The notes under the pieces: generated by a model
Told to the model about the DNA's origin: nothing
The model's input: the letters and a program-made list of their open reading frames with translations, nothing else
Database searches by the model: none
In this document: positions 1 through 64,000 of the stretch, piece by piece
Numbering within the stretch: the first letter of the stretch is position 1
Layout: each line of letters opens with the position of its first letter
Assembly (NCBI GenBank): GCA_965207845.1
Contig: CBDBNU010000003.1
Span: 1,385,862-1,449,861 of the forward strand
From: Dehalococcoidia bacterium
Lineage (GTDB): Bacteria; Chloroflexota; Dehalococcoidia; Lucifugimonadales; GCA-2712585
Length of the DNA: 64,000 nt
Direction of reading: 5' to 3'
Position numbers and translations under genes: made by a program

Positions 1-546
1 ATGGAGCAGATTCAGCCTAACAGCGGACTTGGGAAACCATGCCCGTCTGTTTGAGTTCGAAAGCAACTGGTTGGTTCTGGGATCAAACTAAGATGTGACT
101 CCTACCAAAACGTCCTCACCTTGTTGGGCTGCGGAATAAGCACACGCCAAGAATCTGTCTCGCAGAGTCGATTGCGCACCTCCTGGGCCGCGTTGACAGT
201 GAGTACGTAGGCCTTAATGGTATTACGTTTGTCTTGCACAATCCAACCCATCGCGTCATTTCAATCCCGTACCGGTCCTGTGGGTCGGTGTGACGTTCAC
301 ACTTTCGTCGGCGAGAATCAGCAAGGCTTCTAGTCAAGTCCTCCCTCCCAGCTCTTTCGGGCGTTGACTATTGCCTTGCTTAACTGATGCCCATCATTAA
401 CCTTTATTACTCTTCCAACTCATCTGCAGTCCTTCCTTGGCAGAATCTTGGTATCTTGCGCAATTCGGTTTTCTCAACACCGCTTCCTCGCCGCGCCACA
501 TATGTGGTTTTCTTGTTTCCCCGAATCCGGCCTAGTGTCCTCGACC

Positions 547-3327
547 TTAAGATTCCTCCACTGAAACTTGCTCTTGGAGTCCAAGATCAGTGAGAGCTTG
601 TCGTAATTCCAACTGAAAGCCCTGGGCCAGACCCGCATCGACGCTCACCGAGAACTCGACTCCCACGCTCAGGGCATTCCCAGTACGAAGCTTAGGCAAA
701 ATTCTCGTGCCGAGCCGGTTCCAGACTTCAGGAGGTACAGTTCCTTTGAGCCGTAGGGTTGCTTTCCGGCCCGTCTTAATGGGCAACTGGACCTGGGTTT
801 CATCTGGACCTGGCGATGAGCCCGGCTCACTCGCTTTTTCCTCAATTGGGACTACTTCCGGCTGTACAGGCTTAGCGTTTTCCGAAGCCGCTTGGAGTTC
901 CTCAGCTTTCGCCTTGGTCAACAGGAAGACCCCAGACTCAAATGCCACTTCTTCTGATCCAACCGGTTTCTTGAACCATAATCTTGTGTAGTTGCCGCCT
1001 TCCTTATCTCCGGAGGCGAGACCGAAGTCCCCTTTTTCAACGAACTCCATTATGCGCCGCCGTAGGACCGCATCCGGGTCGATCAGCCGCGTCAGTGCGC
1101 CGTTAAGGAAGCTCTGACGCAGGCTGGTCAACGGCCAAGCTCCGGAGTTTTTGAACGCAGGAGGCCAATGCCTATCGATGTATCCGGCGCCGACGGATTC
1201 GTTGAGTAGCGCACTCGACTTCAAAGCTGCGATGACGCGCCCACACAGAGTCTCGCTACCGCTTGAATGTCCCGCTCCGAGGTCAATGACCTTCAATCCG
1301 CCTTCAGCTTGGTTATCGGCCAGAGCCACAAATCGGTAGCCCCCCCATACTTCGTCTTTCGCTGCTGCCTCCGCTTCCTTTACCATGACCTGAACTTCTG
1401 CTCGGTCGCTACGGTCGAATTCTGCACCAAGGATGCCCTGGGAGACCTCATGGGCGACTCGCCGCCAGGCAAGCAACAGCTCGACACTCTCTCTAAGCTC
1501 GCGGCCTGGCTTCCTTGCGCACCACACCAATGCCCCAGGATATAGTCGCGCCGACCTGCCCCGCTCTTTAGTCCACCTACCGATACGTTCCGCCAGTTGC
1601 TCACCTTCTCTCCACTCTTCCACAGGGTCAAGGACAATCATCGTAAGCCGAAGCGAATCCGGCACCGCATCGCCGTCCTTCGGGAAGTAAACGATCGGGA
1701 CAGATGCGCCGCGAGCGAATTCACCTTCTACTTGTTTACGCAATGCAGGCCTGATCTCTGTCTCCTCATCGAGGGAGGCACGACGGTCGCTAACGACTTT
1801 TCTCAGCGTCGCCTGATGGTGAATGCGGTAGCCGTCAGTGCCCATCTTACGCATGAAAAAGCCGGTTTTCTCCAGGGTTGTCGCAGCATTGTCGACGGTT
1901 GTAGTCTCGACCTCCGGCTCTCCGAGGGCAAACCGCAGCTCCGGCAAGTGGGCAACCTTCTCCACCTGCCCACCGGAAGACTCGAACAGGATGGCAGTTC
2001 CCACCCTGCGGTGGATGTCGCGTAGAGCGCCCTTGAAGTCCACATCGAGGGCCTTGCTATGTGCGGTCTCGCCCGCGATATCCGCATCTATGGCCACGTC
2101 TAGGCGGGACTCGCCCAACTGACCCAGTACCACGGCACGAAACTCGGGCACTTCTAACGGTGCTGAGCCGAGGGTAATCAGGGGCTCAGAGCGAGCGTGC
2201 CGAAACTGGTCCTGCGCAGCCCAAGATATCCACTGCGCCAACATTGCCAAGGCTCCCCTGGTCTGTTGGAACTGAGGAAGGGCGCGCCACTTCCGTTGGA
2301 ATACGGAGAGGGTGGACGGATGGAACGGATAGGACGACTCGAATCGTCTGCGGAGAAAGTCCTGAGCCTTGCTTCCGGTGGTAGCCGTATCTACAACTGT
2401 CCACTCGAAGGGGAGCCTGGCGGTCCTCTCGAAGCACCATTCGGCATAAGTCCTAGACACATTCCGACGGACTCGCTCGCTGCCCAGGTCTTCGAAGAGT
2501 CGACGGCGCACCACTTCGCTTATCTCCGACTCGTCATTCGCAATAAGGTCGCGGGCGACGCGGCGGACAACCTTTGTGATGCGGTCCTGCCATTCCTGGT
2601 CCCACGCTGTCATCTCCACCTGGCTACGCGGCAGGCTTATGACCGCCGCTGCATGAGTCGTTCCAGTGATGGCGACAGTTAAATTTTGGAGAAACGCGTG
2701 GAAACTCTCTGACATGCCTCTGTGCCTATTTACGAAGTTCAGCACTTCGTCGAACAGAATCAACACGGGTGCATTAGCTGCGGCAAACACTCTGGCTAGA
2801 GCTTCAGTCCCCGGCGGTGTCGTCTGCGCTGCGCTGCCCAGTGCGGCAACACCTGCATCTCCCGCAAGCTGTCTAGCCAGATCGATCCATGGTGTTTCTC
2901 TCCCTTCCGACGGGTCCCAGGCGTTACCAACGAAGACACCGACTCGGGCATCAGGGCTATCAGTAACGCCGGCGTTGTGCAGAAGCTCGGTAACGCCGGG
3001 AAGGTTACGGGCCTCTCTTCCCGCATTAGCGAGGTGATATAACGCAGTGAGTGTATGAGTCTTCCCGCCTCCAAATTGGGTTACCAAAGTCAGCACTGGC
3101 GCAGTGTTCTCGGTCCTGCCGAAAAGTCGGCGAAGAACCATGCCGGAATGCTCCGTCAAGGCGCGGGTAAAGCATGTGCGCGAGAAAAACTGCTCCGGCT
3201 CACTGTAGTCCAGAGGCGCAGTTCCCGCCACCACCTGCTCTAAGGCGATAGCAAACTCGTCCGGGCTAAAGGAACGGCCCTCTCGGACTTCCTTGCGTAG
3301 CTTCACTACTCTGTACCAGGGTTGCAT
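547..3327 (-). CDS. DUF499-family P-loop ATPase (COG1483-like), partner of DUF1156 methyltransferase
   Basis: 926-aa ORF. N-terminus MQPWYRVVKLRKEV...FFSRTCFTRAL...TQFGGGKTHTLTALYHLA matches the DUF499 signature, including the GGGKTH P-loop. Its ATG directly abuts the stop of the upstream ORF (3328). Confidence 0.85.
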   Translation of the reverse strand: MQPWYRVVKLRKEVREGRSFSPDEFAIALEQVVAGTAPLDYSEPEQFFSRTCFTRALTEHSGMVLRRLFGRTENTAPVLTLVTQFGGGKTHTLTALYHLANAGREARNLPGVTELLHNAGVTDSPDARVGVFVGNAWDPSEGRETPWIDLARQLAGDAGVAALGSAAQTTPPGTEALARVFAAANAPVLILFDEVLNFVNRHRGMSESFHAFLQNLTVAITGTTHAAAVISLPRSQVEMTAWDQEWQDRITKVVRRVARDLIANDESEISEVVRRRLFEDLGSERVRRNVSRTYAEWCFERTARLPFEWTVVDTATTGSKAQDFLRRRFESSYPFHPSTLSVFQRKWRALPQFQQTRGALAMLAQWISWAAQDQFRHARSEPLITLGSAPLEVPEFRAVVLGQLGESRLDVAIDADIAGETAHSKALDVDFKGALRDIHRRVGTAILFESSGGQVEKVAHLPELRFALGEPEVETTTVDNAATTLEKTGFFMRKMGTDGYRIHHQATLRKVVSDRRASLDEETEIRPALRKQVEGEFARGASVPIVYFPKDGDAVPDSLRLTMIVLDPVEEWREGEQLAERIGRWTKERGRSARLYPGALVWCARKPGRELRESVELLLAWRRVAHEVSQGILGAEFDRSDRAEVQVMVKEAEAAAKDEVWGGYRFVALADNQAEGGLKVIDLGAGHSSGSETLCGRVIAALKSSALLNESVGAGYIDRHWPPAFKNSGAWPLTSLRQSFLNGALTRLIDPDAVLRRRIMEFVEKGDFGLASGDKEGGNYTRLWFKKPVGSEEVAFESGVFLLTKAKAEELQAASENAKPVQPEVVPIEEKASEPGSSPGPDETQVQLPIKTGRKATLRLKGTVPPEVWNRLGTRILPKLRTGNALSVGVEFSVSVDAGLAQGFQLELRQALTDLGLQEQVSVEES

Positions 3328-3705
3328 CTATTCTTCACCTCGCTCCAGATTTTCCCTTGAGCGAATACGTACTCGGTTCCGCGTCACTACAATCAGCGAC
3401 CCTTCGCGCATGGCGTTCGGACGGATCACGATGAGTTCCCGCATAGCCTCGACCTTCTCTGCTACCGGCATATCAACGAAGCGCACTATGCACGGATGGG
3501 GCAGCCCACGTACGAATACCAACTCCCCGAAGTCCTTGTCTTCGGTGATGAGTATCCGGTCCTCCCCCACCGCAAGGGCCATGATCTCTTGATCTGTGGC
3601 TTTCTGATCAACGTCGAGGGCTGACAGAACATCGTGCCCTTCCTCAATCAGCATGGAGTGCATGCTCCGTGACGCCGCGCATACGTCAAGAAGGAATCTC
3701 ATCAC
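3328..3705 (-). CDS. DUF5615 (Mut7-C/PIN-like) putative toxin
   Basis: 125-aa ORF. The motif DQEIMALAVGEDRILITEDKDFGELV is typical of DUF5615 proteins. It starts 2 nt after a DUF433 gene. Confidence 0.75.
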   Translation of the reverse strand: MMRFLLDVCAASRSMHSMLIEEGHDVLSALDVDQKATDQEIMALAVGEDRILITEDKDFGELVFVRGLPHPCIVRFVDMPVAEKVEAMRELIVIRPNAMREGSLIVVTRNRVRIRSRENLERGEE

Positions 3706-3707
3706 GC

Positions 3708-3956
3708 CTACCGGACGGCCATGCGCTCATGTACCTGCTCACCTGCCATTGAACGGTGGGCGTACAGCAGGCACGCTCGAATGTCGTCGGACTCTAGGAA
3801 TGGATACTCACTCAGAATCTTTTCCGTCGTTTCGCCAGATGCAAGCATTCCCAGGACGTTCTCCACCGATATCCGCATATCGCGGATAATTGGCTTACCC
3901 CCAAATACGTCCGGGCGTACAGTAATGCGATGTAGAATCTCGTGATCGTCTGTCAT
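3708..3956 (-). CDS. DUF433 putative antitoxin
   Basis: 82-aa ORF. ITVRPDVFGGKPIIRDMRISVENVLGMLASGETTEKILSEYPFLESDDIRACLLYA matches the DUF433 pattern. Confidence 0.8.
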   Translation of the reverse strand: MTDDHEILHRITVRPDVFGGKPIIRDMRISVENVLGMLASGETTEKILSEYPFLESDDIRACLLYAHRSMAGEQVHERMAVR

Positions 3957-4010
3957 GGCTCGTCCTCCTAACTTGGTTCTGTTGCACTTATCTGGGTGAT
4001 CACCACCGGG

Positions 4011-4343
4011 TCATACGCCATGTTCCAAGTAACTCTCAGCCATGGAGTCCGCAAGATCGGCAGCAGCAACGGATAAATTGGTGAGCACAGCCATGAATGC
4101 CAAACGTCTCTTCTGTGCAAGTGCGATATTCTCCTTATCGCAAGTCCAATCTTTGGAAACCTCGTAATACCGTTTACACGCTGCGTCTAGTAGTTCCTGA
4201 TAAGCGGGGGCAAAAAGGCACTCGACCCACTCTCTATCCTTTCCCGGAATAGGCAGTACGGTTGAATTGAACATCAGCGGATTTTCGTATACATATCCGG
4301 AATTGTCCTCTCCGACGATGGTGTCATAGCTACCGATACTCAT
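4011..4343 (-). CDS. hypothetical protein (no recognisable domain) inside the DUF1156/DUF499 operon
   Basis: 110-aa ORF, co-directional, 66 nt downstream of the methyltransferase. No motif recognised. Confidence 0.5.
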   Translation of the reverse strand: MSIGSYDTIVGEDNSGYVYENPLMFNSTVLPIPGKDREWVECLFAPAYQELLDAACKRYYEVSKDWTCDKENIALAQKRRLAFMAVLTNLSVAAADLADSMAESYLEHGV

Positions 4344-4409
4344 TGACTTTCTCCTCCGTAATTGCTACCCGGCGAATTGCAATAGAGCCGCTAAGCTTGT
4401 TTGATTGAG

Positions 4410-7409
4410 TTACCTAGGTGCTGCTAATAGCATAGCATCCAGCAGTCGCTTCTCCTCGCTCCCGCGCGGGTAGAGGGCGGTAAGGGCGTTTGCGAGGCGA
4501 AGGAATTCAGGGCCGCGGTCCTGTTCTGAGCGTAGCAGGTTGCGCAGGGCTTGGCTCCGGCCTGAAGCTTGCAGCAGCATGGCCGCATGAACCCGATCCA
4601 GCGTGGTCGCGGACAACGTCAGCCCGGAGCTGTCGTCGATCGGAGATGATGACCTTCTGCGACGGCGTGTGCGGCCCCGTATTGGCGGGGCGCCCTCCGG
4701 AAACAGGCTCAGCTGGGGATTGACATTCGCTACCGACTCCATCTCGTTGGCAATTGTGTCGGTTCCTGACTCACCGAAGAGCTGCTTGCTCCGCTCGGTG
4801 ACGGGGAGCAATCGCACCACGCCCTTCCTAGTCTCGATGATGCGGGCCTCCCATTCATCCAGATGGATTCCCAAAGGTTGGGCGAACCGTCGCGCTACGT
4901 CGAATGGCAGGCTGAAGCCGTACGACTTCCTGCGTGGCGCTCCATCCTCTTCGTCGTTGGAGTCCGTTCCGTTTGCGGGGTGCGGAACCTCCGACGTGCT
5001 TTGCATGGTCCAGAGGAACAGTGCAGTCAGGCGGGAGTCCTCCTCCAACGGACCTGCCACACCGTTGCGGGCCTGAGCCTCCGCTGTACCCAACACCTGC
5101 TCCAACGCCTCGCGGCCGACGACCTCCCACACCTTTTCCAGGTACTCCGGCAGACCGACTTCCCGGCCTTCCGCTGTCTCTACGGCGCGATATCGGCTGT
5201 AAATCTCCAGGGCCGGGCCAACGCAGGCGAACACTAGATCCGCGCCCCGGACACCCTCTCCTTGGAGCCGCTGCATCCAATCGCCAACACGGTCAGGCAA
5301 TTCCTGCAGAACGTCGGCCCAATCGCCTATCGGCGCATCCTCTGGCCGTGGGCGACAGATTAGATGGATGCTAGTGGCCAAAGCCGCGGATTCACGAGCA
5401 CGAAGCCGCGAACCCATCTCAGTAGAAATGGGCCAGGAACCTGTGATAGTCCAGCCGCCACGAGTCATGCCGGAAAGCAGAGCCTCCCACCCCTCAGTGG
5501 TCTTGTGGGCAAATACCACTGAACCTACGCCATCCTCACGTAGCACGCGGCGACCTTCGTAGAAGGCCTTTGCCATTGCCTCTTCAAACCACTGACGGGT
5601 TTTGCGCCGTCCACCATCGAGTTTTGTTTCGTCTTGCACGATCTCTCGCACCTTGGGTGACGACGGATTGTCTAGGTGGAACGGATTTTGCAGTAGAGAG
5701 TGAATTGGAAGAGAGCGCTCAAGCCAGACCAAGAAGAAGTCGGCAAGATCGGCGTAGGGCACCGCGTCGTAATATGGAGGATCCGCAAAGTAAGTGCTCG
5801 CTGCTTGGTCAGGTAGCGGGTGCTTAGTGGCATCCACGGATTGAACCTGACCTATATTCGAGAGGTTTTGTTTCTCAATTACCTTCGCAACCCACTCTAC
5901 ATGGGCCATCCAGTTGCCCGTCGCGTTGCAAAGAGGGTTTGATTCTGTAAAATCCCATACCATTGGCAGCACTTGTCGGGCGAAAAGGTGAGAAACCTTT
6001 TCGCCCGACAAGTGCCATGACCCTAAATTAGAACAATAATCTGCATTTTTTGAGACAGCCAGTGCCAAGCTGGTGCGTACTGGATGGAGCGTGGACTCGC
6101 CAACTACTTTATTTACGAGACTTACCAGCAGAGTTAACGCAGCCTTCTGACGAGCGGTGAACAGGTCTCCCCATTGGAACATTCCGTATCGTTGGACACT
6201 GAAAGCTCGACCTGCACCGGAGCCTCCACCCGCCGGAGTCGACTCATTGGGCACGGGGCTTAGTCCCTGTCTCCCACTCCGCTCCCATTTTCCAATAATG
6301 CTCGCTGTGCGCTCTTGTGCAAATCGAACTGCAACGTAGTCGGCATCGGTAGGCAGTCGGTAGTGGCGACCTTTTTCACCAGACTTGAGCGTAACCACAG
6401 CAATCAAGCGTGCACCACCGACGCGGTTACAATTCTCGTCGAATACCGCGTCTGCACCGCCGCGCAGTGCAGAAATCTGAGCGCGGACTCGTTGCGGCGG
6501 TAGCACTACGCCGCAGCAGATGCATGTTGCCTTTGCGCGAGAGACCGTGCCGTTGGCTACTTCTCTATCGGACTCCGGCTGGAATATCTCGAAATCAATT
6601 TGTGGAGGCCCATCGGTGGACTGCTTCTCTTGGGGTCGCAGCGCGAACTTTCGGTTGGGCTTCCGGCACAACCACATAGAGCGCATCAGGGGAATCTCGG
6701 CGCCACAGTCAGGGGCCTCGCAACGCACTGTCCGCGCCCAGAGATAGGCTATGGTCGTCGCGCCGTCCGGGTCTTTAGGGTAGAGGTCGGCCAGTTCCTT
6801 TTCAGCCTGGGCCTTGATCTCTGCACCAGCCTTGCGCAGTTCATCGGCCAATCCGGGGCCGTGGCGAGGAATGTCCTCCAGCAAAACCTTGAGGATCAGG
6901 CAGGCGACGGGATTGAGGTCGCTGGCAAAGGTGTCGCAGCCGAGGCGCAGGGCTTCAAGGGGAATGGAGCCGCCACCCGCAAAGGGGTCCACCACCAGCG
7001 GGGTCTCCTCCGGGTGTGCGGCCCTCACTAGGTTGCGCCCAGTCTCTAGGTACTCCTCCTTTGCCGAGTTATCCCAGTTGGCAAAGTCGGCGATAAACTT
7101 CAGAAGGGCTCGCCGAAGACCCACGTCCGCCTTGATCTGCTCATCCCACCCGCCAGGGCGAGTTCTCATCGCCAGCAGAATCTCCCGCGCACGGGTCTTG
7201 AATGCCTGCGGGCAATGTTCGTCGCACGGGTCCGGCAGTAGCAACTCCATGAGCACAGCCCGCGACGATGCTAAGGGCCGGCGCGCCCACCAGAGATGCA
7301 GCGTTGAAGGGTGTCCATGCCGGATAGACTTTTCCCGCACCGCGTGCCGTGACACCTCCGCAATGGGGAAGTCAACCTCGGCTAGGCGTTTACAGGCCGC
7401 GGGGATCAT
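4410..7409 (-). CDS. DUF1156-domain DNA methyltransferase with Zn-ribbon (COG1743-like; N6-A/N4-C class)
   Basis: 999-aa ORF. N-terminus REKSIRHGHPSTLHLWWARRPLASSRAVL is the DUF1156 hallmark. AdoMet motif VVDPFAGGGSIPLEA, catalytic FADPPYYD, and Cys pairs CEAPDCG...CICCG (Zn ribbon). Confidence 0.9.
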   Translation of the reverse strand: MIPAACKRLAEVDFPIAEVSRHAVREKSIRHGHPSTLHLWWARRPLASSRAVLMELLLPDPCDEHCPQAFKTRAREILLAMRTRPGGWDEQIKADVGLRRALLKFIADFANWDNSAKEEYLETGRNLVRAAHPEETPLVVDPFAGGGSIPLEALRLGCDTFASDLNPVACLILKVLLEDIPRHGPGLADELRKAGAEIKAQAEKELADLYPKDPDGATTIAYLWARTVRCEAPDCGAEIPLMRSMWLCRKPNRKFALRPQEKQSTDGPPQIDFEIFQPESDREVANGTVSRAKATCICCGVVLPPQRVRAQISALRGGADAVFDENCNRVGGARLIAVVTLKSGEKGRHYRLPTDADYVAVRFAQERTASIIGKWERSGRQGLSPVPNESTPAGGGSGAGRAFSVQRYGMFQWGDLFTARQKAALTLLVSLVNKVVGESTLHPVRTSLALAVSKNADYCSNLGSWHLSGEKVSHLFARQVLPMVWDFTESNPLCNATGNWMAHVEWVAKVIEKQNLSNIGQVQSVDATKHPLPDQAASTYFADPPYYDAVPYADLADFFLVWLERSLPIHSLLQNPFHLDNPSSPKVREIVQDETKLDGGRRKTRQWFEEAMAKAFYEGRRVLREDGVGSVVFAHKTTEGWEALLSGMTRGGWTITGSWPISTEMGSRLRARESAALATSIHLICRPRPEDAPIGDWADVLQELPDRVGDWMQRLQGEGVRGADLVFACVGPALEIYSRYRAVETAEGREVGLPEYLEKVWEVVGREALEQVLGTAEAQARNGVAGPLEEDSRLTALFLWTMQSTSEVPHPANGTDSNDEEDGAPRRKSYGFSLPFDVARRFAQPLGIHLDEWEARIIETRKGVVRLLPVTERSKQLFGESGTDTIANEMESVANVNPQLSLFPEGAPPIRGRTRRRRRSSSPIDDSSGLTLSATTLDRVHAAMLLQASGRSQALRNLLRSEQDRGPEFLRLANALTALYPRGSEEKRLLDAMLLAAPR

Positions 7410-9388
7410 TTGTGCCGTGCCTCGGATTGAGTCTTGAGGGAAACAACATTGTTGATGATAGTCTTCATAGACTCGCTGGACTTACCGTTTAATGTTGCAT
7501 TCTTGACGACAAATCCAAGAATCGATGGATTTTTGAGCGCGTGGTCTCTCTTGAGGATGCCTAATTCTTGTTGGGCCCTCGATAATTCTCGTGTGAATGG
7601 TTCCTTGCCTATTTCATCTTCCAAAGTCTTTTCTAAATTTACCTTGAAACAAGCGAAAGATTCTTCGATGATGCTTGGCCAATCTTCTTCGGTTTGGCCA
7701 AGAAGCTGGAGTAGATATCTGTTAGTTTCAGGTTTTCCATCCCTGTTGCCACAATCGCCGTCCCATACCACATACACCGGAATGCTCAGTTGTCTGAAAA
7801 TCACCAAGGGTCGGTCAAGATTGTTCTTGCCAAAACATGGAATGATCGTAATGCCCATACCATCAAGGTCAAGGTTCATTGATTTTGCGAATCCAAGAAT
7901 AGCAGCTCGGTCATCCTCTCCCTCAACCAAGACTACTACATCGGCAAAGAATCCCTCTCCCATCCAGGGAGTCATTAGGGATCGGAGGCGGGGCTGAAGT
8001 GTGTCAGACGTAAATTTTGCACCTTTTCGGCCACTCGCACTCCAAAGTTCGTCAGCGACTGCTTCCATATTGGCTGTCTTGAGTTGCGTACTCCTAGCCT
8101 TACCTTTGGCATGAGTAACCTTTCGCAAGACTCGTATCTGGTCGAAGCGGTCTAGCCCAACGAATAACGGGGAGTGCGTAGCGTAGATTACCTGAGTGTT
8201 TTGGGCGACCCCCGGGATCACCCCTGTAGACAGATTCAACAAGACCGTAGCTAGATGACGTTGACGGCTAGGATGCTGGTATAGCTCCGGTTCCTCAATT
8301 GCAAGAACAAGATTTGGCAGGAGAGGACCTTTGGCTTCTGCACTAGTCTCGTCTTCTTCGTCGGTCCCGCTATTCGGCGTGGGATCCGAATGTCTGATGG
8401 CGTCAAGATGTTGCAACATCGTGATGATGAAAGCCCGTTGGAGACCGTGCCCTGTCCTCTCCACCCTAGATTCGTATTCATCCTCTAAGAGCTTGACTTG
8501 TGCTTGCGGCAAGGGTATCGAGATCTCCATGAGTTCAGACCAGTTGAGGAGCACTTTTGTATCCGGTACGTATGATTGAAGAGTCGTGGACAAGTCATCT
8601 GCTAAATTGTCCAATTCCGTTAGCTTCCTTGGGTCCATTACTTGCTCATACTCGTCTTGTGTACGTTGTTTGAAATCCGCTACATCTTTTCTCTCGGAGA
8701 GCGCACTTCGGACAACCAGATCCATAATTTCTGTGACTGATGCTCCTCTCCTCTCATTTGCATCCTCCATAGCATCTCTCACAGCCGGTATGAATATGAA
8801 CCTAGTATATCGGCCGAGATAGCCTTGACCTACTTGTGTAAAGCCAAAGAACTGCCCATCGTCACGTAGTGGCAAACACTTGTCAGGATTCTGGTTTTCC
8901 CATTCGGCTAAATTCTGTCGTACCGCATCTGCTGAACGCGCAGCGGGCAAAGATGAGTATTCTGGGGTTTTCCTAAGGGCAGTGTAAGCCCGATTAACGT
9001 CCCTAGCGCCACCAGCATTTCTTACGAACGCAAAATCTTGATTCTGCAGCCGCATTCCATGATAAGTGCCTGACTTCCCCTTCTGCGGATCAGAAAAAAC
9101 CCTAACTACCGTTAGTGTGTCATTATCAAGATAAGGCGAGAAAAACTCCCTGGCTTCTTGACTAAGGCCTGAGAATGTGACGGCTATCTCAATATCTTGG
9201 GTCAAGTCTTCTGAGTAAAAATCCTCTACCGCCACCCTCGCTGATACGTTATAGAAGAGTTCTAGCGCGTTCAAAAATGAGGACTTTCCAGAACCGTTCC
9301 GCCCAACCAGTGCCGTAAGAGAATCACAGGGTAGGGTCTCATCAAAGATAGACCGCAAATTCTTCACATGGACTCTTTCAATCAGCAA
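7406..9388 (-). CDS. OLD-family nuclease (ABC-type ATPase + Toprim)
   Basis: 660-aa ORF. Walker A GRNGSGKSS, Walker B LVLAIEEPELYQHP, H-loop ATHSPLF, Toprim VVLVEGEDDRAAI and VVWDGDCG. Overlaps the methyltransferase start by 4 nt. Confidence 0.85.
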   Translation of the reverse strand: MLIERVHVKNLRSIFDETLPCDSLTALVGRNGSGKSSFLNALELFYNVSARVAVEDFYSEDLTQDIEIAVTFSGLSQEAREFFSPYLDNDTLTVVRVFSDPQKGKSGTYHGMRLQNQDFAFVRNAGGARDVNRAYTALRKTPEYSSLPAARSADAVRQNLAEWENQNPDKCLPLRDDGQFFGFTQVGQGYLGRYTRFIFIPAVRDAMEDANERRGASVTEIMDLVVRSALSERKDVADFKQRTQDEYEQVMDPRKLTELDNLADDLSTTLQSYVPDTKVLLNWSELMEISIPLPQAQVKLLEDEYESRVERTGHGLQRAFIITMLQHLDAIRHSDPTPNSGTDEEDETSAEAKGPLLPNLVLAIEEPELYQHPSRQRHLATVLLNLSTGVIPGVAQNTQVIYATHSPLFVGLDRFDQIRVLRKVTHAKGKARSTQLKTANMEAVADELWSASGRKGAKFTSDTLQPRLRSLMTPWMGEGFFADVVVLVEGEDDRAAILGFAKSMNLDLDGMGITIIPCFGKNNLDRPLVIFRQLSIPVYVVWDGDCGNRDGKPETNRYLLQLLGQTEEDWPSIIEESFACFKVNLEKTLEDEIGKEPFTRELSRAQQELGILKRDHALKNPSILGFVVKNATLNGKSSESMKTIINNVVSLKTQSEARHK

Positions 9389-9395
9389 GGCTTTG

Positions 9396-9614
9396 TCACT
9401 TTATTCGTTTGGTTGGATAACGCTCTCTGATGTGCTTATGGAAGTAAGAGCCTTTGGAGCCCGCTTGCATAAGGCTTATATTGACTGTTGTAGGCACGTT
9501 TGCGTATAGGTAAATTCTGCCTCCATGAAACTCAATCTCTAAGGTTTGTGTTAGTGGGTCATAGCCTACTGAGAGAATGTTACTTGACCTGATTCGTTCT
9601 CTATCCATCAGCAT
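9396..9614 (-). CDS. KTSC-domain protein (copy 1)
   Basis: 72-aa ORF. SSNILSVGYDPLTQTLEIEFHGGRIYLYANVP...SKGSYFHKHIRERYP follows the KTSC pattern. Its start overlaps the helicase stop by 14 nt. Confidence 0.8.
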   Translation of the reverse strand: MLMDRERIRSSNILSVGYDPLTQTLEIEFHGGRIYLYANVPTTVNISLMQAGSKGSYFHKHIRERYPTKRIK

Positions 9615-12600
9615 TCTCGATTCCGTACTCCGCCCGATCCTCCCGCACCTGCATCGGCTTGGTCATAGAGTCCACTTCCAGCCAGTAGTGCTGCAATTTG
9701 CTGACCTCGTGCCAGGGGAAACGGGCAGGATCCTCAATGGGCTCTTGCAACTGCGGCTCAGCGGCACAGTTCGTCACTACGTAGAGCCAGTAGCAGTCGC
9801 GGCGGTCCTCGGCCACGCGGCGCTCATTGGGAGTTAGTAGGATCGTGCCCGATTCGGCAGCTAAACCCTTGACTTCTATGAGGCGCAACTCGCCGGACAC
9901 GACGTCCAGGCTGGTTACGTCGTAGCCCAGATTCTTCTCATGCACGTCGCAGACCTGTTTGCCCTGAGCTGCTTCGTACTCCATCACGACTTGCATGGCG
10001 GTCATCTCGGTCTCGGCGTTAGGACGCAGGCGCTTCACCTCGGGTGCCTCACGCTCCGGGTGAGGCAAGATAAGTGCACCGGCGAGCCGTTCGACGCCTT
10101 GGAGTGTGAGCGCCCGCTGTTGCCTGAGTTCGCTTCTCCGCCGTTCACGCCGCGCCATGGCCTCGTCGTGGCGGGCTTCGGCCTGGGCGAGACGCCCTTC
10201 CGCGCCGACGACCCGATTCTCCAGGTCCTCGGAAGCTCGGCCAATCTCTTGGTCGATTCGCTGAAGCACCTCAGTCAACGACAGTTCAACGTGCTCGGCG
10301 ATCCGGTCCACTTCGTCCAGACGCTCGTCGCGTACTTCTTCGATGAAGGGTGCGAGGGCGTGCTCATGCAGCCATCCTGTGGCTTCAGGGAGTGCGGCGG
10401 CAGCAGGGAGATTGTGCGGAGGGGGTGCGGGAATAAGATTGCCGAGAATATCAGCCTCTCTCAAGCCTGGCTCCCCGGTCTCCGTCAGTTCCACGACGAA
10501 CAGCCGCTCGTGGATAACGTGGCCGAGGCCGTCAACGACTCTGGCACGGTAGACATCGAGACGGGCCGGTGCGTTGTGGTCGAGGGAGTAGAAACACGCA
10601 CCCATGGCGAAAGCATCCCTGCTGGTTTCGACGCAGTGACGGCGGAGCGCTTCAAAGAGGGGATGTCCGGGGGTTACCCATTCCAGGTTGTGTGCCTCTG
10701 CCGTGTCTCGGTCTGTCGAAAGGCGGGAGTAGCGTGTCAGGAGATCTGAGAAACGCCAGTCGGAATCGCGTTCGTATTTCCGCAAGGAGGTCGGTGTACG
10801 GCCCGGATGGAATGCATGTCGTAAGTTCGTAACTGGATTAAGTGCAAACGCTGCGATTTTGGAACTCTCTGACAGAAATCTAGCGATGGTCTCCGGCACC
10901 ACTCGACGCTCCTGGGCCCGGGCACGGCGCTCTACCAACATCTCCAAATTGAGCTTCTTGGCAGCCAGACCTTCCAGCGCAGTCTGGCAGATCTCACGGA
11001 AGCGTCCCTCGTCCACGTCTCGCAAAAGCCGGTTCTCCAAGTCTTCTGGTCCCAACTTACCGGAATAGTAGTCGCGGAAAATTCGGTCAACCTGAGCGGC
11101 TGGCAGAACCTCGCCAACCACATTGAAAACAGCGTCGTCGTCGAGGGCGTCGCGAATCTCCTGAAGCTTCGAAAGCAGGCGTTGGAGCACCCTTCCTTCG
11201 ATAGTGTTCGTGGCGACAAAATTGAAAATAAGGCAGTCTAGGCGTTGCCCATAGCGGTGGATTCGCCCCATCCGTTGTTCGAGTCGATTTGGGTTCCAGG
11301 GGATGTCGTAGTTGAAGAGAATATTGCAGCATTGAAGGTTTATTCCTTCACCGGCGGCTTCCGTCGCCACCAGCACTTGAATTTGGCCATCTCGAAACTG
11401 TTGTTCCGTGTAGAGGCGGGAACCAGGCTCATCCCGCGAGCCTGGCCTCATGCCGCCATGGATGGAGCCCACACGGAAGCCCCAGGATTTCAGCCTGCCT
11501 ACCAGGTAGTAGAGGGTATCCTTGAACTCCGTGAAGATTAGCAGGCGTTGGTCAGAATTGTCGAAAAACCCCTGCTCATGCATGATTTCGTTGAGGCGGG
11601 TGAGTTTGGCCTCCTTGTCCTCCGCCTCGACAGTTACGGCCTGCTGCGCAAGCTGTCGGAGTTCGTCAATCTCCTTCCGAACCTCATCAGCGTTCCCGGC
11701 CAATGTGACTGCTTCTAACATCCGTTCCAGCCGCTCTCGCTCCCTGTCTTCCAGTTCTTCCAATTCCTCCCAATCAGGGAGGTCTGGAGGCGCTTTCTCC
11801 GCCAAGTCTTGTGCTTGCTTAAGTCCGTCCTCCAGACGCTTGGATCGGTTCTCCAGCGACCGCTGCATTGCATGGGCGCTTGAGGCTAACCTCCGTTGGT
11901 ACAATGACATGAGGAAACCGACGGCGCGCGCCCGTGGGTCGTCACCCTGAGATGCAGCTCTGGCACTTTGCCGCTTCACGAATCGGGTTACGTCTCTATA
12001 CAGATCAAATTCTGGCCCGTCCATTGTGAAGCTAGCGGAGTTTGTGACTCGCTTCGTAAACACAGGCTTGGCTGTCCATGTGCCGTCTATGTGGCGATCG
12101 GGGAAATAAACCATGGCTTCCTTGGTGCGGCGGAGGTAGAAGGGCGCCCGCCTGCGCTTCATCGCCTCTCGTATAGACTTAACGTCGGCATATGCATCCT
12201 TGTCTAGAAGTTGTAGAAACAGAGTGAAGTTGTGCGGGTCTCCCTTGTGAGGCGTAGCGGTAAGAAGCAGAATGTTGTCGGCGTTATCCCGCAACATTTC
12301 ACCAAGTCGGTAACGCTGACTCTTATGTGTCTCGTCGCTTGCAGACATACGATGGGCTTCATCAACTATCACGAGGTCCCATTGTACTTGGCGAAGGCCG
12401 TGGAGAATGTCTTCCCTCTTGGCTAGGTCGAGGGAGGTGATGGTCTGCCTCTGTTCAAGCCACTGATTGATGCCGAACTGATTTCGAATGTCTCCGCCCT
12501 TCAGTACAAAGAACCGCTCGTCAAACTTTTCATTTAGTTCTCGCTGCCACTGGAAGGTTAGGTTTGCCGGGCACACTACAAGGACTCGTTCAGCCAAGCC

Positions 12601-13044
12601 TCTAAGCTTCAGTTCTTTGATAAGCAGTCCGGCCATGATTGTCTTTCCGGCTCCGGCGTCATCGGCCAGCAGGAACCGTACGCTAGGGAGCTTCAGCAGA
12701 TAGTCGTAGATGGCTTCAAGCTGATGTGGAAGAGGATCAACTCGCGAAATGGATAGACCGAAATACGGGTCAAACTCGTAGGCGATGCCGAGAGAGTGGG
12801 CTTGGAGGCCAAGTCTGAGTAGCCTCCCGTCCCCATCGTAAGAGAGGGTGCTGTCGGCAATGGTTAATTCCGCAATATCGGTCGAGGTTATAGTGACCTG
12901 ACGGAATAGTTGGGTCCGCTGTCCGACAAGGCCCGCCTCGACGGAGCCAGCTCCGTTCGAACGGACGGTCACCACCCGCATCGGCTCATTGAACAACGGG
13001 CCAGTAAGGACCTGACCTTCACGTATTCCAATTTCGGTCGTCAA
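9601..13044 (-). CDS. SNF2/DEAH helicase fused to C-terminal DUF3883 (PD-(D/E)xK-like) nuclease domain
   Basis: 1147-aa ORF. LADDAGAGKTIMAG (motif I), VIVDEAHRM (II), LLLTATPHKG (III), WNPNRLEQRMGRIHRYGQ (VI). C-terminal GYDVTSLD...LRLIEVKG...YWLYVV is typical of DUF3883. Confidence 0.9.
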   Translation of the reverse strand: MTTEIGIREGQVLTGPLFNEPMRVVTVRSNGAGSVEAGLVGQRTQLFRQVTITSTDIAELTIADSTLSYDGDGRLLRLGLQAHSLGIAYEFDPYFGLSISRVDPLPHQLEAIYDYLLKLPSVRFLLADDAGAGKTIMAGLLIKELKLRGLAERVLVVCPANLTFQWQRELNEKFDERFFVLKGGDIRNQFGINQWLEQRQTITSLDLAKREDILHGLRQVQWDLVIVDEAHRMSASDETHKSQRYRLGEMLRDNADNILLLTATPHKGDPHNFTLFLQLLDKDAYADVKSIREAMKRRRAPFYLRRTKEAMVYFPDRHIDGTWTAKPVFTKRVTNSASFTMDGPEFDLYRDVTRFVKRQSARAASQGDDPRARAVGFLMSLYQRRLASSAHAMQRSLENRSKRLEDGLKQAQDLAEKAPPDLPDWEELEELEDRERERLERMLEAVTLAGNADEVRKEIDELRQLAQQAVTVEAEDKEAKLTRLNEIMHEQGFFDNSDQRLLIFTEFKDTLYYLVGRLKSWGFRVGSIHGGMRPGSRDEPGSRLYTEQQFRDGQIQVLVATEAAGEGINLQCCNILFNYDIPWNPNRLEQRMGRIHRYGQRLDCLIFNFVATNTIEGRVLQRLLSKLQEIRDALDDDAVFNVVGEVLPAAQVDRIFRDYYSGKLGPEDLENRLLRDVDEGRFREICQTALEGLAAKKLNLEMLVERRARAQERRVVPETIARFLSESSKIAAFALNPVTNLRHAFHPGRTPTSLRKYERDSDWRFSDLLTRYSRLSTDRDTAEAHNLEWVTPGHPLFEALRRHCVETSRDAFAMGACFYSLDHNAPARLDVYRARVVDGLGHVIHERLFVVELTETGEPGLREADILGNLIPAPPPHNLPAAAALPEATGWLHEHALAPFIEEVRDERLDEVDRIAEHVELSLTEVLQRIDQEIGRASEDLENRVVGAEGRLAQAEARHDEAMARRERRRSELRQQRALTLQGVERLAGALILPHPEREAPEVKRLRPNAETEMTAMQVVMEYEAAQGKQVCDVHEKNLGYDVTSLDVVSGELRLIEVKGLAAESGTILLTPNERRVAEDRRDCYWLYVVTNCAAEPQLQEPIEDPARFPWHEVSKLQHYWLEVDSMTKPMQVREDRAEYGIENADG

Positions 13045-13129
13045 CCGTTGTTTCCTCTCTAGGACTTATGGTGAATAAGCAACAACATCGGCTGCTTGGC
13101 TATCCTAACACAGCCTCCCAAAGCATCCA

Positions 13130-13474
13130 AACCGTCTCTTTGAATTCAACTCTCCACGTAGTTGGGAGTCCCGTCCGGACCCCTTCGAGGGGGTAAGGAG
13201 TCAGATACCGGAATGGTTGCAGAAGCAGCCCGATGGCGGAATCTCTGAATTGATGAATCAGATGATCAAGCGATACCCGGAGCGTTACATCAGGTGTCAG
13301 CTTCGCTCCTTATAGCTCCGGGTAAGGCCGTGTCACAGTGTAATGGCCAACAAACTCGTGTATGCTTCGACTGAAAAGAGTAAGATCGATGAGGAACGAC
13401 TGGGTAGAATCAGACCTGTGGGCGTCATTTGGAATCCACGAAACTTCGGTGACATCCTCCGGTGAGGCAACGGC
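13130..13474 (+). pseudogene. 3' remnant of the rve-type IS (same family as 21976-24980), including its terminal repeat
   Basis: Translates to SWESRPDPFEGV..EWLQKQPDGGISELMNQMIKRYPERYIRCQLRSL*..ANKLVYASTEKS, parallel to the C-terminus of the 23368-23562 ORF. Ends with CTTCGGTGACATCCTCCGGTGAGGCAAC, the uninterrupted version of the terminal repeat that IS110 splits at 21995/23302. The 5' limit is approximate. Confidence 0.6.
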
Positions 13475-13500
13475 CCAGCAAGAATTATTGTCGCTGTTCA
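13475..13500 (-). repeat. IS21 left-end copy (inverted orientation), abutting the rve-IS remnant
   Basis: CCAGCAAGAATTATTGTCGCTGTTCA matches the reverse complement of the IS21 left end (58180-58205) at 24/26 positions. Confidence 0.6.
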
Positions 13501-13532
13501 GCCTGTCGACGATGCGTCCGCTCTCGGCCTCG

Positions 13533-13676
13533 TCATCCTACTCCCAGATAGCCGTTCTTCTCTGCGTAGTCCCTCAGCGCCGGTAGCTGGGCGGCCACGG
13601 ACAGGTCCACGTCCTGGCGGTCGCTGGAGACCCTTGCGTAGAGGGCCGCGGGTATAAGATCGAGTCGGTCGTTCAT
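13533..13676 (-). pseudogene. N-terminal 47-codon remnant of a large serine recombinase
   Basis: Hand translation MNDRLDLIPAALYARVSSDRQDVDLSVAAQLPALRDYAEKNGYLGVG* parallels the N-termini of the recombinases at 54589 and 57746 (ALYARVSxxRQDxDLSVAAQLRAL). It is truncated about 35 nt from the IS21-end copy. Confidence 0.7.
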
Positions 13677-13750
13677 CACGTTTTCTTCCTTGTTCATTCC
13701 TGTTTGGTTTTCGCGGGCCTCGGCCTAGTATTTTGAGGCCGCGGAAAGCC

Positions 13751-14236
13751 CTATCGTCGCCGCGAATGACGCCTCCGCTTCGAGGCTTGTGGCCGGTCGT
13801 AATCCATTTGCCCAGTTTCCATTTGCTTCTTCCATCTCCAAAGGAGTATGCCTACCCCTACGATGACAACAGCACCAATGACATTGCCTCCACGAAGAGC
13901 TTGCCACGCATCCCCACGCAGCCCAGGTATAACAAGAGAGCCGATGACCACAGCTACTGCTACGAGAATTAGCCGAAATGGATGGGTGAATATGTGGCCG
14001 CGAAGGATGGCAAGAGTAGCCGCCATGAGAAATGACAAACCGAAGAGAAAACCCTGCCCGAACGCCCACTGCCTCAACGCGTAAATGCTGATAGCGGTGA
14101 TTAGGAACGGCAGCCAGGGTTGCTCTCCTTTCAATCCTCGGCGCCATCTGTCGCGGGCATCCTTGATTTCCCTCGCCAAGAATCTGGATACGAAGCTGAG
14201 GGCAAATTGCTTTAGCCTGTCTGTCTTGCGCCTCAA
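13751..14236 (-). CDS. hypothetical integral membrane protein (about 4 predicted TM segments)
   Basis: 161-aa ORF with hydrophobic stretches PWLPFLITAISIYAL, GFLFGLSFLMAATLAIL, LILVAVAVVIGSLVIPG and VIGAVVIVGVGILLW. Its ATG overlaps the RHH stop by 4 nt. Confidence 0.55.
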   Translation of the reverse strand: MRRKTDRLKQFALSFVSRFLAREIKDARDRWRRGLKGEQPWLPFLITAISIYALRQWAFGQGFLFGLSFLMAATLAILRGHIFTHPFRLILVAVAVVIGSLVIPGLRGDAWQALRGGNVIGAVVIVGVGILLWRWKKQMETGQMDYDRPQASKRRRHSRRR

Positions 14237-14457
14237 CCGTCCGTTCCCTTGTTGGCTTCACCGTGATCGGTAGACTGGCGGGAGCGAATCCATTCCAGCC
14301 GCTCCCGTCTGCGCCACTCCCGCTCCTCCATGAACAGGCGGATGGCTTGCCTGAGCAACTCGCTCACGGAGAGGTCTTCTTCCTGCATCACATGCCGCAC
14401 CTGCGCCTCCATCTCGGGGGGCAGGGAGAATGTGATGGTCTTGGAAACCCTCGACAT
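14233..14457 (-). CDS. ribbon-helix-helix (CopG-like) protein
   Basis: 74-aa ORF. KTITFSLPPEMEAQVRHVMQEEDLSVSELLRQAIRLFMEEREW is a paralog of the RHH ORF at 57743-57958. Confidence 0.75.
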   Translation of the reverse strand: MSRVSKTITFSLPPEMEAQVRHVMQEEDLSVSELLRQAIRLFMEEREWRRRERLEWIRSRQSTDHGEANKGTDG

Positions 14458-14463
14458 GGGCAG

Positions 14464-15369
14464 CTACTCCGCGCTCTGCTCACTTGCTCGAATGATCTCG
14501 GCCTCGGATGAAGCGTAGACAAACCTCTCGGCGCTTTGGTAGACACACACATTGGCAAGATCCATTTCTCTTTCGCTCATCGCTACCATTCGCGGGGCCA
14601 GGCCGCTCTCCCCGCGGGCATCCCCACACATGCCCATCAGGTTCAACTCTGCCGAAAGCGGCATAATGAACCACATCCAGTTGCGATATTCGGGTTCAGG
14701 GCCAAGGAGTAAGGAATTCGAAGGGATATCCGATGTGATGAATTTTCGCCCATGGAGGGCTTCGTCGAATCGCCAACTACCTTCTTCGTACCATCGGTAT
14801 CGCAGTTCCCCTTCTTCTCCCCGCAGGAAGGGATCTATGCGAAGTGCCTCGAACTTTCGGTCGCTGTCAATGCCAGCCATCTCCCTAAACAGCGGGAACA
14901 CAACCTGCCACTGCTCGTCCAAATCGGGAAACCTTGCACGAAAGTCCACTTCTATGGCTTCGAGCTTATCCCGGAACTGTAGACGTATCTCCTTCACAGG
15001 CTCCCTCATTTGTTCGCGGAAGCCACGGCTTCGTAGCTTTGAGTCCACAACGAAACGCGCCAGCCACGCTCTCAAGGTGGCGGACTCCTCGCGGTCAGAA
15101 ATCAACTCGTTCAGTTCAGAAGCACTCTGCCCATTGAGAGTCTGGAGAATTTCCGCCCACTGATCTTCTCGTTGCTGGAGGATTGCATCATTCGCGACGG
15201 AATAGGCGTCTCTCGACACTTCTACGTTTTCGATGGAACGCACTGCGACCCCTGCTTGAGGATTGTTTTTGTCGAAGGCATATATCTGCTCGGGGCGGCT
15301 GTCCAGAGAAAAGCCGCGCAGATACAACCTCGGGACAAAGTGCTTTCTTGTCTTGTCTATCTCGAACAT
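14464..15369 (-). CDS. DUF4238-domain protein
   Basis: 301-aa ORF. N-terminal KHFVPRLYLRGFS is the DUF4238 hallmark (H-[FY]-V-P-x-F-Y-L-x-x-F). Confidence 0.8.
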   Translation of the reverse strand: MFEIDKTRKHFVPRLYLRGFSLDSRPEQIYAFDKNNPQAGVAVRSIENVEVSRDAYSVANDAILQQREDQWAEILQTLNGQSASELNELISDREESATLRAWLARFVVDSKLRSRGFREQMREPVKEIRLQFRDKLEAIEVDFRARFPDLDEQWQVVFPLFREMAGIDSDRKFEALRIDPFLRGEEGELRYRWYEEGSWRFDEALHGRKFITSDIPSNSLLLGPEPEYRNWMWFIMPLSAELNLMGMCGDARGESGLAPRMVAMSEREMDLANVCVYQSAERFVYASSEAEIIRASEQSAE

Positions 15370-16157
15370 CTCTCTTTTGCCTATGTGTGTAGTGCAATGT
15401 CTTACTCTTCACTCTTACGACACCTGCCTTCAAGCCCTACCAGGGGCCGACTGCTGCCACCGCCGGTATAGGCTTCCGCCTGCGCCCCGGCATGTCAGAT
15501 GCCATCATCTGTGGGCCGAGGATGGCGGCGTATTGAGGCACGACGACGACCCTCGCAAACCTCTCCATCATGATGACGGACCGGTCGAGGGCGGCGTAGC
15601 CGCCAAATTGGGCGTATCAAACCGGTGCGAAGCGAGCCGCCTGCTCCACCATCTGAGACAGAATCGAGAATCTGTCAATTGACGTTCATGCTGGAATTGT
15701 AGACTGAACTCTCCAGTAGTGTACGAGCGTGACAGTTTGCTCGTCTGTCTACGGATGAATGAAATCTTATTCATCGGCGTATTCCTGTCCCTCCGCATTT
15801 GATGGGAATGAGGCTTGAACCCCCGCATTCAATGTAGTTCATTCACCGTCACTCCTCTTCTGAATCGATACAGCACAATTCGGCCCTTCCCATCTGGAAT
15901 GTAGTTGCACTGGGTGCCCAACTTCACCCGACTAACTGAAGGGTTTGTTCTTCCTTGTGGGGTCTCCCGCCAGATAGGTTATGTCCATTCCTATAGTAAC
16001 CGATGGCTCTCCTCACCATGAGCAATCCAACTCATCTAAGGGAACTTTCCCCTCCCCTACTTGTCCTATTTTAACTGAAGTTCCACAACCCCATGGCTGT
16101 GTTTGCCGCATGGGACTCGATAAGGCTCTGAAGATCGTTCCACATTTCGCCGGACAA

Positions 16158-17837
16158 CTAGAGCAACTTAGCGGCATCTACCTCAGGAAGGTGGCATTTC
16201 TTGTACTTTAGGCCGCTCCCACAGGGACAAGGCCTATTCCTTCCAGTCCTATGCATGTCTCGTAGTGCTCGAAGATATTCCCTTTCCGCCCTTACGAAAT
16301 CGTGCGGGTATTCCTTCCATAAGTCATTGCGAGCGGCCTCGAGGCCGTGGTGTTCCACGTACGCTACTCTATAGAAGAACGGGACAACCAACTCCCCAAT
16401 GAACTTCGGGACATTGATCCTCTCGCCGGTTGCAATCTTGAAATCTAGACAACATCGATTCTCTGGCTTTTCTGGATAGCAGTGCATATCGGCGATGTTG
16501 GTTATTCCCTGTTTTTCCATGATGCCTTGAATGCGCCCACTCGTCTCAATGACCGGTGGCCAGGGGTCATATCTTGAGGGGATAAAGCTGAGTCGAAGCT
16601 CGATTTCAAACCTGTCGCGGATGATGAAGCCTTCTCGAACCGCTCCTGTTGCCGACGCCGATTTCAAGAGTCCATCGCTGGGGTCATATTGTACTGAGAA
16701 TTCCAGTGTCCCAAAGATTCGGTTGCTTTGGGCTTCGTAGATTAGGCCGGGCTGCTCCCGGTTCAGGCGGCCAATGTCGACGTCAGACATTGAGACGGTG
16801 ACACCCTTGACTTCGGCATTCTTTATGGCAGTTGCAGCATACGGACTTCGCGGCCTTACCGGAGCATAAGGCGGCAATACAGTCCGGCCTCCGCTGGGAC
16901 CGCCGGGTGGTTTGCCTAGAGATGCGTCCCCGTCGCCACCCTTAGAAGATCCTTTGCCAAAGTCGTCGCCGAATAGTCTTCGCCACAACTTGATCGCATC
17001 CTCACTCGATACTGCATCCTTAGCATCTCTTGCAGACTGGGCATGAGAGTGAATCCTGTTTCTGAAGTTGGCGTATTTGGTCTGATCCCAGTGCCTGTTG
17101 AAGGTTTCCGACGGAAGCACCGGATTCCGGATCTGAGGCATTATGGGATGTAGCTGAAGGAATTGGTCTATTCTACCGAGTACCGTCACCAATGTATCAG
17201 CGACAGTTCGCACCGCTTCAGTCCCCTCGTCCCACTCTTCTATCGTGTTTCCTGCAAGAGTGGTGAGTAGAATAGATTTGGCGGTGAAATTGTTCTTGTG
17301 GTCTCGAAGGTATTTCAGCAATCTGACCACTCGCTTGAGATTGCCATCCGTGATCCGGTTACGATGGTTGAATCAGTCTCGGTAGCCCGTTCCATCAGTC
17401 TCCTCGAGTTCATTGTCAATCCGATTGCAGACAAAGTGTTCGCCGTCGATGGTGATGCGGGGAACCACGTCAAGATGAAAGTCACCGGCGTAATCGACCG
17501 TAACGCATCGGGTCTTGAGACGAAGCTTGTCGGCGTAATTTTTGTTCTCGTTCAAGGTCCTGCGAATTGTGCTGACGTATTCTTTGGCTTCCCACTCGTC
17601 ATTCGGGTTCATTACGATCTGCATATCGGCGTCGTATTCGTCGTTCTCATCAACGGGCTTTATCAGCGTGCCAAGGGCATGTGAGCCCTGACGCTCCATC
17701 TTCTGGTACCCGGTTAGGTTGTCCCGTAGGTAGCTGTTCACCGCCGAAACACTGGTATTCAACCGGTCAAGCCGGGTTGGGTTTAGATTGACTTCATCCC
17801 GGAGAAAATCTTGGAAATCCCTGTTGTTCTTTGTCAT
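16158..17837 (-). pseudogene. SMODS/CD-NTase-like nucleotidyltransferase fused to an unassigned C-terminal domain ending in a SEC-C motif; interrupted by one in-frame TGA
   Basis: ORFs 17373-17837 and 16158-17330 are in the same frame (507 nt apart). They are separated by TGA at 17373-17375 in the context GYRD*FNHRN. NTase motifs are QGSHALGTLIKP and EYDADMQIV, followed by VVRLLKYLRD. The C-terminus is RPCPCGSGLKYKKCH. Confidence 0.75.
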
Positions 17838-17933
17838 TTGGATGTCACCTCTTCGTAACTTGATGGTATGTGTGATTCATGTTCGAGAAATCCCCGCCGG
17901 ACCATGATCCCATGGTTTCTGAAGTTTATCCTG

Positions 17934-18863
17934 TCAGTCGGCATGAACTCTCCTCAACCGCTTCATGATCTCGCGGCTGTTTTGTGTGAAGTCCCTGTCT
18001 GCCAGGGCTTTCATTGCTTCCATATGTCGCGTGTCATCCAGGCCCCAGTCTTCGATCTCGGTGTCCAGTCGGAAATACCTGTCTTCCAACAGCAACCCCG
18101 CCATATTGGTGGAGGCCTGCGATTGGAGGTTCATAAAGTATGAGACAAGCTTAAGGCCACCCCAACCCGTTGCGATTCCCCAACGTTCCTTCGGCTCGTA
18201 CAGGAGCCTGGGTTTCCCCGTTCCAATGGACAGGATGTGTACCCTCTCAAGCGGCTTTCTGAACTTCGACACCGCCTCTGTCACGGCGAGTACAGAGGGA
18301 TTGTTTGCCCACAATCCTCCGTCGGCGAGAAGATATTCGTCCACGCGCATCGGGTCGAAGAACAAGGGCGCTGCGCAGGACGCCAGAACGGCATCGCCCA
18401 GCAGAACGTTTCCATCCCTGACGTATTCTTCACCCAGGTCTTTCAAGTACTTCGACTTAAAGACGCGAACACCTCCTGTCGAAATGTCAGAGCTGGTGAT
18501 TATCAGCGGTGTGGATATTTCTCCCAACCGTCGCTTCGGCAGATATTCACGCACTATCCGTTCGAGGGACCCACGCGCGTATTTGCTCCTGAACAACCCC
18601 CGGTCAAGGCGTCTATCACCGAAGACATCCGACGCCTTTTCCTCGAACAAGCCCACCAGCCTGTGCATCCCGACCCCCGCCGCCGCCGCACCGGCTACTA
18701 TTGACCCGGTGCTAGTACCGACGATGAGATCGAAGCACCTTCCTATCGGTCTCGATAGTCTACGTTCGAGACGGTCAAGTATGTGCGCGGGATAGATTCC
18801 CCGAGCGCCTCCGCCATCAAGGGCAAGTATGTAGAAGTTTTTGTCGTTCTCCATTCCGTTCAC
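17934..18863 (-). CDS. patatin-like phospholipase (CapV-like effector)
   Basis: 309-aa ORF. LDGGGARG (oxyanion hole), GTSTGS (nucleophile elbow), ADGGLWANNP (catalytic Asp). Confidence 0.9.
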   Translation of the reverse strand: MNGMENDKNFYILALDGGGARGIYPAHILDRLERRLSRPIGRCFDLIVGTSTGSIVAGAAAAGVGMHRLVGLFEEKASDVFGDRRLDRGLFRSKYARGSLERIVREYLPKRRLGEISTPLIITSSDISTGGVRVFKSKYLKDLGEEYVRDGNVLLGDAVLASCAAPLFFDPMRVDEYLLADGGLWANNPSVLAVTEAVSKFRKPLERVHILSIGTGKPRLLYEPKERWGIATGWGGLKLVSYFMNLQSQASTNMAGLLLEDRYFRLDTEIEDWGLDDTRHMEAMKALADRDFTQNSREIMKRLRRVHAD

Positions 18864-18955
18864 ACCTCGTGCTGCCAGGATGCCTCAAGCGATAACCTTC
18901 GCAAAGTCGTGAGTGCGAATTCACCGTGCACACCCATGGACCGACCACATTGGTT

Positions 18956-19002
18956 TATGTAGTTTACATCTTGCTTATACTAACATAGTGTAGTAAACTA
19001 TG
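18956..19002. promoter_or_regulatory. candidate operators in the divergent patatin / XRE-ImmA intergenic region
   Basis: Inverted repeats ATGTA-GTT-TACAT (18957-18969) and CATAGT-N7-ACTATG (18984-19002). Both contain TAGTTTAC or its complement. They lie just upstream of the RBS GGAGG for the 19034 start. Confidence 0.3.
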
Positions 19003-19033
19003 TAAAGAATTGGGCGATGGAAAGGAGGTCACG

Positions 19034-20125
19034 ATGATTGGTAACAGGTTGAAGCTGGCCCGCTCTGCCGCCGGACTATCTCTTCGTGGATTGAGCGACC
19101 GCATCGATAACCGGGTGACGGCCCAGGCCATCGGCAAGTACGAGCGCAACGAATCCATGCCGAGATCCGGTGTGCTGATCGCGCTGTCGGACGCCCTGAG
19201 GGTATCCGTGAATTACCTTGTGGGGGACACCAATCTGAGCCTACTGTCCGTCGACTTCAGGACCAAGAAGGTCCGATCCAGGCGGGAAGAGCATCGCATC
19301 GGCGCTACGGTTCTGCAGATGCTGGAGCGTTATCTGACAATAGAGGAGATTCTTGGGCTGCCCAGCGTAAACTGGGACAGGCCAAGATCCGCTCCATATC
19401 CTGTGGTCAAGGACCTGCTGGAGGCCGATCGCGCCGCCGGTTTGCTTCGTAACGAATGGGAATTGGGACTCAACCCGATCCCCCACGTGGCAGAACTGAT
19501 GGAAGAAAGAGGTGTCAAGGTCCTCTTTCGCCACATGCCGGATGAGGTGGACGGTTTCACGGCCCATGTGCGCAGGGAAGATACGGAAGATGCTCCGGTA
19601 ATCGTTGTCAATGGTAATCACGGCGGAGAGCGGCAAAGGTTCACCATTGCGCATGAGCTTGGCCATCTCATGCTGGATATCTCGCCGGGCATCGACGAAG
19701 AAAAGGCGGCCCACCGCTTTGCGGGGGCATTGCTGATGCCGGAAGAGACGATGTGGACAGAAATCGGCAAGCATCGCACGGCACTGGGTTGGGTCGAGCT
19801 GTTCAATCTGAAGCTTATGCTCGGAGTCAGCGTCCAGGCAATCACCTATCGCTGTAAGGATCTGGGAATCATCAGCCAATCTCTCATGGGTGGGATGTTC
19901 GACCAATTCGAGGAACTCGGATGGCGCAGCCCGCCCTACAAAGAAGCGTATCCGGTGCCGGGAGAGAAGTCAGGTAGGTTTGAGCGCCTCTGCTATCGCG
20001 CCTTGGCCGAAGGCGCAATCTCGGAATCGAAGGCCTCCGAACTCCTGGAGGTCTCCGTCCACGACCTGAATGTGCTGATGGATAATCCGGTCGGCGCCAC
20101 GGATATCGTTTCAAAGGAGATGTAG
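19034..20125 (+). CDS. fused XRE-family HTH + ImmA/IrrE (COG2856) zinc metallopeptidase
   Basis: The ORF track starts at TTG 19010. ATG 19034 (MIGNRLKLAR) has GGAGG 6-10 nt upstream. HTH is LSLRGLSDRIDNRVTAQAIGKYERNESMP and the HExxH motif is FTIAHELGHLML. Confidence 0.85.
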   Translation: MIGNRLKLARSAAGLSLRGLSDRIDNRVTAQAIGKYERNESMPRSGVLIALSDALRVSVNYLVGDTNLSLLSVDFRTKKVRSRREEHRIGATVLQMLERYLTIEEILGLPSVNWDRPRSAPYPVVKDLLEADRAAGLLRNEWELGLNPIPHVAELMEERGVKVLFRHMPDEVDGFTAHVRREDTEDAPVIVVNGNHGGERQRFTIAHELGHLMLDISPGIDEEKAAHRFAGALLMPEETMWTEIGKHRTALGWVELFNLKLMLGVSVQAITYRCKDLGIISQSLMGGMFDQFEELGWRSPPYKEAYPVPGEKSGRFERLCYRALAEGAISESKASELLEVSVHDLNVLMDNPVGATDIVSKEM

Positions 20126-20128
20126 CCG

Positions 20129-20689
20129 GTGAATGTGATGGTCGCGGACACGTCGGTGCTAATCGACCTCGAGCGGGGGTTTCTGTTGGAACAGTCATTC
20201 GCCCTTCCGTTCAGTTCCAGGGTTCCAGATTTGTTGTACAGAAACGAACTAGAGGGCAGGCAAGCAGGACCCGCTTTCGGCGAACGCCTTCTCCGTTTAG
20301 GGTTAGAAATCGTTGAGCTAAGTGGCGACGAAGTCAGAAGAGCCGTACTGTTGGTTCAGCGAAAGCGTAGCCTGTCTCTGCCCGACTCTTTCGCCTTAAC
20401 CCTGGCGTCTAGCAGGAATTGGACGCTCCTCACGGGAGATGCAGTTTTGCGGACGTTGGCACAATGCCTAAAGGTGACAAGTCATGGAGTGTGGTGGGTA
20501 CTGGATTATGTTCACAGCTTAGGAATAGCTACGTCTGCGGAACTTATATCAGGACTCACAAGAATTCGCGATCATCCTAGTTGCAGACTGCCGAAAGCGG
20601 AGATCGACATGAGGCTCCTTCACTACTCAGCGAGTTACGAACAAGCATTGAGCATAATGAGCGGGACTACAATCGAGCGTCCCTGTTAA
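20129..20689 (+). CDS. PIN-domain protein
   Basis: 186-aa ORF starting 4 nt after the XRE-ImmA stop. Acidic PIN residues are in VADTSVLIDLERG and LLTGDAVL. Confidence 0.7.
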   Translation: MNVMVADTSVLIDLERGFLLEQSFALPFSSRVPDLLYRNELEGRQAGPAFGERLLRLGLEIVELSGDEVRRAVLLVQRKRSLSLPDSFALTLASSRNWTLLTGDAVLRTLAQCLKVTSHGVWWVLDYVHSLGIATSAELISGLTRIRDHPSCRLPKAEIDMRLLHYSASYEQALSIMSGTTIERPC

Positions 20690-20737
20690 GCACCTAACGC
20701 GTATGTCCTCGCTCGATTCATGCGCCGTCAGCAGGCG

Positions 20738-20765
20738 ATCAGCATCGAGCATTCTTGCCGGTCTT
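20738..20765 (+). repeat. degenerate solo IS21 left-end-like sequence
   Basis: CATTCTTGCCGGT (13 nt) is identical to the IS21 left end (58195-58207). The preceding AGCATCGAG resembles AACAGCGACAAT with a small deletion. Confidence 0.4.
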
Positions 20766-20819
20766 GCGGCACACATTCGCCTAGGCAGCAACTGACAGGA
20801 AAATTCGAGAAGAGTGGCT

Positions 20820-21284
20820 TTAAACAAGACCTTTGCAGATGGCCTTGAACTCGAACCCATTGGCGCTGATGCGAGCGAAACGTCCTAACAGTTCCACTCG
20901 CAGTTGTGGGAACGATTGTAGGAATAAGGCCCCAAATAGGGCGTTTTTGTAGCTAATTCCGAATCCCCTCAGCGCCAAGCGCGGGAAGGACCGCCACCGT
21001 TGTTGAGCAGCCTCATGGTCGGAATCTCCCTGCAACTGCTGTCCCGTAAGGGCGACCAGCCTGGGTTTGAGCTGGTACGGCAGCCGAACGACCACGTCGA
21101 CTTCGCTGTCGCGGCGAAGGTTGGTGCCGTTCTTGTAGAAGCCATGGAGGAAGACATCGGGATTGAACTCCGACACCCCCTCGTATGCGGCGAGCGCGTC
21201 GCGGACGGACACATGGGCCTGCTTCGAGGCCTTCGCGGAGCGGTGATGGCTCCACTGCGATAGCGTTGATTCAGGTATGGGCAT
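20820..21284 (-). pseudogene. probable truncated/degenerate nucleotidyltransferase (N-terminal part only)
   Basis: MPIPESTLSQWSHHRSAKASKQ...DVFLHGFYKNGTNLRRDSEVDVVV resembles the N-terminus of CD-NTase-type enzymes (..tWs..ga....vyLQGSYkNdTNIr.dSDVDiVv). The GS is replaced by GF, and no C-terminal half follows. Confidence 0.45.
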
Positions 21285-22003
21285 GTATCTCGCCTCGTCG
21301 TGCCTCCTCCGCCTTGCCCACGCCTAGCCATCCGTAGTATGAACTCCGGGCCAGGGACGGGAGGTCAATCCCCATGGCGCGCAGGATCGATCCGGATCTG
21401 GGGATTCCCGGCATGGCCGCGCGCCAGGGCCGCCACCAGCGTTTCGTTTGCTGTGCTGCGGGCATCTGGTCGACTGCACCGAGACCGTCCTCGGCCAATG
21501 GAGGGATCTCCCTTTTGACTTTGTGAAGCGTTTTCTCCGAGCGTCCGCAACGTACCGCCTCCGAAGAGCCGCTGCCGAGAGGCAAAAGCACTTCCTGCCA
21601 GGGGACCATAGGACTCCAACGAAGGGTGCCCATAGCACCCGCCCAAGGCGAGGCCCCCCTGTGGTGGTTAAAAAGACGGACAATTGGGGCCACAATAACA
21701 CGCTGTCATTCGCACTGCGAACCCACACGAAGAGCCCGCTCCAAAGGCCCTGTCAACGATGTGACGGACGGCTCTTGTTTGCCCCTCGCAGCTGTCATTG
21801 CTGTCGCCGCTCAGGATAAATGTCAGTGAAAGTGACCAGCATAAATGTCACCAACTTGGTCTCTGAACATAACAGATCACGAATCATTCGATCTGGTTTG
21901 ATGGCCGGTTATGGGCGGGCTCTTGGCGTTCATGTACTTCTTCGCAGTGTGAACATCGACAATCATTCTTGCCGGCCTGTTGCCTCACCAAGAATTGATG
22001 CTC

Positions 22004-23089
22004 CTATAGATTGCAAGCGGCTTCTTTGAGGTCCTGGGCAGGGATCCGGATAGCCGAGTAGACCTCTCGGGCAACATAGCGTTTGAGACAACGGATGACA
22101 TCACGTTTGCTCATTCCCTCAGCGGTTCTACGTTGCATGTAAGCCCGGTTCCTCGGGTCGAAGCGTAGCCTGACGATGACTATGCGATAGAGCGCTGCAT
22201 TAGCCTGGCGGTCGCCACCTCGGTTCAGTCGATGCCTGTTCGTCTTGCCGGAAGAAGCCGGTATCGGTTTTACACCGCACAGCGATGCGAAGGCAGCCTC
22301 GGAATGGAGGCGATCAGGGTTGCTGCCCGCGGTTTTCAGAAGGGTTGCAGCGGTGGTCGGTCCCACACCAAAGGCGTCTACCAGGGACGGTGCAACTGAC
22401 TGGGTGAGTCGTACGATTTCAGAGTCCAGATCTCGCACTTCGTCACTGAGTTGACGGTAGCGGCGGGCAAGTGAACGAAGTGCGTACTTGGCGGCCATCT
22501 TCGGATTGTCGAGGCTAGAGAGGCGGAAGTCTCTGCACTGCTTGGCGAGTATGCTGGTGGTAAGGCCATCGAGCATGTCGCGAAGCTCGGCAGGCGCTGT
22601 CACGACCAGCGCCTTCATCTGATTGGCGGCCTGGGTGCGAGTCTTGACGGCAGAGTCTCTTGCGCTCTTGAGCATGCGGATCATCTCGACTTCGCCCTCG
22701 CCGGTCTTCGGAGTGGCATCGGCTACGCCGGCAAGCACCGCGCGCGCTGCCATCTCAGCATCTGTGGGATCGCTCTTCCCTTTGCGATAGCGGACCGACC
22801 TATCCGGCCTGTTGACCTCAATGACCTTATAGCCCTGACTAGCCATGAAGCGAGCGACTCCGGCTCCGTACGAACCTGTGCCCTCGATCCCGAACGCGCG
22901 GACCTCTCCCAACCTGCATGACCATCGTTCGAGCTCCTCGTATCCGCAGGTGTTTGTAGCCACGCTCTTCTCGCCGAGTCGGACACCTCGATCTTCAATG
23001 GCTACCGCCACATGCTGATCTCTGTGTGTGTCTATCCCTATCACCACCCCAGCTGCGCGATGACTCTGGTAACTTGCGATTCCTTTCAT
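22004..23089 (-). CDS. IS110-family DEDD transposase/recombinase
   Basis: VVIGIDTHRDQHV, FGIEGTGSYGAG, and a C-terminal Transposase_20-like region (LCGVKPIPASSGKTNRHRLNRGGDRQANAALY). ATG 23089 (MKGIAS) has AGGAGG upstream. The ORF track begins at 23107. Confidence 0.9.
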   Translation of the reverse strand: MKGIASYQSHRAAGVVIGIDTHRDQHVAVAIEDRGVRLGEKSVATNTCGYEELERWSCRLGEVRAFGIEGTGSYGAGVARFMASQGYKVIEVNRPDRSVRYRKGKSDPTDAEMAARAVLAGVADATPKTGEGEVEMIRMLKSARDSAVKTRTQAANQMKALVVTAPAELRDMLDGLTTSILAKQCRDFRLSSLDNPKMAAKYALRSLARRYRQLSDEVRDLDSEIVRLTQSVAPSLVDAFGVGPTTAATLLKTAGSNPDRLHSEAAFASLCGVKPIPASSGKTNRHRLNRGGDRQANAALYRIVIVRLRFDPRNRAYMQRRTAEGMSKRDVIRCLKRYVAREVYSAIRIPAQDLKEAACNL

Positions 23090-23301
23090 CTCTGCCTCCT
23101 GCACCATCCCGTATGGGCCAGGTGAGCGGACATAACTGCGAAGAGGCTCTGAACCAGGCTCCTATCAGGTCACTGCTCGCCCAAGCCGTTGGCTATTTAT
23201 GGCCAAGTCGGGAACGGATCGACAGATCAATTCGGGGACACTTGCGTCAATTACCGAATGGGTCAGATCCGATCCCGGATGGCCCATCAAGTATCATCGC
23301 A
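23090..23301 (-). ncRNA. candidate IS110 bridge RNA (5' non-coding end of the element)
   Basis: 212-nt non-coding left end upstream of the recombinase. It contains 8-9-nt strings matching the flanking target (TTACCGAA at 23251-23258 and 23303-23310). It also matches the element ends (GCTCCTAT at 23158-23165 and 22000-22007; TAACTGCGA at 23133-23141 is the reverse complement of 23297-23305). Confidence 0.45.
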
Positions 23302-23367
23302 GTTACCGAAGAATTTTCAGCTTTGATTGTCGCCCTCAGGTCCGATGACACTCTAGTCATCCTCTAC

Positions 23368-24866
23368 CTATAGACTCTGTTCTGCTGAAGCATACACCAA
23401 CTGTCTGGCTACGACCCGTCGCCACTGACGGACTCTGCGATGTAGGGTCCGCAGTTGACGTCTGCTATACCGGTCTGGGTAGCGGCGCATCAACCGTTCA
23501 AGAAGAGCCGAAGCCGTATTGTCCGGATGCTTCTGAAGCCATTTCAGGATTTCACACCACACTCCCTAGAATGGATCCCGACGAGAATGCCAGGTGCGTG
23601 GAGCACTGCGACCGTCTCCTTGAAGAGTGAGTAGGACTCACTTCTCCCTCTCGCCACAGCTCAGGCAGCCTGGAAAGGAAGTGTTCCGGACTTTCACTGC
23701 TTGGCGCACTCGCCGAATCATCGGCATCTAAAGCGGAAAGCCCCGATTGAGCCTCACGTATCGTATGCAGCAGAGATATCGGATCCAGTCTCGCCCGACT
23801 GCTCTCCAGTCCGCACTTTACCTTCTCGCTCACGTCATCTCTCTCCAGCAAGCGGTCGCACGGCGTGGCCGGTTTCCTGTACCGCTTCTTTACGCTGCCT
23901 CCATCCCTACTCCGCTCCAGCAGCTGGAACGGAGGCTGAAAGTGGTTCACATACAGACGTATCGCTCCGTAGAGGTGAGGTGAGTATCTGACCGGCCATG
24001 GGGCCCGAATATCGCTCGTGTCCCACAAAGCGGAGGATCACCGATCCGTTCTTCTGCTCAATCCAAGCCTGGTCGTTCTTGCGGAAAGCCCGTGAAAGCG
24101 TGAACTCGATACCCTTTTCGGCGCAGTACCCAAACAGGGTCTTGTTGATGAATACACTGTCGTTGTCCGAGTCTATTCCGCGGACTGAAACAGGGAAACC
24201 CCGGGCGATGGCTTCAAGCCCTTCTACCACCATGGACTGCTCGCGCGCCAACATCGGAATCGCCTCCGTCCATCCAGAGCACACGTCGGTCACCACCAGG
24301 GAGTTGATGAACGATCCAGTGACCGTACCGCCGCAGTGCACCACCAAGTCTATCTCAAGGTATCCGGGCTCGGTATCCTTCCAGTCCATGAAGGTGCGGA
24401 CTGGAATCTGGCTTCCCATCTTCCTCAACCTTCTACGCTTCCTGCGACTTCCGGCCTTCTCCCTCACAGGTCTCAGTAGACGGTCTATCGTGGCTGCGCT
24501 TGCCGTGAGAAGACGCTCGCGTACGTCAGGGGCGAGATCGAGATGTCCGTGCCTCTTCAGCGAGTCCACCATACTTGGCAGAGCCGCCTTGAGCCTCTTG
24601 CCGCATATCCTATCCGACGCCTCTCACACCACGATCAACGCTTGTCTTACGACCTCGTCATAGATGCGCTGGCCTTTGGGAACGGTCCGCTCTCTTATCT
24701 GATCACACTAACCGAGTAGCCTGACGGCGTGCTTCCTGTGACAGCCAGCAATAGCCACAAACTCATCGAGCATCCGGCTCTTGTCCTTCTTGGACGCCTC
24801 TCTGTACCGACTGCGAATAGCGCCAAGCACCTCTTTCCTCGTCACTGCGCTGATGTCTGCGACCAT
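23368..24866 (-). pseudogene. rve-family transposase, broken by frameshifts/stops into at least 4 ORF pieces
   Basis: Pieces at 24708-24893, 23907-24572, 23552-24028 and 23368-23562. The integrase core is EIDLVVHCGG...VTDVCSGWTEA...IDSDNDSVFIN...QAWIEQKNG. The probable start is ATG 24866 with a GGAGG RBS. Confidence 0.8.
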
Positions 24867-24880
24867 GTCATGCCTCCTAG

Positions 24881-24976
24881 TTTTGGGTAACACCTAATGT
24901 GAGGCAATGGCCTGTTTTGGGTAACATCTTCCGTGAGGCAATAGCTCGACTTCGGTAACAAAAACCTTAAGGCAAC
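24881..24976. repeat. three tandem subterminal transposase-binding-type repeats of the rve-IS
   Basis: TTTTGGGTAACACCTAATGTGAGGCAAT (24881-24908), TTTTGGGTAACATCTTCCGTGAGGCAAT (24914-24941) and TTCGGTAACAAAAACCTTAAGGCAAC (24951-24976). Confidence 0.6.
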
Positions 24977-25693
24977 GCGGCGGCAAAAATGATTGTCGCA
25001 CAACCGGCAAGAATACTTGACGCCAATCAGGGGGAAGTGAAATAACAGGAAGCACTAGGCTTGCGCGTGATAATCTCCTGTTTATTCAGCAAGATTGCTG
25101 ATTCTCTCGAAAAACCCTTGTCGACTTTCGTAGAGAATGTACCAGTCTAAGTGATTTGTGCTTCAGGAACTGCCTTTGGAAATCTGGATATCTACAAGTC
25201 AAAGGGAAATCTCCAAATTGAAAGTTCGCAATACAGTACATTTCGGCCCACCTGACTGGACAAAATCGAGAACCTTTTCGTTCACTTTCCTCCTACGGCA
25301 TTAGTTAGAATCTCAGCCTGCTTGTTTGGACGAGAATCCGTGTCCGGATATCAACAGGGCAGAACTCAGGCGGCTCCCAGGTACAAGAGAGATCCGTTCC
25401 TTCAAGGATCATAGGCCTTGTAGGCGGTCACATGTTGACAACAAATCCCAATTCTTCACATGAGGATTCCACTAGAGGTTCCTTTTCTTCACCCTCCCAA
25501 GAAGATGTCGCTCCACTCTCACTAGGTTCTGGCAAGTCTATTAGCTAGTTGTGGCTCCCGCAGGGAACTCGATGAGTCTCGAAACTAACGTCGAAGTTGG
25601 CAATAAGAATGGGCAGGTTCATTAGAGGAGTGTCACTTGGCCCCTTGTTTGATTCCTCTAAGCTACCTCCAGTGGCAATGACAGCACAACAGA

Positions 25694-25921
25694 TTAACCT
25701 ACCCTTGAATACGGAAAGGCGTTCTTTATGTATTGACTGAGGAATTGTCCCTTCGATGACGTCTGCATGATCTGCTGATGAAGGAATTCTGGAACTCCAA
25801 AGTATTGGTATGTCCAGCCACTAAGGAACTCAACCTCAAGGGTCTGTGTTGAAGCGTCATAGCCAATTTCTCTGATGTTTGACGATGCCACATGATATCT
25901 GTCCATCTGGGTCCTCCTCAC
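25694..25921 (-). CDS. KTSC-domain protein (copy 2)
   Basis: 75-aa ORF. SSNIREIGYDASTQTLEVEFLSGWTYQYFGVP...SKGQFLSQYIKNAFP. Overlaps the herA stop by 4 nt. Confidence 0.8.
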   Translation of the reverse strand: MRRTQMDRYHVASSNIREIGYDASTQTLEVEFLSGWTYQYFGVPEFLHQQIMQTSSKGQFLSQYIKNAFPYSRVG

Positions 25922-27750
25922 TCGTTAGCAGAGTCGTCCTTGACGGGAGTTCGTGTGATATTTTGGTCGATGACGACCGCGAGCGGACTCTGAGCTCGCC
26001 ATGAAGCTACAACTCGTTCATACCCTTCCTCTCGCCTCGCCATGCCCCAATTGGTGCTTACGGGTGGATCCTCACTACGCGGCCTATGTTCTTTAGCAGG
26101 TAGGGTGATACGGCAGCGCATAGGGAGTTTCGCCGCCTCTCCTGTAACAACGGCTTCTCCAGTTCGGAGAATGGGCAGCACATCGAGAAGGCCAACAAGC
26201 CCGTCCGGCAACGCTCCTCGGACACGTTCGCGGTCAGATGGATTCGATAGTCGAAGGGCAAAGAACGTTCCACATTGCGATAATATTGTCTCATTCACTT
26301 CTGAGGGTCGCTGGCTGACCATCATGGCACCCACCCCATACTTCCTGCCTTCCTTGACAATCCTTTGCACTACCTCAGATGCTGTGCCACTCAATCTGTC
26401 TGACAAGTAGCGATGTGCTTCTTCCATCACGACCAGCAAGGGGCGACTGATTCCACCTTCCGACTTTTCTCGACTCCAAAAGAGTGCTTCGTAGACAATT
26501 TTCAGGATCGATCCCACCAACCGTTCAAGTACGCTGCTTGGTATCCCGGACAAGTCGAGGATGGTAATAGGTTTTTCACCACCTAACCACCTGGCCAAAA
26601 GTTCATCCAAGTCTCTTGTTGGCTTTCCATCAAGGTCGGGCTCCCAAGGTCCAGGGCGCAATAGGAAGCCATAGCGCCGATCAAGCAATCGCGAACGTAC
26701 TAAGTTCAGTGGACGCTGTATTCCAAAGGCTCGTGGATTCAGGAAAGGGCCAGCGGCACCCATAGCATGAGGCTTATAAGTAGGTGGCGTTAGAGCGTCA
26801 GCGTTACCAGGTTCCTGTAGGGTCGGTTGGTCGCGATTCGGCCCATCAAAGGTTGTGATCTCGAAGTCAGTAAGATCGTACCAAAGCTTCTTGAGGCTGA
26901 AAGGCACGGGAGTGTCGACAGTAATCGATTCGGAGTCAACTCCCGGAAACTTCTGCGAGTCTTGAGCTGCCAACTTGAGCTGATATATCTTGTCTGTAAA
27001 CGCTGTTTCACTGTTACCCTCCAAACCGCCTGTCAAAAAATCTAACAGGTCGTCACTGTCGAGCGCCCAATATGGAATGAACAATCGCTCTTCGTCGTAT
27101 TGCGGCTCAACACTGAACACTTGAGCAACGTCAGCCAGAGGCACTGAATACTCACCGTGAATGTCAAGTAGAAGGACGCGGGCATTCGGGTATTCTTCAG
27201 AATCTCGGTTGGAGGTCGTTATAGCCCTCATGAGACTTGCGATTGTAGTAGACTTCCCAGAGCCAGTAGACCCAAGCACTGCGGAATGCCGGGTTACCAG
27301 CTCGTTTAAGGCAATCTTCGCCTCGATGCTCTCGGCGCTGGCGAGTGTCCCGATCACTATGTGACCCTGCCCACGAATATCATACAGTTCACGCAGGTGC
27401 TCCTCAACTGCTAGATGGACTGAGTCCCCGATGTTTGGGTACTGACTGACCCCGCGTTCGAAGGTCCCCCCCACAACTTCTCCCACTAGCTCTACCTTCA
27501 TCCATCGACCAGTGTCGTCTATTGATTCCAAGTTGTCAGGCACAGCATTTGCGCCAACCTCGGTAACAACTCCAAACAGGTCTTGATAGCCTTGTGGCAC
27601 TCTAACGAAACTGCCGACCTGCCCAATCTTGTAGGTTTGGCCCTTGAATATCGATAAACCAGATGCAACTGACTCAGCGAGGTGAACGCTAAGTGCAGCT
27701 CCAGAAACTGTTGCGATCGACCCGAGAAAAGTAGGATCGCGACTTAGCAT
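25918..27750 (-). CDS. herA: HerA-like (DUF87) ATPase of a SIR2-HerA defence pair
   Basis: 610-aa ORF. Walker A LGSTGSGKSTTI, Walker B LLVVMEEAHRYL. Its start is contiguous with the SIR2 gene stop. Confidence 0.9.
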   Translation of the reverse strand: MLSRDPTFLGSIATVSGAALSVHLAESVASGLSIFKGQTYKIGQVGSFVRVPQGYQDLFGVVTEVGANAVPDNLESIDDTGRWMKVELVGEVVGGTFERGVSQYPNIGDSVHLAVEEHLRELYDIRGQGHIVIGTLASAESIEAKIALNELVTRHSAVLGSTGSGKSTTIASLMRAITTSNRDSEEYPNARVLLLDIHGEYSVPLADVAQVFSVEPQYDEERLFIPYWALDSDDLLDFLTGGLEGNSETAFTDKIYQLKLAAQDSQKFPGVDSESITVDTPVPFSLKKLWYDLTDFEITTFDGPNRDQPTLQEPGNADALTPPTYKPHAMGAAGPFLNPRAFGIQRPLNLVRSRLLDRRYGFLLRPGPWEPDLDGKPTRDLDELLARWLGGEKPITILDLSGIPSSVLERLVGSILKIVYEALFWSREKSEGGISRPLLVVMEEAHRYLSDRLSGTASEVVQRIVKEGRKYGVGAMMVSQRPSEVNETILSQCGTFFALRLSNPSDRERVRGALPDGLVGLLDVLPILRTGEAVVTGEAAKLPMRCRITLPAKEHRPRSEDPPVSTNWGMARREEGYERVVASWRAQSPLAVVIDQNITRTPVKDDSANE

Positions 27751-28992
27751 TCAGATCTCCTTGTCCTTGGGCGGAGCAGAGTTTGTATCACTTTCGTCGT
27801 TTGCACCATCGTTTGGATCTTCCAGCCTATGTACCTGAGTTAACGCGAGGAATCTTGCAAACTTGGCGAAATCCCCCAGCAGGAATTCTCCCTCCCTGTT
27901 GTCCGAAGGGGAACTCCAGAACGTGTGTCGAATAGCCTCCCATTCTTCGCTCAGGGGTTGGCCGGGCTCCCACCGACCAGCAACTCCGCTTATGATTGCA
28001 CCGTCACGTGCGAAAACACTTAGATTTGGGCGTAAACGTGCCATAGATGCAACTGCTGCTTCTTCTCGGAGCGTCTTGTATTGAAACGCAAAGATTGCGG
28101 AATGGGCGTTTGCTGTCATAGCTTCTTCGAGCACGGCGCAAATGTGGGCATCAAAGAACGAAAAACCAGAGCACAAGAGAAGTGTATCGGGGCTCATGAG
28201 GAAAGAGCGTAACCGTTCGAACAGAGCGGAATACGGCTGCCTAGTAACTTGTTCGTACTTTAGATGATCCGGATAAATGAGTTCGGTTGCTATTCTGCTC
28301 CCGGTTCTGATCACCGTATCGCCGGAGATTTCCCAGCCGAGAGAACCGTGAAGCTTCCACAGGCGAGTCCAACGTGCGGGAAGTACATCGGTGGAGACAC
28401 TCGCGGCGTCGAAGAATGGCCTGTACGAACCGCTGAAGCCATCGAAGTAAGGAGCGCGTGCTCGTTCCAAAGCTTCTTCGACCAATAGGTCGTAGTTAGG
28501 GGTAAATATTTCTATGGGGTTTAGCCGCATTGTTCCGGAGATCCAGGAGGCAACCTCAGAATATGGATTGTGGCAATTCGGGAGAGTGGTGTTTACATTT
28601 TCCCCGATCTTTTCGCAAATGCGGCGGGCCATTGCATCGTATTTACTAGCGTCTAAGCCATGTACGCTGGCACTTCCTATCGCTTGGCCTAGTTTCCTAA
28701 CTTGAGTGAGAAGGGATTCAATGTTAATTGCCTGTTGTAGGTCCGACTTTAGAATATCGATGATGGCTTTGTCATCATCATCTAAGGCATTTACAACGGC
28801 ATCGGTTAGACCAGCGACATCAGGTATTAGGGGCCGGCCACCTTCTTCTAGTATGAAGCCATTCACATCAACCCGAATGGCAGTTGGAGCACCTGCACCA
28901 AGTAGGATCCCGATTCGCTTACGTCCCTGTGAAAGGATTTGACGCAAGTCTGCCATATAGCGATCTGGATTGTGGATTGTCTTATTCTGCAT
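27751..28992 (-). CDS. SIR2-like (SIR2_2) domain protein
   Basis: 413-aa ORF. RIGILLGAGAPTAI, TPNYDLLVEEAL and LWKLHGSLGW are typical of defence-associated SIR2_2 proteins. Confidence 0.85.
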   Translation of the reverse strand: MQNKTIHNPDRYMADLRQILSQGRKRIGILLGAGAPTAIRVDVNGFILEEGGRPLIPDVAGLTDAVVNALDDDDKAIIDILKSDLQQAINIESLLTQVRKLGQAIGSASVHGLDASKYDAMARRICEKIGENVNTTLPNCHNPYSEVASWISGTMRLNPIEIFTPNYDLLVEEALERARAPYFDGFSGSYRPFFDAASVSTDVLPARWTRLWKLHGSLGWEISGDTVIRTGSRIATELIYPDHLKYEQVTRQPYSALFERLRSFLMSPDTLLLCSGFSFFDAHICAVLEEAMTANAHSAIFAFQYKTLREEAAVASMARLRPNLSVFARDGAIISGVAGRWEPGQPLSEEWEAIRHTFWSSPSDNREGEFLLGDFAKFARFLALTQVHRLEDPNDGANDESDTNSAPPKDKEI

Positions 28993-29839
28993 TGGGTCAG
29001 AGTCGTCCTTTCCAATAGACCTATTGTAGGTGAGGGGAGAAGGGGGAGCAACTTATATTTGCTAAAGCTTGCTGAGGCCACCATTTGGGGAAAAATCAAG
29101 AGCCTTAACTCTAATTGTTGTTCTCAAGCAGTAGGTAGACTCTGCCGCTGACGCCGGCACTCGTTAGCACGCCGCGAGCCCACGATCCGGGATATCGACC
29201 TCATACCGTTGTTGTGACTGCTAATGCGTAGTATGGTGAGAGGCGATTCAACCTGAGTTGGACGTGGGATCAGTCGAGGAACTAGGCCCTTCTCGAAACG
29301 CAAAGCCTTAGCCTTGAGGCTATGGACTGCGTGTTAAACGCCCCTCTTTCGGATGTAAGAGACTATCACCTTGCACATCCGGAAAGATCGCTAACCATTG
29401 TCATTTTCGGTACCCAAGTGGTAAGGGTGGTTGCGCCTGGCCCGCCCCATACGTTGATACCGGCGATGAGACCGGGTGCATTACCTCCGCAAGTGAGGAA
29501 ACGATGCACAGGAAATCCCATTTGGAATGAAATTACTGACCAGCGTAATATGTACTTGAGCGGATGTGGACTTAGGAGGCCCAAACTTTCTACGAAATCG
29601 ACATCCTAAAGATTCTCTACTAGTCCGACGGCATAATCGAGACCTTCTACCTAGCTGTCTATCGGCAGATCAAACTGAGGCTGGAACCGCACATCATTGC
29701 CTGGTTCAAGTTCCAAAATCGTGATGGCATCGGATAGTCGAGGGAGAAGACTGACTTAACGAGACAAGGGCCCACCGGTATAGTATGGACGGAGGCGCAA
29801 GCGGCATATGGTAAGAAGCTCGACGCCAATTGGAGGAAC

Positions 29840-32800
29840 ATGTTGAACGACGAAAAACCGGAGTCCACTAAGGAATTGGATCCCACCTACGGAGTCCCTA
29901 CATCTTCAAGCGAGGGTGCGGAAGACCCAATTAACGACAAGATTGAGAGGGCGAGAAGGGAGCTTCTAGATCTGAGTCTCCGCAACCCACTGCTCAACTA
30001 CCGCCCACTTAGGTCTAGAGGTGTGGAAGTGGTTGATAAAATCCCGTCCCTCGTCTTTGACTTTCTGGTGCATAAGGGTCGCCGCATGTCTTTCTTGGCT
30101 CGCCAGGAAGATGATGAGCAGGAATCCCTTGACCTACCCGTACCTTCAAGCGAAGAGGCTCATGACGAATTAGACCAACCTGAAGAAGACGACAATGTTC
30201 CCGCTGCGCGGCACACTGATAGCCGTCTGCAAACCAATGAAACCGCCAGCCAGCTTCAATCTCGACTCCTCAAGACTCACCATGCTGTAACCACTCTGAT
30301 CCAAGAGCAGGGTGTCAACACCCTATTCATTGCTCTTGGCATGGTCGAATGGTATGCATCCAAGTCCAGCAACATCATGCGCCGAGCGCCACTGATTCTG
30401 GTTCCGGTAGAGATCGCTAGGACTGATGTCAGAGGAAGATTCCGCATTGCGTATACCGGTGGGGAGTTGGGAGCCAATCTCTCGTTTATTGAGAAGGTAA
30501 GGAACGATTTTGGCATAGCTATACCTAGCCTGCCCAATGATGAGGATCTTGACGTTAATCAGTACTTTGATGACGTTGCAACCCGCATAGAAGGGATGGA
30601 CCGCTGGTCCGTAAACCGTGAGAGCGTCATTCTCGGCTTCTTCTCGTTCGGCAAATTCCTCATGTACAGAGACCTCGATCCAGACATCTGGCCTGGCGGA
30701 TCGGGACACGGCCCTGACGAAAGCGACATCATCCGGGCCCTTTTCGGAGGTGGCTTTTCGGAACCTGATCCGAGGATTGGTGAAGGAGACCAATTGGATG
30801 ATCACCTCGGCCCTGAGGACATTCACCATGTCGTTGACGCCGACTCGTCGCAGGCGCTGGCAATCTTTGACGTCAACCAAGGACGCAATCTCGTGATCCA
30901 GGGTCCGCCGGGAACCGGTAAGTCTCAGACTATCATGAACATCATAGCTGAGGCGATTGGAAACAGTAGAAAGGTCCTCTTCGTCTCCGAGAAGATGGCC
31001 GCGCTTGAGGTAGTAAAACACAGACTGGACGGCATCGGTCTTGGAGTGGCGTGCCTTGAACTGCACAGCCACAAGACGACCAAGCGAACCGTCCTTGACG
31101 AGCTGAAGAAGACCTTAGGCCTAGGCACACCGACGGTAGGCGAAATAGAAGGTGATTTCGCTGGACTTACCCGCCTTCGGAACAGACTCAACACGTATGC
31201 CGACGCGGTTAATGCTCCCGTTGGTGAAACTGGAGTTTCTCCATATACGGCGTACGGCGAACTCCTTCGCATTCGAGAGCAAGAGCAAGAGGGCACACAT
31301 TTGCGGCGTGTGAACATTGTCGCCATCCGCTCGTGGACTGCGGCCGATTTCGAGTCCAAGCTAAGGGTCACATCAGAACTTCAAACCAGGCTCGCGCGGG
31401 TTGGGATCCCGGAACAGCACCTTTTCTGTGGTTCAAGGCTGCGTATACTATTTCCCAATGCCCAAGCAGTCCTTGAAGAGAGGATCGATAGCGCTATCGA
31501 GTCATTGGGAGCAGTAATAAATGGCGTACGCAGCCTTGCTGACGCTTTGGGACTGAGTGCACCCGAAGACCTGATGCGGACCGACACTCTGCTAGCTGTT
31601 GCCGTCCGAGCAGCAAAGGCCCCCAACATCCAAGGGATCAATCTATCCGCATTCCAATATTTCTCTCAGCGTGACGCGATGACGCGCGTCGTGGACGCCG
31701 GGGCAAGGTGGATCGTACTGCACTCTGCATTTGACGAGGTCCTGGAACCCTCCTCATGGGATGCTGATGTGTGTAAGACGCATGAAACTCTCACTGATAC
31801 CGGAAGCAGGTTTCAATCGCAAGTTCCACCACAATTTCATCTTTCTCCAAATAACCAGAGCGTGTCCCAAGAGTATATTGACGCGCCACTGCAATCACTC
31901 AAGACTCTGACTGAGCTACTCCACCAACTGGCTGACGCTTTGGGATTGAGTTCACCGAGAGATGGAGCGCAGGCCGAAAGTCTCGTGCTATTAGCCGAAC
32001 ATGCGACAAAGGCCCCAAATATCCAAGGTATTGACCTTTCCGCATTTGTGCATCAGCCGCAACTCCGCGAAATGAAGCTCCTTCTAGACGCCGGTAAATC
32101 ATGGGTTGGGTTGCACTCTAAGTACGACGACCAATTGGACCCAAGAGCGTGGAACGAAGACGTCCGACGGACGCATAATACTCTCTCGACGGCTGGACGA
32201 AGACCCTGGAGATTCCTGTCTCGGAGATACCACCACGCCCAAAAACATCTCTCGGAACTGTGTCTCATCGCACGCCCCGAAAGTATAGAGGACCGAATTG
32301 CGATCGTGGATGCGATTCTTCAGGAGCAGGAGCGTCGCCGCACAATTCAACGGTTGTCTGCGGCTGCCAAAGATATCCTTGGAACGAAGTGGGAGGGGAT
32401 AGATTCCGATTGGGAAGCCGTTGGCCAGATCATAGAGTGGGCGCTTGCCCTATTCACTGACGTAGATAACGGCACCATTGCGATTGACGCAGTCAGACAT
32501 ATGCGTGACGACATCGACGCACGGGAGATAGATGGCCTGCTGGGGAAGGTTGTAAGAGCTATGGGTTCCCATGCCCAGCGAATTGAGGTGCTTTCTTCCG
32601 TTTTCGCTCTGGACATTGAAGATGGACCCAGTATCCTGTCACTTCGCTTTGCTGAACAGGGTGAAATACTCAACGCATTGTCCAAAGAGAACATTGATCT
32701 CTCACGAGCGAATGTCCATCTCTCCAAACTATACAGAGCCGACCCACCAGACGGCGTCGAGCAGCAGATCGAGGTTCTGAATGGCATTCTTGAGGAGCAA

Positions 32801-35563
32801 GAGCTTCGACGGACCTTCGTCTCCCTGTCCCCTGTCGCCGGAAGTGCCTTGGGGCCAAAGTGGAAGGGTGAAGATTCCGATTGGGAAGCCCTTGGCCGGA
32901 TCGTAGAGTGGGCACTGGCCCTGTTTAGTGACGTATACAACGGCATCTTCCCGATTAGCGCCGCGAAGTCCCTGCGTGACGACATTGATGCGCAGGAGGT
33001 GGCCAGCCTTCTCGACAAGGTCAGGACATTGGTGGACTCTCACACCAACTGCTTGGACGAGCTCATAGCTTTCCTGGGGATGGACAGTTCCAGTCGATTC
33101 AAAGACTCCCCCTGCGTCCTTCTTCCCTATATGGGAGGGGCGCAATTCGAAGGGTTGATAGTCCTTCCATTTGCGACACAGGATGAAATCCTCACCGCTT
33201 GGTCCGTTGGGCTTAACAGTATTCATGACCTTGTGGGGTTCAACAGTGCGGCCCACGAAGCCACGGAGGAAGGTCTGGGAGAGCTGGTGGAGATCGGGGC
33301 GGAGTGGCCGGAGGCGGCTCGTTATCTGGAAAGCGTACTAAAAAGAGCATGGTATGAACATGTCCTCTCTCGCGCTCTAAAGGAGCGGCCTGCGCTCGCA
33401 AGCTTCGCGGGCAACATCCATGAACAACTAATAGAACAATTCTGTTCGATGGACGACATGGCGTTGGACCATAATCGAACCAGAGTAGCTTTATCCCACT
33501 GGTCACAGCTTCCCAAGTACGATGGCGGCGGACAACTTCGAACTCTGATGAGGCAGTTCGAGAGGAAGCGGGGGCATCTTCCAATCCGACAGCTAATGGT
33601 TCAGGCAGGGAATGTCATACAAGCCATCAAACCCGTGTTCATGATGAGTCCAATGTCTATAGCAACGTATCTGCCGCCAGGCAGCGTCAGCTTTGACTTG
33701 GTGGTCTTCGACGAGGCAAGCCAGGTCAGGCCCGTTGACGCTCTTGGAGCCTTAATGCGTGCTGACCAGTCTGTAGTCGTAGGTGACAGCAAGCAATTGC
33801 CGCCTACCAGATTCTTCGACAGCGTCACACAATCTGACGACGATGATGACGACGACAGCGTCGTCGCAGACATGGAGAGCATCCTGGGACTGTTCCGTGC
33901 CGAGGGTGCGCCTGGCAGGATGCTTAGATGGCACTATCGGAGTCGCCACGAGTCTCTGATAGCAGTGTCGAACCGGGAGTTTTACGAAAACGGACTCGTG
34001 GTCTTTCCCAGTCCCGACTCAAGTAGGGAAAATATAGGTCTTATGTATCATCATCTTCCAGACACCCAATATGACCGTGGGAGGAGCAGCACAAATCGCA
34101 GAGAGGCCGCCGCAGTGGCCACACATGTCATGGAACATGCCAGACGGAGACCTGAATTGACCTTAGGCGTGGCAGCATTCAGTTCCGCGCAGAGTGACGC
34201 CATACAGGATGAGTTAGAGAGGCTTCGCCGTCGGGATCCTTCCTGTGAGACTTTCTTCAATAACCATCCCGAAGAACCGTTCTTTGTTAAGAATCTGGAA
34301 AACGTTCAGGGGGACGAAAGGGACGTCATTTTCATCAGCATCGGATATGGGCGGGACGCTGAGAGACAGGTTGCCATGAACTTCGGGCCGCTTACAAGGG
34401 AAGGCGGCGAACGGCGCCTCAACGTTCTTATCACCAGAGCTAAGCAGCGTTGTCACGTTTTTACAAATCTGCGTGCAGTTGACATTGACCTAAATCGGAC
34501 CAGTTCTCGGGGTGTTAGAGCCTTGAAGACCTTCCTGGCCTATGCAGAAACCGGAGTTCTTGAGGACGTGGCTGGCGAGTCGGGGCGTGATGTCGACTCA
34601 CCGTTCCAGAGCGCGGTGGCGACCAAGCTCCGCTCATTGGGCTACGACATACATGAAGAGGTGGCAACGGCCGGCAAGTTCATAGACCTCGCAGTTGTGG
34701 ATAAGGAGCATCCTGGAAGATACATCCTCGGAATCGAGTGCGACGGGGCATCATATCACAGCTCCAAATGGGCGAGGGACAGGGACAGGATCAGAGAACA
34801 ACATCTACAGAATCTCGGCTGGAGGCTTTATCGTATTTGGAGCACTGATTGGTTCCACAACCCGGAGCGGGAGTTGGCTCGCGCAGTTGAAGCCATCGAG
34901 CGAGCTAAGGCGGCTACTCCTGCTGTAGGCCCCATGAAAAACAAGAACAGACCCCACATCAAGCGAACTGAAGATGGGGATGTGGCGTGTATTCTAACCG
35001 CCCAGCGGTACGTAATGGCGCAACTGGAGGTCAACATAGGACACTATCAGCTTCATGAAGCTCCTGTATCGCTCCTCTTTGATCCCATCGCTGAGATTGT
35101 CCAAGTCGAAGGCCCCGTGCATGTCAGCGACGTGCAGCGCCGAATCACCGAGGCCGTGGGTGTGGCGAGAATCGGCCACAGGATAAGGCAGAATCTCGAC
35201 TGGGCAATTGATAATGCCGTGCGAATGGGAATGGTCGTGAGGAAGGGCGATTTTCTTTGGCGTACAGACATGAAGGATCCCGTTGTGCGGGACCGTAGGG
35301 ATGTTAGAAGGAAGGGAATTGAGATGGTTGCGGAGGAAGAAATCGCCCAAGCTCTAAAAATGACTGTCAAACACTCGTATGGTATGGACCGCAAGGAGGC
35401 GACGATAGAGGCCGCTAGACTCATGGGGTTCAGGAATGTGTCGAAGAACATGGGTAACCGAGTTCTCCGAGTCATCGAAAAGTTGATCGAAAGCGGAGTC
35501 TTCGTGACTACAGGCACCCAGGTTACTATAGCCATTCGGCAGAACCCTTCAACTTCGGAATAG
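29840..35563 (+). CDS. DUF4011 / Upf1-like SF1 helicase (AAA_11/AAA_12) + Vsr/DUF559-like endonuclease + DUF3320 (Hhe-like single-gene defence candidate)
   Basis: 1907-aa ORF. LLDLSLRNPLLNYR (DUF4011), VIQGPPGTGKSQT, VVFDEASQV, VVVGDSKQLPPT, RWHYRSRHESLI, VQGDERDVIFIS, RRLNVLITRAK. The endonuclease is GKFIDLAVV...LGIECDGASYH...RDRIREQHLQNLGWRLYRIWSTDWF. Confidence 0.9.
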   Translation: MLNDEKPESTKELDPTYGVPTSSSEGAEDPINDKIERARRELLDLSLRNPLLNYRPLRSRGVEVVDKIPSLVFDFLVHKGRRMSFLARQEDDEQESLDLPVPSSEEAHDELDQPEEDDNVPAARHTDSRLQTNETASQLQSRLLKTHHAVTTLIQEQGVNTLFIALGMVEWYASKSSNIMRRAPLILVPVEIARTDVRGRFRIAYTGGELGANLSFIEKVRNDFGIAIPSLPNDEDLDVNQYFDDVATRIEGMDRWSVNRESVILGFFSFGKFLMYRDLDPDIWPGGSGHGPDESDIIRALFGGGFSEPDPRIGEGDQLDDHLGPEDIHHVVDADSSQALAIFDVNQGRNLVIQGPPGTGKSQTIMNIIAEAIGNSRKVLFVSEKMAALEVVKHRLDGIGLGVACLELHSHKTTKRTVLDELKKTLGLGTPTVGEIEGDFAGLTRLRNRLNTYADAVNAPVGETGVSPYTAYGELLRIREQEQEGTHLRRVNIVAIRSWTAADFESKLRVTSELQTRLARVGIPEQHLFCGSRLRILFPNAQAVLEERIDSAIESLGAVINGVRSLADALGLSAPEDLMRTDTLLAVAVRAAKAPNIQGINLSAFQYFSQRDAMTRVVDAGARWIVLHSAFDEVLEPSSWDADVCKTHETLTDTGSRFQSQVPPQFHLSPNNQSVSQEYIDAPLQSLKTLTELLHQLADALGLSSPRDGAQAESLVLLAEHATKAPNIQGIDLSAFVHQPQLREMKLLLDAGKSWVGLHSKYDDQLDPRAWNEDVRRTHNTLSTAGRRPWRFLSRRYHHAQKHLSELCLIARPESIEDRIAIVDAILQEQERRRTIQRLSAAAKDILGTKWEGIDSDWEAVGQIIEWALALFTDVDNGTIAIDAVRHMRDDIDAREIDGLLGKVVRAMGSHAQRIEVLSSVFALDIEDGPSILSLRFAEQGEILNALSKENIDLSRANVHLSKLYRADPPDGVEQQIEVLNGILEEQELRRTFVSLSPVAGSALGPKWKGEDSDWEALGRIVEWALALFSDVYNGIFPISAAKSLRDDIDAQEVASLLDKVRTLVDSHTNCLDELIAFLGMDSSSRFKDSPCVLLPYMGGAQFEGLIVLPFATQDEILTAWSVGLNSIHDLVGFNSAAHEATEEGLGELVEIGAEWPEAARYLESVLKRAWYEHVLSRALKERPALASFAGNIHEQLIEQFCSMDDMALDHNRTRVALSHWSQLPKYDGGGQLRTLMRQFERKRGHLPIRQLMVQAGNVIQAIKPVFMMSPMSIATYLPPGSVSFDLVVFDEASQVRPVDALGALMRADQSVVVGDSKQLPPTRFFDSVTQSDDDDDDDSVVADMESILGLFRAEGAPGRMLRWHYRSRHESLIAVSNREFYENGLVVFPSPDSSRENIGLMYHHLPDTQYDRGRSSTNRREAAAVATHVMEHARRRPELTLGVAAFSSAQSDAIQDELERLRRRDPSCETFFNNHPEEPFFVKNLENVQGDERDVIFISIGYGRDAERQVAMNFGPLTREGGERRLNVLITRAKQRCHVFTNLRAVDIDLNRTSSRGVRALKTFLAYAETGVLEDVAGESGRDVDSPFQSAVATKLRSLGYDIHEEVATAGKFIDLAVVDKEHPGRYILGIECDGASYHSSKWARDRDRIREQHLQNLGWRLYRIWSTDWFHNPERELARAVEAIERAKAATPAVGPMKNKNRPHIKRTEDGDVACILTAQRYVMAQLEVNIGHYQLHEAPVSLLFDPIAEIVQVEGPVHVSDVQRRITEAVGVARIGHRIRQNLDWAIDNAVRMGMVVRKGDFLWRTDMKDPVVRDRRDVRRKGIEMVAEEEIAQALKMTVKHSYGMDRKEATIEAARLMGFRNVSKNMGNRVLRVIEKLIESGVFVTTGTQVTIAIRQNPSTSE

Positions 35564-35721
35564 GATGCCGGAGGCCTCACCACATACCCGTCTCGTGGAA
35601 GCTTCCGAGGCGGCATACGCCTCTACAGTTGAAGCCGCCCGGTTGAGGCGCGAATCCCTCCGAGACTCTATAATCAGCCACATTGGCTCTAGACAGGAAG
35701 CGTAACCAGGAGGAGACAACG

Positions 35722-37251
35722 ATGCCCCTAACAACGCAGGAACTGGAATCCAAGCTGTGGCAGGCCGCCGACATCCTGCGCGGCCAAATCGATTCCTCTG
35801 ACTACAAGAACTATATCTTCTCCATTCTCTTCCTGAAGCGCCTTTCAGACCGGTTCGAAGAGGAGGTCCAGAACGCCGTTAGACACGGTCTGCCACGAGA
35901 TATAGCCCTCATCGACCGCGACGAGCACGAGTTCTTCGTCCCGGAAGATGCCCGATGGTCCACCATCACAACCGCATCCATGAACCTGGGCGAAGCCCTG
36001 AACGTTGCCAGCCACGCCGTCGAGGAGGCAAACACACCCCGCCTGGACGGCGTACTATCCCCAACCAACTGGAATGACGAATCCAAGCTGGGCAGTCCCG
36101 CCAACCGCGAGCGCATCATCCGCAGCCTGATCAACCACTTCGGCGACCTCGACCTGCGAGACGAAAACCTCAGGGTCGATTCCTCTGGCGTGGGCAACGT
36201 CTTGGGCGACGCCTACGAGTACCTCATCAACAGGTTCGCCGACGACGCCGGCAAGAAGGGCGGCGAGTTCTACACGCCTCGCCCCGTGGTTCGCCTCATC
36301 ATCGAATTGCTCCAGCCCGAAGAGGGCATGCGAATCTGTGATCCCACCGCCGGCTCCGGCGGCATGCTCATCTACGCCGCCCAGTATGTGCGGGAGCAGG
36401 GCGGAGACTACCGCAACCTCGCGCTCCACGGCCAGGAGCGCAACCTGGGCACCCTGGCCATCGGCAAGCTCAATCTGCTCCTTCACGGCCTGCGAGCTGC
36501 CCGCCTGGAACCCGGCGACGTCATCGCCGAACCGGGCCTGGTCGACTCGTCGGGCCGCCTCTTATCCTACGACCGCGTCATCGCCAATCCCCCCTTCAGT
36601 CTGAAGAACTGGGGGCACGACTTCGCACCCAACGACCCTCATCACCGCTTCGACCGCTACCAAGCCATCCCGCCCAAGACCAGGGGCGACCTGGCCTTCC
36701 TCATGCACATGCTCGGCGTCACCAACTCCCAGGGCATGGTCGGCGTGGTCATGCCCCACGGCATCCTCTTCCGCGGCGGCTCCGAGGGTTAGATTCGCAA
36801 GGGCATCATCGAGACGGACCTGTTCGAGGCCATCATCGGCCTGGCCCCCAACCTCTTCTCCGGCGCCAGCATCCCCGTCGCCATCTGCGTCCTCAACAAG
36901 GCCAAGCCCGCCGACCGACGCGGCAAGATTCTCTTCATAGACGCCGCGCAGGAGGGTTACTTTCGACAGGGCAAGGCTCGCAATTTCATCGACCCTGAGC
37001 ATATCGAAAGGATAGTCCAGGCCTACACAGCCTTCGAAGACGTGGACCGCTTCACCCATATAGCGGACATGGAGGAGATCGAAGAAAACGACTTCAATCT
37101 GAACATCAGCCGGTACGTGGACACCACCGAGCCGATAGAAGTGATGAGCGTTGAGGACGCCCTAGCGCAGCTTCGTCAGGCGGAGCGCAAGCGAGACGAG
37201 GCAGTGGCGAAGATGAACACCCTCCTGGCTGAGTTGGGGTTTGCCGATTGA
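35722..37251 (+). pseudogene. hsdM: type I R-M methyltransferase subunit HsdM with in-frame amber codon
   Basis: MPLTTQELESKLWQAADILRG.., DPTAGSGGML, NPPFS. TAG at 36790-36792 lies in GGSEG*IRKGIIE. The downstream ORF 37042-37251 is in the same frame and carries the HsdM C-terminus. ATG 35722 has an AGGAGG RBS. Confidence 0.85.
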
Positions 37252-37320
37252 CAATATCGGTGATTCTGGTCATCGCAATGCTACAATAATAGTCACGTGT
37301 GAGTGTAAAAGGAGAACGCT

Positions 37321-37518
37321 ATGGCAACGGACGGCAACTCAACCGGCGGCAGAACCATGAAGGCGTCAGAGTGCAAAGCCAAGTGCCTCCAACTCATGGA
37401 TGAGGTGGCAGAAAGCGGCACGGATAAGGGCCGGATGAGGATCATTGGCGACATCGTATCTCCCATGCCTGCCGAGTGGTTCGAGGATTCCGACGACTCA
37501 AGGAAGGAACTGTTTTGA
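37321..37518 (+). CDS. Phd/YefM-like antitoxin, apparently internally deleted
   Basis: MKASECKAKCLQLMDEVAESG...IIGDIVSPMPAEWFED resembles Phd/YefM-type antitoxins but lacks the central segment. Confidence 0.45.
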   Translation: MATDGNSTGGRTMKASECKAKCLQLMDEVAESGTDKGRMRIIGDIVSPMPAEWFEDSDDSRKELF

Positions 37519-37571
37519 TACTCCTGGACACTCACGTCATATTCTGGCTCCGAACCGGAATCTGCGTTTGA
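37515..37571 (+). pseudogene. 18-codon remnant of a VapC/PIN toxin
   Basis: TTGA start/stop overlap with the antitoxin. Hand translation (L/M)ILLDTHVIFWLRTGICV* is the canonical VapC N-terminus, then a stop. Confidence 0.45.
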
Positions 37572-37587
37572 GGTCGCAGGCCAGGCT

Positions 37588-37824
37588 ATGCCAACATTAC
37601 TGAGAGAAGGACCGTTTCGTTTCTTCTTCTATCTCGGTGACCGGGGAGAGCCTCCTCATGTGCACGTGCAGCGCGACAACAACATCGCCAAGTTCTGGTT
37701 GAACCCGGTTACCCTGGAACGCAGCGGAGGCCTGAGACGCTCGGAGATTCGCCGGGTTGAGCGCATCATCGAAGACCATCAAGACTCATTCTTAGGAGAA
37801 TGGCATGTACGTTTTAACGACTGA
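37588..37824 (+). CDS. DUF4160-domain protein
   Basis: 78-aa ORF. FRFFFYLGDRGEPPHVHVQRDNNIAKFWL matches the DUF4160 pattern. Confidence 0.8.
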   Translation: MPTLLREGPFRFFFYLGDRGEPPHVHVQRDNNIAKFWLNPVTLERSGGLRRSEIRRVERIIEDHQDSFLGEWHVRFND

Positions 37825-38167
37825 AGTCAGTGTGCCTGAGGCCATGTCAATTGCAGTGACGGAGGACACCCTCACTGCCGATCTCTCAGACGGCAGGACA
37901 ATCTCGGCGCCGTTGGCCTGGTATCCCCGCCTGGGGCGCGCAAGCTCCGAAGAGAGGGGCAACTGGGAGTTGATCGGCGGTGGTCAGGGGATCCACTGGC
38001 CTGATTTGGACGAGGACATCAGCGTCGAGATGCTGCTGGCGGGTCGGAAGTCCGGCGAAAGCCACCGATCCTTTCAGCAGTGGCTTGAGGCGAAGCAGGA
38101 AGGTCGGGGGTTAACGCTGTACGAACTCACCGCCCATGAGACGGAAAGGCAACGGGATAGTGACTAG
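37805..38167 (+). CDS. DUF2442-domain protein
   Basis: LTADLSDGRTISAPLAWYPRL...GIHWPDLDEDISVEMLL is typical of DUF2442. The real start may be ATG 37844 (MSIAVTEDTL). Confidence 0.7.
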   Translation: MYVLTTEVSVPEAMSIAVTEDTLTADLSDGRTISAPLAWYPRLGRASSEERGNWELIGGGQGIHWPDLDEDISVEMLLAGRKSGESHRSFQQWLEAKQEGRGLTLYELTAHETERQRDSD

Positions 38168-39410
38168 CAGGACGGACATACTGGACAGCTGGAAGTTGGT
38201 GCGCTTGGGGGATGTGGCAGCCGTTGAAATGGGTCAATCTCCTCCTGGCCAAACAGTAACGGAGTGGAATGGCGGCTTTGTTCACTATGGAGGGCTACCC
38301 TTTATTCAAGGAAATGCAGAATTTGGCAGTAAGACACCTGAACCCTCGAAATGGTGTGCCAAACCAATAAAGATAGCTCATCCAAATGATGTCCTCATCA
38401 GCGTAAGAGCGCCAGTAGGCCAAACCAACAAGGCTGGCGAAATCATTTGTATAGGACGTGGTTTAGCTGCAATCCGATTTGAAGAATCTAGTCAATCATT
38501 CGGTTGGCACACCATTAACCACAGGAAGGCGGCGTTTGAGCGACTTTCACAAGGCACTACGTTTATGGCAATTGGTGGTGATGCTCTTCGTTCTCTCTCT
38601 ATCCTCCTCCCGCCCCTCTCAGAGCAGCGAGCCATTGCCGAGGTGCTGGACTCCATCGACGAGGCGATAGAGGCGACGGAGGCCGTGGTCGCCGCCACCG
38701 AGCAGCTGCGCAACGCCCTGCTTCACCGCCTGCTGTCCCACGGCGTCCCAGGCTGGCATTCCGAGTGGAAGGAAGTCCGCGGCATCGGCACCATCCCCGC
38801 CGACTGGGACGTGGTGCGGCTGGGGGAGGTGGCGGGATTCATTACAAGCGGTTCAAGGGGATGGTCTCGTTATTTTCGTTCAACTGGGGCTTTTTTCGTT
38901 AGAAGCCAAAACATCACAGCCCAAGGGATTGACCGTTCTGATGCAATTTTTGTGGATCCACCCAATGACGGGGAAACTGAGCGGACTCGCATACGTCGCG
39001 GGGACATACTGATATCTATCACCGGAGAACCAGGTAAAGCGACCATAGCAAAGAAAGACATTGGACTGGCTTTTGTGAGCCAACATGTTGCACTTGTGAG
39101 ACTCCATGACCGTCGGTTAAGTTCCTTTGCAAGTAGGTTCTTGCAAGGTCCAAAAGGACACGATCAGTTTAGGAAAATGGCCTACGGTCAAACCAGGCCA
39201 GGCCTAAATTTGTCGAATATTGGCGAAGCTAGAATGGTCCGCCCTTCACTAGCTGAACAACAGGCCATCGCGGAGCTGCTGGACAGCGTTGACGAGGCAA
39301 TTAAACAGGGACGTGCAGAAACGGAAATGCTACAATCACTAAAAGCATCCACCGCAGACGCCTTGCTGACGGGGCGTGTGCGGGTGAAAATGGAGGACTT
39401 CGTTGAATGA
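38136..39410 (+). CDS. hsdS: type I R-M specificity subunit HsdS (two TRDs)
   Basis: 424-aa ORF. Conserved repeats are LPPLSEQRAIAEVLDSIDEAIEATE and PSLAEQQAIAELLDSVDEAIKQG, separated by two AT-richer variable regions. Confidence 0.9.
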   Translation: MRRKGNGIVTSRTDILDSWKLVRLGDVAAVEMGQSPPGQTVTEWNGGFVHYGGLPFIQGNAEFGSKTPEPSKWCAKPIKIAHPNDVLISVRAPVGQTNKAGEIICIGRGLAAIRFEESSQSFGWHTINHRKAAFERLSQGTTFMAIGGDALRSLSILLPPLSEQRAIAEVLDSIDEAIEATEAVVAATEQLRNALLHRLLSHGVPGWHSEWKEVRGIGTIPADWDVVRLGEVAGFITSGSRGWSRYFRSTGAFFVRSQNITAQGIDRSDAIFVDPPNDGETERTRIRRGDILISITGEPGKATIAKKDIGLAFVSQHVALVRLHDRRLSSFASRFLQGPKGHDQFRKMAYGQTRPGLNLSNIGEARMVRPSLAEQQAIAELLDSVDEAIKQGRAETEMLQSLKASTADALLTGRVRVKMEDFVE

Positions 39411-40334
39411 AGATTGAAACAATAGCCGAACAGCTTCTCTTTGCCACACTTCGAATCGAAGCACCCCCTTGGGTTGGAACCGGGTTCATTATGACTCACA
39501 AGTGGGCAGAAGACAAAAAGGGGCCGTTCCTAGTAACCAACAAGCATGTAATTCAAGGAAGTAAGACCGGTAGAATCACATTTACCAAGAAGGATCCATC
39601 TGGCGAGTCCTATAGTCCTTCAATTGGACTGACTAGTGCAGTAAATTTTTCTCAGTCTGATTGGCAGTGGACAGGGCATCCTTCTAGGGACATAGATATC
39701 GCAGTATTGCCTTTGGCCCCTATCACAAGCCATTTGGAGAACATCGGGCACCCTCCATATTTCCGAAGTATACCAACTTCCGCGATTCCAGAAGGCGACG
39801 CGCTTCAAGACTTTGACGTTGTTGAGGAAATCTTGTTTGTGGGTTACCCGAGTGGCGTCTACGATGGAGCGAACAATCTGCCAATCTTCCGAAAAGGCAT
39901 TACCGCCACATGTCTGACTATCGACTATGAGGGAAGACCAATTTTCCTCATCGACGCCTCAGTATTTCCGGGTAGCAGTGGCAGTCCTGTGTTCATTTAT
40001 TCCAAAGGGCAGTTGGACTACAAGAAGGGGAACTTTAAAGGGAGGAAGTCGCTTTTTCTTGCTGGGAATTCTGGGAAGCGCCTATTATCGTAATGAGGAT
40101 GGCTCCCTATCGTATGTTGAGGAAGTTCCGGCAGCAGTCAAACCTGTATTTCGAACCACTCAAATGATTGACCTTGGAGTTGTATATAAGGCGAGGGCCA
40201 TCGTGGAGACAATCGAGCACCTATTGCGCCAACGCGGAGAACTGCCTTTGGACGACGAATCGGTCACACCCACAATCCCACCGCTACCAGCTACAACCTC
40301 CGCATCGCCCCCAATTCCTAGTGTCCACGGGTGA
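39407..40334 (+). pseudogene. trypsin-like (S1/Trypsin_2) serine protease with an apparent 1-nt frameshift
   Basis: Catalytic triad contexts are VTNKHVI, RDIDIAVLPL and PGSSGSPVF. The reading frame switches around 40037-40058 (A3G3 / T5 runs). ORF 39927-40334 continues with FFLLGILGSAYYRNEDG. Confidence 0.7.
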
Positions 40335-40635
40335 TGCAAGGAATGACCTGAAAGGGCCTTACCTGAGAGTGATATTGCACAGCTATAAGCAACCGCTGAA
40401 GGAGAAACCAACTTCCACCCAACTTCCCTTCCCAGTTTACTTCCCGTTGCAAGAATGGACATGACATCCCCACCTGACTCGACAAAAACGACTACAGAGA
40501 AGTCCCTGCACAAGACGAATTTGCAGGCTAAACTCAATTGAAATGTCTCGTAGAACTCGTTTGATGCAATTCAAGGGGATCTGGTTTGTAGCTAGATTAT
40601 CTTCACTCGTAGAATGATGGCTTGAGAGGTCATTC

Positions 40636-41373
40636 ATGTATAAGCAGCATAATCTTTTTGATAGCCCCCCTTCTGATGCAGAGTTGTGGAGATACTTGGA
40701 CTTCACCCGGTTTGTCTCTCTCCTGGACAAACAGGCCATCTTTTTCCCCAGAGCAGACAAGCTAGGAGATCCGTTTGAGGGTTCGTACACCAAGTTTAAT
40801 GTAGCGATTCGCCCGACCATATATAAGGACAAGATTCCGGATCATGCTCTTCAACAAATGTCTGACTTTGTGAGGGAATCTAGAAGATTCACCTTGATCA
40901 GCTGTTGGCATTTGAATGATCACGAATCGGCGGCGATGTGGAAACTTTATTCGAGGGAAAGTGACGGAATCGCGGTCAAGACTACTTTTGGATCATTCAC
41001 CCAGTCCCTTAAAGCAGATGAAGATATCTTCGTTGGAAAGGTGAACTACATAGACTACGAGAATACTTTCATCCGTGAAGATAATCTATTTGCACCATTC
41101 CTATACAAGCGTAAGAGTTTCGAGCACGAACGCGAGGTAAGGGCGATCAGTCAGAAGTTTCCTACGTCTGATGGCAAAACTGATCTGTCTCACGACATCT
41201 ACCACAGTGGAGCTTACTTTGACGTCGATATCTCTCTTTTGATAGAGGGAGTAGTTGTGGCACCTTATGCCGCGGACTGGTTTCTACAACTTGTGCAGTC
41301 CGTTGCAAAAACCTACGGTCTCGACACTCCTGTCTATAGGTCTTCCTTGGCAGAAACCCCTATTTGGAGTTAA
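40636..41373 (+). CDS. DUF2971-domain protein
   Basis: 245-aa ORF. LWRYLDFTRFVSLLDKQAIFFPRADKLGDPFEG matches the DUF2971 N-terminal signature. Confidence 0.75.
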   Translation: MYKQHNLFDSPPSDAELWRYLDFTRFVSLLDKQAIFFPRADKLGDPFEGSYTKFNVAIRPTIYKDKIPDHALQQMSDFVRESRRFTLISCWHLNDHESAAMWKLYSRESDGIAVKTTFGSFTQSLKADEDIFVGKVNYIDYENTFIREDNLFAPFLYKRKSFEHEREVRAISQKFPTSDGKTDLSHDIYHSGAYFDVDISLLIEGVVVAPYAADWFLQLVQSVAKTYGLDTPVYRSSLAETPIWS

Positions 41374-41374
41374 C

Positions 41375-44300
41375 TTGTTGACCTCCCCCTCCAAACTCAA
41401 CGAATACAACCACACCGAAAGGCTCGCCCTTGACCTGCTGATGAAGCTGGGCTGGAACTATGTGCCCAGAAACACCCTGTCATCGGAGCGTGGAGACGAA
41501 CGTCAGGTGCTGTTGAAGGGCCGGCTGAGGTCGGCCCTGCTTCGTCTGAATGAGTGGATGATGGATGAGCAGGAAGCTGGCCGCGTCATCCGTGAACTTG
41601 AACACATCGACGCCCTGGGCATGGCCCGCAACCAGCGCGTCCACGAGTACCTCACCTACGGCATGCCCCTGACCGTCGACCGTTCAGGAAGCCGTCAGAC
41701 ACGCACCGTCCGCTTTTTCGACTTTGACCACCCGGAGGGCGGCCTCAACGAGTTCGTCGTCACCACCCAGTTCCGCGTCCGACGCGGCAACGAGCGCGGC
41801 GGTCCGGAGAACGACGAACGCATGGTCATCCCGGACCTGGTGCTATTCGTCAACGGCATTCCCTTGGTAGTGATGGAGGCCAAGTCCCCCTCCCTGCTGG
41901 ACGTGTGGAAGACCAAGGCCGTTCGTCAGCTGCGCCGTTACCAAGAGACGGGACCCGAGTGGCACGGTAGCGGCGCGCCTGAGCTCTTTCACTACAACTT
42001 GCTATGCGTCGCCCACTGCGGCGCGTCGGCGGCGTATGCCGGGCTGAGGGCACCCGAGAACGCCTACTTTGAGTGGAAGTCCGTCCTCCCATACTCGGAG
42101 GACGAGGTGAAGAAACGCTTTGGCGTCGAACCAAAAGGCCAGGCCCAGCTAATTATTGGCTTGCTGTCGCCCGCCACCCTTCTGGGCATCCTCCGCGACT
42201 ACGTAGTCTACGAGCCGCAAGGGGGCCGTCTCGTCAAAAAGCTGCCCCGCTACCAGCAATACAGGGCCGTCCGCACGGCGCTGGTCCGGATATTGACCGG
42301 GCGAAAGCCGGAGGAGCGGGGTGGCGTCGTCTGGCACACCCAGGGGTCGGGCAAGTCGCTGACAATGCTCTGGCTTGCCACCAAGCTGCGACGGGAGCCT
42401 CGCCTCAGCAGCCCGACCATCGTGGTGGTCACCGACCGCCGGCAGCTTGACCGCCAAATCTCCGACACATTTCAGAGATGCGGCTTCCCCGCGCCGGAGC
42501 AGGCCGCTTCCAGCAAGGATCTGCGACGACTCCTCACCACCGGCGCCGGCCGCACTATCATGACAACCATCCAGAAGTTCGAGGATGCGCTGACCGTCCC
42601 CGGTGGCGAACTCGACGTGCTCAATCCGTCGGAAAACGTCATCGTCATGGTAGACGAGGCCCATCGCACCCAGTTCGGCATCCTCGGCAGTCGCATGTCC
42701 AGGGCGCTGCCCAACGCCGTCCTCGTTGGGTTCACTGGCACGCCCATAGACAAAGGATTCCAGCGCAGCACCATGCGTCGCTTCGGAAGTCTCATCGACT
42801 CATACACCATCCCCCAATCCGTGGCAGACGGCGCTACCGTGCCCATCTTCTACGAGGCGCGGCTGCCGGAGCTAGCCATTGAGGGGCCAGAGACGCTGGA
42901 CAAGCTGTTCGACGCCATGTTCAGCAAAGAATCCCCGGAGGTGCAGCTTCGTCTCCGTCGTAGATACGCCAATAAGGAAACTGTTGCGGAGGCGCAGCGC
43001 CGGATTGAGATGGTTGCCCTCGATATTTCCGAGCATTTCCAGAAACGAGTTCGCCCCAACGGATTCAAAGCCCAGGTAGTCGCGCCCAGCCGGGCGGCGG
43101 CACTGCGGTACGCCGAACGACTGAACAGCTTTGGCTTGCCCGCCTACCCCATCATCACGACAAGCGCCAACGATGGTCCAGAGTTTAAACTGGCCCGGGA
43201 GCTGGACCAGGAGCAGATTACCAACTCCTTCGTCGATCCTGAGGGTGACCCGGAGATACTGGTGGTTGTAGACATGCTCTTGACAGGCTTCGATGCGCCG
43301 GTGGAGCAGGTGTTGTATCTGGACCGTGCGCTGCGAGAGCATGGCCTCCTTCAGGCCATCGCCCGCGTCAACCGGCGGTTCACCCACAATCAGGACGGCG
43401 TGGTCACGGAGAAGCAACATGGCCTGGTGGTGGACTATCACGGCGTGTCCCGCGACCTCGAAGAAGCGCTATCGACCTTCGACTGGCCGGACGTCCAAAA
43501 CACGATGCAAGAGCTGGAGGAGGACCCCGCCATCGTCATCGAGGCGGCGGCAGTACAAGCGGAGTCGCACTTCGGTGGACATGACCTGTCTGACACCTGG
43601 GCGTGCGTAGGCATCTTCGCTGCGGACGCCCACACGGACGGCGATTTCAAGGCCGACCTGTTCGAAAAGTTCAACGCCGATTACCGTCAGTTTTCTGGAC
43701 TAATGGACAGGTTCCTCCCGGATCCCCGCGCCCTCGACTACACCGACAGGCTGGCGCGGCTCACAGAGATTCGCGCCTATGTCCGCGCTCACTTCCTGGG
43801 CGAAGACGCCAGCGTGGACTGGACCGAGATTGGCGCGAAGGTGAAGCGTCTGGTGGATGAGCGCATTAGCGCCAGTGTAAGAGAGTTGATGAGACCGGTG
43901 TCCATTCTGGACCAGGACTTCGACCAGAAGATTGCATCACTTCCCCACGACGAGGCACGGGCTTCACTCATGGAACACGCCATCCGCGCCCGGATTCACG
44001 AAGGACTGGCTACGAATCCCGCATTCTACGAGAAGCTATCGGAGCAGTTGGCGCGCATCATTCAGGACCTACGCAACCGGGTGATTGACTCGGCGGAGGC
44101 TTGCAAGCGATTCTCCGTGGTCCTAAGGGTCATTAAGAGCGAAGCAGAGATCGCCGCCGAACACGGTCTATCGCCGGTGTCCTTCGCAATCTACGAATTA
44201 CTTGACGAGGACCCAACAAAGGTCTCTTCGGGAAGTGTAGGGGAAGTACAAGCTCAATATCGCACGAAATTTGATGAGGAAACCAAGGGCATGGCCCGAA

Positions 44301-44485
44301 AGGTGGAGTCCATAATTGCCCTTCGCACGGGAGTTGTGGACTGGCAGTCCAACGATGAAATCAAGCGGCTCATGCGCCGCGACATCAAGCGAGATCTCAG
44401 GGACACGAAGGAATACACCGAAGAGCAATTGGAGACCCTGGCCGAGAGGATTGTGGCTCTCGCAATCAACAGGAGCAGCCAGTGA
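41375..44485 (+). CDS. hsdR: type I restriction enzyme R subunit HsdR
   Basis: Nuclease motif PDLVLFVNGIPLVVMEAKSP, helicase motifs VWHTQGSGKSLTM and VMVDEAHRTQ, FTGTP. The probable start is TTG 41375/41378. The ORF track start at 41255 overlaps the upstream gene. Confidence 0.9.
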   Translation: MLTSPSKLNEYNHTERLALDLLMKLGWNYVPRNTLSSERGDERQVLLKGRLRSALLRLNEWMMDEQEAGRVIRELEHIDALGMARNQRVHEYLTYGMPLTVDRSGSRQTRTVRFFDFDHPEGGLNEFVVTTQFRVRRGNERGGPENDERMVIPDLVLFVNGIPLVVMEAKSPSLLDVWKTKAVRQLRRYQETGPEWHGSGAPELFHYNLLCVAHCGASAAYAGLRAPENAYFEWKSVLPYSEDEVKKRFGVEPKGQAQLIIGLLSPATLLGILRDYVVYEPQGGRLVKKLPRYQQYRAVRTALVRILTGRKPEERGGVVWHTQGSGKSLTMLWLATKLRREPRLSSPTIVVVTDRRQLDRQISDTFQRCGFPAPEQAASSKDLRRLLTTGAGRTIMTTIQKFEDALTVPGGELDVLNPSENVIVMVDEAHRTQFGILGSRMSRALPNAVLVGFTGTPIDKGFQRSTMRRFGSLIDSYTIPQSVADGATVPIFYEARLPELAIEGPETLDKLFDAMFSKESPEVQLRLRRRYANKETVAEAQRRIEMVALDISEHFQKRVRPNGFKAQVVAPSRAAALRYAERLNSFGLPAYPIITTSANDGPEFKLARELDQEQITNSFVDPEGDPEILVVVDMLLTGFDAPVEQVLYLDRALREHGLLQAIARVNRRFTHNQDGVVTEKQHGLVVDYHGVSRDLEEALSTFDWPDVQNTMQELEEDPAIVIEAAAVQAESHFGGHDLSDTWACVGIFAADAHTDGDFKADLFEKFNADYRQFSGLMDRFLPDPRALDYTDRLARLTEIRAYVRAHFLGEDASVDWTEIGAKVKRLVDERISASVRELMRPVSILDQDFDQKIASLPHDEARASLMEHAIRARIHEGLATNPAFYEKLSEQLARIIQDLRNRVIDSAEACKRFSVVLRVIKSEAEIAAEHGLSPVSFAIYELLDEDPTKVSSGSVGEVQAQYRTKFDEETKGMARKVESIIALRTGVVDWQSNDEIKRLMRRDIKRDLRDTKEYTEEQLETLAERIVALAINRSSQ

Positions 44486-45210
44486 GCGAAAGGGGCAGCG
44501 TCCAATTCGGTGACACGACCATCACCTACGAGGTCCGTCGCAGCAAGAGGCGAAGGAAGACAGTAGAAATTACGGTGGATGGCGGCGGTGTTCAGGTCGC
44601 TGCGCCGGTCTCTACGCCAAACAGCCGGCTAAAGTCGATTGTACGCAAGCGAGCTCCCTGGATTCTAGAAAATGCAACAGAGTCGTTGCTTGAGATCCCT
44701 CCAAAGCGTTTCGTCAGCGGCGAGACGCTACCCTATCTTGGACGCAACGTTCGCATGATTTTCAACCAGGAGGATGTGCGATCTCCTAAAGTCCGCTTTG
44801 ACCACTGGCGGTTTCGCATAACCGTGCCACAAGCCTTGACCGGAGACAAGCGGTACGATGCAATTCGCCGTTGCATCGTCCGATGGTATAGACATCGCGC
44901 CGCCGTGCGGATGCCGGAGGTCGTAGAGCGTTGGGCATCGGTACTAGGGAGTAATGGAAGGTCGCCCGTCCTGATCCGCGACCAGCGTCAGAGGTGGGGA
45001 AGCTGCGCCCCCGACGGCACGTTACGTTTCAACTGGCGCGCCATGATGCTGAAACCCTCCCTCATCGAGTACATAGTCGTCCACGAACTTGCCCATTTGA
45101 CCCACAGGAACCATTCTACCGACTTCTGGAGCCTAATTCGGAAGGTGATGCCTGACATGCAGCAGCGTCGGAGAAGCCTGGGGGATGCAGGCAAGTTGCT
45201 CCCCCTTTAA
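44482..45210 (+). CDS. DUF45 / M48-like (YgjP/SprT-like) zinc metallopeptidase
   Basis: 242-aa ORF overlapping the hsdR stop by 4 nt. VVHELAHLTHRNHSTDFWSL (HExxH...H). Confidence 0.85.
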   Translation: MSERGSVQFGDTTITYEVRRSKRRRKTVEITVDGGGVQVAAPVSTPNSRLKSIVRKRAPWILENATESLLEIPPKRFVSGETLPYLGRNVRMIFNQEDVRSPKVRFDHWRFRITVPQALTGDKRYDAIRRCIVRWYRHRAAVRMPEVVERWASVLGSNGRSPVLIRDQRQRWGSCAPDGTLRFNWRAMMLKPSLIEYIVVHELAHLTHRNHSTDFWSLIRKVMPDMQQRRRSLGDAGKLLPL

Positions 45211-45337
45211 CGCTCATGCACTAGGATAATCATCGTCGCTGAAACCGGCTTCCTGCATCAGAATTGGGCCAATTTTCGAGACCATCACGCGGCCCGCTAG
45301 TTTCGGCACCTTGTCAAACTGACAAAATCAAAATCCC

Positions 45338-46189
45338 CTACCGCCACCACAATCCCAGCGTAAGCACTCGCCGCACCATCCTGAGGCGTTCTGCTCGAAT
45401 TCGTGTCCTTCGCAGCCGCCGTAGCGTCTGCCGGCGCCACGCCAGGTGAGTCTCCCTATCCTCCGCATTCAACGGTGTCATCTCCGGCGGCAACGTCAAT
45501 CCAAACTCCTCAATCAGGGCAATCTCCAGCTCCCATCGTCGTTCTTCGACCTTGGCCCGCTCTACTTGGCCCTTGCCAGCGTTCTCCCCAGTTCGGAGCA
45601 TCCGCCACTCCTTCACCAGCGCCGCAGCGGGACCCAAGGCCTGTGCTTCATCCTCCAGAGGCTCCAGAGAAACAACTCCGGGTTCCGTTCGCCGATTGCT
45701 CGTGCCTGACGGCGCCTTCGCCTTGGGCTCAAACACCAGGCCCTCGACAGAATTCGTCCGCTCGTCCTCGTGCTGTGCTACTTCCAACTTCTCCACACGT
45801 TGAGCCAGTTCCCTCGTCCCTTCCTCCTGCTCGTCCACAACTTGTCGAAGGCTCCTGACCTCTTCCTCCAGCACCTCCACCCGTTTCTCCAACTCCTCAC
45901 TGTCATCAACGGGATCGTCGGCGAATTCATCCGAGAAATCATCCGTCTCTACCATCTGCTCCAGCGCTTCCTTCATGCGCCGGGACAGCTTGCCCGACTC
46001 GATGCTGCCCGCCAGTGTCCTGAAATTCACACCCAACAACTCCGCGGCCTTCACCCGGCCTCGCTGCCGTACCAGTTCCTCCAGCTGCTCCATCAATTGC
46101 GCTTCTTGCATGTTCCTGAACCCATTTCCAGCTTCACCAACTGTTTCCCAACCCCCACAATGTCCATTCCCCAGCCGTTCAACCTGCAA
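45338..46189 (-). CDS. HTH + acidic coiled-coil protein (mobile-element regulator candidate), paralog family A
   Basis: GRVKAAELLGVNFRTLAGSIESGKLSRRMKEALE followed by an E/R-rich coiled coil. Paralogs lie at 62228-62440 (degenerate) and 62856-63503. An internal ATG at 46111 is an alternative start. Confidence 0.55.
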   Translation of the reverse strand: MQVERLGNGHCGGWETVGEAGNGFRNMQEAQLMEQLEELVRQRGRVKAAELLGVNFRTLAGSIESGKLSRRMKEALEQMVETDDFSDEFADDPVDDSEELEKRVEVLEEEVRSLRQVVDEQEEGTRELAQRVEKLEVAQHEDERTNSVEGLVFEPKAKAPSGTSNRRTEPGVVSLEPLEDEAQALGPAAALVKEWRMLRTGENAGKGQVERAKVEERRWELEIALIEEFGLTLPPEMTPLNAEDRETHLAWRRQTLRRLRRTRIRAERLRMVRRVLTLGLWWR

Positions 46190-46654
46190 TTCCTACAATA
46201 CAATATGTGCAACAAAAGTGACACCAGTCCTATAGAGGGCAATCATCAAATTGCTTGCTCCCATGCAGCCGGTTCATGCCTGACTCAGCTACGATATTGC
46301 ACCAATTGCACCATACCCCAAAAGTCCGTTTCCCTGTACATCCCGTTTACATACAAACCGCCGATTTGAAATTGCACTTTCTCTCCATAGGTTGATTTTG
46401 TGGAACAAGACCTGATCCAGCCCGGCGACAAGGGCCGCCCTGCTAATGCAATTCAAAATTCCCCGAAATTGATTCCTCTAATGGGCCTATGTTGCCATTT
46501 GTCCCTTGCAGAACCTGTGTGCATAAGCTACAATCGTACACTTATGCTGTTAGAGCATTCCACCAAAGATAGGAGCACGAAATGATCCTCACCATCACCG
46601 TCAGCAATCCCCCGGACGAAGCAAATACACACATACGAGAAGAAAGAAAACGTC

Positions 46655-49225
46655 ATGAAAACGAACTGGATAAAGAGAATATTTGGAGAAAAAGAAGAAA
46701 ACCCCGTTAAGCTCCTTGCTGTGACGCCTCCCCGCAAGGGGAAGCGCACCATGGTGGGGGTGGAGAACATGCTCGGCACCCTGGCTTTGCCAGAACCCTT
46801 CTCCCTGGAGATAGCAGGCGACGTGGACGGGGTGACCCTCATGGCCAGGTGCCGGAGCCGGTCCATGGTGAAGCAGCAGCTGGAGGCCCTCTACCCCCAG
46901 GCCCTCATCAACGAGGTGTCGCCTACTGAGGATCCCCTCAGAATGGAAGGGGGAGAGCAAGCCTGGTCAACTGCATTGAGGATCGAAGGGCCCGAGTATG
47001 TGCCCCTGAGGGTCTTCGGGGACGACGACCTGGTGGTTCAGGAGTCGGACCCGCTTATACCCCTCATAGGTTCCATGGCGAATCTACAGCAGGGAGAGAG
47101 GCTGGTGGCTAGACTCCACCTGACCTCCCTGGGCCACGACTGGGCCCAGGCGCACCAGAGCAAGCTGTACAACGGACAACAGCAACACTATCCCACTGAA
47201 TCCCCCCAGACCCAGGACGCGAAGCGCCACAGCAGCGAGGGTGTGCGCATGATCGTCATGGGGATTGGAGCAGCGGCAATCCTCCGGGGCTACTTCTGGG
47301 TGCGCCAGGGGGAGACGTGGAAGGCAATCCTGCTGGGAGCGGGCATAGTGGCAGGGGGAATCCTGGCGGGCTGGGCCTGGCATCGGTGGAAGAAGGCCCG
47401 CAACCGGCCCTACGACCCCCTGCTCATCAAGGACAAGCTCTCCCGGCTGGCCTTTTCAGCCCACCTGGAAGTCACAGCCATCCTGTCGGAGCACGGTACC
47501 GAGGAACGGGCGAAGGCGATGCTTGACACCGTCACGGCGGCCTATCGCCACTACGACAATGCCGCCGGCGCCCACTTCAAGCCGGGCAAGGTGAAGGAGG
47601 TGGTACAGATAGTGGATGGCCTTCATCCACCGCCCAGAGGGCTGCTGAGCAGCCGAAACGTCCTGGGTGTGAGGGAGGTGGCTACGTTGTGGCACCCGCC
47701 GGGAGAAGGATACGACATGCCCCTGGTGGCCCGCTCCGGTGCAAAAGCCCTCATGCCCACCGCCAAGGGGGTCAAGAAGGGAGCGCTGGTGGGGGAGAGC
47801 ACTGCGAGAAAAGGACGAGAAGTTCGCTTCCCGGACGACCTGCTGAAGCGTCACCACCTCTACGTGGCACGCACCCGCATGGGCAAATCCACCCTCATGC
47901 ACCACATAATAGTCCACAAGATGAGGGAGAGGGCGGCGGGAAGGAGCAGGGACGCCATCGTGGTGGTGGACCCCCACGCCGACCTGGTGAACTCCCTGCT
48001 AGAGCACGTGCCCCCAGAGCTTGCGGACAAGGTGCGGCTCATAGACCTGGCCGACGAGGAGAGGATACCGGGCATTAACCTGCTGGACACCAGGGTATTC
48101 AGCGACAGGGACCGCCCCGCCGACTCGGTGGTTCACATAGCCAGGGGCCTGTGGGACCAGTGGGGTCCCAGGATGCAATCTATCCTGGAGCATTCGATCA
48201 AGACCCTCCACGAGGCCAACGAGAGCATGGACCCAGAGGAACAGTACACCATACTGGACGGATTGAAGCTGCTCTCGAACGAGGCCTTCCGCTCCGAGGT
48301 GCTGCAGAAGATAGATGACTTCTACATCCTCCAGTGGTGGGCCAACACCTTCGCTGGTTGGAGCCGGGACTACAAGGCCGACTCCCTAGCCCCGGTGCAG
48401 ACCCGGCTCTCCTACTACGCCTCATCGAAGAGGGCCAGGGCTATCCTGGGTCAGTCCCGCTCCACCATAGACATCAGGAAGACAATCCAGGAGGGTGGTG
48501 TCCTGCTGGCATCCACCTCCCAGGCCACGGCGGGCAGAGACGTGGCAGCCCTCGTGGGGTCCTCATTGCTCAACCTAGTGGACGCCGTCATCAGGGAGCA
48601 GGGTATTTTGCCCCCAGAAGAGAGGCGGGGAGCCCTCGTAGTGGTAGACGAGATGCAGTCCATGCCCGGGGTGGACTACGAGTCCATGCTGTCGGAACTG
48701 GGTAAGTTCGGAGCCTCCTTCATCCTTGCCACCCAGAGCCTAGCCAGACTTCAGGATATTTCCCCCTCTCTCCAGGACTCCCTGCTGGCCAATATGGGTT
48801 GTCTTGCCGTATTTCAGATGGCCGCCTCCGACGCCCGTGAACTGGTGTGGGAGCTGGACCGGGACCGGGTGACGGAAGAGGACGTGACCTCCTTGCCGGT
48901 GCACCACTGCTACGTGAGGGCCACGGTGGGGAAGGAGAGGATGCCCACCTTCTCCATGGCGGTGAAGAAGCCGGAGGAGGGAGACCCGGCAATGGCGGCT
49001 AAGGTACGGGAGGCAGTAAGAGAGTACACCGTTTCAGGCCAGAGCATTGCCGATAAGGAAGTCGAGGCTGCCAAGCTGATGGATGACTTCAAGAAGGGCC
49101 TGGACGAACTGAAGGGCAGGAAGGCGAAGCCGCAGAATGGGAAAAAGCCCAAGGGTCGCCGGCGACGAAATCGGAAGCGGTCAGACGGGGGGCCGCAACC
49201 CTCAAATGGGGAAAGGCCTGGATAA
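46655..49225 (+). CDS. FtsK/HerA/TraD-like P-loop ATPase with 2 TM helices (type IV coupling protein-like)
   Basis: 856-aa ORF. TM pair VRMIVMGIGAAAILRGYFWV / ILLGAGIVAGGILAGWAW, Walker A TRMGKSTLM, Walker B ALVVVDEMQSM, FILATQSLARL. Confidence 0.7.
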   Translation: MKTNWIKRIFGEKEENPVKLLAVTPPRKGKRTMVGVENMLGTLALPEPFSLEIAGDVDGVTLMARCRSRSMVKQQLEALYPQALINEVSPTEDPLRMEGGEQAWSTALRIEGPEYVPLRVFGDDDLVVQESDPLIPLIGSMANLQQGERLVARLHLTSLGHDWAQAHQSKLYNGQQQHYPTESPQTQDAKRHSSEGVRMIVMGIGAAAILRGYFWVRQGETWKAILLGAGIVAGGILAGWAWHRWKKARNRPYDPLLIKDKLSRLAFSAHLEVTAILSEHGTEERAKAMLDTVTAAYRHYDNAAGAHFKPGKVKEVVQIVDGLHPPPRGLLSSRNVLGVREVATLWHPPGEGYDMPLVARSGAKALMPTAKGVKKGALVGESTARKGREVRFPDDLLKRHHLYVARTRMGKSTLMHHIIVHKMRERAAGRSRDAIVVVDPHADLVNSLLEHVPPELADKVRLIDLADEERIPGINLLDTRVFSDRDRPADSVVHIARGLWDQWGPRMQSILEHSIKTLHEANESMDPEEQYTILDGLKLLSNEAFRSEVLQKIDDFYILQWWANTFAGWSRDYKADSLAPVQTRLSYYASSKRARAILGQSRSTIDIRKTIQEGGVLLASTSQATAGRDVAALVGSSLLNLVDAVIREQGILPPEERRGALVVVDEMQSMPGVDYESMLSELGKFGASFILATQSLARLQDISPSLQDSLLANMGCLAVFQMAASDARELVWELDRDRVTEEDVTSLPVHHCYVRATVGKERMPTFSMAVKKPEEGDPAMAAKVREAVREYTVSGQSIADKEVEAAKLMDDFKKGLDELKGRKAKPQNGKKPKGRRRRNRKRSDGGPQPSNGERPG

Positions 49226-49226
49226 G

Positions 49227-50885
49227 ATGAGATCGGAAGAAAGGGATACGGATATCCTGGAGAAGCTGGCTGCCATGCCGTTCTTGGACAGGCTGGAGCT
49301 GGCCGCCGTCTGTGATGTGTCGGAGGGTTTGGCCCACAACGCTTTGGCCAGCCTGAGGGGTCAGGGACTCGTCGGCTTCGTGAAACACAGATCTCCACTG
49401 ACCTCCACGACACGACGGTACTACGTCGCCGCAGAGGGAGTAAAGCGGCTCGCCGCAGAGGGGACCACTAGCCAAAGGAAGGTGCTTCGCGAGTACTCGG
49501 TGTCGGCTCAGTGGCAGCGGCTTCTGCTGGAGCGTCTCGACGCCGTGGTGGTCATCTACCGGCTGGCGTCCGCGATGGCCGCCGTCACAGGGTCCCTACA
49601 GATTCGGTGGTATCGTAACGGGCCCTTGGACTGCGTCATCATCCTATCCGACGGTCTCACAGTCGGTGTTGTAAGGAGGGGCCTCACAGCCGACGAGACC
49701 AGTTTCAATAAGCGGCTGTGGCGACTTCTGGGTACGGACCGGCCGGTGCCGGGTGCCCTGCTCGTCATGTTGCCCGACGATGTGCGGCTCCGTCGAGCCA
49801 GAAGGCGGTTGGCGCAGACTTCCCTGCCCGTATACCTGTCTTTGGAGGAGGATGTGGCTCAGGCGGATGCCGACTCGGAGGTCTGGCGTCTGCCATCCTT
49901 TTCCAACAGGCTGAACCTCAGGTACATCCTGTCCCGTGTGCCGCAGCGAGGAAGGATTCCCGACGAGAGGGTGGCGAAGAAGGCGTCGCTTCCGATGGAC
50001 CAGAAGGCTTCAAAGCCTCCGGCTGAAGTCAAGGTATGCATGCTATCAACGATTCTCAGGGCCGCTGAGAAACGCATGCTGGATTACCTCTTCCAGTGGC
50101 CTTTGGCCACAGTTCGGGAATTGGCAGGTATGCTGGGCGTTTCCCATGCCCGCATTTACCAAGCCACAACCAACTTGTCCAGGTATGGCTTGGTGTCTAA
50201 GCCGGGCATCAATGGCAGACGTGGGCTTGCTCTCAGTGACAGGGGATTGGCCTTACTGGCGAGGAGGGACAGGACCTCGGTCTCCGCCATCCTGAAGCGG
50301 TGGAGCGTAGCTTCCGAGAATGGCGCGGACATCGCATCCTGGCGTGACGTGACCGGGAAGCGAATCCGACATCTGTCGAGACTCGTTGATCACACCGGCG
50401 CGGTGTATCGGTTCATGGCGGCCCTGGTTCACCAGGCCAAGATTAGGAAGGGGATTCGTGTATTGCAAATATCCCCGGCGGACCATGCCGCCCGATACTT
50501 CCGGCATGGGGGTCTCCTGCGATCTGTGCATCCAGACGCCTTCGGCGTGGTTCAAAGGGGAGATAGGCGGTGTCCGTTCTTCCTAGAGTGGGAGCGCAGG
50601 GCGGTGAGACCAAGCACAATGTCGGCCCGGCTTGCCCCGTATCTCCGGTACTACTACACTCACAATCCCCAAGACGATCACGGGACAACTCCCCTGGTGC
50701 TGATTGTCTTCGATGACTACCTGGTGGAGGCGAACTTCCTTGGTGTCGCACGAAGGGAGATGGCAAGGACGGGGGTCAATCTGCCGCTGTGGGTATCCCA
50801 CAAGGAGATGATTGAGAAAGAGGGGCCCCTGGGTAAGGCCTGGCGCAATCCAGACGTGCTTGCTCCAACCCCCATTTTTCACTAA
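49227..50885 (+). CDS. replication-relaxation family protein (two winged-helix modules)
   Basis: ATG lies 1 nt after the T4CP stop. DILEKLAAMPFLDRLELAAV...LRGQGLV and MLDYLFQWPLATVRELAGML...YGLV. C-terminal HPDAFGVV...FFLEWERR is typical of Replic_Relax. Confidence 0.6.
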   Translation: MRSEERDTDILEKLAAMPFLDRLELAAVCDVSEGLAHNALASLRGQGLVGFVKHRSPLTSTTRRYYVAAEGVKRLAAEGTTSQRKVLREYSVSAQWQRLLLERLDAVVVIYRLASAMAAVTGSLQIRWYRNGPLDCVIILSDGLTVGVVRRGLTADETSFNKRLWRLLGTDRPVPGALLVMLPDDVRLRRARRRLAQTSLPVYLSLEEDVAQADADSEVWRLPSFSNRLNLRYILSRVPQRGRIPDERVAKKASLPMDQKASKPPAEVKVCMLSTILRAAEKRMLDYLFQWPLATVRELAGMLGVSHARIYQATTNLSRYGLVSKPGINGRRGLALSDRGLALLARRDRTSVSAILKRWSVASENGADIASWRDVTGKRIRHLSRLVDHTGAVYRFMAALVHQAKIRKGIRVLQISPADHAARYFRHGGLLRSVHPDAFGVVQRGDRRCPFFLEWERRAVRPSTMSARLAPYLRYYYTHNPQDDHGTTPLVLIVFDDYLVEANFLGVARREMARTGVNLPLWVSHKEMIEKEGPLGKAWRNPDVLAPTPIFH

Positions 50886-51103
50886 TCTGGTAGTTACCGA
50901 GAAATCCCCAGGCATCAATTTCGACAGAAGGCTACGCCGTCAATCGTTAGAGAGACTCTTCGATTCCAACTCAAGTAGATTCTGCTTCCCGGAGAATAGA
51001 CGCTTTCTTGTTGCAGTGGGCCAGAGTGAGAAAAATTGGAAGCGTTTCTGGACGAGCAAGACAGCTAACCTCAAAACAATGAAAGTAGAAAAGGGAGGAC
51101 GCT

Positions 51104-52861
51104 TTGTATCAGACCGGCGATACAATTAAGAAGACACTAGATGAAATTCATAGGCATGATCTAGTTTTGCCAGCCATCCAGCGCGAATTTGTATGGCGAC
51201 CGGAGCAGATATGTCGATTGTTTGATAGTCTCATGCAAGGCTATCCCTTCGGCACATTTCTTTACTGGCGCGTCGATCCGGAAAACAGCGGCAAGTTCAA
51301 GTTCTTTGATTTTGTTCTTAATTATCACCAGCGTGACAACCCACACTGCCCTCCATTGCCTCCAATGCCGAACCGTCACCTGACTGCCGTACTCGATGGT
51401 CAACAACGGCTGACTGCTCTCAATATCGGACTCAGAGGGAGTATCGCCCGCAAACTGCCATATAGGTGGTGGAACACTCCCGGCGCATTTCCCACCAGGC
51501 GGCTATGTCTGGATCTCCTCTGGCAACCCGACGAAGACGACGAAGAAGGATTGAGATATCGATTCAGCTTCCTAACCGATGAGCAATCCAGTGTTTCCCA
51601 AGAGGGAGTCTGTTGGTTTCCTGTCGGGCAAGTGATGTTTCTGCAGAATGCAGGACCTGCCATGACTCAGTGGCTCAACGATCGACTTCCACAGGAACAA
51701 GTGACGCCTGCCCACGAAACACTCTATGAGTTGTATCAAGTCATCCACAATAAGCATCTCGTTGCGTACTATGAAGAAACCGGCCAGGAACTGGACAAAG
51801 CTCTCCAGATCTTCATTCGAATGAACGACGGCGGCACGCCCCTTTCCCATTCCGACTTGCTCTTATCAATTGCTGTGGCGCAATGGACTGATCACGACGC
51901 CCGGCAAGAGATTCATGATCTGGTAGACGAACTCAATCGCTTGGGAACTGGTTTTACGTTCTCGAAAGACCTCGTTCTAAAGGCCGGTCTTATGTTGAGT
52001 GACATTGGTAGGGTCGGATTCAAGGTCGATAATTTCAACCGAGAGAACATGGACACGTTTGAGAGGAAATGGGAAGACATCAAACAGGCTCTCATTCTGA
52101 CTGTTCAGCTCGTTGCTTCCTTCGGATTCACAGGCCGTAACTTGACGGCACACAACGCAATTCTGCCGATAGCATACTACCTCTACATCAAGAATCCGGG
52201 AGATTCTTTTCTTTCACACAGCAGGTTTGAGCAGGACAGACGTGAGATTCGTGAATGGCTTATCAGAAGCCTGCTGAAATCCGGTGTGTGGGGCAGCGGT
52301 CTAGACACACTATTGACTGACTTGAGGCGTGCCATTAGAGAGAGTGATGACAGCACTTTCCCAACTTCAAGAATCCTGGATGCGATGTCTCGTCGAGGGA
52401 GACAGCTCCTCTTTGATAATGAAGAGATCGAGGACCTAGCGGATATGCGGTTCGGAGACAGACTGACGTTTGCTCTGCTATCTTTGCTATTTCCTTTCGT
52501 AGATCTACGTAATCAGTTTCATCTGGACCACATCTTTCCGGCGTCCAGATTCACAGATGGTAAACTTAGGGACGTAGGCGTTTCCGAAGAAAAAATAGCA
52601 ACATTCAAAAGGCAAAAAGATGGTCTGGCCAACCTTCAGCTCCTACAGGGACCCTTGAATACGGAGAAGAGCGCCGCGATGCCGGACAAGTGGTTGTCCG
52701 ATACGTTTCCTAACGACGTTTCCAGAAGTGAATATGAGCAACTTCATCTACTTGGGAACGTGCCTAGCTCCATCTGTGAATTCGACGTCTTCTACGATGC
52801 GCGAAGAAATCGATTGAAGGAAAGGATTGTACGACTACTAGGGAGACAATCTTCCATCTGA
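51104..52861 (+). CDS. GmrSD-type (DUF262 + DUF1524) type IV restriction endonuclease
   Basis: 585-aa ORF. LPAIQREFVW, LDGQQRLTAL (DUF262/ParB-like), C-terminal HLDHIFPAS...N (His-Me/DUF1524). Confidence 0.85.
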   Translation: MYQTGDTIKKTLDEIHRHDLVLPAIQREFVWRPEQICRLFDSLMQGYPFGTFLYWRVDPENSGKFKFFDFVLNYHQRDNPHCPPLPPMPNRHLTAVLDGQQRLTALNIGLRGSIARKLPYRWWNTPGAFPTRRLCLDLLWQPDEDDEEGLRYRFSFLTDEQSSVSQEGVCWFPVGQVMFLQNAGPAMTQWLNDRLPQEQVTPAHETLYELYQVIHNKHLVAYYEETGQELDKALQIFIRMNDGGTPLSHSDLLLSIAVAQWTDHDARQEIHDLVDELNRLGTGFTFSKDLVLKAGLMLSDIGRVGFKVDNFNRENMDTFERKWEDIKQALILTVQLVASFGFTGRNLTAHNAILPIAYYLYIKNPGDSFLSHSRFEQDRREIREWLIRSLLKSGVWGSGLDTLLTDLRRAIRESDDSTFPTSRILDAMSRRGRQLLFDNEEIEDLADMRFGDRLTFALLSLLFPFVDLRNQFHLDHIFPASRFTDGKLRDVGVSEEKIATFKRQKDGLANLQLLQGPLNTEKSAAMPDKWLSDTFPNDVSRSEYEQLHLLGNVPSSICEFDVFYDARRNRLKERIVRLLGRQSSI

Positions 52862-53320
52862 TTCTCGTTGCAACCAATTGATGTGGGGCTTGGCTTAGAC
52901 ACCCACAAGACTTGAAGAAGACGTAGGGCTGTACAGTCCACGTCCGCTCAGTCCATTTAGCTTTCCGTATGTGAGGCAGAGCAAGTATGGATTCCGGGTG
53001 ATCGAAGTACGAGCATTCACGAGGGCGGAACAAGAACCTCCAACGAGTCTTGCCTTTCGCGGCCGAACTGTGAACACTCCTCAGCCAGTGCACAACATCA
53101 ACTAAATGGATCAGTTAGGGTACAAGCAAGAGTCATTTGAATCAGTCTAGTTATGTGCCCTCCACCTGTTTGGCAACATTATCTGGGAGCTATGGACTTG
53201 GTACGTGTCACCAAGGTTATCCCATCACCGGATGAACTCTAGAGGTTCGGCGGTTCGTAAGGTGAGCTTTCTATTTCAACAGCACTGTTGATTTCTACTA
53301 CTATTCTGTTGTACACTAGT

Positions 53321-54001
53321 ATGATGGTGCCGGCGAAGTCTAAAGGTTACAAATTCAGTCCGGGAAGTATAGTCGCCCTGAGGCACCGCTTGGGACTTAC
53401 TCAGATACAGATGGCTGGTAGACTAGGCATTCCTCAGAATTCTCTGTCTCGCTGGGAGACGGGCGCGACGACGCCGGACGCCAAGTCGCTAGCTGCGATT
53501 TATTCGGTGGGTGCAGAGGAAGGAATCATGCCCGAATTTTTCGCGAATTCGACTGTAAAGGAACCTACACAGGTAAGGGACAATGTCATTGTCTATTGGG
53601 ACATCCAAAACTTAGCACCAACCATCCATGACATTGAAGACTTGCACACTTTCATCAGGTCGGAGATTCGACGCCGAGTGCCACGTGCCAAGAGAATATT
53701 GCTGAAGGCATTCGCTAGCCCATTCCATGAACTCGCTACTAACCAGCTACAGCGGAAGGGTTGGCGAGTGTGGGAGGATTATGGGGAATGGGACGAGGAG
53801 ATCTACGATCAAGCCCTCAGCGACGCAGGACAGTCTCCCAAGCAAGCAGTTGTATTCCTCATTACCACCGATGGGAACCACTCTGACACAGTGCAGGAAC
53901 TCCGGCGCCGGAGTGTACGAGTGTACCTTATCGCCCCTCCCAGTGCGAGCCAAGCCTTAAAGGATGCAGTTGGAATCAAGAGATGGATTCGCCTACCATA
54001 G
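53321..54001 (+). CDS. XRE-type HTH fused to a NYN/LabA-like domain
   Basis: LGLTQIQMAGRLGIPQNSLSRWETG (HTH). VIVYWDIQNL and VVFLITTDGNHSDTVQELRRRSVRVYLI resemble NYN motifs. The ORF track start is 53288. Confidence 0.6.
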   Translation: MMVPAKSKGYKFSPGSIVALRHRLGLTQIQMAGRLGIPQNSLSRWETGATTPDAKSLAAIYSVGAEEGIMPEFFANSTVKEPTQVRDNVIVYWDIQNLAPTIHDIEDLHTFIRSEIRRRVPRAKRILLKAFASPFHELATNQLQRKGWRVWEDYGEWDEEIYDQALSDAGQSPKQAVVFLITTDGNHSDTVQELRRRSVRVYLIAPPSASQALKDAVGIKRWIRLP

Positions 54002-54090
54002 GAAGGACCTGCACTATTCGCAAATTTTCTAGAATGGTAGATTGCATGCCCCAATTTCACCAGTCTCGAAGCAACATATGAGGTTAAGAC

Positions 54091-54567
54091 GTGAAGCCCT
54101 TTGAGGAATATCCAGAAGGTGGATACACGATCTTACCTACTCTGAAGGGTAGCAATGCCCGAAAGGAGTACGGCCACTGGCTGGTTAAACGCGGCCAAAC
54201 GTCGTGTGCTTATTGCGCCGTTAGTTTTATTGATAGATACGAGCACTGGCTGCTCCTAACAGTGGACCACGTGATTCCGGTTTCCGACAAGGATAGGAAG
54301 AATGGACACCGACTCGGACTCAAGAAGAGTTGGCACGAATCCTACAGCAACATTGTCCTGGCTTGCTCCGGTTGTAATGGGTTCAGAAATCGCTACGAGA
54401 TTGGATGGCAGGGACACAAAGAATCCTGGAGTGAATCCGAATTCTTTGAGTTGAGGGATAGAGTTTTCAAGGAGAAGTCTTCCTTGATTGAGGAGGCTAG
54501 GAAAGCCGAAATCGCCTTCTTTAGGAAGCATGTAGAATCCTCTGCCCGAATTCCAGATTCATTATAG
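54091..54567 (+). CDS. HNH endonuclease
   Basis: 158-aa ORF. CAYC...TVDHVIPVS...NIVLACSGCNGFR. Confidence 0.75.
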   Translation: MKPFEEYPEGGYTILPTLKGSNARKEYGHWLVKRGQTSCAYCAVSFIDRYEHWLLLTVDHVIPVSDKDRKNGHRLGLKKSWHESYSNIVLACSGCNGFRNRYEIGWQGHKESWSESEFFELRDRVFKEKSSLIEEARKAEIAFFRKHVESSARIPDSL

Positions 54568-54588
54568 TCAATACCTAAGGAGACCGAT

Positions 54589-56160
54589 TTGAAAAAACAA
54601 CTACATCCACCCACACCAGCCGCGCTCTACGCCAGGGTGTCCACTGACCGGCAGGATATCGACCTGTCCGTCGCCGCCCAACTTAGGGCGCTGAACGACT
54701 TCGCCAAGAAGAACAACTACTCCGTAGCCCGCCAGTACGTGGACGAAGCCGAAAGCGGACGCGTCGCAGACAGGCCCCAGTTTCGCAAGATGATCGAAGA
54801 GGGGTCCCAGCCCAATTCTCCCTTTCAGGTCATCCTTGTCTGGAAATTCTCCAGGTTCACCCGCAAGCGCGAACACGCCGTCGCCTTCAAGTCCATGCTA
54901 AGACGCAAAGGCATACGCGTAGTCTCAATCACAGAGCAGGCTGACGACACTCCCACCGGAAGACTCCTTGAGGCCATTATCGAGAGCGTGGACGAATTCT
55001 ACAGCGAGAATCTGGCCCAGGAAGTGACTCGTGGAATGAGGGAGTCGGCGTCCAGGGGATTCTTCCTAGCCTCAAGGGCTCCCTTCGGATACAAACGGGT
55101 CAAGGTTAAGGACGGAGCCAAGGAACGTCCCACCCTGGAGGTGGACCCTGCCGCAGCCTCCGTGGTGAAAGAGATCTTCCAGAGTTCCCTCATGGGCGCT
55201 GGCTTGAAGGAAATCTGCAAACAGCTGAATGCGAGGGGTATCACCAATAGGGGCAGACGCTGGCACAAGAGCAGCCTTGCTTATCTACTCAGGAACGAGG
55301 CCTACACCGGCACTGCCGTATGGGGCCGGACCACCAAGGGGAAGAAGGCTTCAGATCCTGTACGGGTGGATGATGCCTGGCCTGGCCTGGTATCCAGAGA
55401 GGTGTTCGACGCCGTACAGCAGACCATGAGGAGCCGGGCGCCCAACGTGCAGAGGCCTGGCAGGGTAGGAAGCACCTACCTGCTGAGCGGACTACTGAAG
55501 TGTGGGCTGTGCGGCAGGGCCTACATAGGCCAGAAGGCCAAGGGTGGCCAGTTCGCCTATTATATCTGTGGGACTCTTTACAGGGACGGAGCGGGGACCT
55601 GCGAGGCCCGCTACCTGAACGCCACCAGGGTGGAGGACTTCATCGTTGAGAAGATCAGGGAGAGAATCCTGACGGAGGAGACCATTGTAGAGCTTGTGAC
55701 ACTCGTAGCAGAGGAGATAGACGCCATGGCTGGGAAGTTGGCCGGTAGAGTGGAGGTGATAGAGGGAGAACTCGCCGACGTGAGGAAGCGTCTTGGGAGA
55801 CTCTACGAAGCGCTGGAGACCAGTGACCTGACCCTGGAAGTTCTTTCCCCTCGTATCTTCTCCCTTAGGCATCGCGAGGAGCAGCTGGAAGCTGCGCTAG
55901 ACGACGCTGTACGCCAGTTGGAGCAGAGAAGGATTGAGCTACCCACCACCGAGGAGATGAAGGTGTACGTGGCGGACTTGGGGGAGTTCCTGAAAGAGGG
56001 GACGATACCTGAGCGGAAGGCGCTCATCCGCAACTTCGTAGAGGACATCAAGGTGGTGGGAGATGAGGCCACTTTGACCTACACGATCCCCATGCCCAAG
56101 GGTGGGATTAGCCAAGAATCGGCCCCAGTTCTAGATTTTGTCCAGTCAGGCCCACCATAA
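54589..56160 (+). CDS. large serine recombinase (LSR1)
   Basis: 523-aa ORF. ALYARVSTDRQDIDLSVAAQ (catalytic Ser), resolvase + recombinase + zinc-ribbon (CGLCGRAY...YYICG) + coiled-coil. Confidence 0.9.
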   Translation: MKKQLHPPTPAALYARVSTDRQDIDLSVAAQLRALNDFAKKNNYSVARQYVDEAESGRVADRPQFRKMIEEGSQPNSPFQVILVWKFSRFTRKREHAVAFKSMLRRKGIRVVSITEQADDTPTGRLLEAIIESVDEFYSENLAQEVTRGMRESASRGFFLASRAPFGYKRVKVKDGAKERPTLEVDPAAASVVKEIFQSSLMGAGLKEICKQLNARGITNRGRRWHKSSLAYLLRNEAYTGTAVWGRTTKGKKASDPVRVDDAWPGLVSREVFDAVQQTMRSRAPNVQRPGRVGSTYLLSGLLKCGLCGRAYIGQKAKGGQFAYYICGTLYRDGAGTCEARYLNATRVEDFIVEKIRERILTEETIVELVTLVAEEIDAMAGKLAGRVEVIEGELADVRKRLGRLYEALETSDLTLEVLSPRIFSLRHREEQLEAALDDAVRQLEQRRIELPTTEEMKVYVADLGEFLKEGTIPERKALIRNFVEDIKVVGDEATLTYTIPMPKGGISQESAPVLDFVQSGPP

Positions 56161-57746
56161 TGTGCTGAACTCATAACAACCCCCTCGCCCAGGGTCACCT
56201 CGTCGATATCTCCTCCCCCGATGGGACTGTCCTCCGGCGTGGGTATGGTGTATCGGATAGTAGCCTTTCCCGGCTTCACCTGAATCTCCTTCACGAAGGA
56301 CCGGATGAAGGCCCGCGTTCCCGTCAACTCGCTGGTCCTCAGATACTCGCTCATGTCCCTGGCGAAGGCGGCTATCGTTTCCATCCTGTCCAGCGTCACC
56401 CTTCGCCGCTTCAGGATGGTTCTGGCCTCATCCTCCGCGGCCTCCAGCTTCTCCTTCCTCTCACGGAGTTCCCTGATCCGGTCTGCGGCGTCGGCGATGT
56501 CAAGCTTGGTCGTCTCAACCACCTGCCAGATCCTCCCCAGCCGCTCCTTCACCTCGTCAAGCTCCTTCCTGATGGTCTTCAACCTCTTGCGCTGGTCCCT
56601 GGCCTCCCCGTCCATCTCCTCATCGACTATCTTCACCAGGTCCCTGATGTTGGACTCCGTGAGGATGTTCTCCCTGATGTTCTTGACTATCAGCCCCTCA
56701 AAGTGTTTCGCGTTGAGCCTGGGAGTCTGGCAGGTGCGCCTGCCCTGCATCAGCAGGGACCGGCAGACATAGTAGGTGTACTTGCCGCCCTTGGCCTCCG
56801 AGGCCGTTAGCGCCTTGCGGCAACGCTCACACCGTGCAAGGCCACTGAGCAGGTAGGGGCTGGAGGACCTCCTAGGATGTTCAATCCTGGGAGCCCGGGA
56901 GCGAAGAAGGGCGCCCACCTGGCGGTAATTGCGCTTTGTCACCAGGGAGGGGAAGGCCCTGTTCACCCGCACCGGCGGGACACCGTCCCTGGCGTTGATG
57001 CCCCAGACCAGGGTCCCCGTGTAGACCTCGTTGTTCAGTACGCTGTGGACCGAGTTCTTGTGCCACCGCTTTCCCGTGGGACTGGGTATTCCATCCCCGT
57101 TCAGGGCCTTGGTGATGTCCAGGGAACTCTTGCCCTCAAGGGCCATGTCGAACATGCGCCGCACCACGGGAGCTTTTTCTTTGTCAATCTCCAGCTTGGG
57201 CCGCTTCTTGACCCCGTCCTGCACGTAGACCTTGGTGTAGCCGAAGGGCGGCCTCGCGGTGACCCAGAATCCCCTTGACGCCGCCTCCCGCATTCCCCTG
57301 ATCACCTCCAACGCAAGGTTCTCGCTGTAGAACTCGTCCACCGACTCGATGATGGCCTCCATGAGCTTCCCGGTGGGGGAATCGTCGGCGTGCTCGGTGA
57401 TTGAGGTGACCCTTATCCCCCGGCGCCGTAGCATGGACTTGAATGCCACGGCGTGCTCCCGCTTCCTGGTGAACCTCGAAAACTTCCAGACCAATATCTC
57501 CTTGAAGGGAGCCTCAGGCTTTCTGGCCTCTTCGATCATCCTGCTGAACTGGGGCCTGTTGGCGACCCTCCCGCTCTCTGCTTCGTCCACGTACTCCCTC
57601 ACCACCAGGAAGTTGTTCTTCTTGGCGTGGTCACGCAGCGCCCGCAGCTGGGCGGCCACGGACAAATCCACATCCTGCCTTTCGCTGGATACCCTGGCGT
57701 ACAGCGCCACCGGCGTGAAGTCTTCTTTCCCTTTTAGTTTCATCAC
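56079..57746 (-). CDS. large serine recombinase (LSR2)
   Basis: 555-aa ORF. ALYARVSSERQDVDLSVAAQ, CERCRKAL...YYVC. Its 3' end overlaps the 3' end of LSR1 by 82 nt. Confidence 0.9.
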   Translation of the reverse strand: MMKLKGKEDFTPVALYARVSSERQDVDLSVAAQLRALRDHAKKNNFLVVREYVDEAESGRVANRPQFSRMIEEARKPEAPFKEILVWKFSRFTRKREHAVAFKSMLRRRGIRVTSITEHADDSPTGKLMEAIIESVDEFYSENLALEVIRGMREAASRGFWVTARPPFGYTKVYVQDGVKKRPKLEIDKEKAPVVRRMFDMALEGKSSLDITKALNGDGIPSPTGKRWHKNSVHSVLNNEVYTGTLVWGINARDGVPPVRVNRAFPSLVTKRNYRQVGALLRSRAPRIEHPRRSSSPYLLSGLARCERCRKALTASEAKGGKYTYYVCRSLLMQGRRTCQTPRLNAKHFEGLIVKNIRENILTESNIRDLVKIVDEEMDGEARDQRKRLKTIRKELDEVKERLGRIWQVVETTKLDIADAADRIRELRERKEKLEAAEDEARTILKRRRVTLDRMETIAAFARDMSEYLRTSELTGTRAFIRSFVKEIQVKPGKATIRYTIPTPEDSPIGGGDIDEVTLGEGVVMSSAHYGGPDWTKSRTGADSWLIPPLGMGIV

Positions 57747-57958
57747 TTTCCCCTCCTTCTCGTGTCTTCCCGTTGTTTCAGCCTTTCGTACCGAATCTCC
57801 CTGACCCAGTCCCGCTCCTCCATGTAGTTGCGCAGGGCCTCGCGGATCAACTCGCTCATGGTGCGGCGTTCCTCATGCATCACCGCCTTTACCTGCTCCG
57901 CCATGGCCGGCGACAGAGAGAAGGTGATTGTCCTGGTGTTCCTCGGTGGTGTGGGCAT
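57743..57958 (-). CDS. ribbon-helix-helix (CopG-like) protein coupled to LSR2
   Basis: 71-aa ORF. RTITFSLSPAMAEQVKAVMHEERRTMSELIREALRNYMEERDW. 4-nt overlap with the LSR2 start. Confidence 0.75.
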   Translation of the reverse strand: MPTPPRNTRTITFSLSPAMAEQVKAVMHEERRTMSELIREALRNYMEERDWVREIRYERLKQREDTRRRGK

Positions 57959-58217
57959 TCTTACCCTTTCCCCCTTTTTGCCTGCATGAAGTATGATATT
58001 GTCTTACTATATATCATCGAATGTTCAGGCCTCAACCCTCGTCCGCCCGAGTCCGACCTGTGGGCGTTCGCCACCGACGCCCTTGCAGCCCCATCTGGCG
58101 CTCAATGACGGAGGAGTGCCGTTCGGGTGCCTACGCCACCACCCTGGTCCAGCTTCTCCTCCCACAGGATGGGCGGGGGTGAACAGCGACAATCATTCTT
58201 GCCGGTTGAAAGATGGG

Positions 58218-59732
58218 ATGATCTGGTACCGAGGAGGTGCCGGATTGGTCACAGATCAACAGGTAGTATTACTGAGGCAGAAGTTGATGGAAGGCAAGAC
58301 ACAGCAGGCAGCGGCGGCGATGGCCGCCATGAGCGAGAGATCAGCAAGGAAGTGGCAGCGAGGAGAGCTGCCGTCGGAAAAGAAGAAGGGCAGAGAGAGG
58401 TGGAGAAACAGGCCGGACCCGTTCGAGGGTGTATGGCAGGGTGAGGTGGGCCCCCTACTTCAATCGGACCCTGACGGTGAACTCAGTGCGACAACCATCC
58501 TGGAGTGGTTGTCAGAGAGGCATCCGGGCAGGTTCAGCAGGTCCCAGCTGCGGACATTGCAGCGTCGGCTCCGCGATTACAGGGCCCTTCACGGGCCGGA
58601 CCGGGAGGTGTACTTCCAACAGAACCATCCACCAGATCGTGAGGCGCAGGTGGACTTCACCCACTGTGGGGAGTTGGGGGTGACCATAAGTGGAGAGCCG
58701 TTCAGGCATCTGCTGTTCCACCTGGTGCTGAGTCACTCGGGCTGGCGGTATGCGGAGATATGCTTCGGAGAGACGTTTGCGGCGTTGGTGAAAGGACTGC
58801 AGGGAGCGTTGTGGGAGCTGGGAGGAGTACCCAGGGTGGTGCGTACGGACAACCTGTCAGCTGCCACCCACGAGTTGAAGAACAGCCGGGGCCGAGCCAT
58901 GAACGCCAACTACGAGGCGATTCTTGCCCACTATGGAGTGGAGCACACCAGGACCAACCGGCGTTCATCCCACGAGAACGGAGTGGTGGAACAGGGACAT
59001 CGACGTCTGAAGAACGCCATAGCCCAGGCGCTCATCCTCAGGGGAAGCCGAGACTTCGAATCTGAGGAAGAGTACAGGAAGTTCGTCAGAGGAGTCGTAG
59101 ACCGGTGCAACCGGCTGGTGAGACCGAAGCTGGAGATAGAGCGACGCCATCTGAGGCCGCTTCCGCTGGCGCCAGTACCGGAATACGTCAACTATCGCCT
59201 GAGGGTGCGCAAGTGGAGCACGATCAGGGTGGTGAACCGGACATACTCGGTTCCCTCGAGACTCATCGGTGTGGTTGTTGACGTCCGGCTGTATTCAGAC
59301 CGGATAGAGGTGTACTACAAGGACCACCTCGTGGAGAGCATGGAGCGGTTGCATGGCACGGGGGAGGCGCAGATCAACTACCGTCACATCATCGGATCGC
59401 TGGTGCGCAAGCCCGGTGCCTTCACCCGATACCGTTTCAGGAAGCAGATGTTTCCCACACACACCTTCAGGCTGGCCTATGACACGCTGCGTGTATGGAG
59501 GGGCGAACGTGCCGACGTGGAGTACGTTCGCATACTGCACCTGGCCGCGACAACTATGGAGATTGAGGTGGACAGGGCCCTCGGGCAACTGCTTGAGTCG
59601 GGGCTGAGATTCGACTATGCCATGGTGCGCGAGCTGGTGGCGCCCGCACCGCCCCCGGTACCGGAGCTGAAGCTGCCGGGAAAGGTGGATCTCGGTGTGT
59701 ACGACCGGCTGCTGGTGGGGGGTGCACGATGA
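58218..59732 (+). CDS. istA: IS21 transposase IstA
   Basis: HTH + DDE core (QVDFTH...VRTDNLSAA...HENGVVEQ). ATG 58218 lies inside the IS. The ORF track start at 57993 crosses the IS boundary. Confidence 0.85.
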   Translation: MIWYRGGAGLVTDQQVVLLRQKLMEGKTQQAAAAMAAMSERSARKWQRGELPSEKKKGRERWRNRPDPFEGVWQGEVGPLLQSDPDGELSATTILEWLSERHPGRFSRSQLRTLQRRLRDYRALHGPDREVYFQQNHPPDREAQVDFTHCGELGVTISGEPFRHLLFHLVLSHSGWRYAEICFGETFAALVKGLQGALWELGGVPRVVRTDNLSAATHELKNSRGRAMNANYEAILAHYGVEHTRTNRRSSHENGVVEQGHRRLKNAIAQALILRGSRDFESEEEYRKFVRGVVDRCNRLVRPKLEIERRHLRPLPLAPVPEYVNYRLRVRKWSTIRVVNRTYSVPSRLIGVVVDVRLYSDRIEVYYKDHLVESMERLHGTGEAQINYRHIIGSLVRKPGAFTRYRFRKQMFPTHTFRLAYDTLRVWRGERADVEYVRILHLAATTMEIEVDRALGQLLESGLRFDYAMVRELVAPAPPPVPELKLPGKVDLGVYDRLLVGGAR

Positions 59733-60544
59733 TGGTGAACACTCACTTGCCCAGTGCAGTGGCGGAACGGATCAAGGAGCTGTGCAGGCAGTTCAAGCTG
59801 CCCACTCTAGCAACTGAGACGGTTGAAAGGTTCCGGGAGGCCGGACACGCGGACGCCCTCTCGACCCTGCTGGAGGTGATGGAGCAGGAGGCGGAGGACA
59901 GACGGATACGACGGGTGAACCGTCTGAGGAGGGTGTCGAAGCTGCCGGCGGGTAAGACCTGGGACACCTTCGAGCACGACAGGATCCCGGTCATGCTCAG
60001 ACAGCAGCTGGAGAGACTCGGTGAGGGCGACTTCGTGGGCCGGGGAGTCAACGTGCTCGCCTTCGGCATGCCCGGCACGGGCAAGACCCACGCCATGGGC
60101 GCCATAGGACACCGGTTGGTGGAGTCGGGGCGCTCTGTGCTCTTTGTCCCGGCCTACCGCCTGGTACAGGACATGCTCGCAGCCAAGCGGGACCTGGAGT
60201 TGCCACGGATTCTCAGAAAGTTGGATAACTTTGACCTGCTCATCATCGACGACCTGGGCTATCTGCCCCAGGGAGCCGAGGAGTCCGAGGTGCTCTTTAC
60301 CCTCATTGCAGAGCGCTACGAACGAAGATCGTTGGGGATTACGTCGAACCTCGTGTTCAGCCAGTGGGAGAAGGTGTTCGCCAATCCTATGGCCACCGCG
60401 GCCGCCATAGACAGGATCGTCCACCACTCCGTGATCCTCGAGTTCGATGTGCCCAGCTATAGAACCAATCAGGACCCGATCCTCCAAATGGAGAATAACT
60501 CAAACGGCAAAAATGATTGTCGCACAACCGGCAAGAATACTTGA
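59729..60544 (+). CDS. istB: IS21 helper ATPase IstB
   Basis: 271-aa ORF. FGMPGTGKTH (Walker A), LLIIDDLGY (Walker B). 4-nt overlap with istA. Confidence 0.9.
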   Translation: MMVNTHLPSAVAERIKELCRQFKLPTLATETVERFREAGHADALSTLLEVMEQEAEDRRIRRVNRLRRVSKLPAGKTWDTFEHDRIPVMLRQQLERLGEGDFVGRGVNVLAFGMPGTGKTHAMGAIGHRLVESGRSVLFVPAYRLVQDMLAAKRDLELPRILRKLDNFDLLIIDDLGYLPQGAEESEVLFTLIAERYERRSLGITSNLVFSQWEKVFANPMATAAAIDRIVHHSVILEFDVPSYRTNQDPILQMENNSNGKNDCRTTGKNT

Positions 60545-60921
60545 CGCCAATCAGGGGGATAGGGGCATGCCTCCCGTACCCGTCGAACCGCCGCCCATCC
60601 TTCCGGATGGATAGGTACGCCAGGGATGGGGGAGGAGGAGGCATGCCCCCTGGGGGTACGTCGCCAATCATACCACCCATGGTGAGGGAGTCTGACATCT
60701 GCATGCCAATTGCCCTCCTTTCCACCGTGGCCCTCAAGGAGTCCGGTTCCTTCCAGTCGGTGGGGACTCCTCCTTTCCTCCTTCTTCATACAAAAGTATA
60801 TACCCACCGATGAAGGCTATGAGGATGCCTCCTATTAACACTAAGACTCCTTCCCTTCGTTTAGGGGGAAATTCTCCGAACTATGTTCAGCACTTTCATT
60901 TGTTACTACTTTTCGTTTTGG

Positions 60922-61380
60922 CTATCTAGAGATGGCAATCACTCCTAAGTACTGGTCTTGGGGAATAGGGTAATCCATTGTCTCATTCGCATCTCCTTTC
61001 GTTAGAAATATTCGACGTCCCTTTCTTTCCTGAATCTCCATCACCCTATGAGTGATACTCATATGACCTGTGGACTTGCAACGATTTGCTCGACAATCCG
61101 AGCACTGTGACCGTCCACTAATACTTATAATGTCTCCTACCAACACGGACTCAGGTGGTATTGGAAGAAGTGATAGAATCTGTCCTGGACGAATGGCCGG
61201 AACCATGCTCTCCGATATGGCTACAATTTCCGAAGCCCCGGCAGTTATCTCTGCAAATTGCATAACATCTTGGTCTGTGTAAACTCCAGCAAATCCTCCT
61301 CTACTCGCTAAGAAGGAATTGATCCTAGCCCTTTTCTCTGCAAAATACGACGACGATAAATGTCTCCTGGATTCTGACAA
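60922..61380 (-). CDS. S26-family (SipW/Sec11-type) signal-peptidase-like protein
   Basis: 152-aa ORF. AISESMVPAIRPGQ (Ser), HRVMEI (His), FLTKGDANETMD. No obvious N-terminal TM anchor. Cys-rich insert SQCSDCRANRC. Confidence 0.55.
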   Translation of the reverse strand: MSESRRHLSSSYFAEKRARINSFLASRGGFAGVYTDQDVMQFAEITAGASEIVAISESMVPAIRPGQILSLLPIPPESVLVGDIISISGRSQCSDCRANRCKSTGHMSITHRVMEIQERKGRRIFLTKGDANETMDYPIPQDQYLGVIAISR

Positions 61381-61415
61381 AAGGGAACCCCCTTGACGAC
61401 GAGATTGGGACTCTT

Positions 61416-61495
61416 GTCACGGAGGTCTCAGACCCGCTCGCAAGGGGGCACGAATGCCCGCACTCATCTGATGAGCGGGTATTAACCTCCGTGAC
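61416..61495. other. 80-nt nested three-stem inverted-repeat element (candidate structured RNA or recombination site)
   Basis: GTCACGGAGGT (61416-26) pairs with ACCTCCGTGAC (61485-95). ACCCGCTC (61432-39) pairs with GAGCGGGT (61473-80). GGGCA-CGAA-TGCCC lies at 61446-59. Confidence 0.35.
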
Positions 61496-62227
61496 GGTTC
61501 TGAGTATGGGGACTGGGATTAGCCATTGCAAGCACTTTCACTAATGTGAATGGCTTACTTCTCTCCCTCAACCTTTGCTGGTATAGTCAGGTTGAGGGAC
61601 CTGCAACACTAGGCCCCCGACTCTATACAAGAGGTGAGATATGCCAGAACTTCAAATGAAGATTCGTTATCCCAACTTTCGAATAAAAGCCGCCCTAAAA
61701 GGATTGTCCTTCCAGGACCTACTGAAACCAAAACGAAAGCGACGCCAGAAGCGCCGCCGCCGTTGAGGCTGAGGGAGAGAAGGAAGTCATTCACTTACTA
61801 TGTTAGGTTTACTTAATACTCTTAGGTAACCTCTCTTTATGTATACTTTGGATAGTAGGCGGAGTCTTTCAACCAGGATGGCCTTGGCTATTCTATGGTT
61901 CCGCTATAGTAGTCTGTTCCTGGATTTATGGACATCAAACTGGTGCATTGTTAGAGTTAAACGCCTTTATAGGAACAGTTTTGCGGCATTAACTTTTGGA
62001 TTAGCCCTTTCATTGACTCCAGATGGAGTCTTGCTGTCTTTGGGGAAAGCCGCTGCCGTCTTTTGTCTGGAAGGTTTCGGCTCTACTTTTGGCTGGTTTA
62101 ACAGAATGCAACATTTCGACGAAGAACTTTAGCCTCTCCTTTCAGGTAAACCCCATTTGGATTTAATGGTGGGGTACCTTTCGATATAAGCCCCCAGTAA
62201 TTGCAGTTTCAGGGGGGTGTGTAGGGG

Positions 62228-62440
62228 GTGAATGTGTGTGGGTTGGGGGTAGCAACCGGTGAAGTTGGGAGTGTCTCCCGCGCCATGCAAGAAGGGCAAT
62301 TGGTGGAGCAGCTGAAGGAACTGCAGGGGCGACCGCACTGGTGAAGATCGCCCGACTGTCGGGTGTGAATCTCGGGAACATGGCGGGAAGCATCGAGTCG
62401 GGGCGGCCTGCTTTCCTCACAGCAGCTGAGCGGGGCATCC
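62228..62440 (+). pseudogene. frameshifted remnant of the HTH/coiled-coil regulator (paralog of 45338-46189)
   Basis: ..CGLGVATGEVGSVSRAMQEGQLVEQLKELQG then a frameshift to ..VKIARLSGVNLGNMAGSIESG. Also similar at nucleotide level to the reverse complement of roughly 45990-46170. Confidence 0.5.
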
Positions 62441-62550
62441 CAACCCAGCGCCGGCTCGGTTCAATAAGACCAAGTGGGTAAGCTTTGACCCGGCGTTTGT
62501 GTGTTGCTCAGCAATGGGGAACTGAGTCGATGATAGCCGTCAACCATAGC

Positions 62551-62575
62551 GGGGGGCGAGCACGCCCCCCCTTTT
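62551..62575 (+). terminator. rho-independent terminator
   Basis: GGGGGGCG-AGCA-CGCCCCCC followed by CTTTT. Confidence 0.5.
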
Positions 62576-62766
62576 GGGACATGGGAATCGGGGGACCCGC
62601 CGTGGTGTGATAGCCGTGTACAGGAAAAGAGGAGTTTTAACCGGATGGGAAGTGAGTCGGAATCGTGCCTGAATCACCCCCTATTGGCCCACTACAGGCC
62701 CATTGGGGGAATCAATTGCATTCCACAGCAGGTTCCGGCCACCGGTTCCGTCCCTCAGGCGTGAGA

Positions 62767-62841
62767 GTTCCATTTTCGGAAGTGGGCAATTGGGGGCAGG
62801 ACTTCCGGTCGCCCTTCCCAACGGTTCCATTTTCGGAAGTG
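62767..62841 (+). promoter_or_regulatory. two perfect 18-bp direct repeats (operator candidates) upstream of the 62856 gene
   Basis: GTTCCATTTTCGGAAGTG at 62767-62784 and 62824-62841. Each contains TTCC-N6-GGAA dyad symmetry. The second copy sits just upstream of the AGGAGG RBS. Confidence 0.4.
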
Positions 62842-62855
62842 CAAGGAGGATTCGT

Positions 62856-63503
62856 ATGAATGAACAGCTGTTGGCAGGAGGCGAGACCCCCGGACTGGAG
62901 AGTCTGCACGAACTGCGGTTGGCGGCCCTGCTCCGGGACGTGGTGAAGCAGAAGGGCCGGATGGAAGCTGCCAGGACCCTGAGGGTCAACTACAAGACCC
63001 TGGCGGCTGCTCTGCAATCCGGCAAGCTGACGCCCAGGCTGTGCGATGCCCTGGAGCGCCTACTCATGATCAGGGAGTTGGCGGCCCTGGAGGAGGTTCG
63101 GGAATCTGTGAACGGGTTGTCGAAGCAGGTGAAGGAGGTGGAGAGGCTGGAGCTGGACCTTCAGGGCGTGGTGAAGGAGTTGCGGCAGGAGATTGGCGAT
63201 GAGATCGGCTCCGTGACGAAGAAGCAGGCCCTAGAGTTCGAGCGGCTGTCGACGAGGCTCTCCCGGTTGGAGGTTCCACGAGACCCTGGGCCCGGGCCCG
63301 TTTTGCAAGGGACCGACATGACCTGGCCTCGCGGGTCGCAGCGGAGTCAATCGTTCAGGGATACCGCTCCCACGCTGGTGACCCTGGAACAGCAGGGTTC
63401 GGATGAGGCCGTCTTTGGCGACGCCTGGCCCTCGGTGCCATGTGCCATCGTAACGTCCTCTTCTTCCAGCAGGTGTGGTGTTCGAAGAGCCGGGCGTACT
63501 TGA
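62856..63503 (+). CDS. HTH + coiled-coil protein, divergent paralog of 45338-46189
   Basis: ATG 62856 with an AGGAGG RBS. GRMEAARTLRVNYKTLAAALQSGKLTPRLCDALE aligns with the 45338-46189 protein. The C-terminus diverges and may be truncated. Confidence 0.55.
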   Translation: MNEQLLAGGETPGLESLHELRLAALLRDVVKQKGRMEAARTLRVNYKTLAAALQSGKLTPRLCDALERLLMIRELAALEEVRESVNGLSKQVKEVERLELDLQGVVKELRQEIGDEIGSVTKKQALEFERLSTRLSRLEVPRDPGPGPVLQGTDMTWPRGSQRSQSFRDTAPTLVTLEQQGSDEAVFGDAWPSVPCAIVTSSSSSRCGVRRAGRT

Positions 63504-63611
63504 CCGAATGCCCGATCGTTCAGCAGCACGGCGCATCCCCAACAACGGGCAAATACAAGACTTTTGCTTAGAATCTGGCGTTGGTGAGGTGGCGCTTGGC
63601 CTTGTTACTCT

Positions 63612-64000
63612 CTAGCGGCCCCCGATAACTCGAAGAGCTTTGATTCCAACACTCCTGATGAGGCTGACCCCGCCTCTGTAATCATCGTGGGCTACCCTAA
63701 CTCCGTAGTCCTTCTTGCCCTCAATCCATACATAGCCATATCGGTCCGCCAGTCTGAACAAAGCCCCGTGGATGTCGCTAAACGACGATTGGAGGTACTC
63801 GTGACGATTCTTAAATGCATCCTCCCGAGGAGTGGGAAGGTTGCGTGACACTTCCTCACCTTTACTGATAAGAATTTCCAGCACTTCGACCAGTCCCACG
63901 GTAAGCGACTGAGACCCATCATTGAAATCCTTAAGATTGATGTTGACATCCTCGCCAGCGTGGCATCCTTCTATGCCCAAGTCTGCAAGTCCTTCCCTGA
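63612..64000 (-). CDS. hypothetical protein, 5' end outside the window
   Basis: The ORF stays open to the window edge upstream of the listed TTG at 63980. No domain recognised. Confidence 0.35.
   Translation of the reverse strand, partial: REGLADLGIEGCHAGEDVNINLKDFNDGSQSLTVGLVEVLEILISKGEEVSRNLPTPREDAFKNRHEYLQSSFSDIHGALFRLADRYGYVWIEGKKDYGVRVAHDDYRGGVSLIRSVGIKALRVIGGR

Follow-up and report, generated by a model that had tools for sequence, protein, structure and literature searches.

A broken S1 protease gene and an intact DUF2971 gene as probable separate cargo between hsdS and hsdR of a type I restriction-modification operon

The junction between hsdS and hsdR in the type I restriction-modification (R-M) operon described here is quite probably a cargo slot, which in the window (the whole stretch of DNA analyzed, 64,000 nt) holds two independent single-gene cassettes, a dead trypsin-like protease gene and a DUF2971 gene, within an operon that is itself decaying. 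Catalogues of candidate anti-phage genes already include both families, and the locus is therefore an ordinary example of a documented pattern and no new two-gene system. The first-pass annotation had put the two genes forward as a candidate defence module, knowing of no described system with this pairing. It turned out that each gene belongs to a family, PDC-S45 for the protease and PDC-S31 for DUF2971, that PADLOC lists as a single-gene, untested candidate based on "guilt-by-embedding", these candidates having been picked among genes found inside type I R-M, BREX and DISARM operons (Payne et al., bioRxiv 10.1101/2024.01.29.577857). The window genes resemble these candidates in their HMM matches and in their embedded context. 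However, PADLOC lists the two families separately, while in the window both share one slot, the PDC-S45 gene is frameshifted and hsdM is broken.

All genes of the operon lie on the + strand, and hsdM, hsdS and hsdR were all recognized by Pfam, although the subunits are not all intact. The methylase gene hsdM (35683..37251; HsdM_N and N6_Mtase, residues 21-369) carries an in-frame TAG at 36790-36792, beyond which the HsdM C-terminal sequence resumes in the same frame; the corresponding codon is AAG, ACG or ACC in 5 relatives. Between hsdM and hsdS are found a DUF4160-like ORF (37519-37824), with a weak DhiT-like match, and a DUF2442 gene (37805-38167, Pfam match 3e-21). The same pair occupies the same place in L019, L082, L083 and L167, and DUF2442 is present there without a called DUF4160 in L081, L168 and L172. 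The specificity gene hsdS (38136-39410) is intact, with Methylase_S matched at 9.7e-28 in two stretches. The restriction gene hsdR (41378..44485; HSDR_N, SWI2_SNF2, T1R_D3-like and T1RH-like_C) is also intact and aligns end to end with its relatives at 61-69%. Its start is the TTG at 41378 (or 41375), the 41378 codon being aligned with the hsdR ATG of L169. Finally, a YgjP-like (M48/WLM-type) metallopeptidase gene (44482..45210, match 9.6e-52) begins in overlap with the hsdR stop. This peptidase also follows hsdR in L002, L019, L033, L051, L073, L081, L082, L167, L168, L170 and L172, and it is a constant companion of hsdR in this lineage.

The protease and DUF2971 genes are inserted between hsdS and hsdR. 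The protease ORF starts on the hsdS stop (ATGA at 39407-39410) and the DUF2971 stop (TAA at 41371-41373) lies just before the hsdR start, as had been noticed at first reading. The idea of passenger genes in a type I R-M operon is thus well founded, and the window is moreover a large defence island that includes SIR2-HerA, an OLD-like ATPase, GmrSD and a DUF4011 helicase-nuclease. The impression that both genes are AT-richer than the hsd genes was also borne out. Their GC content is 0.488 (protease) and 0.454 (DUF2971) vs. 0.614 for hsdM and 0.606 for hsdR, and their GC3 is 0.47 and 0.50, respectively, vs. 0.82 and 0.76. This composition, foreign to the operon, suggests a foreign origin of both cargo genes. 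The two genes are separated by a non-coding spacer of 301 nt (40335-40635), with a GAGAGG located 6 nt upstream of the DUF2971 ATG, and are therefore not coupled to each other. Neither the fetched loci nor the remainder of the window contain anything similar to the spacer, and promoter or terminator signals within it did not rise above chance.

The protease pseudogene spans 39407..40334, with frame 1 covering 39407-40093 and frame 2 continuing to 40334. Its assignment as an S1 (trypsin-like) serine protease was confirmed by Trypsin_2 (44.2 bits for a cut-off of 27.6, E 4e-11) and by the PADLOC PDC-S45 HMM PDLC05022, which matched frame 1 at 5.7e-73 (profile 11-232) and frame 2 at 3.8e-12 (profile 212-286). 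The catalytic contexts reported earlier are indeed all present in frame 1, namely TNKHV (H47), DIDIA (D97) and GSSGSP (S191) in family-alignment numbering, and they are invariant or nearly so in 33 homologues. The ORF gives 228 aa plus a shifted tail, for an intact family length of ~289 aa. In the model of the intact homologue at 83% identity, strands 214-260 and a helix at 262-274 come after the catalytic Ser, and residues 194-274 make up strands and the last helix of the protease fold. In the window the frame shifts directly past this Ser, these elements fall behind the shift and the double beta-barrel is incomplete; according to the model, the C-terminal helix is lost together with about four strands (half) of the second beta-barrel. 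This copy of the protease is dead.

The fold of the intact homologue matches the whole protease domain of HtrA/DegS and of the staphylococcal Esp/Spl proteases (E ~1e-6 to 1e-7, TM to target up to 0.74), with the H-D-S triad and the GSSGSP motif in the homologue. In contrast to these enzymes, PDC-S45 (~289 aa) has no PDZ domain, no signal peptide by inspection and a predicted cytoplasmic location, and it presents a Pro-rich disordered tail and a defence-island context. It had been asked whether the C-terminal extension could be a sensor domain. This candidate was rejected, since in the model this region is the rest of the chymotrypsin fold followed by the disordered tail, and PDC-S45 as modelled is a plain single-domain cytoplasmic S1 protease without a sensor domain.

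The second cargo gene, DUF2971 (40636-41373), is intact and encodes 245 aa. Residues 1-242 match the PADLOC PDC-S31 HMM PDLC04993 at 7.3e-26 over profile positions 1-237 of 245. The match to Pfam PF11185 (21.2 bits, E 7.7e-4) falls 0.8 below the gathering cut-off of 22; the domain call can nevertheless probably be kept, as PF11185 is matched by all 34 aligned relatives (best 5.8e-7). A precomputed PF11185 match was also found in about half of the homologues listed, 3206 homologues being obtained overall. The AF2 model (pLDDT 91.3) was compared with the PDB using Foldseek, and the top 7 matches were all DarT, from Thermus, M. tuberculosis and E. coli (probability 0.90-1.00), the next match having an E of 0.1 or worse. 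The likeness of fold is moderate, with TM 0.35-0.53, a high rmsd and ~8-10% identity. DUF2971 is a published ADP-ribosyltransferase (ART) family, placed with DarT and AbiGi and characterized by a Tyr and ExE motif (PMC12522546). Among the 39 residues invariant in the alignment (n = 34), Y105 and E167, together with the nearly invariant E165, fit this motif as placed by sequence alone. The most likely prediction is thus that the protein belongs to the DarT-like branch and acts as an NAD+-dependent ADP-ribosyltransferase. No ORF for a DarG macrodomain was found beside DUF2971, whose neighbours are the protease pseudogene, the spacer and hsdR.

A validated member of this family is Aristaios, a single-gene abortive-infection system of 316 aa carried by lactococcal plasmids, which blocks phage transcription (PMC11381338, PMC13064643). 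Like the window gene, and likened here by description, it is a single DUF2971 gene with a predicted ADP-ribosyltransferase fold and no antitoxin gene. A DUF2971 gene standing alone in the slot, without a partner, was also observed in L002, L051 and L167. On the other hand, Aristaios is larger and is plasmid-borne in Lactococcus, a genus absent from the ten most frequent genera and from the 25 matches listed in the plasmid search. About four fifths of the DUF2971 loci do not adjoin R-M genes, and many Poribacteria copies are located in conserved, housekeeping-looking neighbourhoods, so that, in view of these contexts, some members of the family may serve purposes other than defence.

The slot is occupied differently among relatives. 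The nearest relative of the window DUF2971 (L167, 75% identity) presents the order hsdS-DUF2971-hsdR, another (L168, 71%) the order hsdS-Ymh/HEPN-DUF2971-hsdR, and in L002 and L051 DUF2971 is the sole gene in the slot. In L169, the closest relative of the protease (83%), hsdR starts ~130 nt past the protease gene, and L081 shows hsdS-protease-hsdR. In L082 to L084 and L172 the protease is followed by small ORFs, PIN and then hsdR, a layout of which parts are visible on the short contigs L085 and L086, and in L170 and L171 it is followed by DUF3644. The protease was also found alone, with no R-M operon, in L174-176.

We considered whether this position might itself be functional, the cargo genes acting as guardians of the R-M system in the sense of PrrC/EcoprrI. 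By analogy, the effectors would be latent on the Hsd complex and freed by an anti-restriction attack of the phage. Wherever the protease belongs to a type I locus, it comes directly after hsdS: the two genes share 4 nt in the window, L082-L086 and L172, and are 6-12 nt apart in L081, L170 and L171. The protease stop moreover overlaps the hsdR start in L081, and DUF2971 is coupled to both hsdS and hsdR in L002, L051 and L167. Precedents likewise speak for such a role. The gene for the PrrC anticodon nuclease, an ABC-ATPase/HEPN RNase, shares a transcript with the R-M genes of the EcoprrI type Ic locus (hsdM-hsdS-prrC-hsdR). It resembles the window cargo as a passenger effector between hsdS and hsdR, a likeness of embedded position alone, whereas the window effectors are a protease and an ART-like enzyme, both from families that also occur away from R-M. 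Similarly, the EPEC RRDM island, a type I system with the order RptR-HsdM-HsdS-DarT-DarG-HsdR-M48 (PMC12255303), carries DarTG2 in the hsdS-hsdR interval. There, as in the window, hsdS and hsdR enclose an ART-fold gene, and an M48/YgjP-type metallopeptidase gene closes the operon; however, the window has no DarG macrodomain antitoxin and its DUF2971 is only remotely DarT-like. The RptR regulator was not identified at the window locus.

Nevertheless, both families also occur away from R-M (L174-176, integrase and toxin-antitoxin neighbourhoods, many DUF2971 loci) and in type III operons. Also, hsdM is broken in the window and yet the DUF2971 ORF is intact; therefore, loss of the Hsd complex was evidently not lethal. 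We thus regard the guardian role as unlikely. A layered version of it, which we hold to be unlikely as well, starts from the position of PDC-S45, which always comes first after hsdS and is translationally coupled to it in a widespread sponge-symbiont lineage of type I R-M operons. PDC-S45 could then be a proteolytic R-M guardian, the second position being given to interchangeable back-up toxins (DUF2971 ART, PIN, DUF3644). If true, the slot would be an ordered fail-safe rather than a passive insertion site.

The single surplus nucleotide in the protease gene, proposed at first reading, is real, but its site is not the A3G3/T5 region at 40037-40058 as had been thought. It lies at 40004..40011 on the + strand, in or beside the first A3G3 run (40004-40009). 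The DNA alignment to L169 placed one extra base at 40009-40011, protein and DNA alignments to the intact homologue at 83% placed it at ~40007-40011, and tblastn with intact homologues located the frame switch between YSKG and SW. The unitigs of two separate read runs, X1 and X2, with word depths of 3.6 and 10.3, span the frameshift as a single allele with no differences and no branch. They are identical to the window across 36441-38039 and 38788-42355, including the hsdM TAG, both read sets coming from the assembly's own sample and being kept as contigs, in which rare variants would be invisible.

These observations bear on the view that the frameshift reflects not decay but an error of sequencing or assembly, or else an on/off switch of the protease, whether phase-variable or programmed. 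It does occur in short homopolymers with both frames otherwise clean, and ~7% of the best protease homologues are C-terminally truncated too. However, the two runs reproduce the same sequence, which argues against an error, and the truncated homologues break at differing positions, so that a conserved shift site is lacking. Slippage at useful rates requires runs far longer than 3 nt. Inspection of the sequence at the lesion found neither a slippery heptamer nor an in-frame stop context of programmed frameshifting. A slippery switch is therefore improbable given the 3+3-nt run, the single allele in two read sets and the truncations elsewhere in homologues, and an origin other than decay is on the whole very unlikely, the more so as a substitution-type lesion, the hsdM TAG, is present in the same operon. 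With hsdM knocked out by this stop codon, the host R-M operon is probably non-functional, judging from the gene sequence. Considering the protease and hsdM lesions together, the locus is therefore best read as a type I R-M operon in recent decay that carries modular cargo.

The first-pass annotation had suggested a pair, but the two genes are not conserved together. The protease was adjacent to DUF2971 in none of the 82 other DUF2971-centred loci, and DUF2971 was found in none of the 94 protease-centred loci, at least 55 of which have 1 kb or more downstream. The same was true for genome loci centred on DUF2971 (0/80 with the protease adjacent) and for metagenome protease loci (0/80 with DUF2971), the immediate neighbours in the latter including Methylase_S, integrases and type III methylases. 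A loose association does exist, since in L005 and L007, from related Poribacteria, PDC-S31 is flanked by type III mod and res and PDC-S45 comes next, immediately behind res, and since a weak protease-like match was seen in L016 at a distance of 6 kb.

It is consequently highly improbable that the protease and DUF2971 form one two-gene system, in which the protease would sense infection and activate or release an ART toxin, or in which a toxin would be joined by a processing partner. Protease-effector pairs are known from other defence systems, the window genes are neighbours on the same strand with a similarly low GC content, and the two families do occur together at a type III R-M locus (L005 and L007), where res lies between them. 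However, neither gene accompanies the closest relative of the other, each is tightly coupled to an hsd gene but set apart from the other cargo gene by the spacer, and PADLOC models both as single-gene systems. Also, DUF2971 is intact while the protease is broken, which would be unexpected for an antitoxin or an obligatory partner. It is just as improbable that the protease is a housekeeping accessory regulating the R-M system, for example by degrading HsdR for restriction alleviation as in the established ClpXP-mediated HsdR proteolysis of E. coli, and not an autonomous effector: its tight translational coupling to hsdS and hsdR and the second, YgjP-like peptidase that the lineage already attaches to hsdR would fit, but most loci of this R-M lineage do without it (L002, L051, L167 and L168 have no protease), and it occurs without R-M genes in L174-176 and beside integrases and is foreign to the operon in composition.

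We therefore retain the cargo-slot reading. The lineage has a common layout of hsdM, DUF4160/DUF2442, hsdS, cargo, hsdR and the YgjP-like peptidase, in which the slot is filled by differing self-contained, probably horizontally acquired accessory genes in different genomes. In the window, the first cassette corresponds to a cytoplasmic S1 protease (PDC-S45) translationally coupled to hsdS, and the second to DUF2971 (PDC-S31), past the spacer. Upon phage infection, the putative DUF2971 ART would modify nucleic acid or an essential protein, and infection would be aborted. DUF2971 would do so as a single-gene system without a DarG-type antitoxin, as Aristaios does.

The significance of the locus beyond annotation is small. 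Because the protease and hsdM are both broken, the window copy is a poor experimental starting point. Our analysis ties the PDC-S31 candidate to Aristaios, a validated system, and to an ART fold of the DarT-like kind, and it charts the genes that are combined in one slot (protease, DUF2971, PIN toxin-antitoxin, DUF3644, Ymh/HEPN). The locus provides one more example, from uncultured bacteria of the sponge-symbiont type, of the documented rule by which the hsdS-hsdR interval of type I R-M operons hosts swappable single-gene defence candidates.

We consider it likely that the two genes between hsdS and hsdR are independent, horizontally acquired single-gene cassettes, that the DUF2971 gene is intact and encodes a probable NAD+-dependent ART which would act as an abortive-infection effector, and that the protease gene and hsdM are pseudogenes. 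The type I R-M operon lies on the forward strand. Its first listed gene, hsdM (35683-37251), is followed by two small genes, DUF4160-like and DUF2442 (37519-38167), hsdS (38136-39410), the trypsin-like protease ORF (39407-40093, with its reading carried on in the following frame as far as 40334), a 301-nt spacer, the DUF2971 ORF (40636-41373) and hsdR (from a TTG at 41375 or 41378 to 44485), whose stop is overlapped by the start of a YgjP-like (M48/WLM-type) metallopeptidase gene (44482-45210). As described in the first-pass annotation, hsdS and the protease overlap in ATGA, and 1-4 nt separate the DUF2971 stop from the start of hsdR. The impression that both genes are AT-richer than the hsd genes was also borne out, with a GC content of 0.488 (protease) and 0.454 (DUF2971) versus 0.614 for hsdM and 0.606 for hsdR; the GC3 values are 0.47 and 0.50 versus 0.82 and 0.76, respectively. 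No similarity to the spacer was detected in the fetched loci or the rest of the window, and promoter and terminator scans gave a signal no better than chance; a search for RNA-labelled runs yielded none. The metallopeptidase gene is found downstream of hsdR in all relatives examined. The DUF4160/DUF2442 genes also lie between hsdM and hsdS in L019, L082, L083 and L167, and DUF2442 alone in L081, L168 and L172, the last with an additional HicAB pair; the arrangement resembles either a second cargo slot or a fixed pair of accessory genes. Another reading of the hsdS-hsdR cargo genes is that they are PrrC-like guardians of the Hsd complex. Both sit inside the operon, and DUF2971 is also found between a type III methylase gene and res in four Poribacteria loci; we regard this reading as unlikely.

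The protease retains a complete catalytic triad (H47, D97 and S191, the latter in GSSGSP), as proposed previously, and all three residues are upstream of a frameshift. According to tblastn with intact homologues (P0123, 83% identity; P0125, 62%), the frame changes at FIYSKG|SWTT, and DNA alignment to the locus of P0123 (L169) places one extra base at 40009-40011, in or beside the A3G3 run at 40004-40009. Thus, the frameshift reported in the first-pass annotation is real, and its position there (40037-40058) lies about 30 nt too far downstream. In the AF2 model of an intact homologue (pLDDT 86), residues 194-260 form four more strands of the second barrel, 262-274 form a terminal helix and the final 30 residues are a proline-rich disordered tail; the fold search matched DegS/HtrA, DegQ and Esp/Spl proteases across the whole length. 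Model and search therefore leave no separate domain for the sensor suggested in the C-terminal extension, and, judging from the model, the frame-shifted product would not be expected to fold. Logan unitigs from two runs of a single sample reach across 38788-42355 and show neither a difference nor a branch; for run X3, which comes from a second sample, coverage is limited to parts of the locus other than the frameshift site. Among the 119 best protease homologues, about 7% are truncated or shifted C-terminally after the catalytic serine (P0124, P0126, P0135, P0140, P0155, P0204); this may mean that a costly gene has been inactivated repeatedly, or that the sequences stop at contig ends. The break points of the other truncated homologues differ in position. 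Because the unitigs are uniform and the other homologues break elsewhere, we read the frameshift as a fixed inactivating mutation. The single allele and the lack of a common break position speak against the slippery on/off switch once envisaged, and the frameshift is quite improbable as either a switch or a sequencing error. The same unitigs contain the in-frame TAG of hsdM (36790-36792), a codon that is AAG, ACG or ACC in five relatives; the host R-M system is therefore probably dead too.

The protease family comprises 2890 homologues of about 289 aa. In type I operons that carry it, the protease comes first after hsdS, to which it is coupled, and the second position is empty or occupied by PIN-TA, DUF3644 or DUF2971. 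L081 has the simple order hsdS-protease-hsdR. In L082 to L084 and L172, the protease is followed by two small ORFs, a PIN toxin and hsdR, a layout of which the short contigs L085 and L086 contain portions, while in L170 and L171 DUF3644 comes next. In L169, home of the closest relative, hsdR starts about 130 nt after the protease stop. The hsdS-hsdR slot is modular. DUF2971 was absent from all 80 metagenome protease loci, in which Methylase_S (10), phage integrase (6) and type III methylase genes are among those directly beside the protease; downstream sequence of at least 1 kb was available in 55 of the 86 protease loci analysed.

The reverse survey gave the same answer. The DUF2971 family numbers 3206 homologues (about 245 aa), and the genome scan, with one genome per species, yielded 80 loci, mostly from sponge-symbiont-type MAGs (Dehalococcoidia, Poribacteria, Caldilineaceae); none has an adjacent protease. 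The R-M lineage of the window is present in five DUF2971 loci, with hsdM about 75-82% identical. DUF2971 is the sole gene between hsdS and hsdR in L002 and L051, and other genes accompany it in L019, L033 and L073. The nearest relatives confirm the lack of protease adjacency: L167 (DUF2971 75% identical) reads hsdS-DUF2971-hsdR, and L168 (71%) reads hsdS, a Ymh/HEPN protein, DUF2971 and hsdR, with CBASS genes adjoining. In L168 (1-16738), these are a SMODS-patatin pair and a SAVED protein flanking the DUF2971 relative, and the Hypoth_Ymh protein in the slot matches PADLOC Aga_HEPN and PD-Lambda-3_B. Among the 149 immediate DUF2971 neighbours scanned by Pfam over all loci, there were ResIII (7), N6_N4_Mtase (6), Methylase_S, TypeIII_RM_meth and HEPN (3 each) and AbiJ_NTD4 (2), and Trypsin_2 was not found. 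In the Poribacteria groups L040-L060 and L018-L029, many DUF2971 copies adjoin RecG or ABC-transporter genes, with a small SNase-like gene 5′ (11-13 loci) and an inosine-uridine nucleoside hydrolase gene 3′ (5-8 loci). This conserved non-R-M neighbourhood might mean that these copies do something else or belong to a small operon not yet described.

The two families share a locus elsewhere only in L005 and L007 (Poribacteria, 4272-11176), a type III R-M locus with the order mod, PDC-S31, res, PDC-S45, in which the protease matches PDC-S45 at 3.8e-50; L016 has a weak protease-like match 6 kb away. We take these cases as two common R-M cargo genes occasionally meeting. The proposed adjacent protease-DUF2971 pair is absent from 80 genome and 80 metagenome loci, and a true two-gene system is very improbable. 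Just as improbable is a role of the protease as an R-M regulatory protein: it is coupled to hsdS in type I operons, but it stands solitary next to a transposase in L174-176.

For the AF2 model of the DUF2971 product (pLDDT 91.3, pTM 0.87), all seven top PDB fold matches are DarT, a DNA ADP-ribosyltransferase that serves as the toxin in DarTG (Thermus, M. tuberculosis, E. coli; probability 0.90-1.00, TM 0.35-0.53), the next match having E ≥ 0.1. The family alignment profile had no match among PDB sequences at E ≤ 1, and a scan to E 10 of 34 relatives detected no second Pfam family (DarT, AbiGi or others), so that the modeled link to DarT is one of fold alone. The BFVD fold search matched uncharacterised phage proteins exclusively. 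An independent 2025 survey grouped DUF2971 with DarT, AbiGi and Tox-ART-HYD1, with a conserved tyrosine in motif II and ExE in motif III (PMC12522546); in our alignment, Y105 and E167 are invariant and E165 nearly so. Aristaios, a lactococcal system of one DUF2971 gene, confers an abortive-infection phenotype with phage transcription blocked (PMC11381338, PMC13064643). In the RRDM island of EPEC, a canonical DarTG2 followed by an M48 peptidase occupies the hsdS-hsdR position (PMC12255303), the same as that of DUF2971 here, and the M48 gene parallels our YgjP-like metallopeptidase. Unlike DarTG, which has its DarG partner, the window DUF2971 has no DarG-like gene beside it.

The surroundings form a dense defence island (547-35563 and 46655-52861) containing a DUF1156 protein, an SNF2/NOV_C helicase, an OLD-like ATPase (AAA_15-TOPRIM), SIR2-HerA, a 1907-aa DUF4011/AAA_11/AAA_12/MTES_1575 helicase-nuclease, GmrSD, an IS110 transposase and a relaxase-like backbone of T4CP-like and Replic_Relax genes. 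The protease exceeds the Trypsin_2 cut-off (44.2 bits), and the window DUF2971 protein falls slightly under that of PF11185 (21.2 bits for a cut-off of 22), a model matched by 34/34 aligned relatives. Weak LmuA and RT-protease matches would suggest Lamassu or retron membership, which we rejected, as the common protease domain accounts for them. PDC-S31-type DUF2971 genes occur on 256 plasmids (181 Klebsiella, 142 predicted conjugative). In PADLOC, the protease matches PDC-S45 (5.7e-73; frame-shifted tail 3.8e-12) and the DUF2971 protein PDC-S31 (7.3e-26). The PDC systems are 145 putative single- and multi-gene candidates taken from genes that lie within type I R-M, BREX and DISARM operons (Payne et al., bioRxiv 10.1101/2024.01.29.577857); the accessible portions of the text and supplements of that preprint name neither PDC-S31, PDC-S45, DUF2971 nor trypsin. 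Since both proteins match PDC models, the idea of a candidate R-M-embedded defence was right in kind, yet already catalogued, as two separate single-gene entries.
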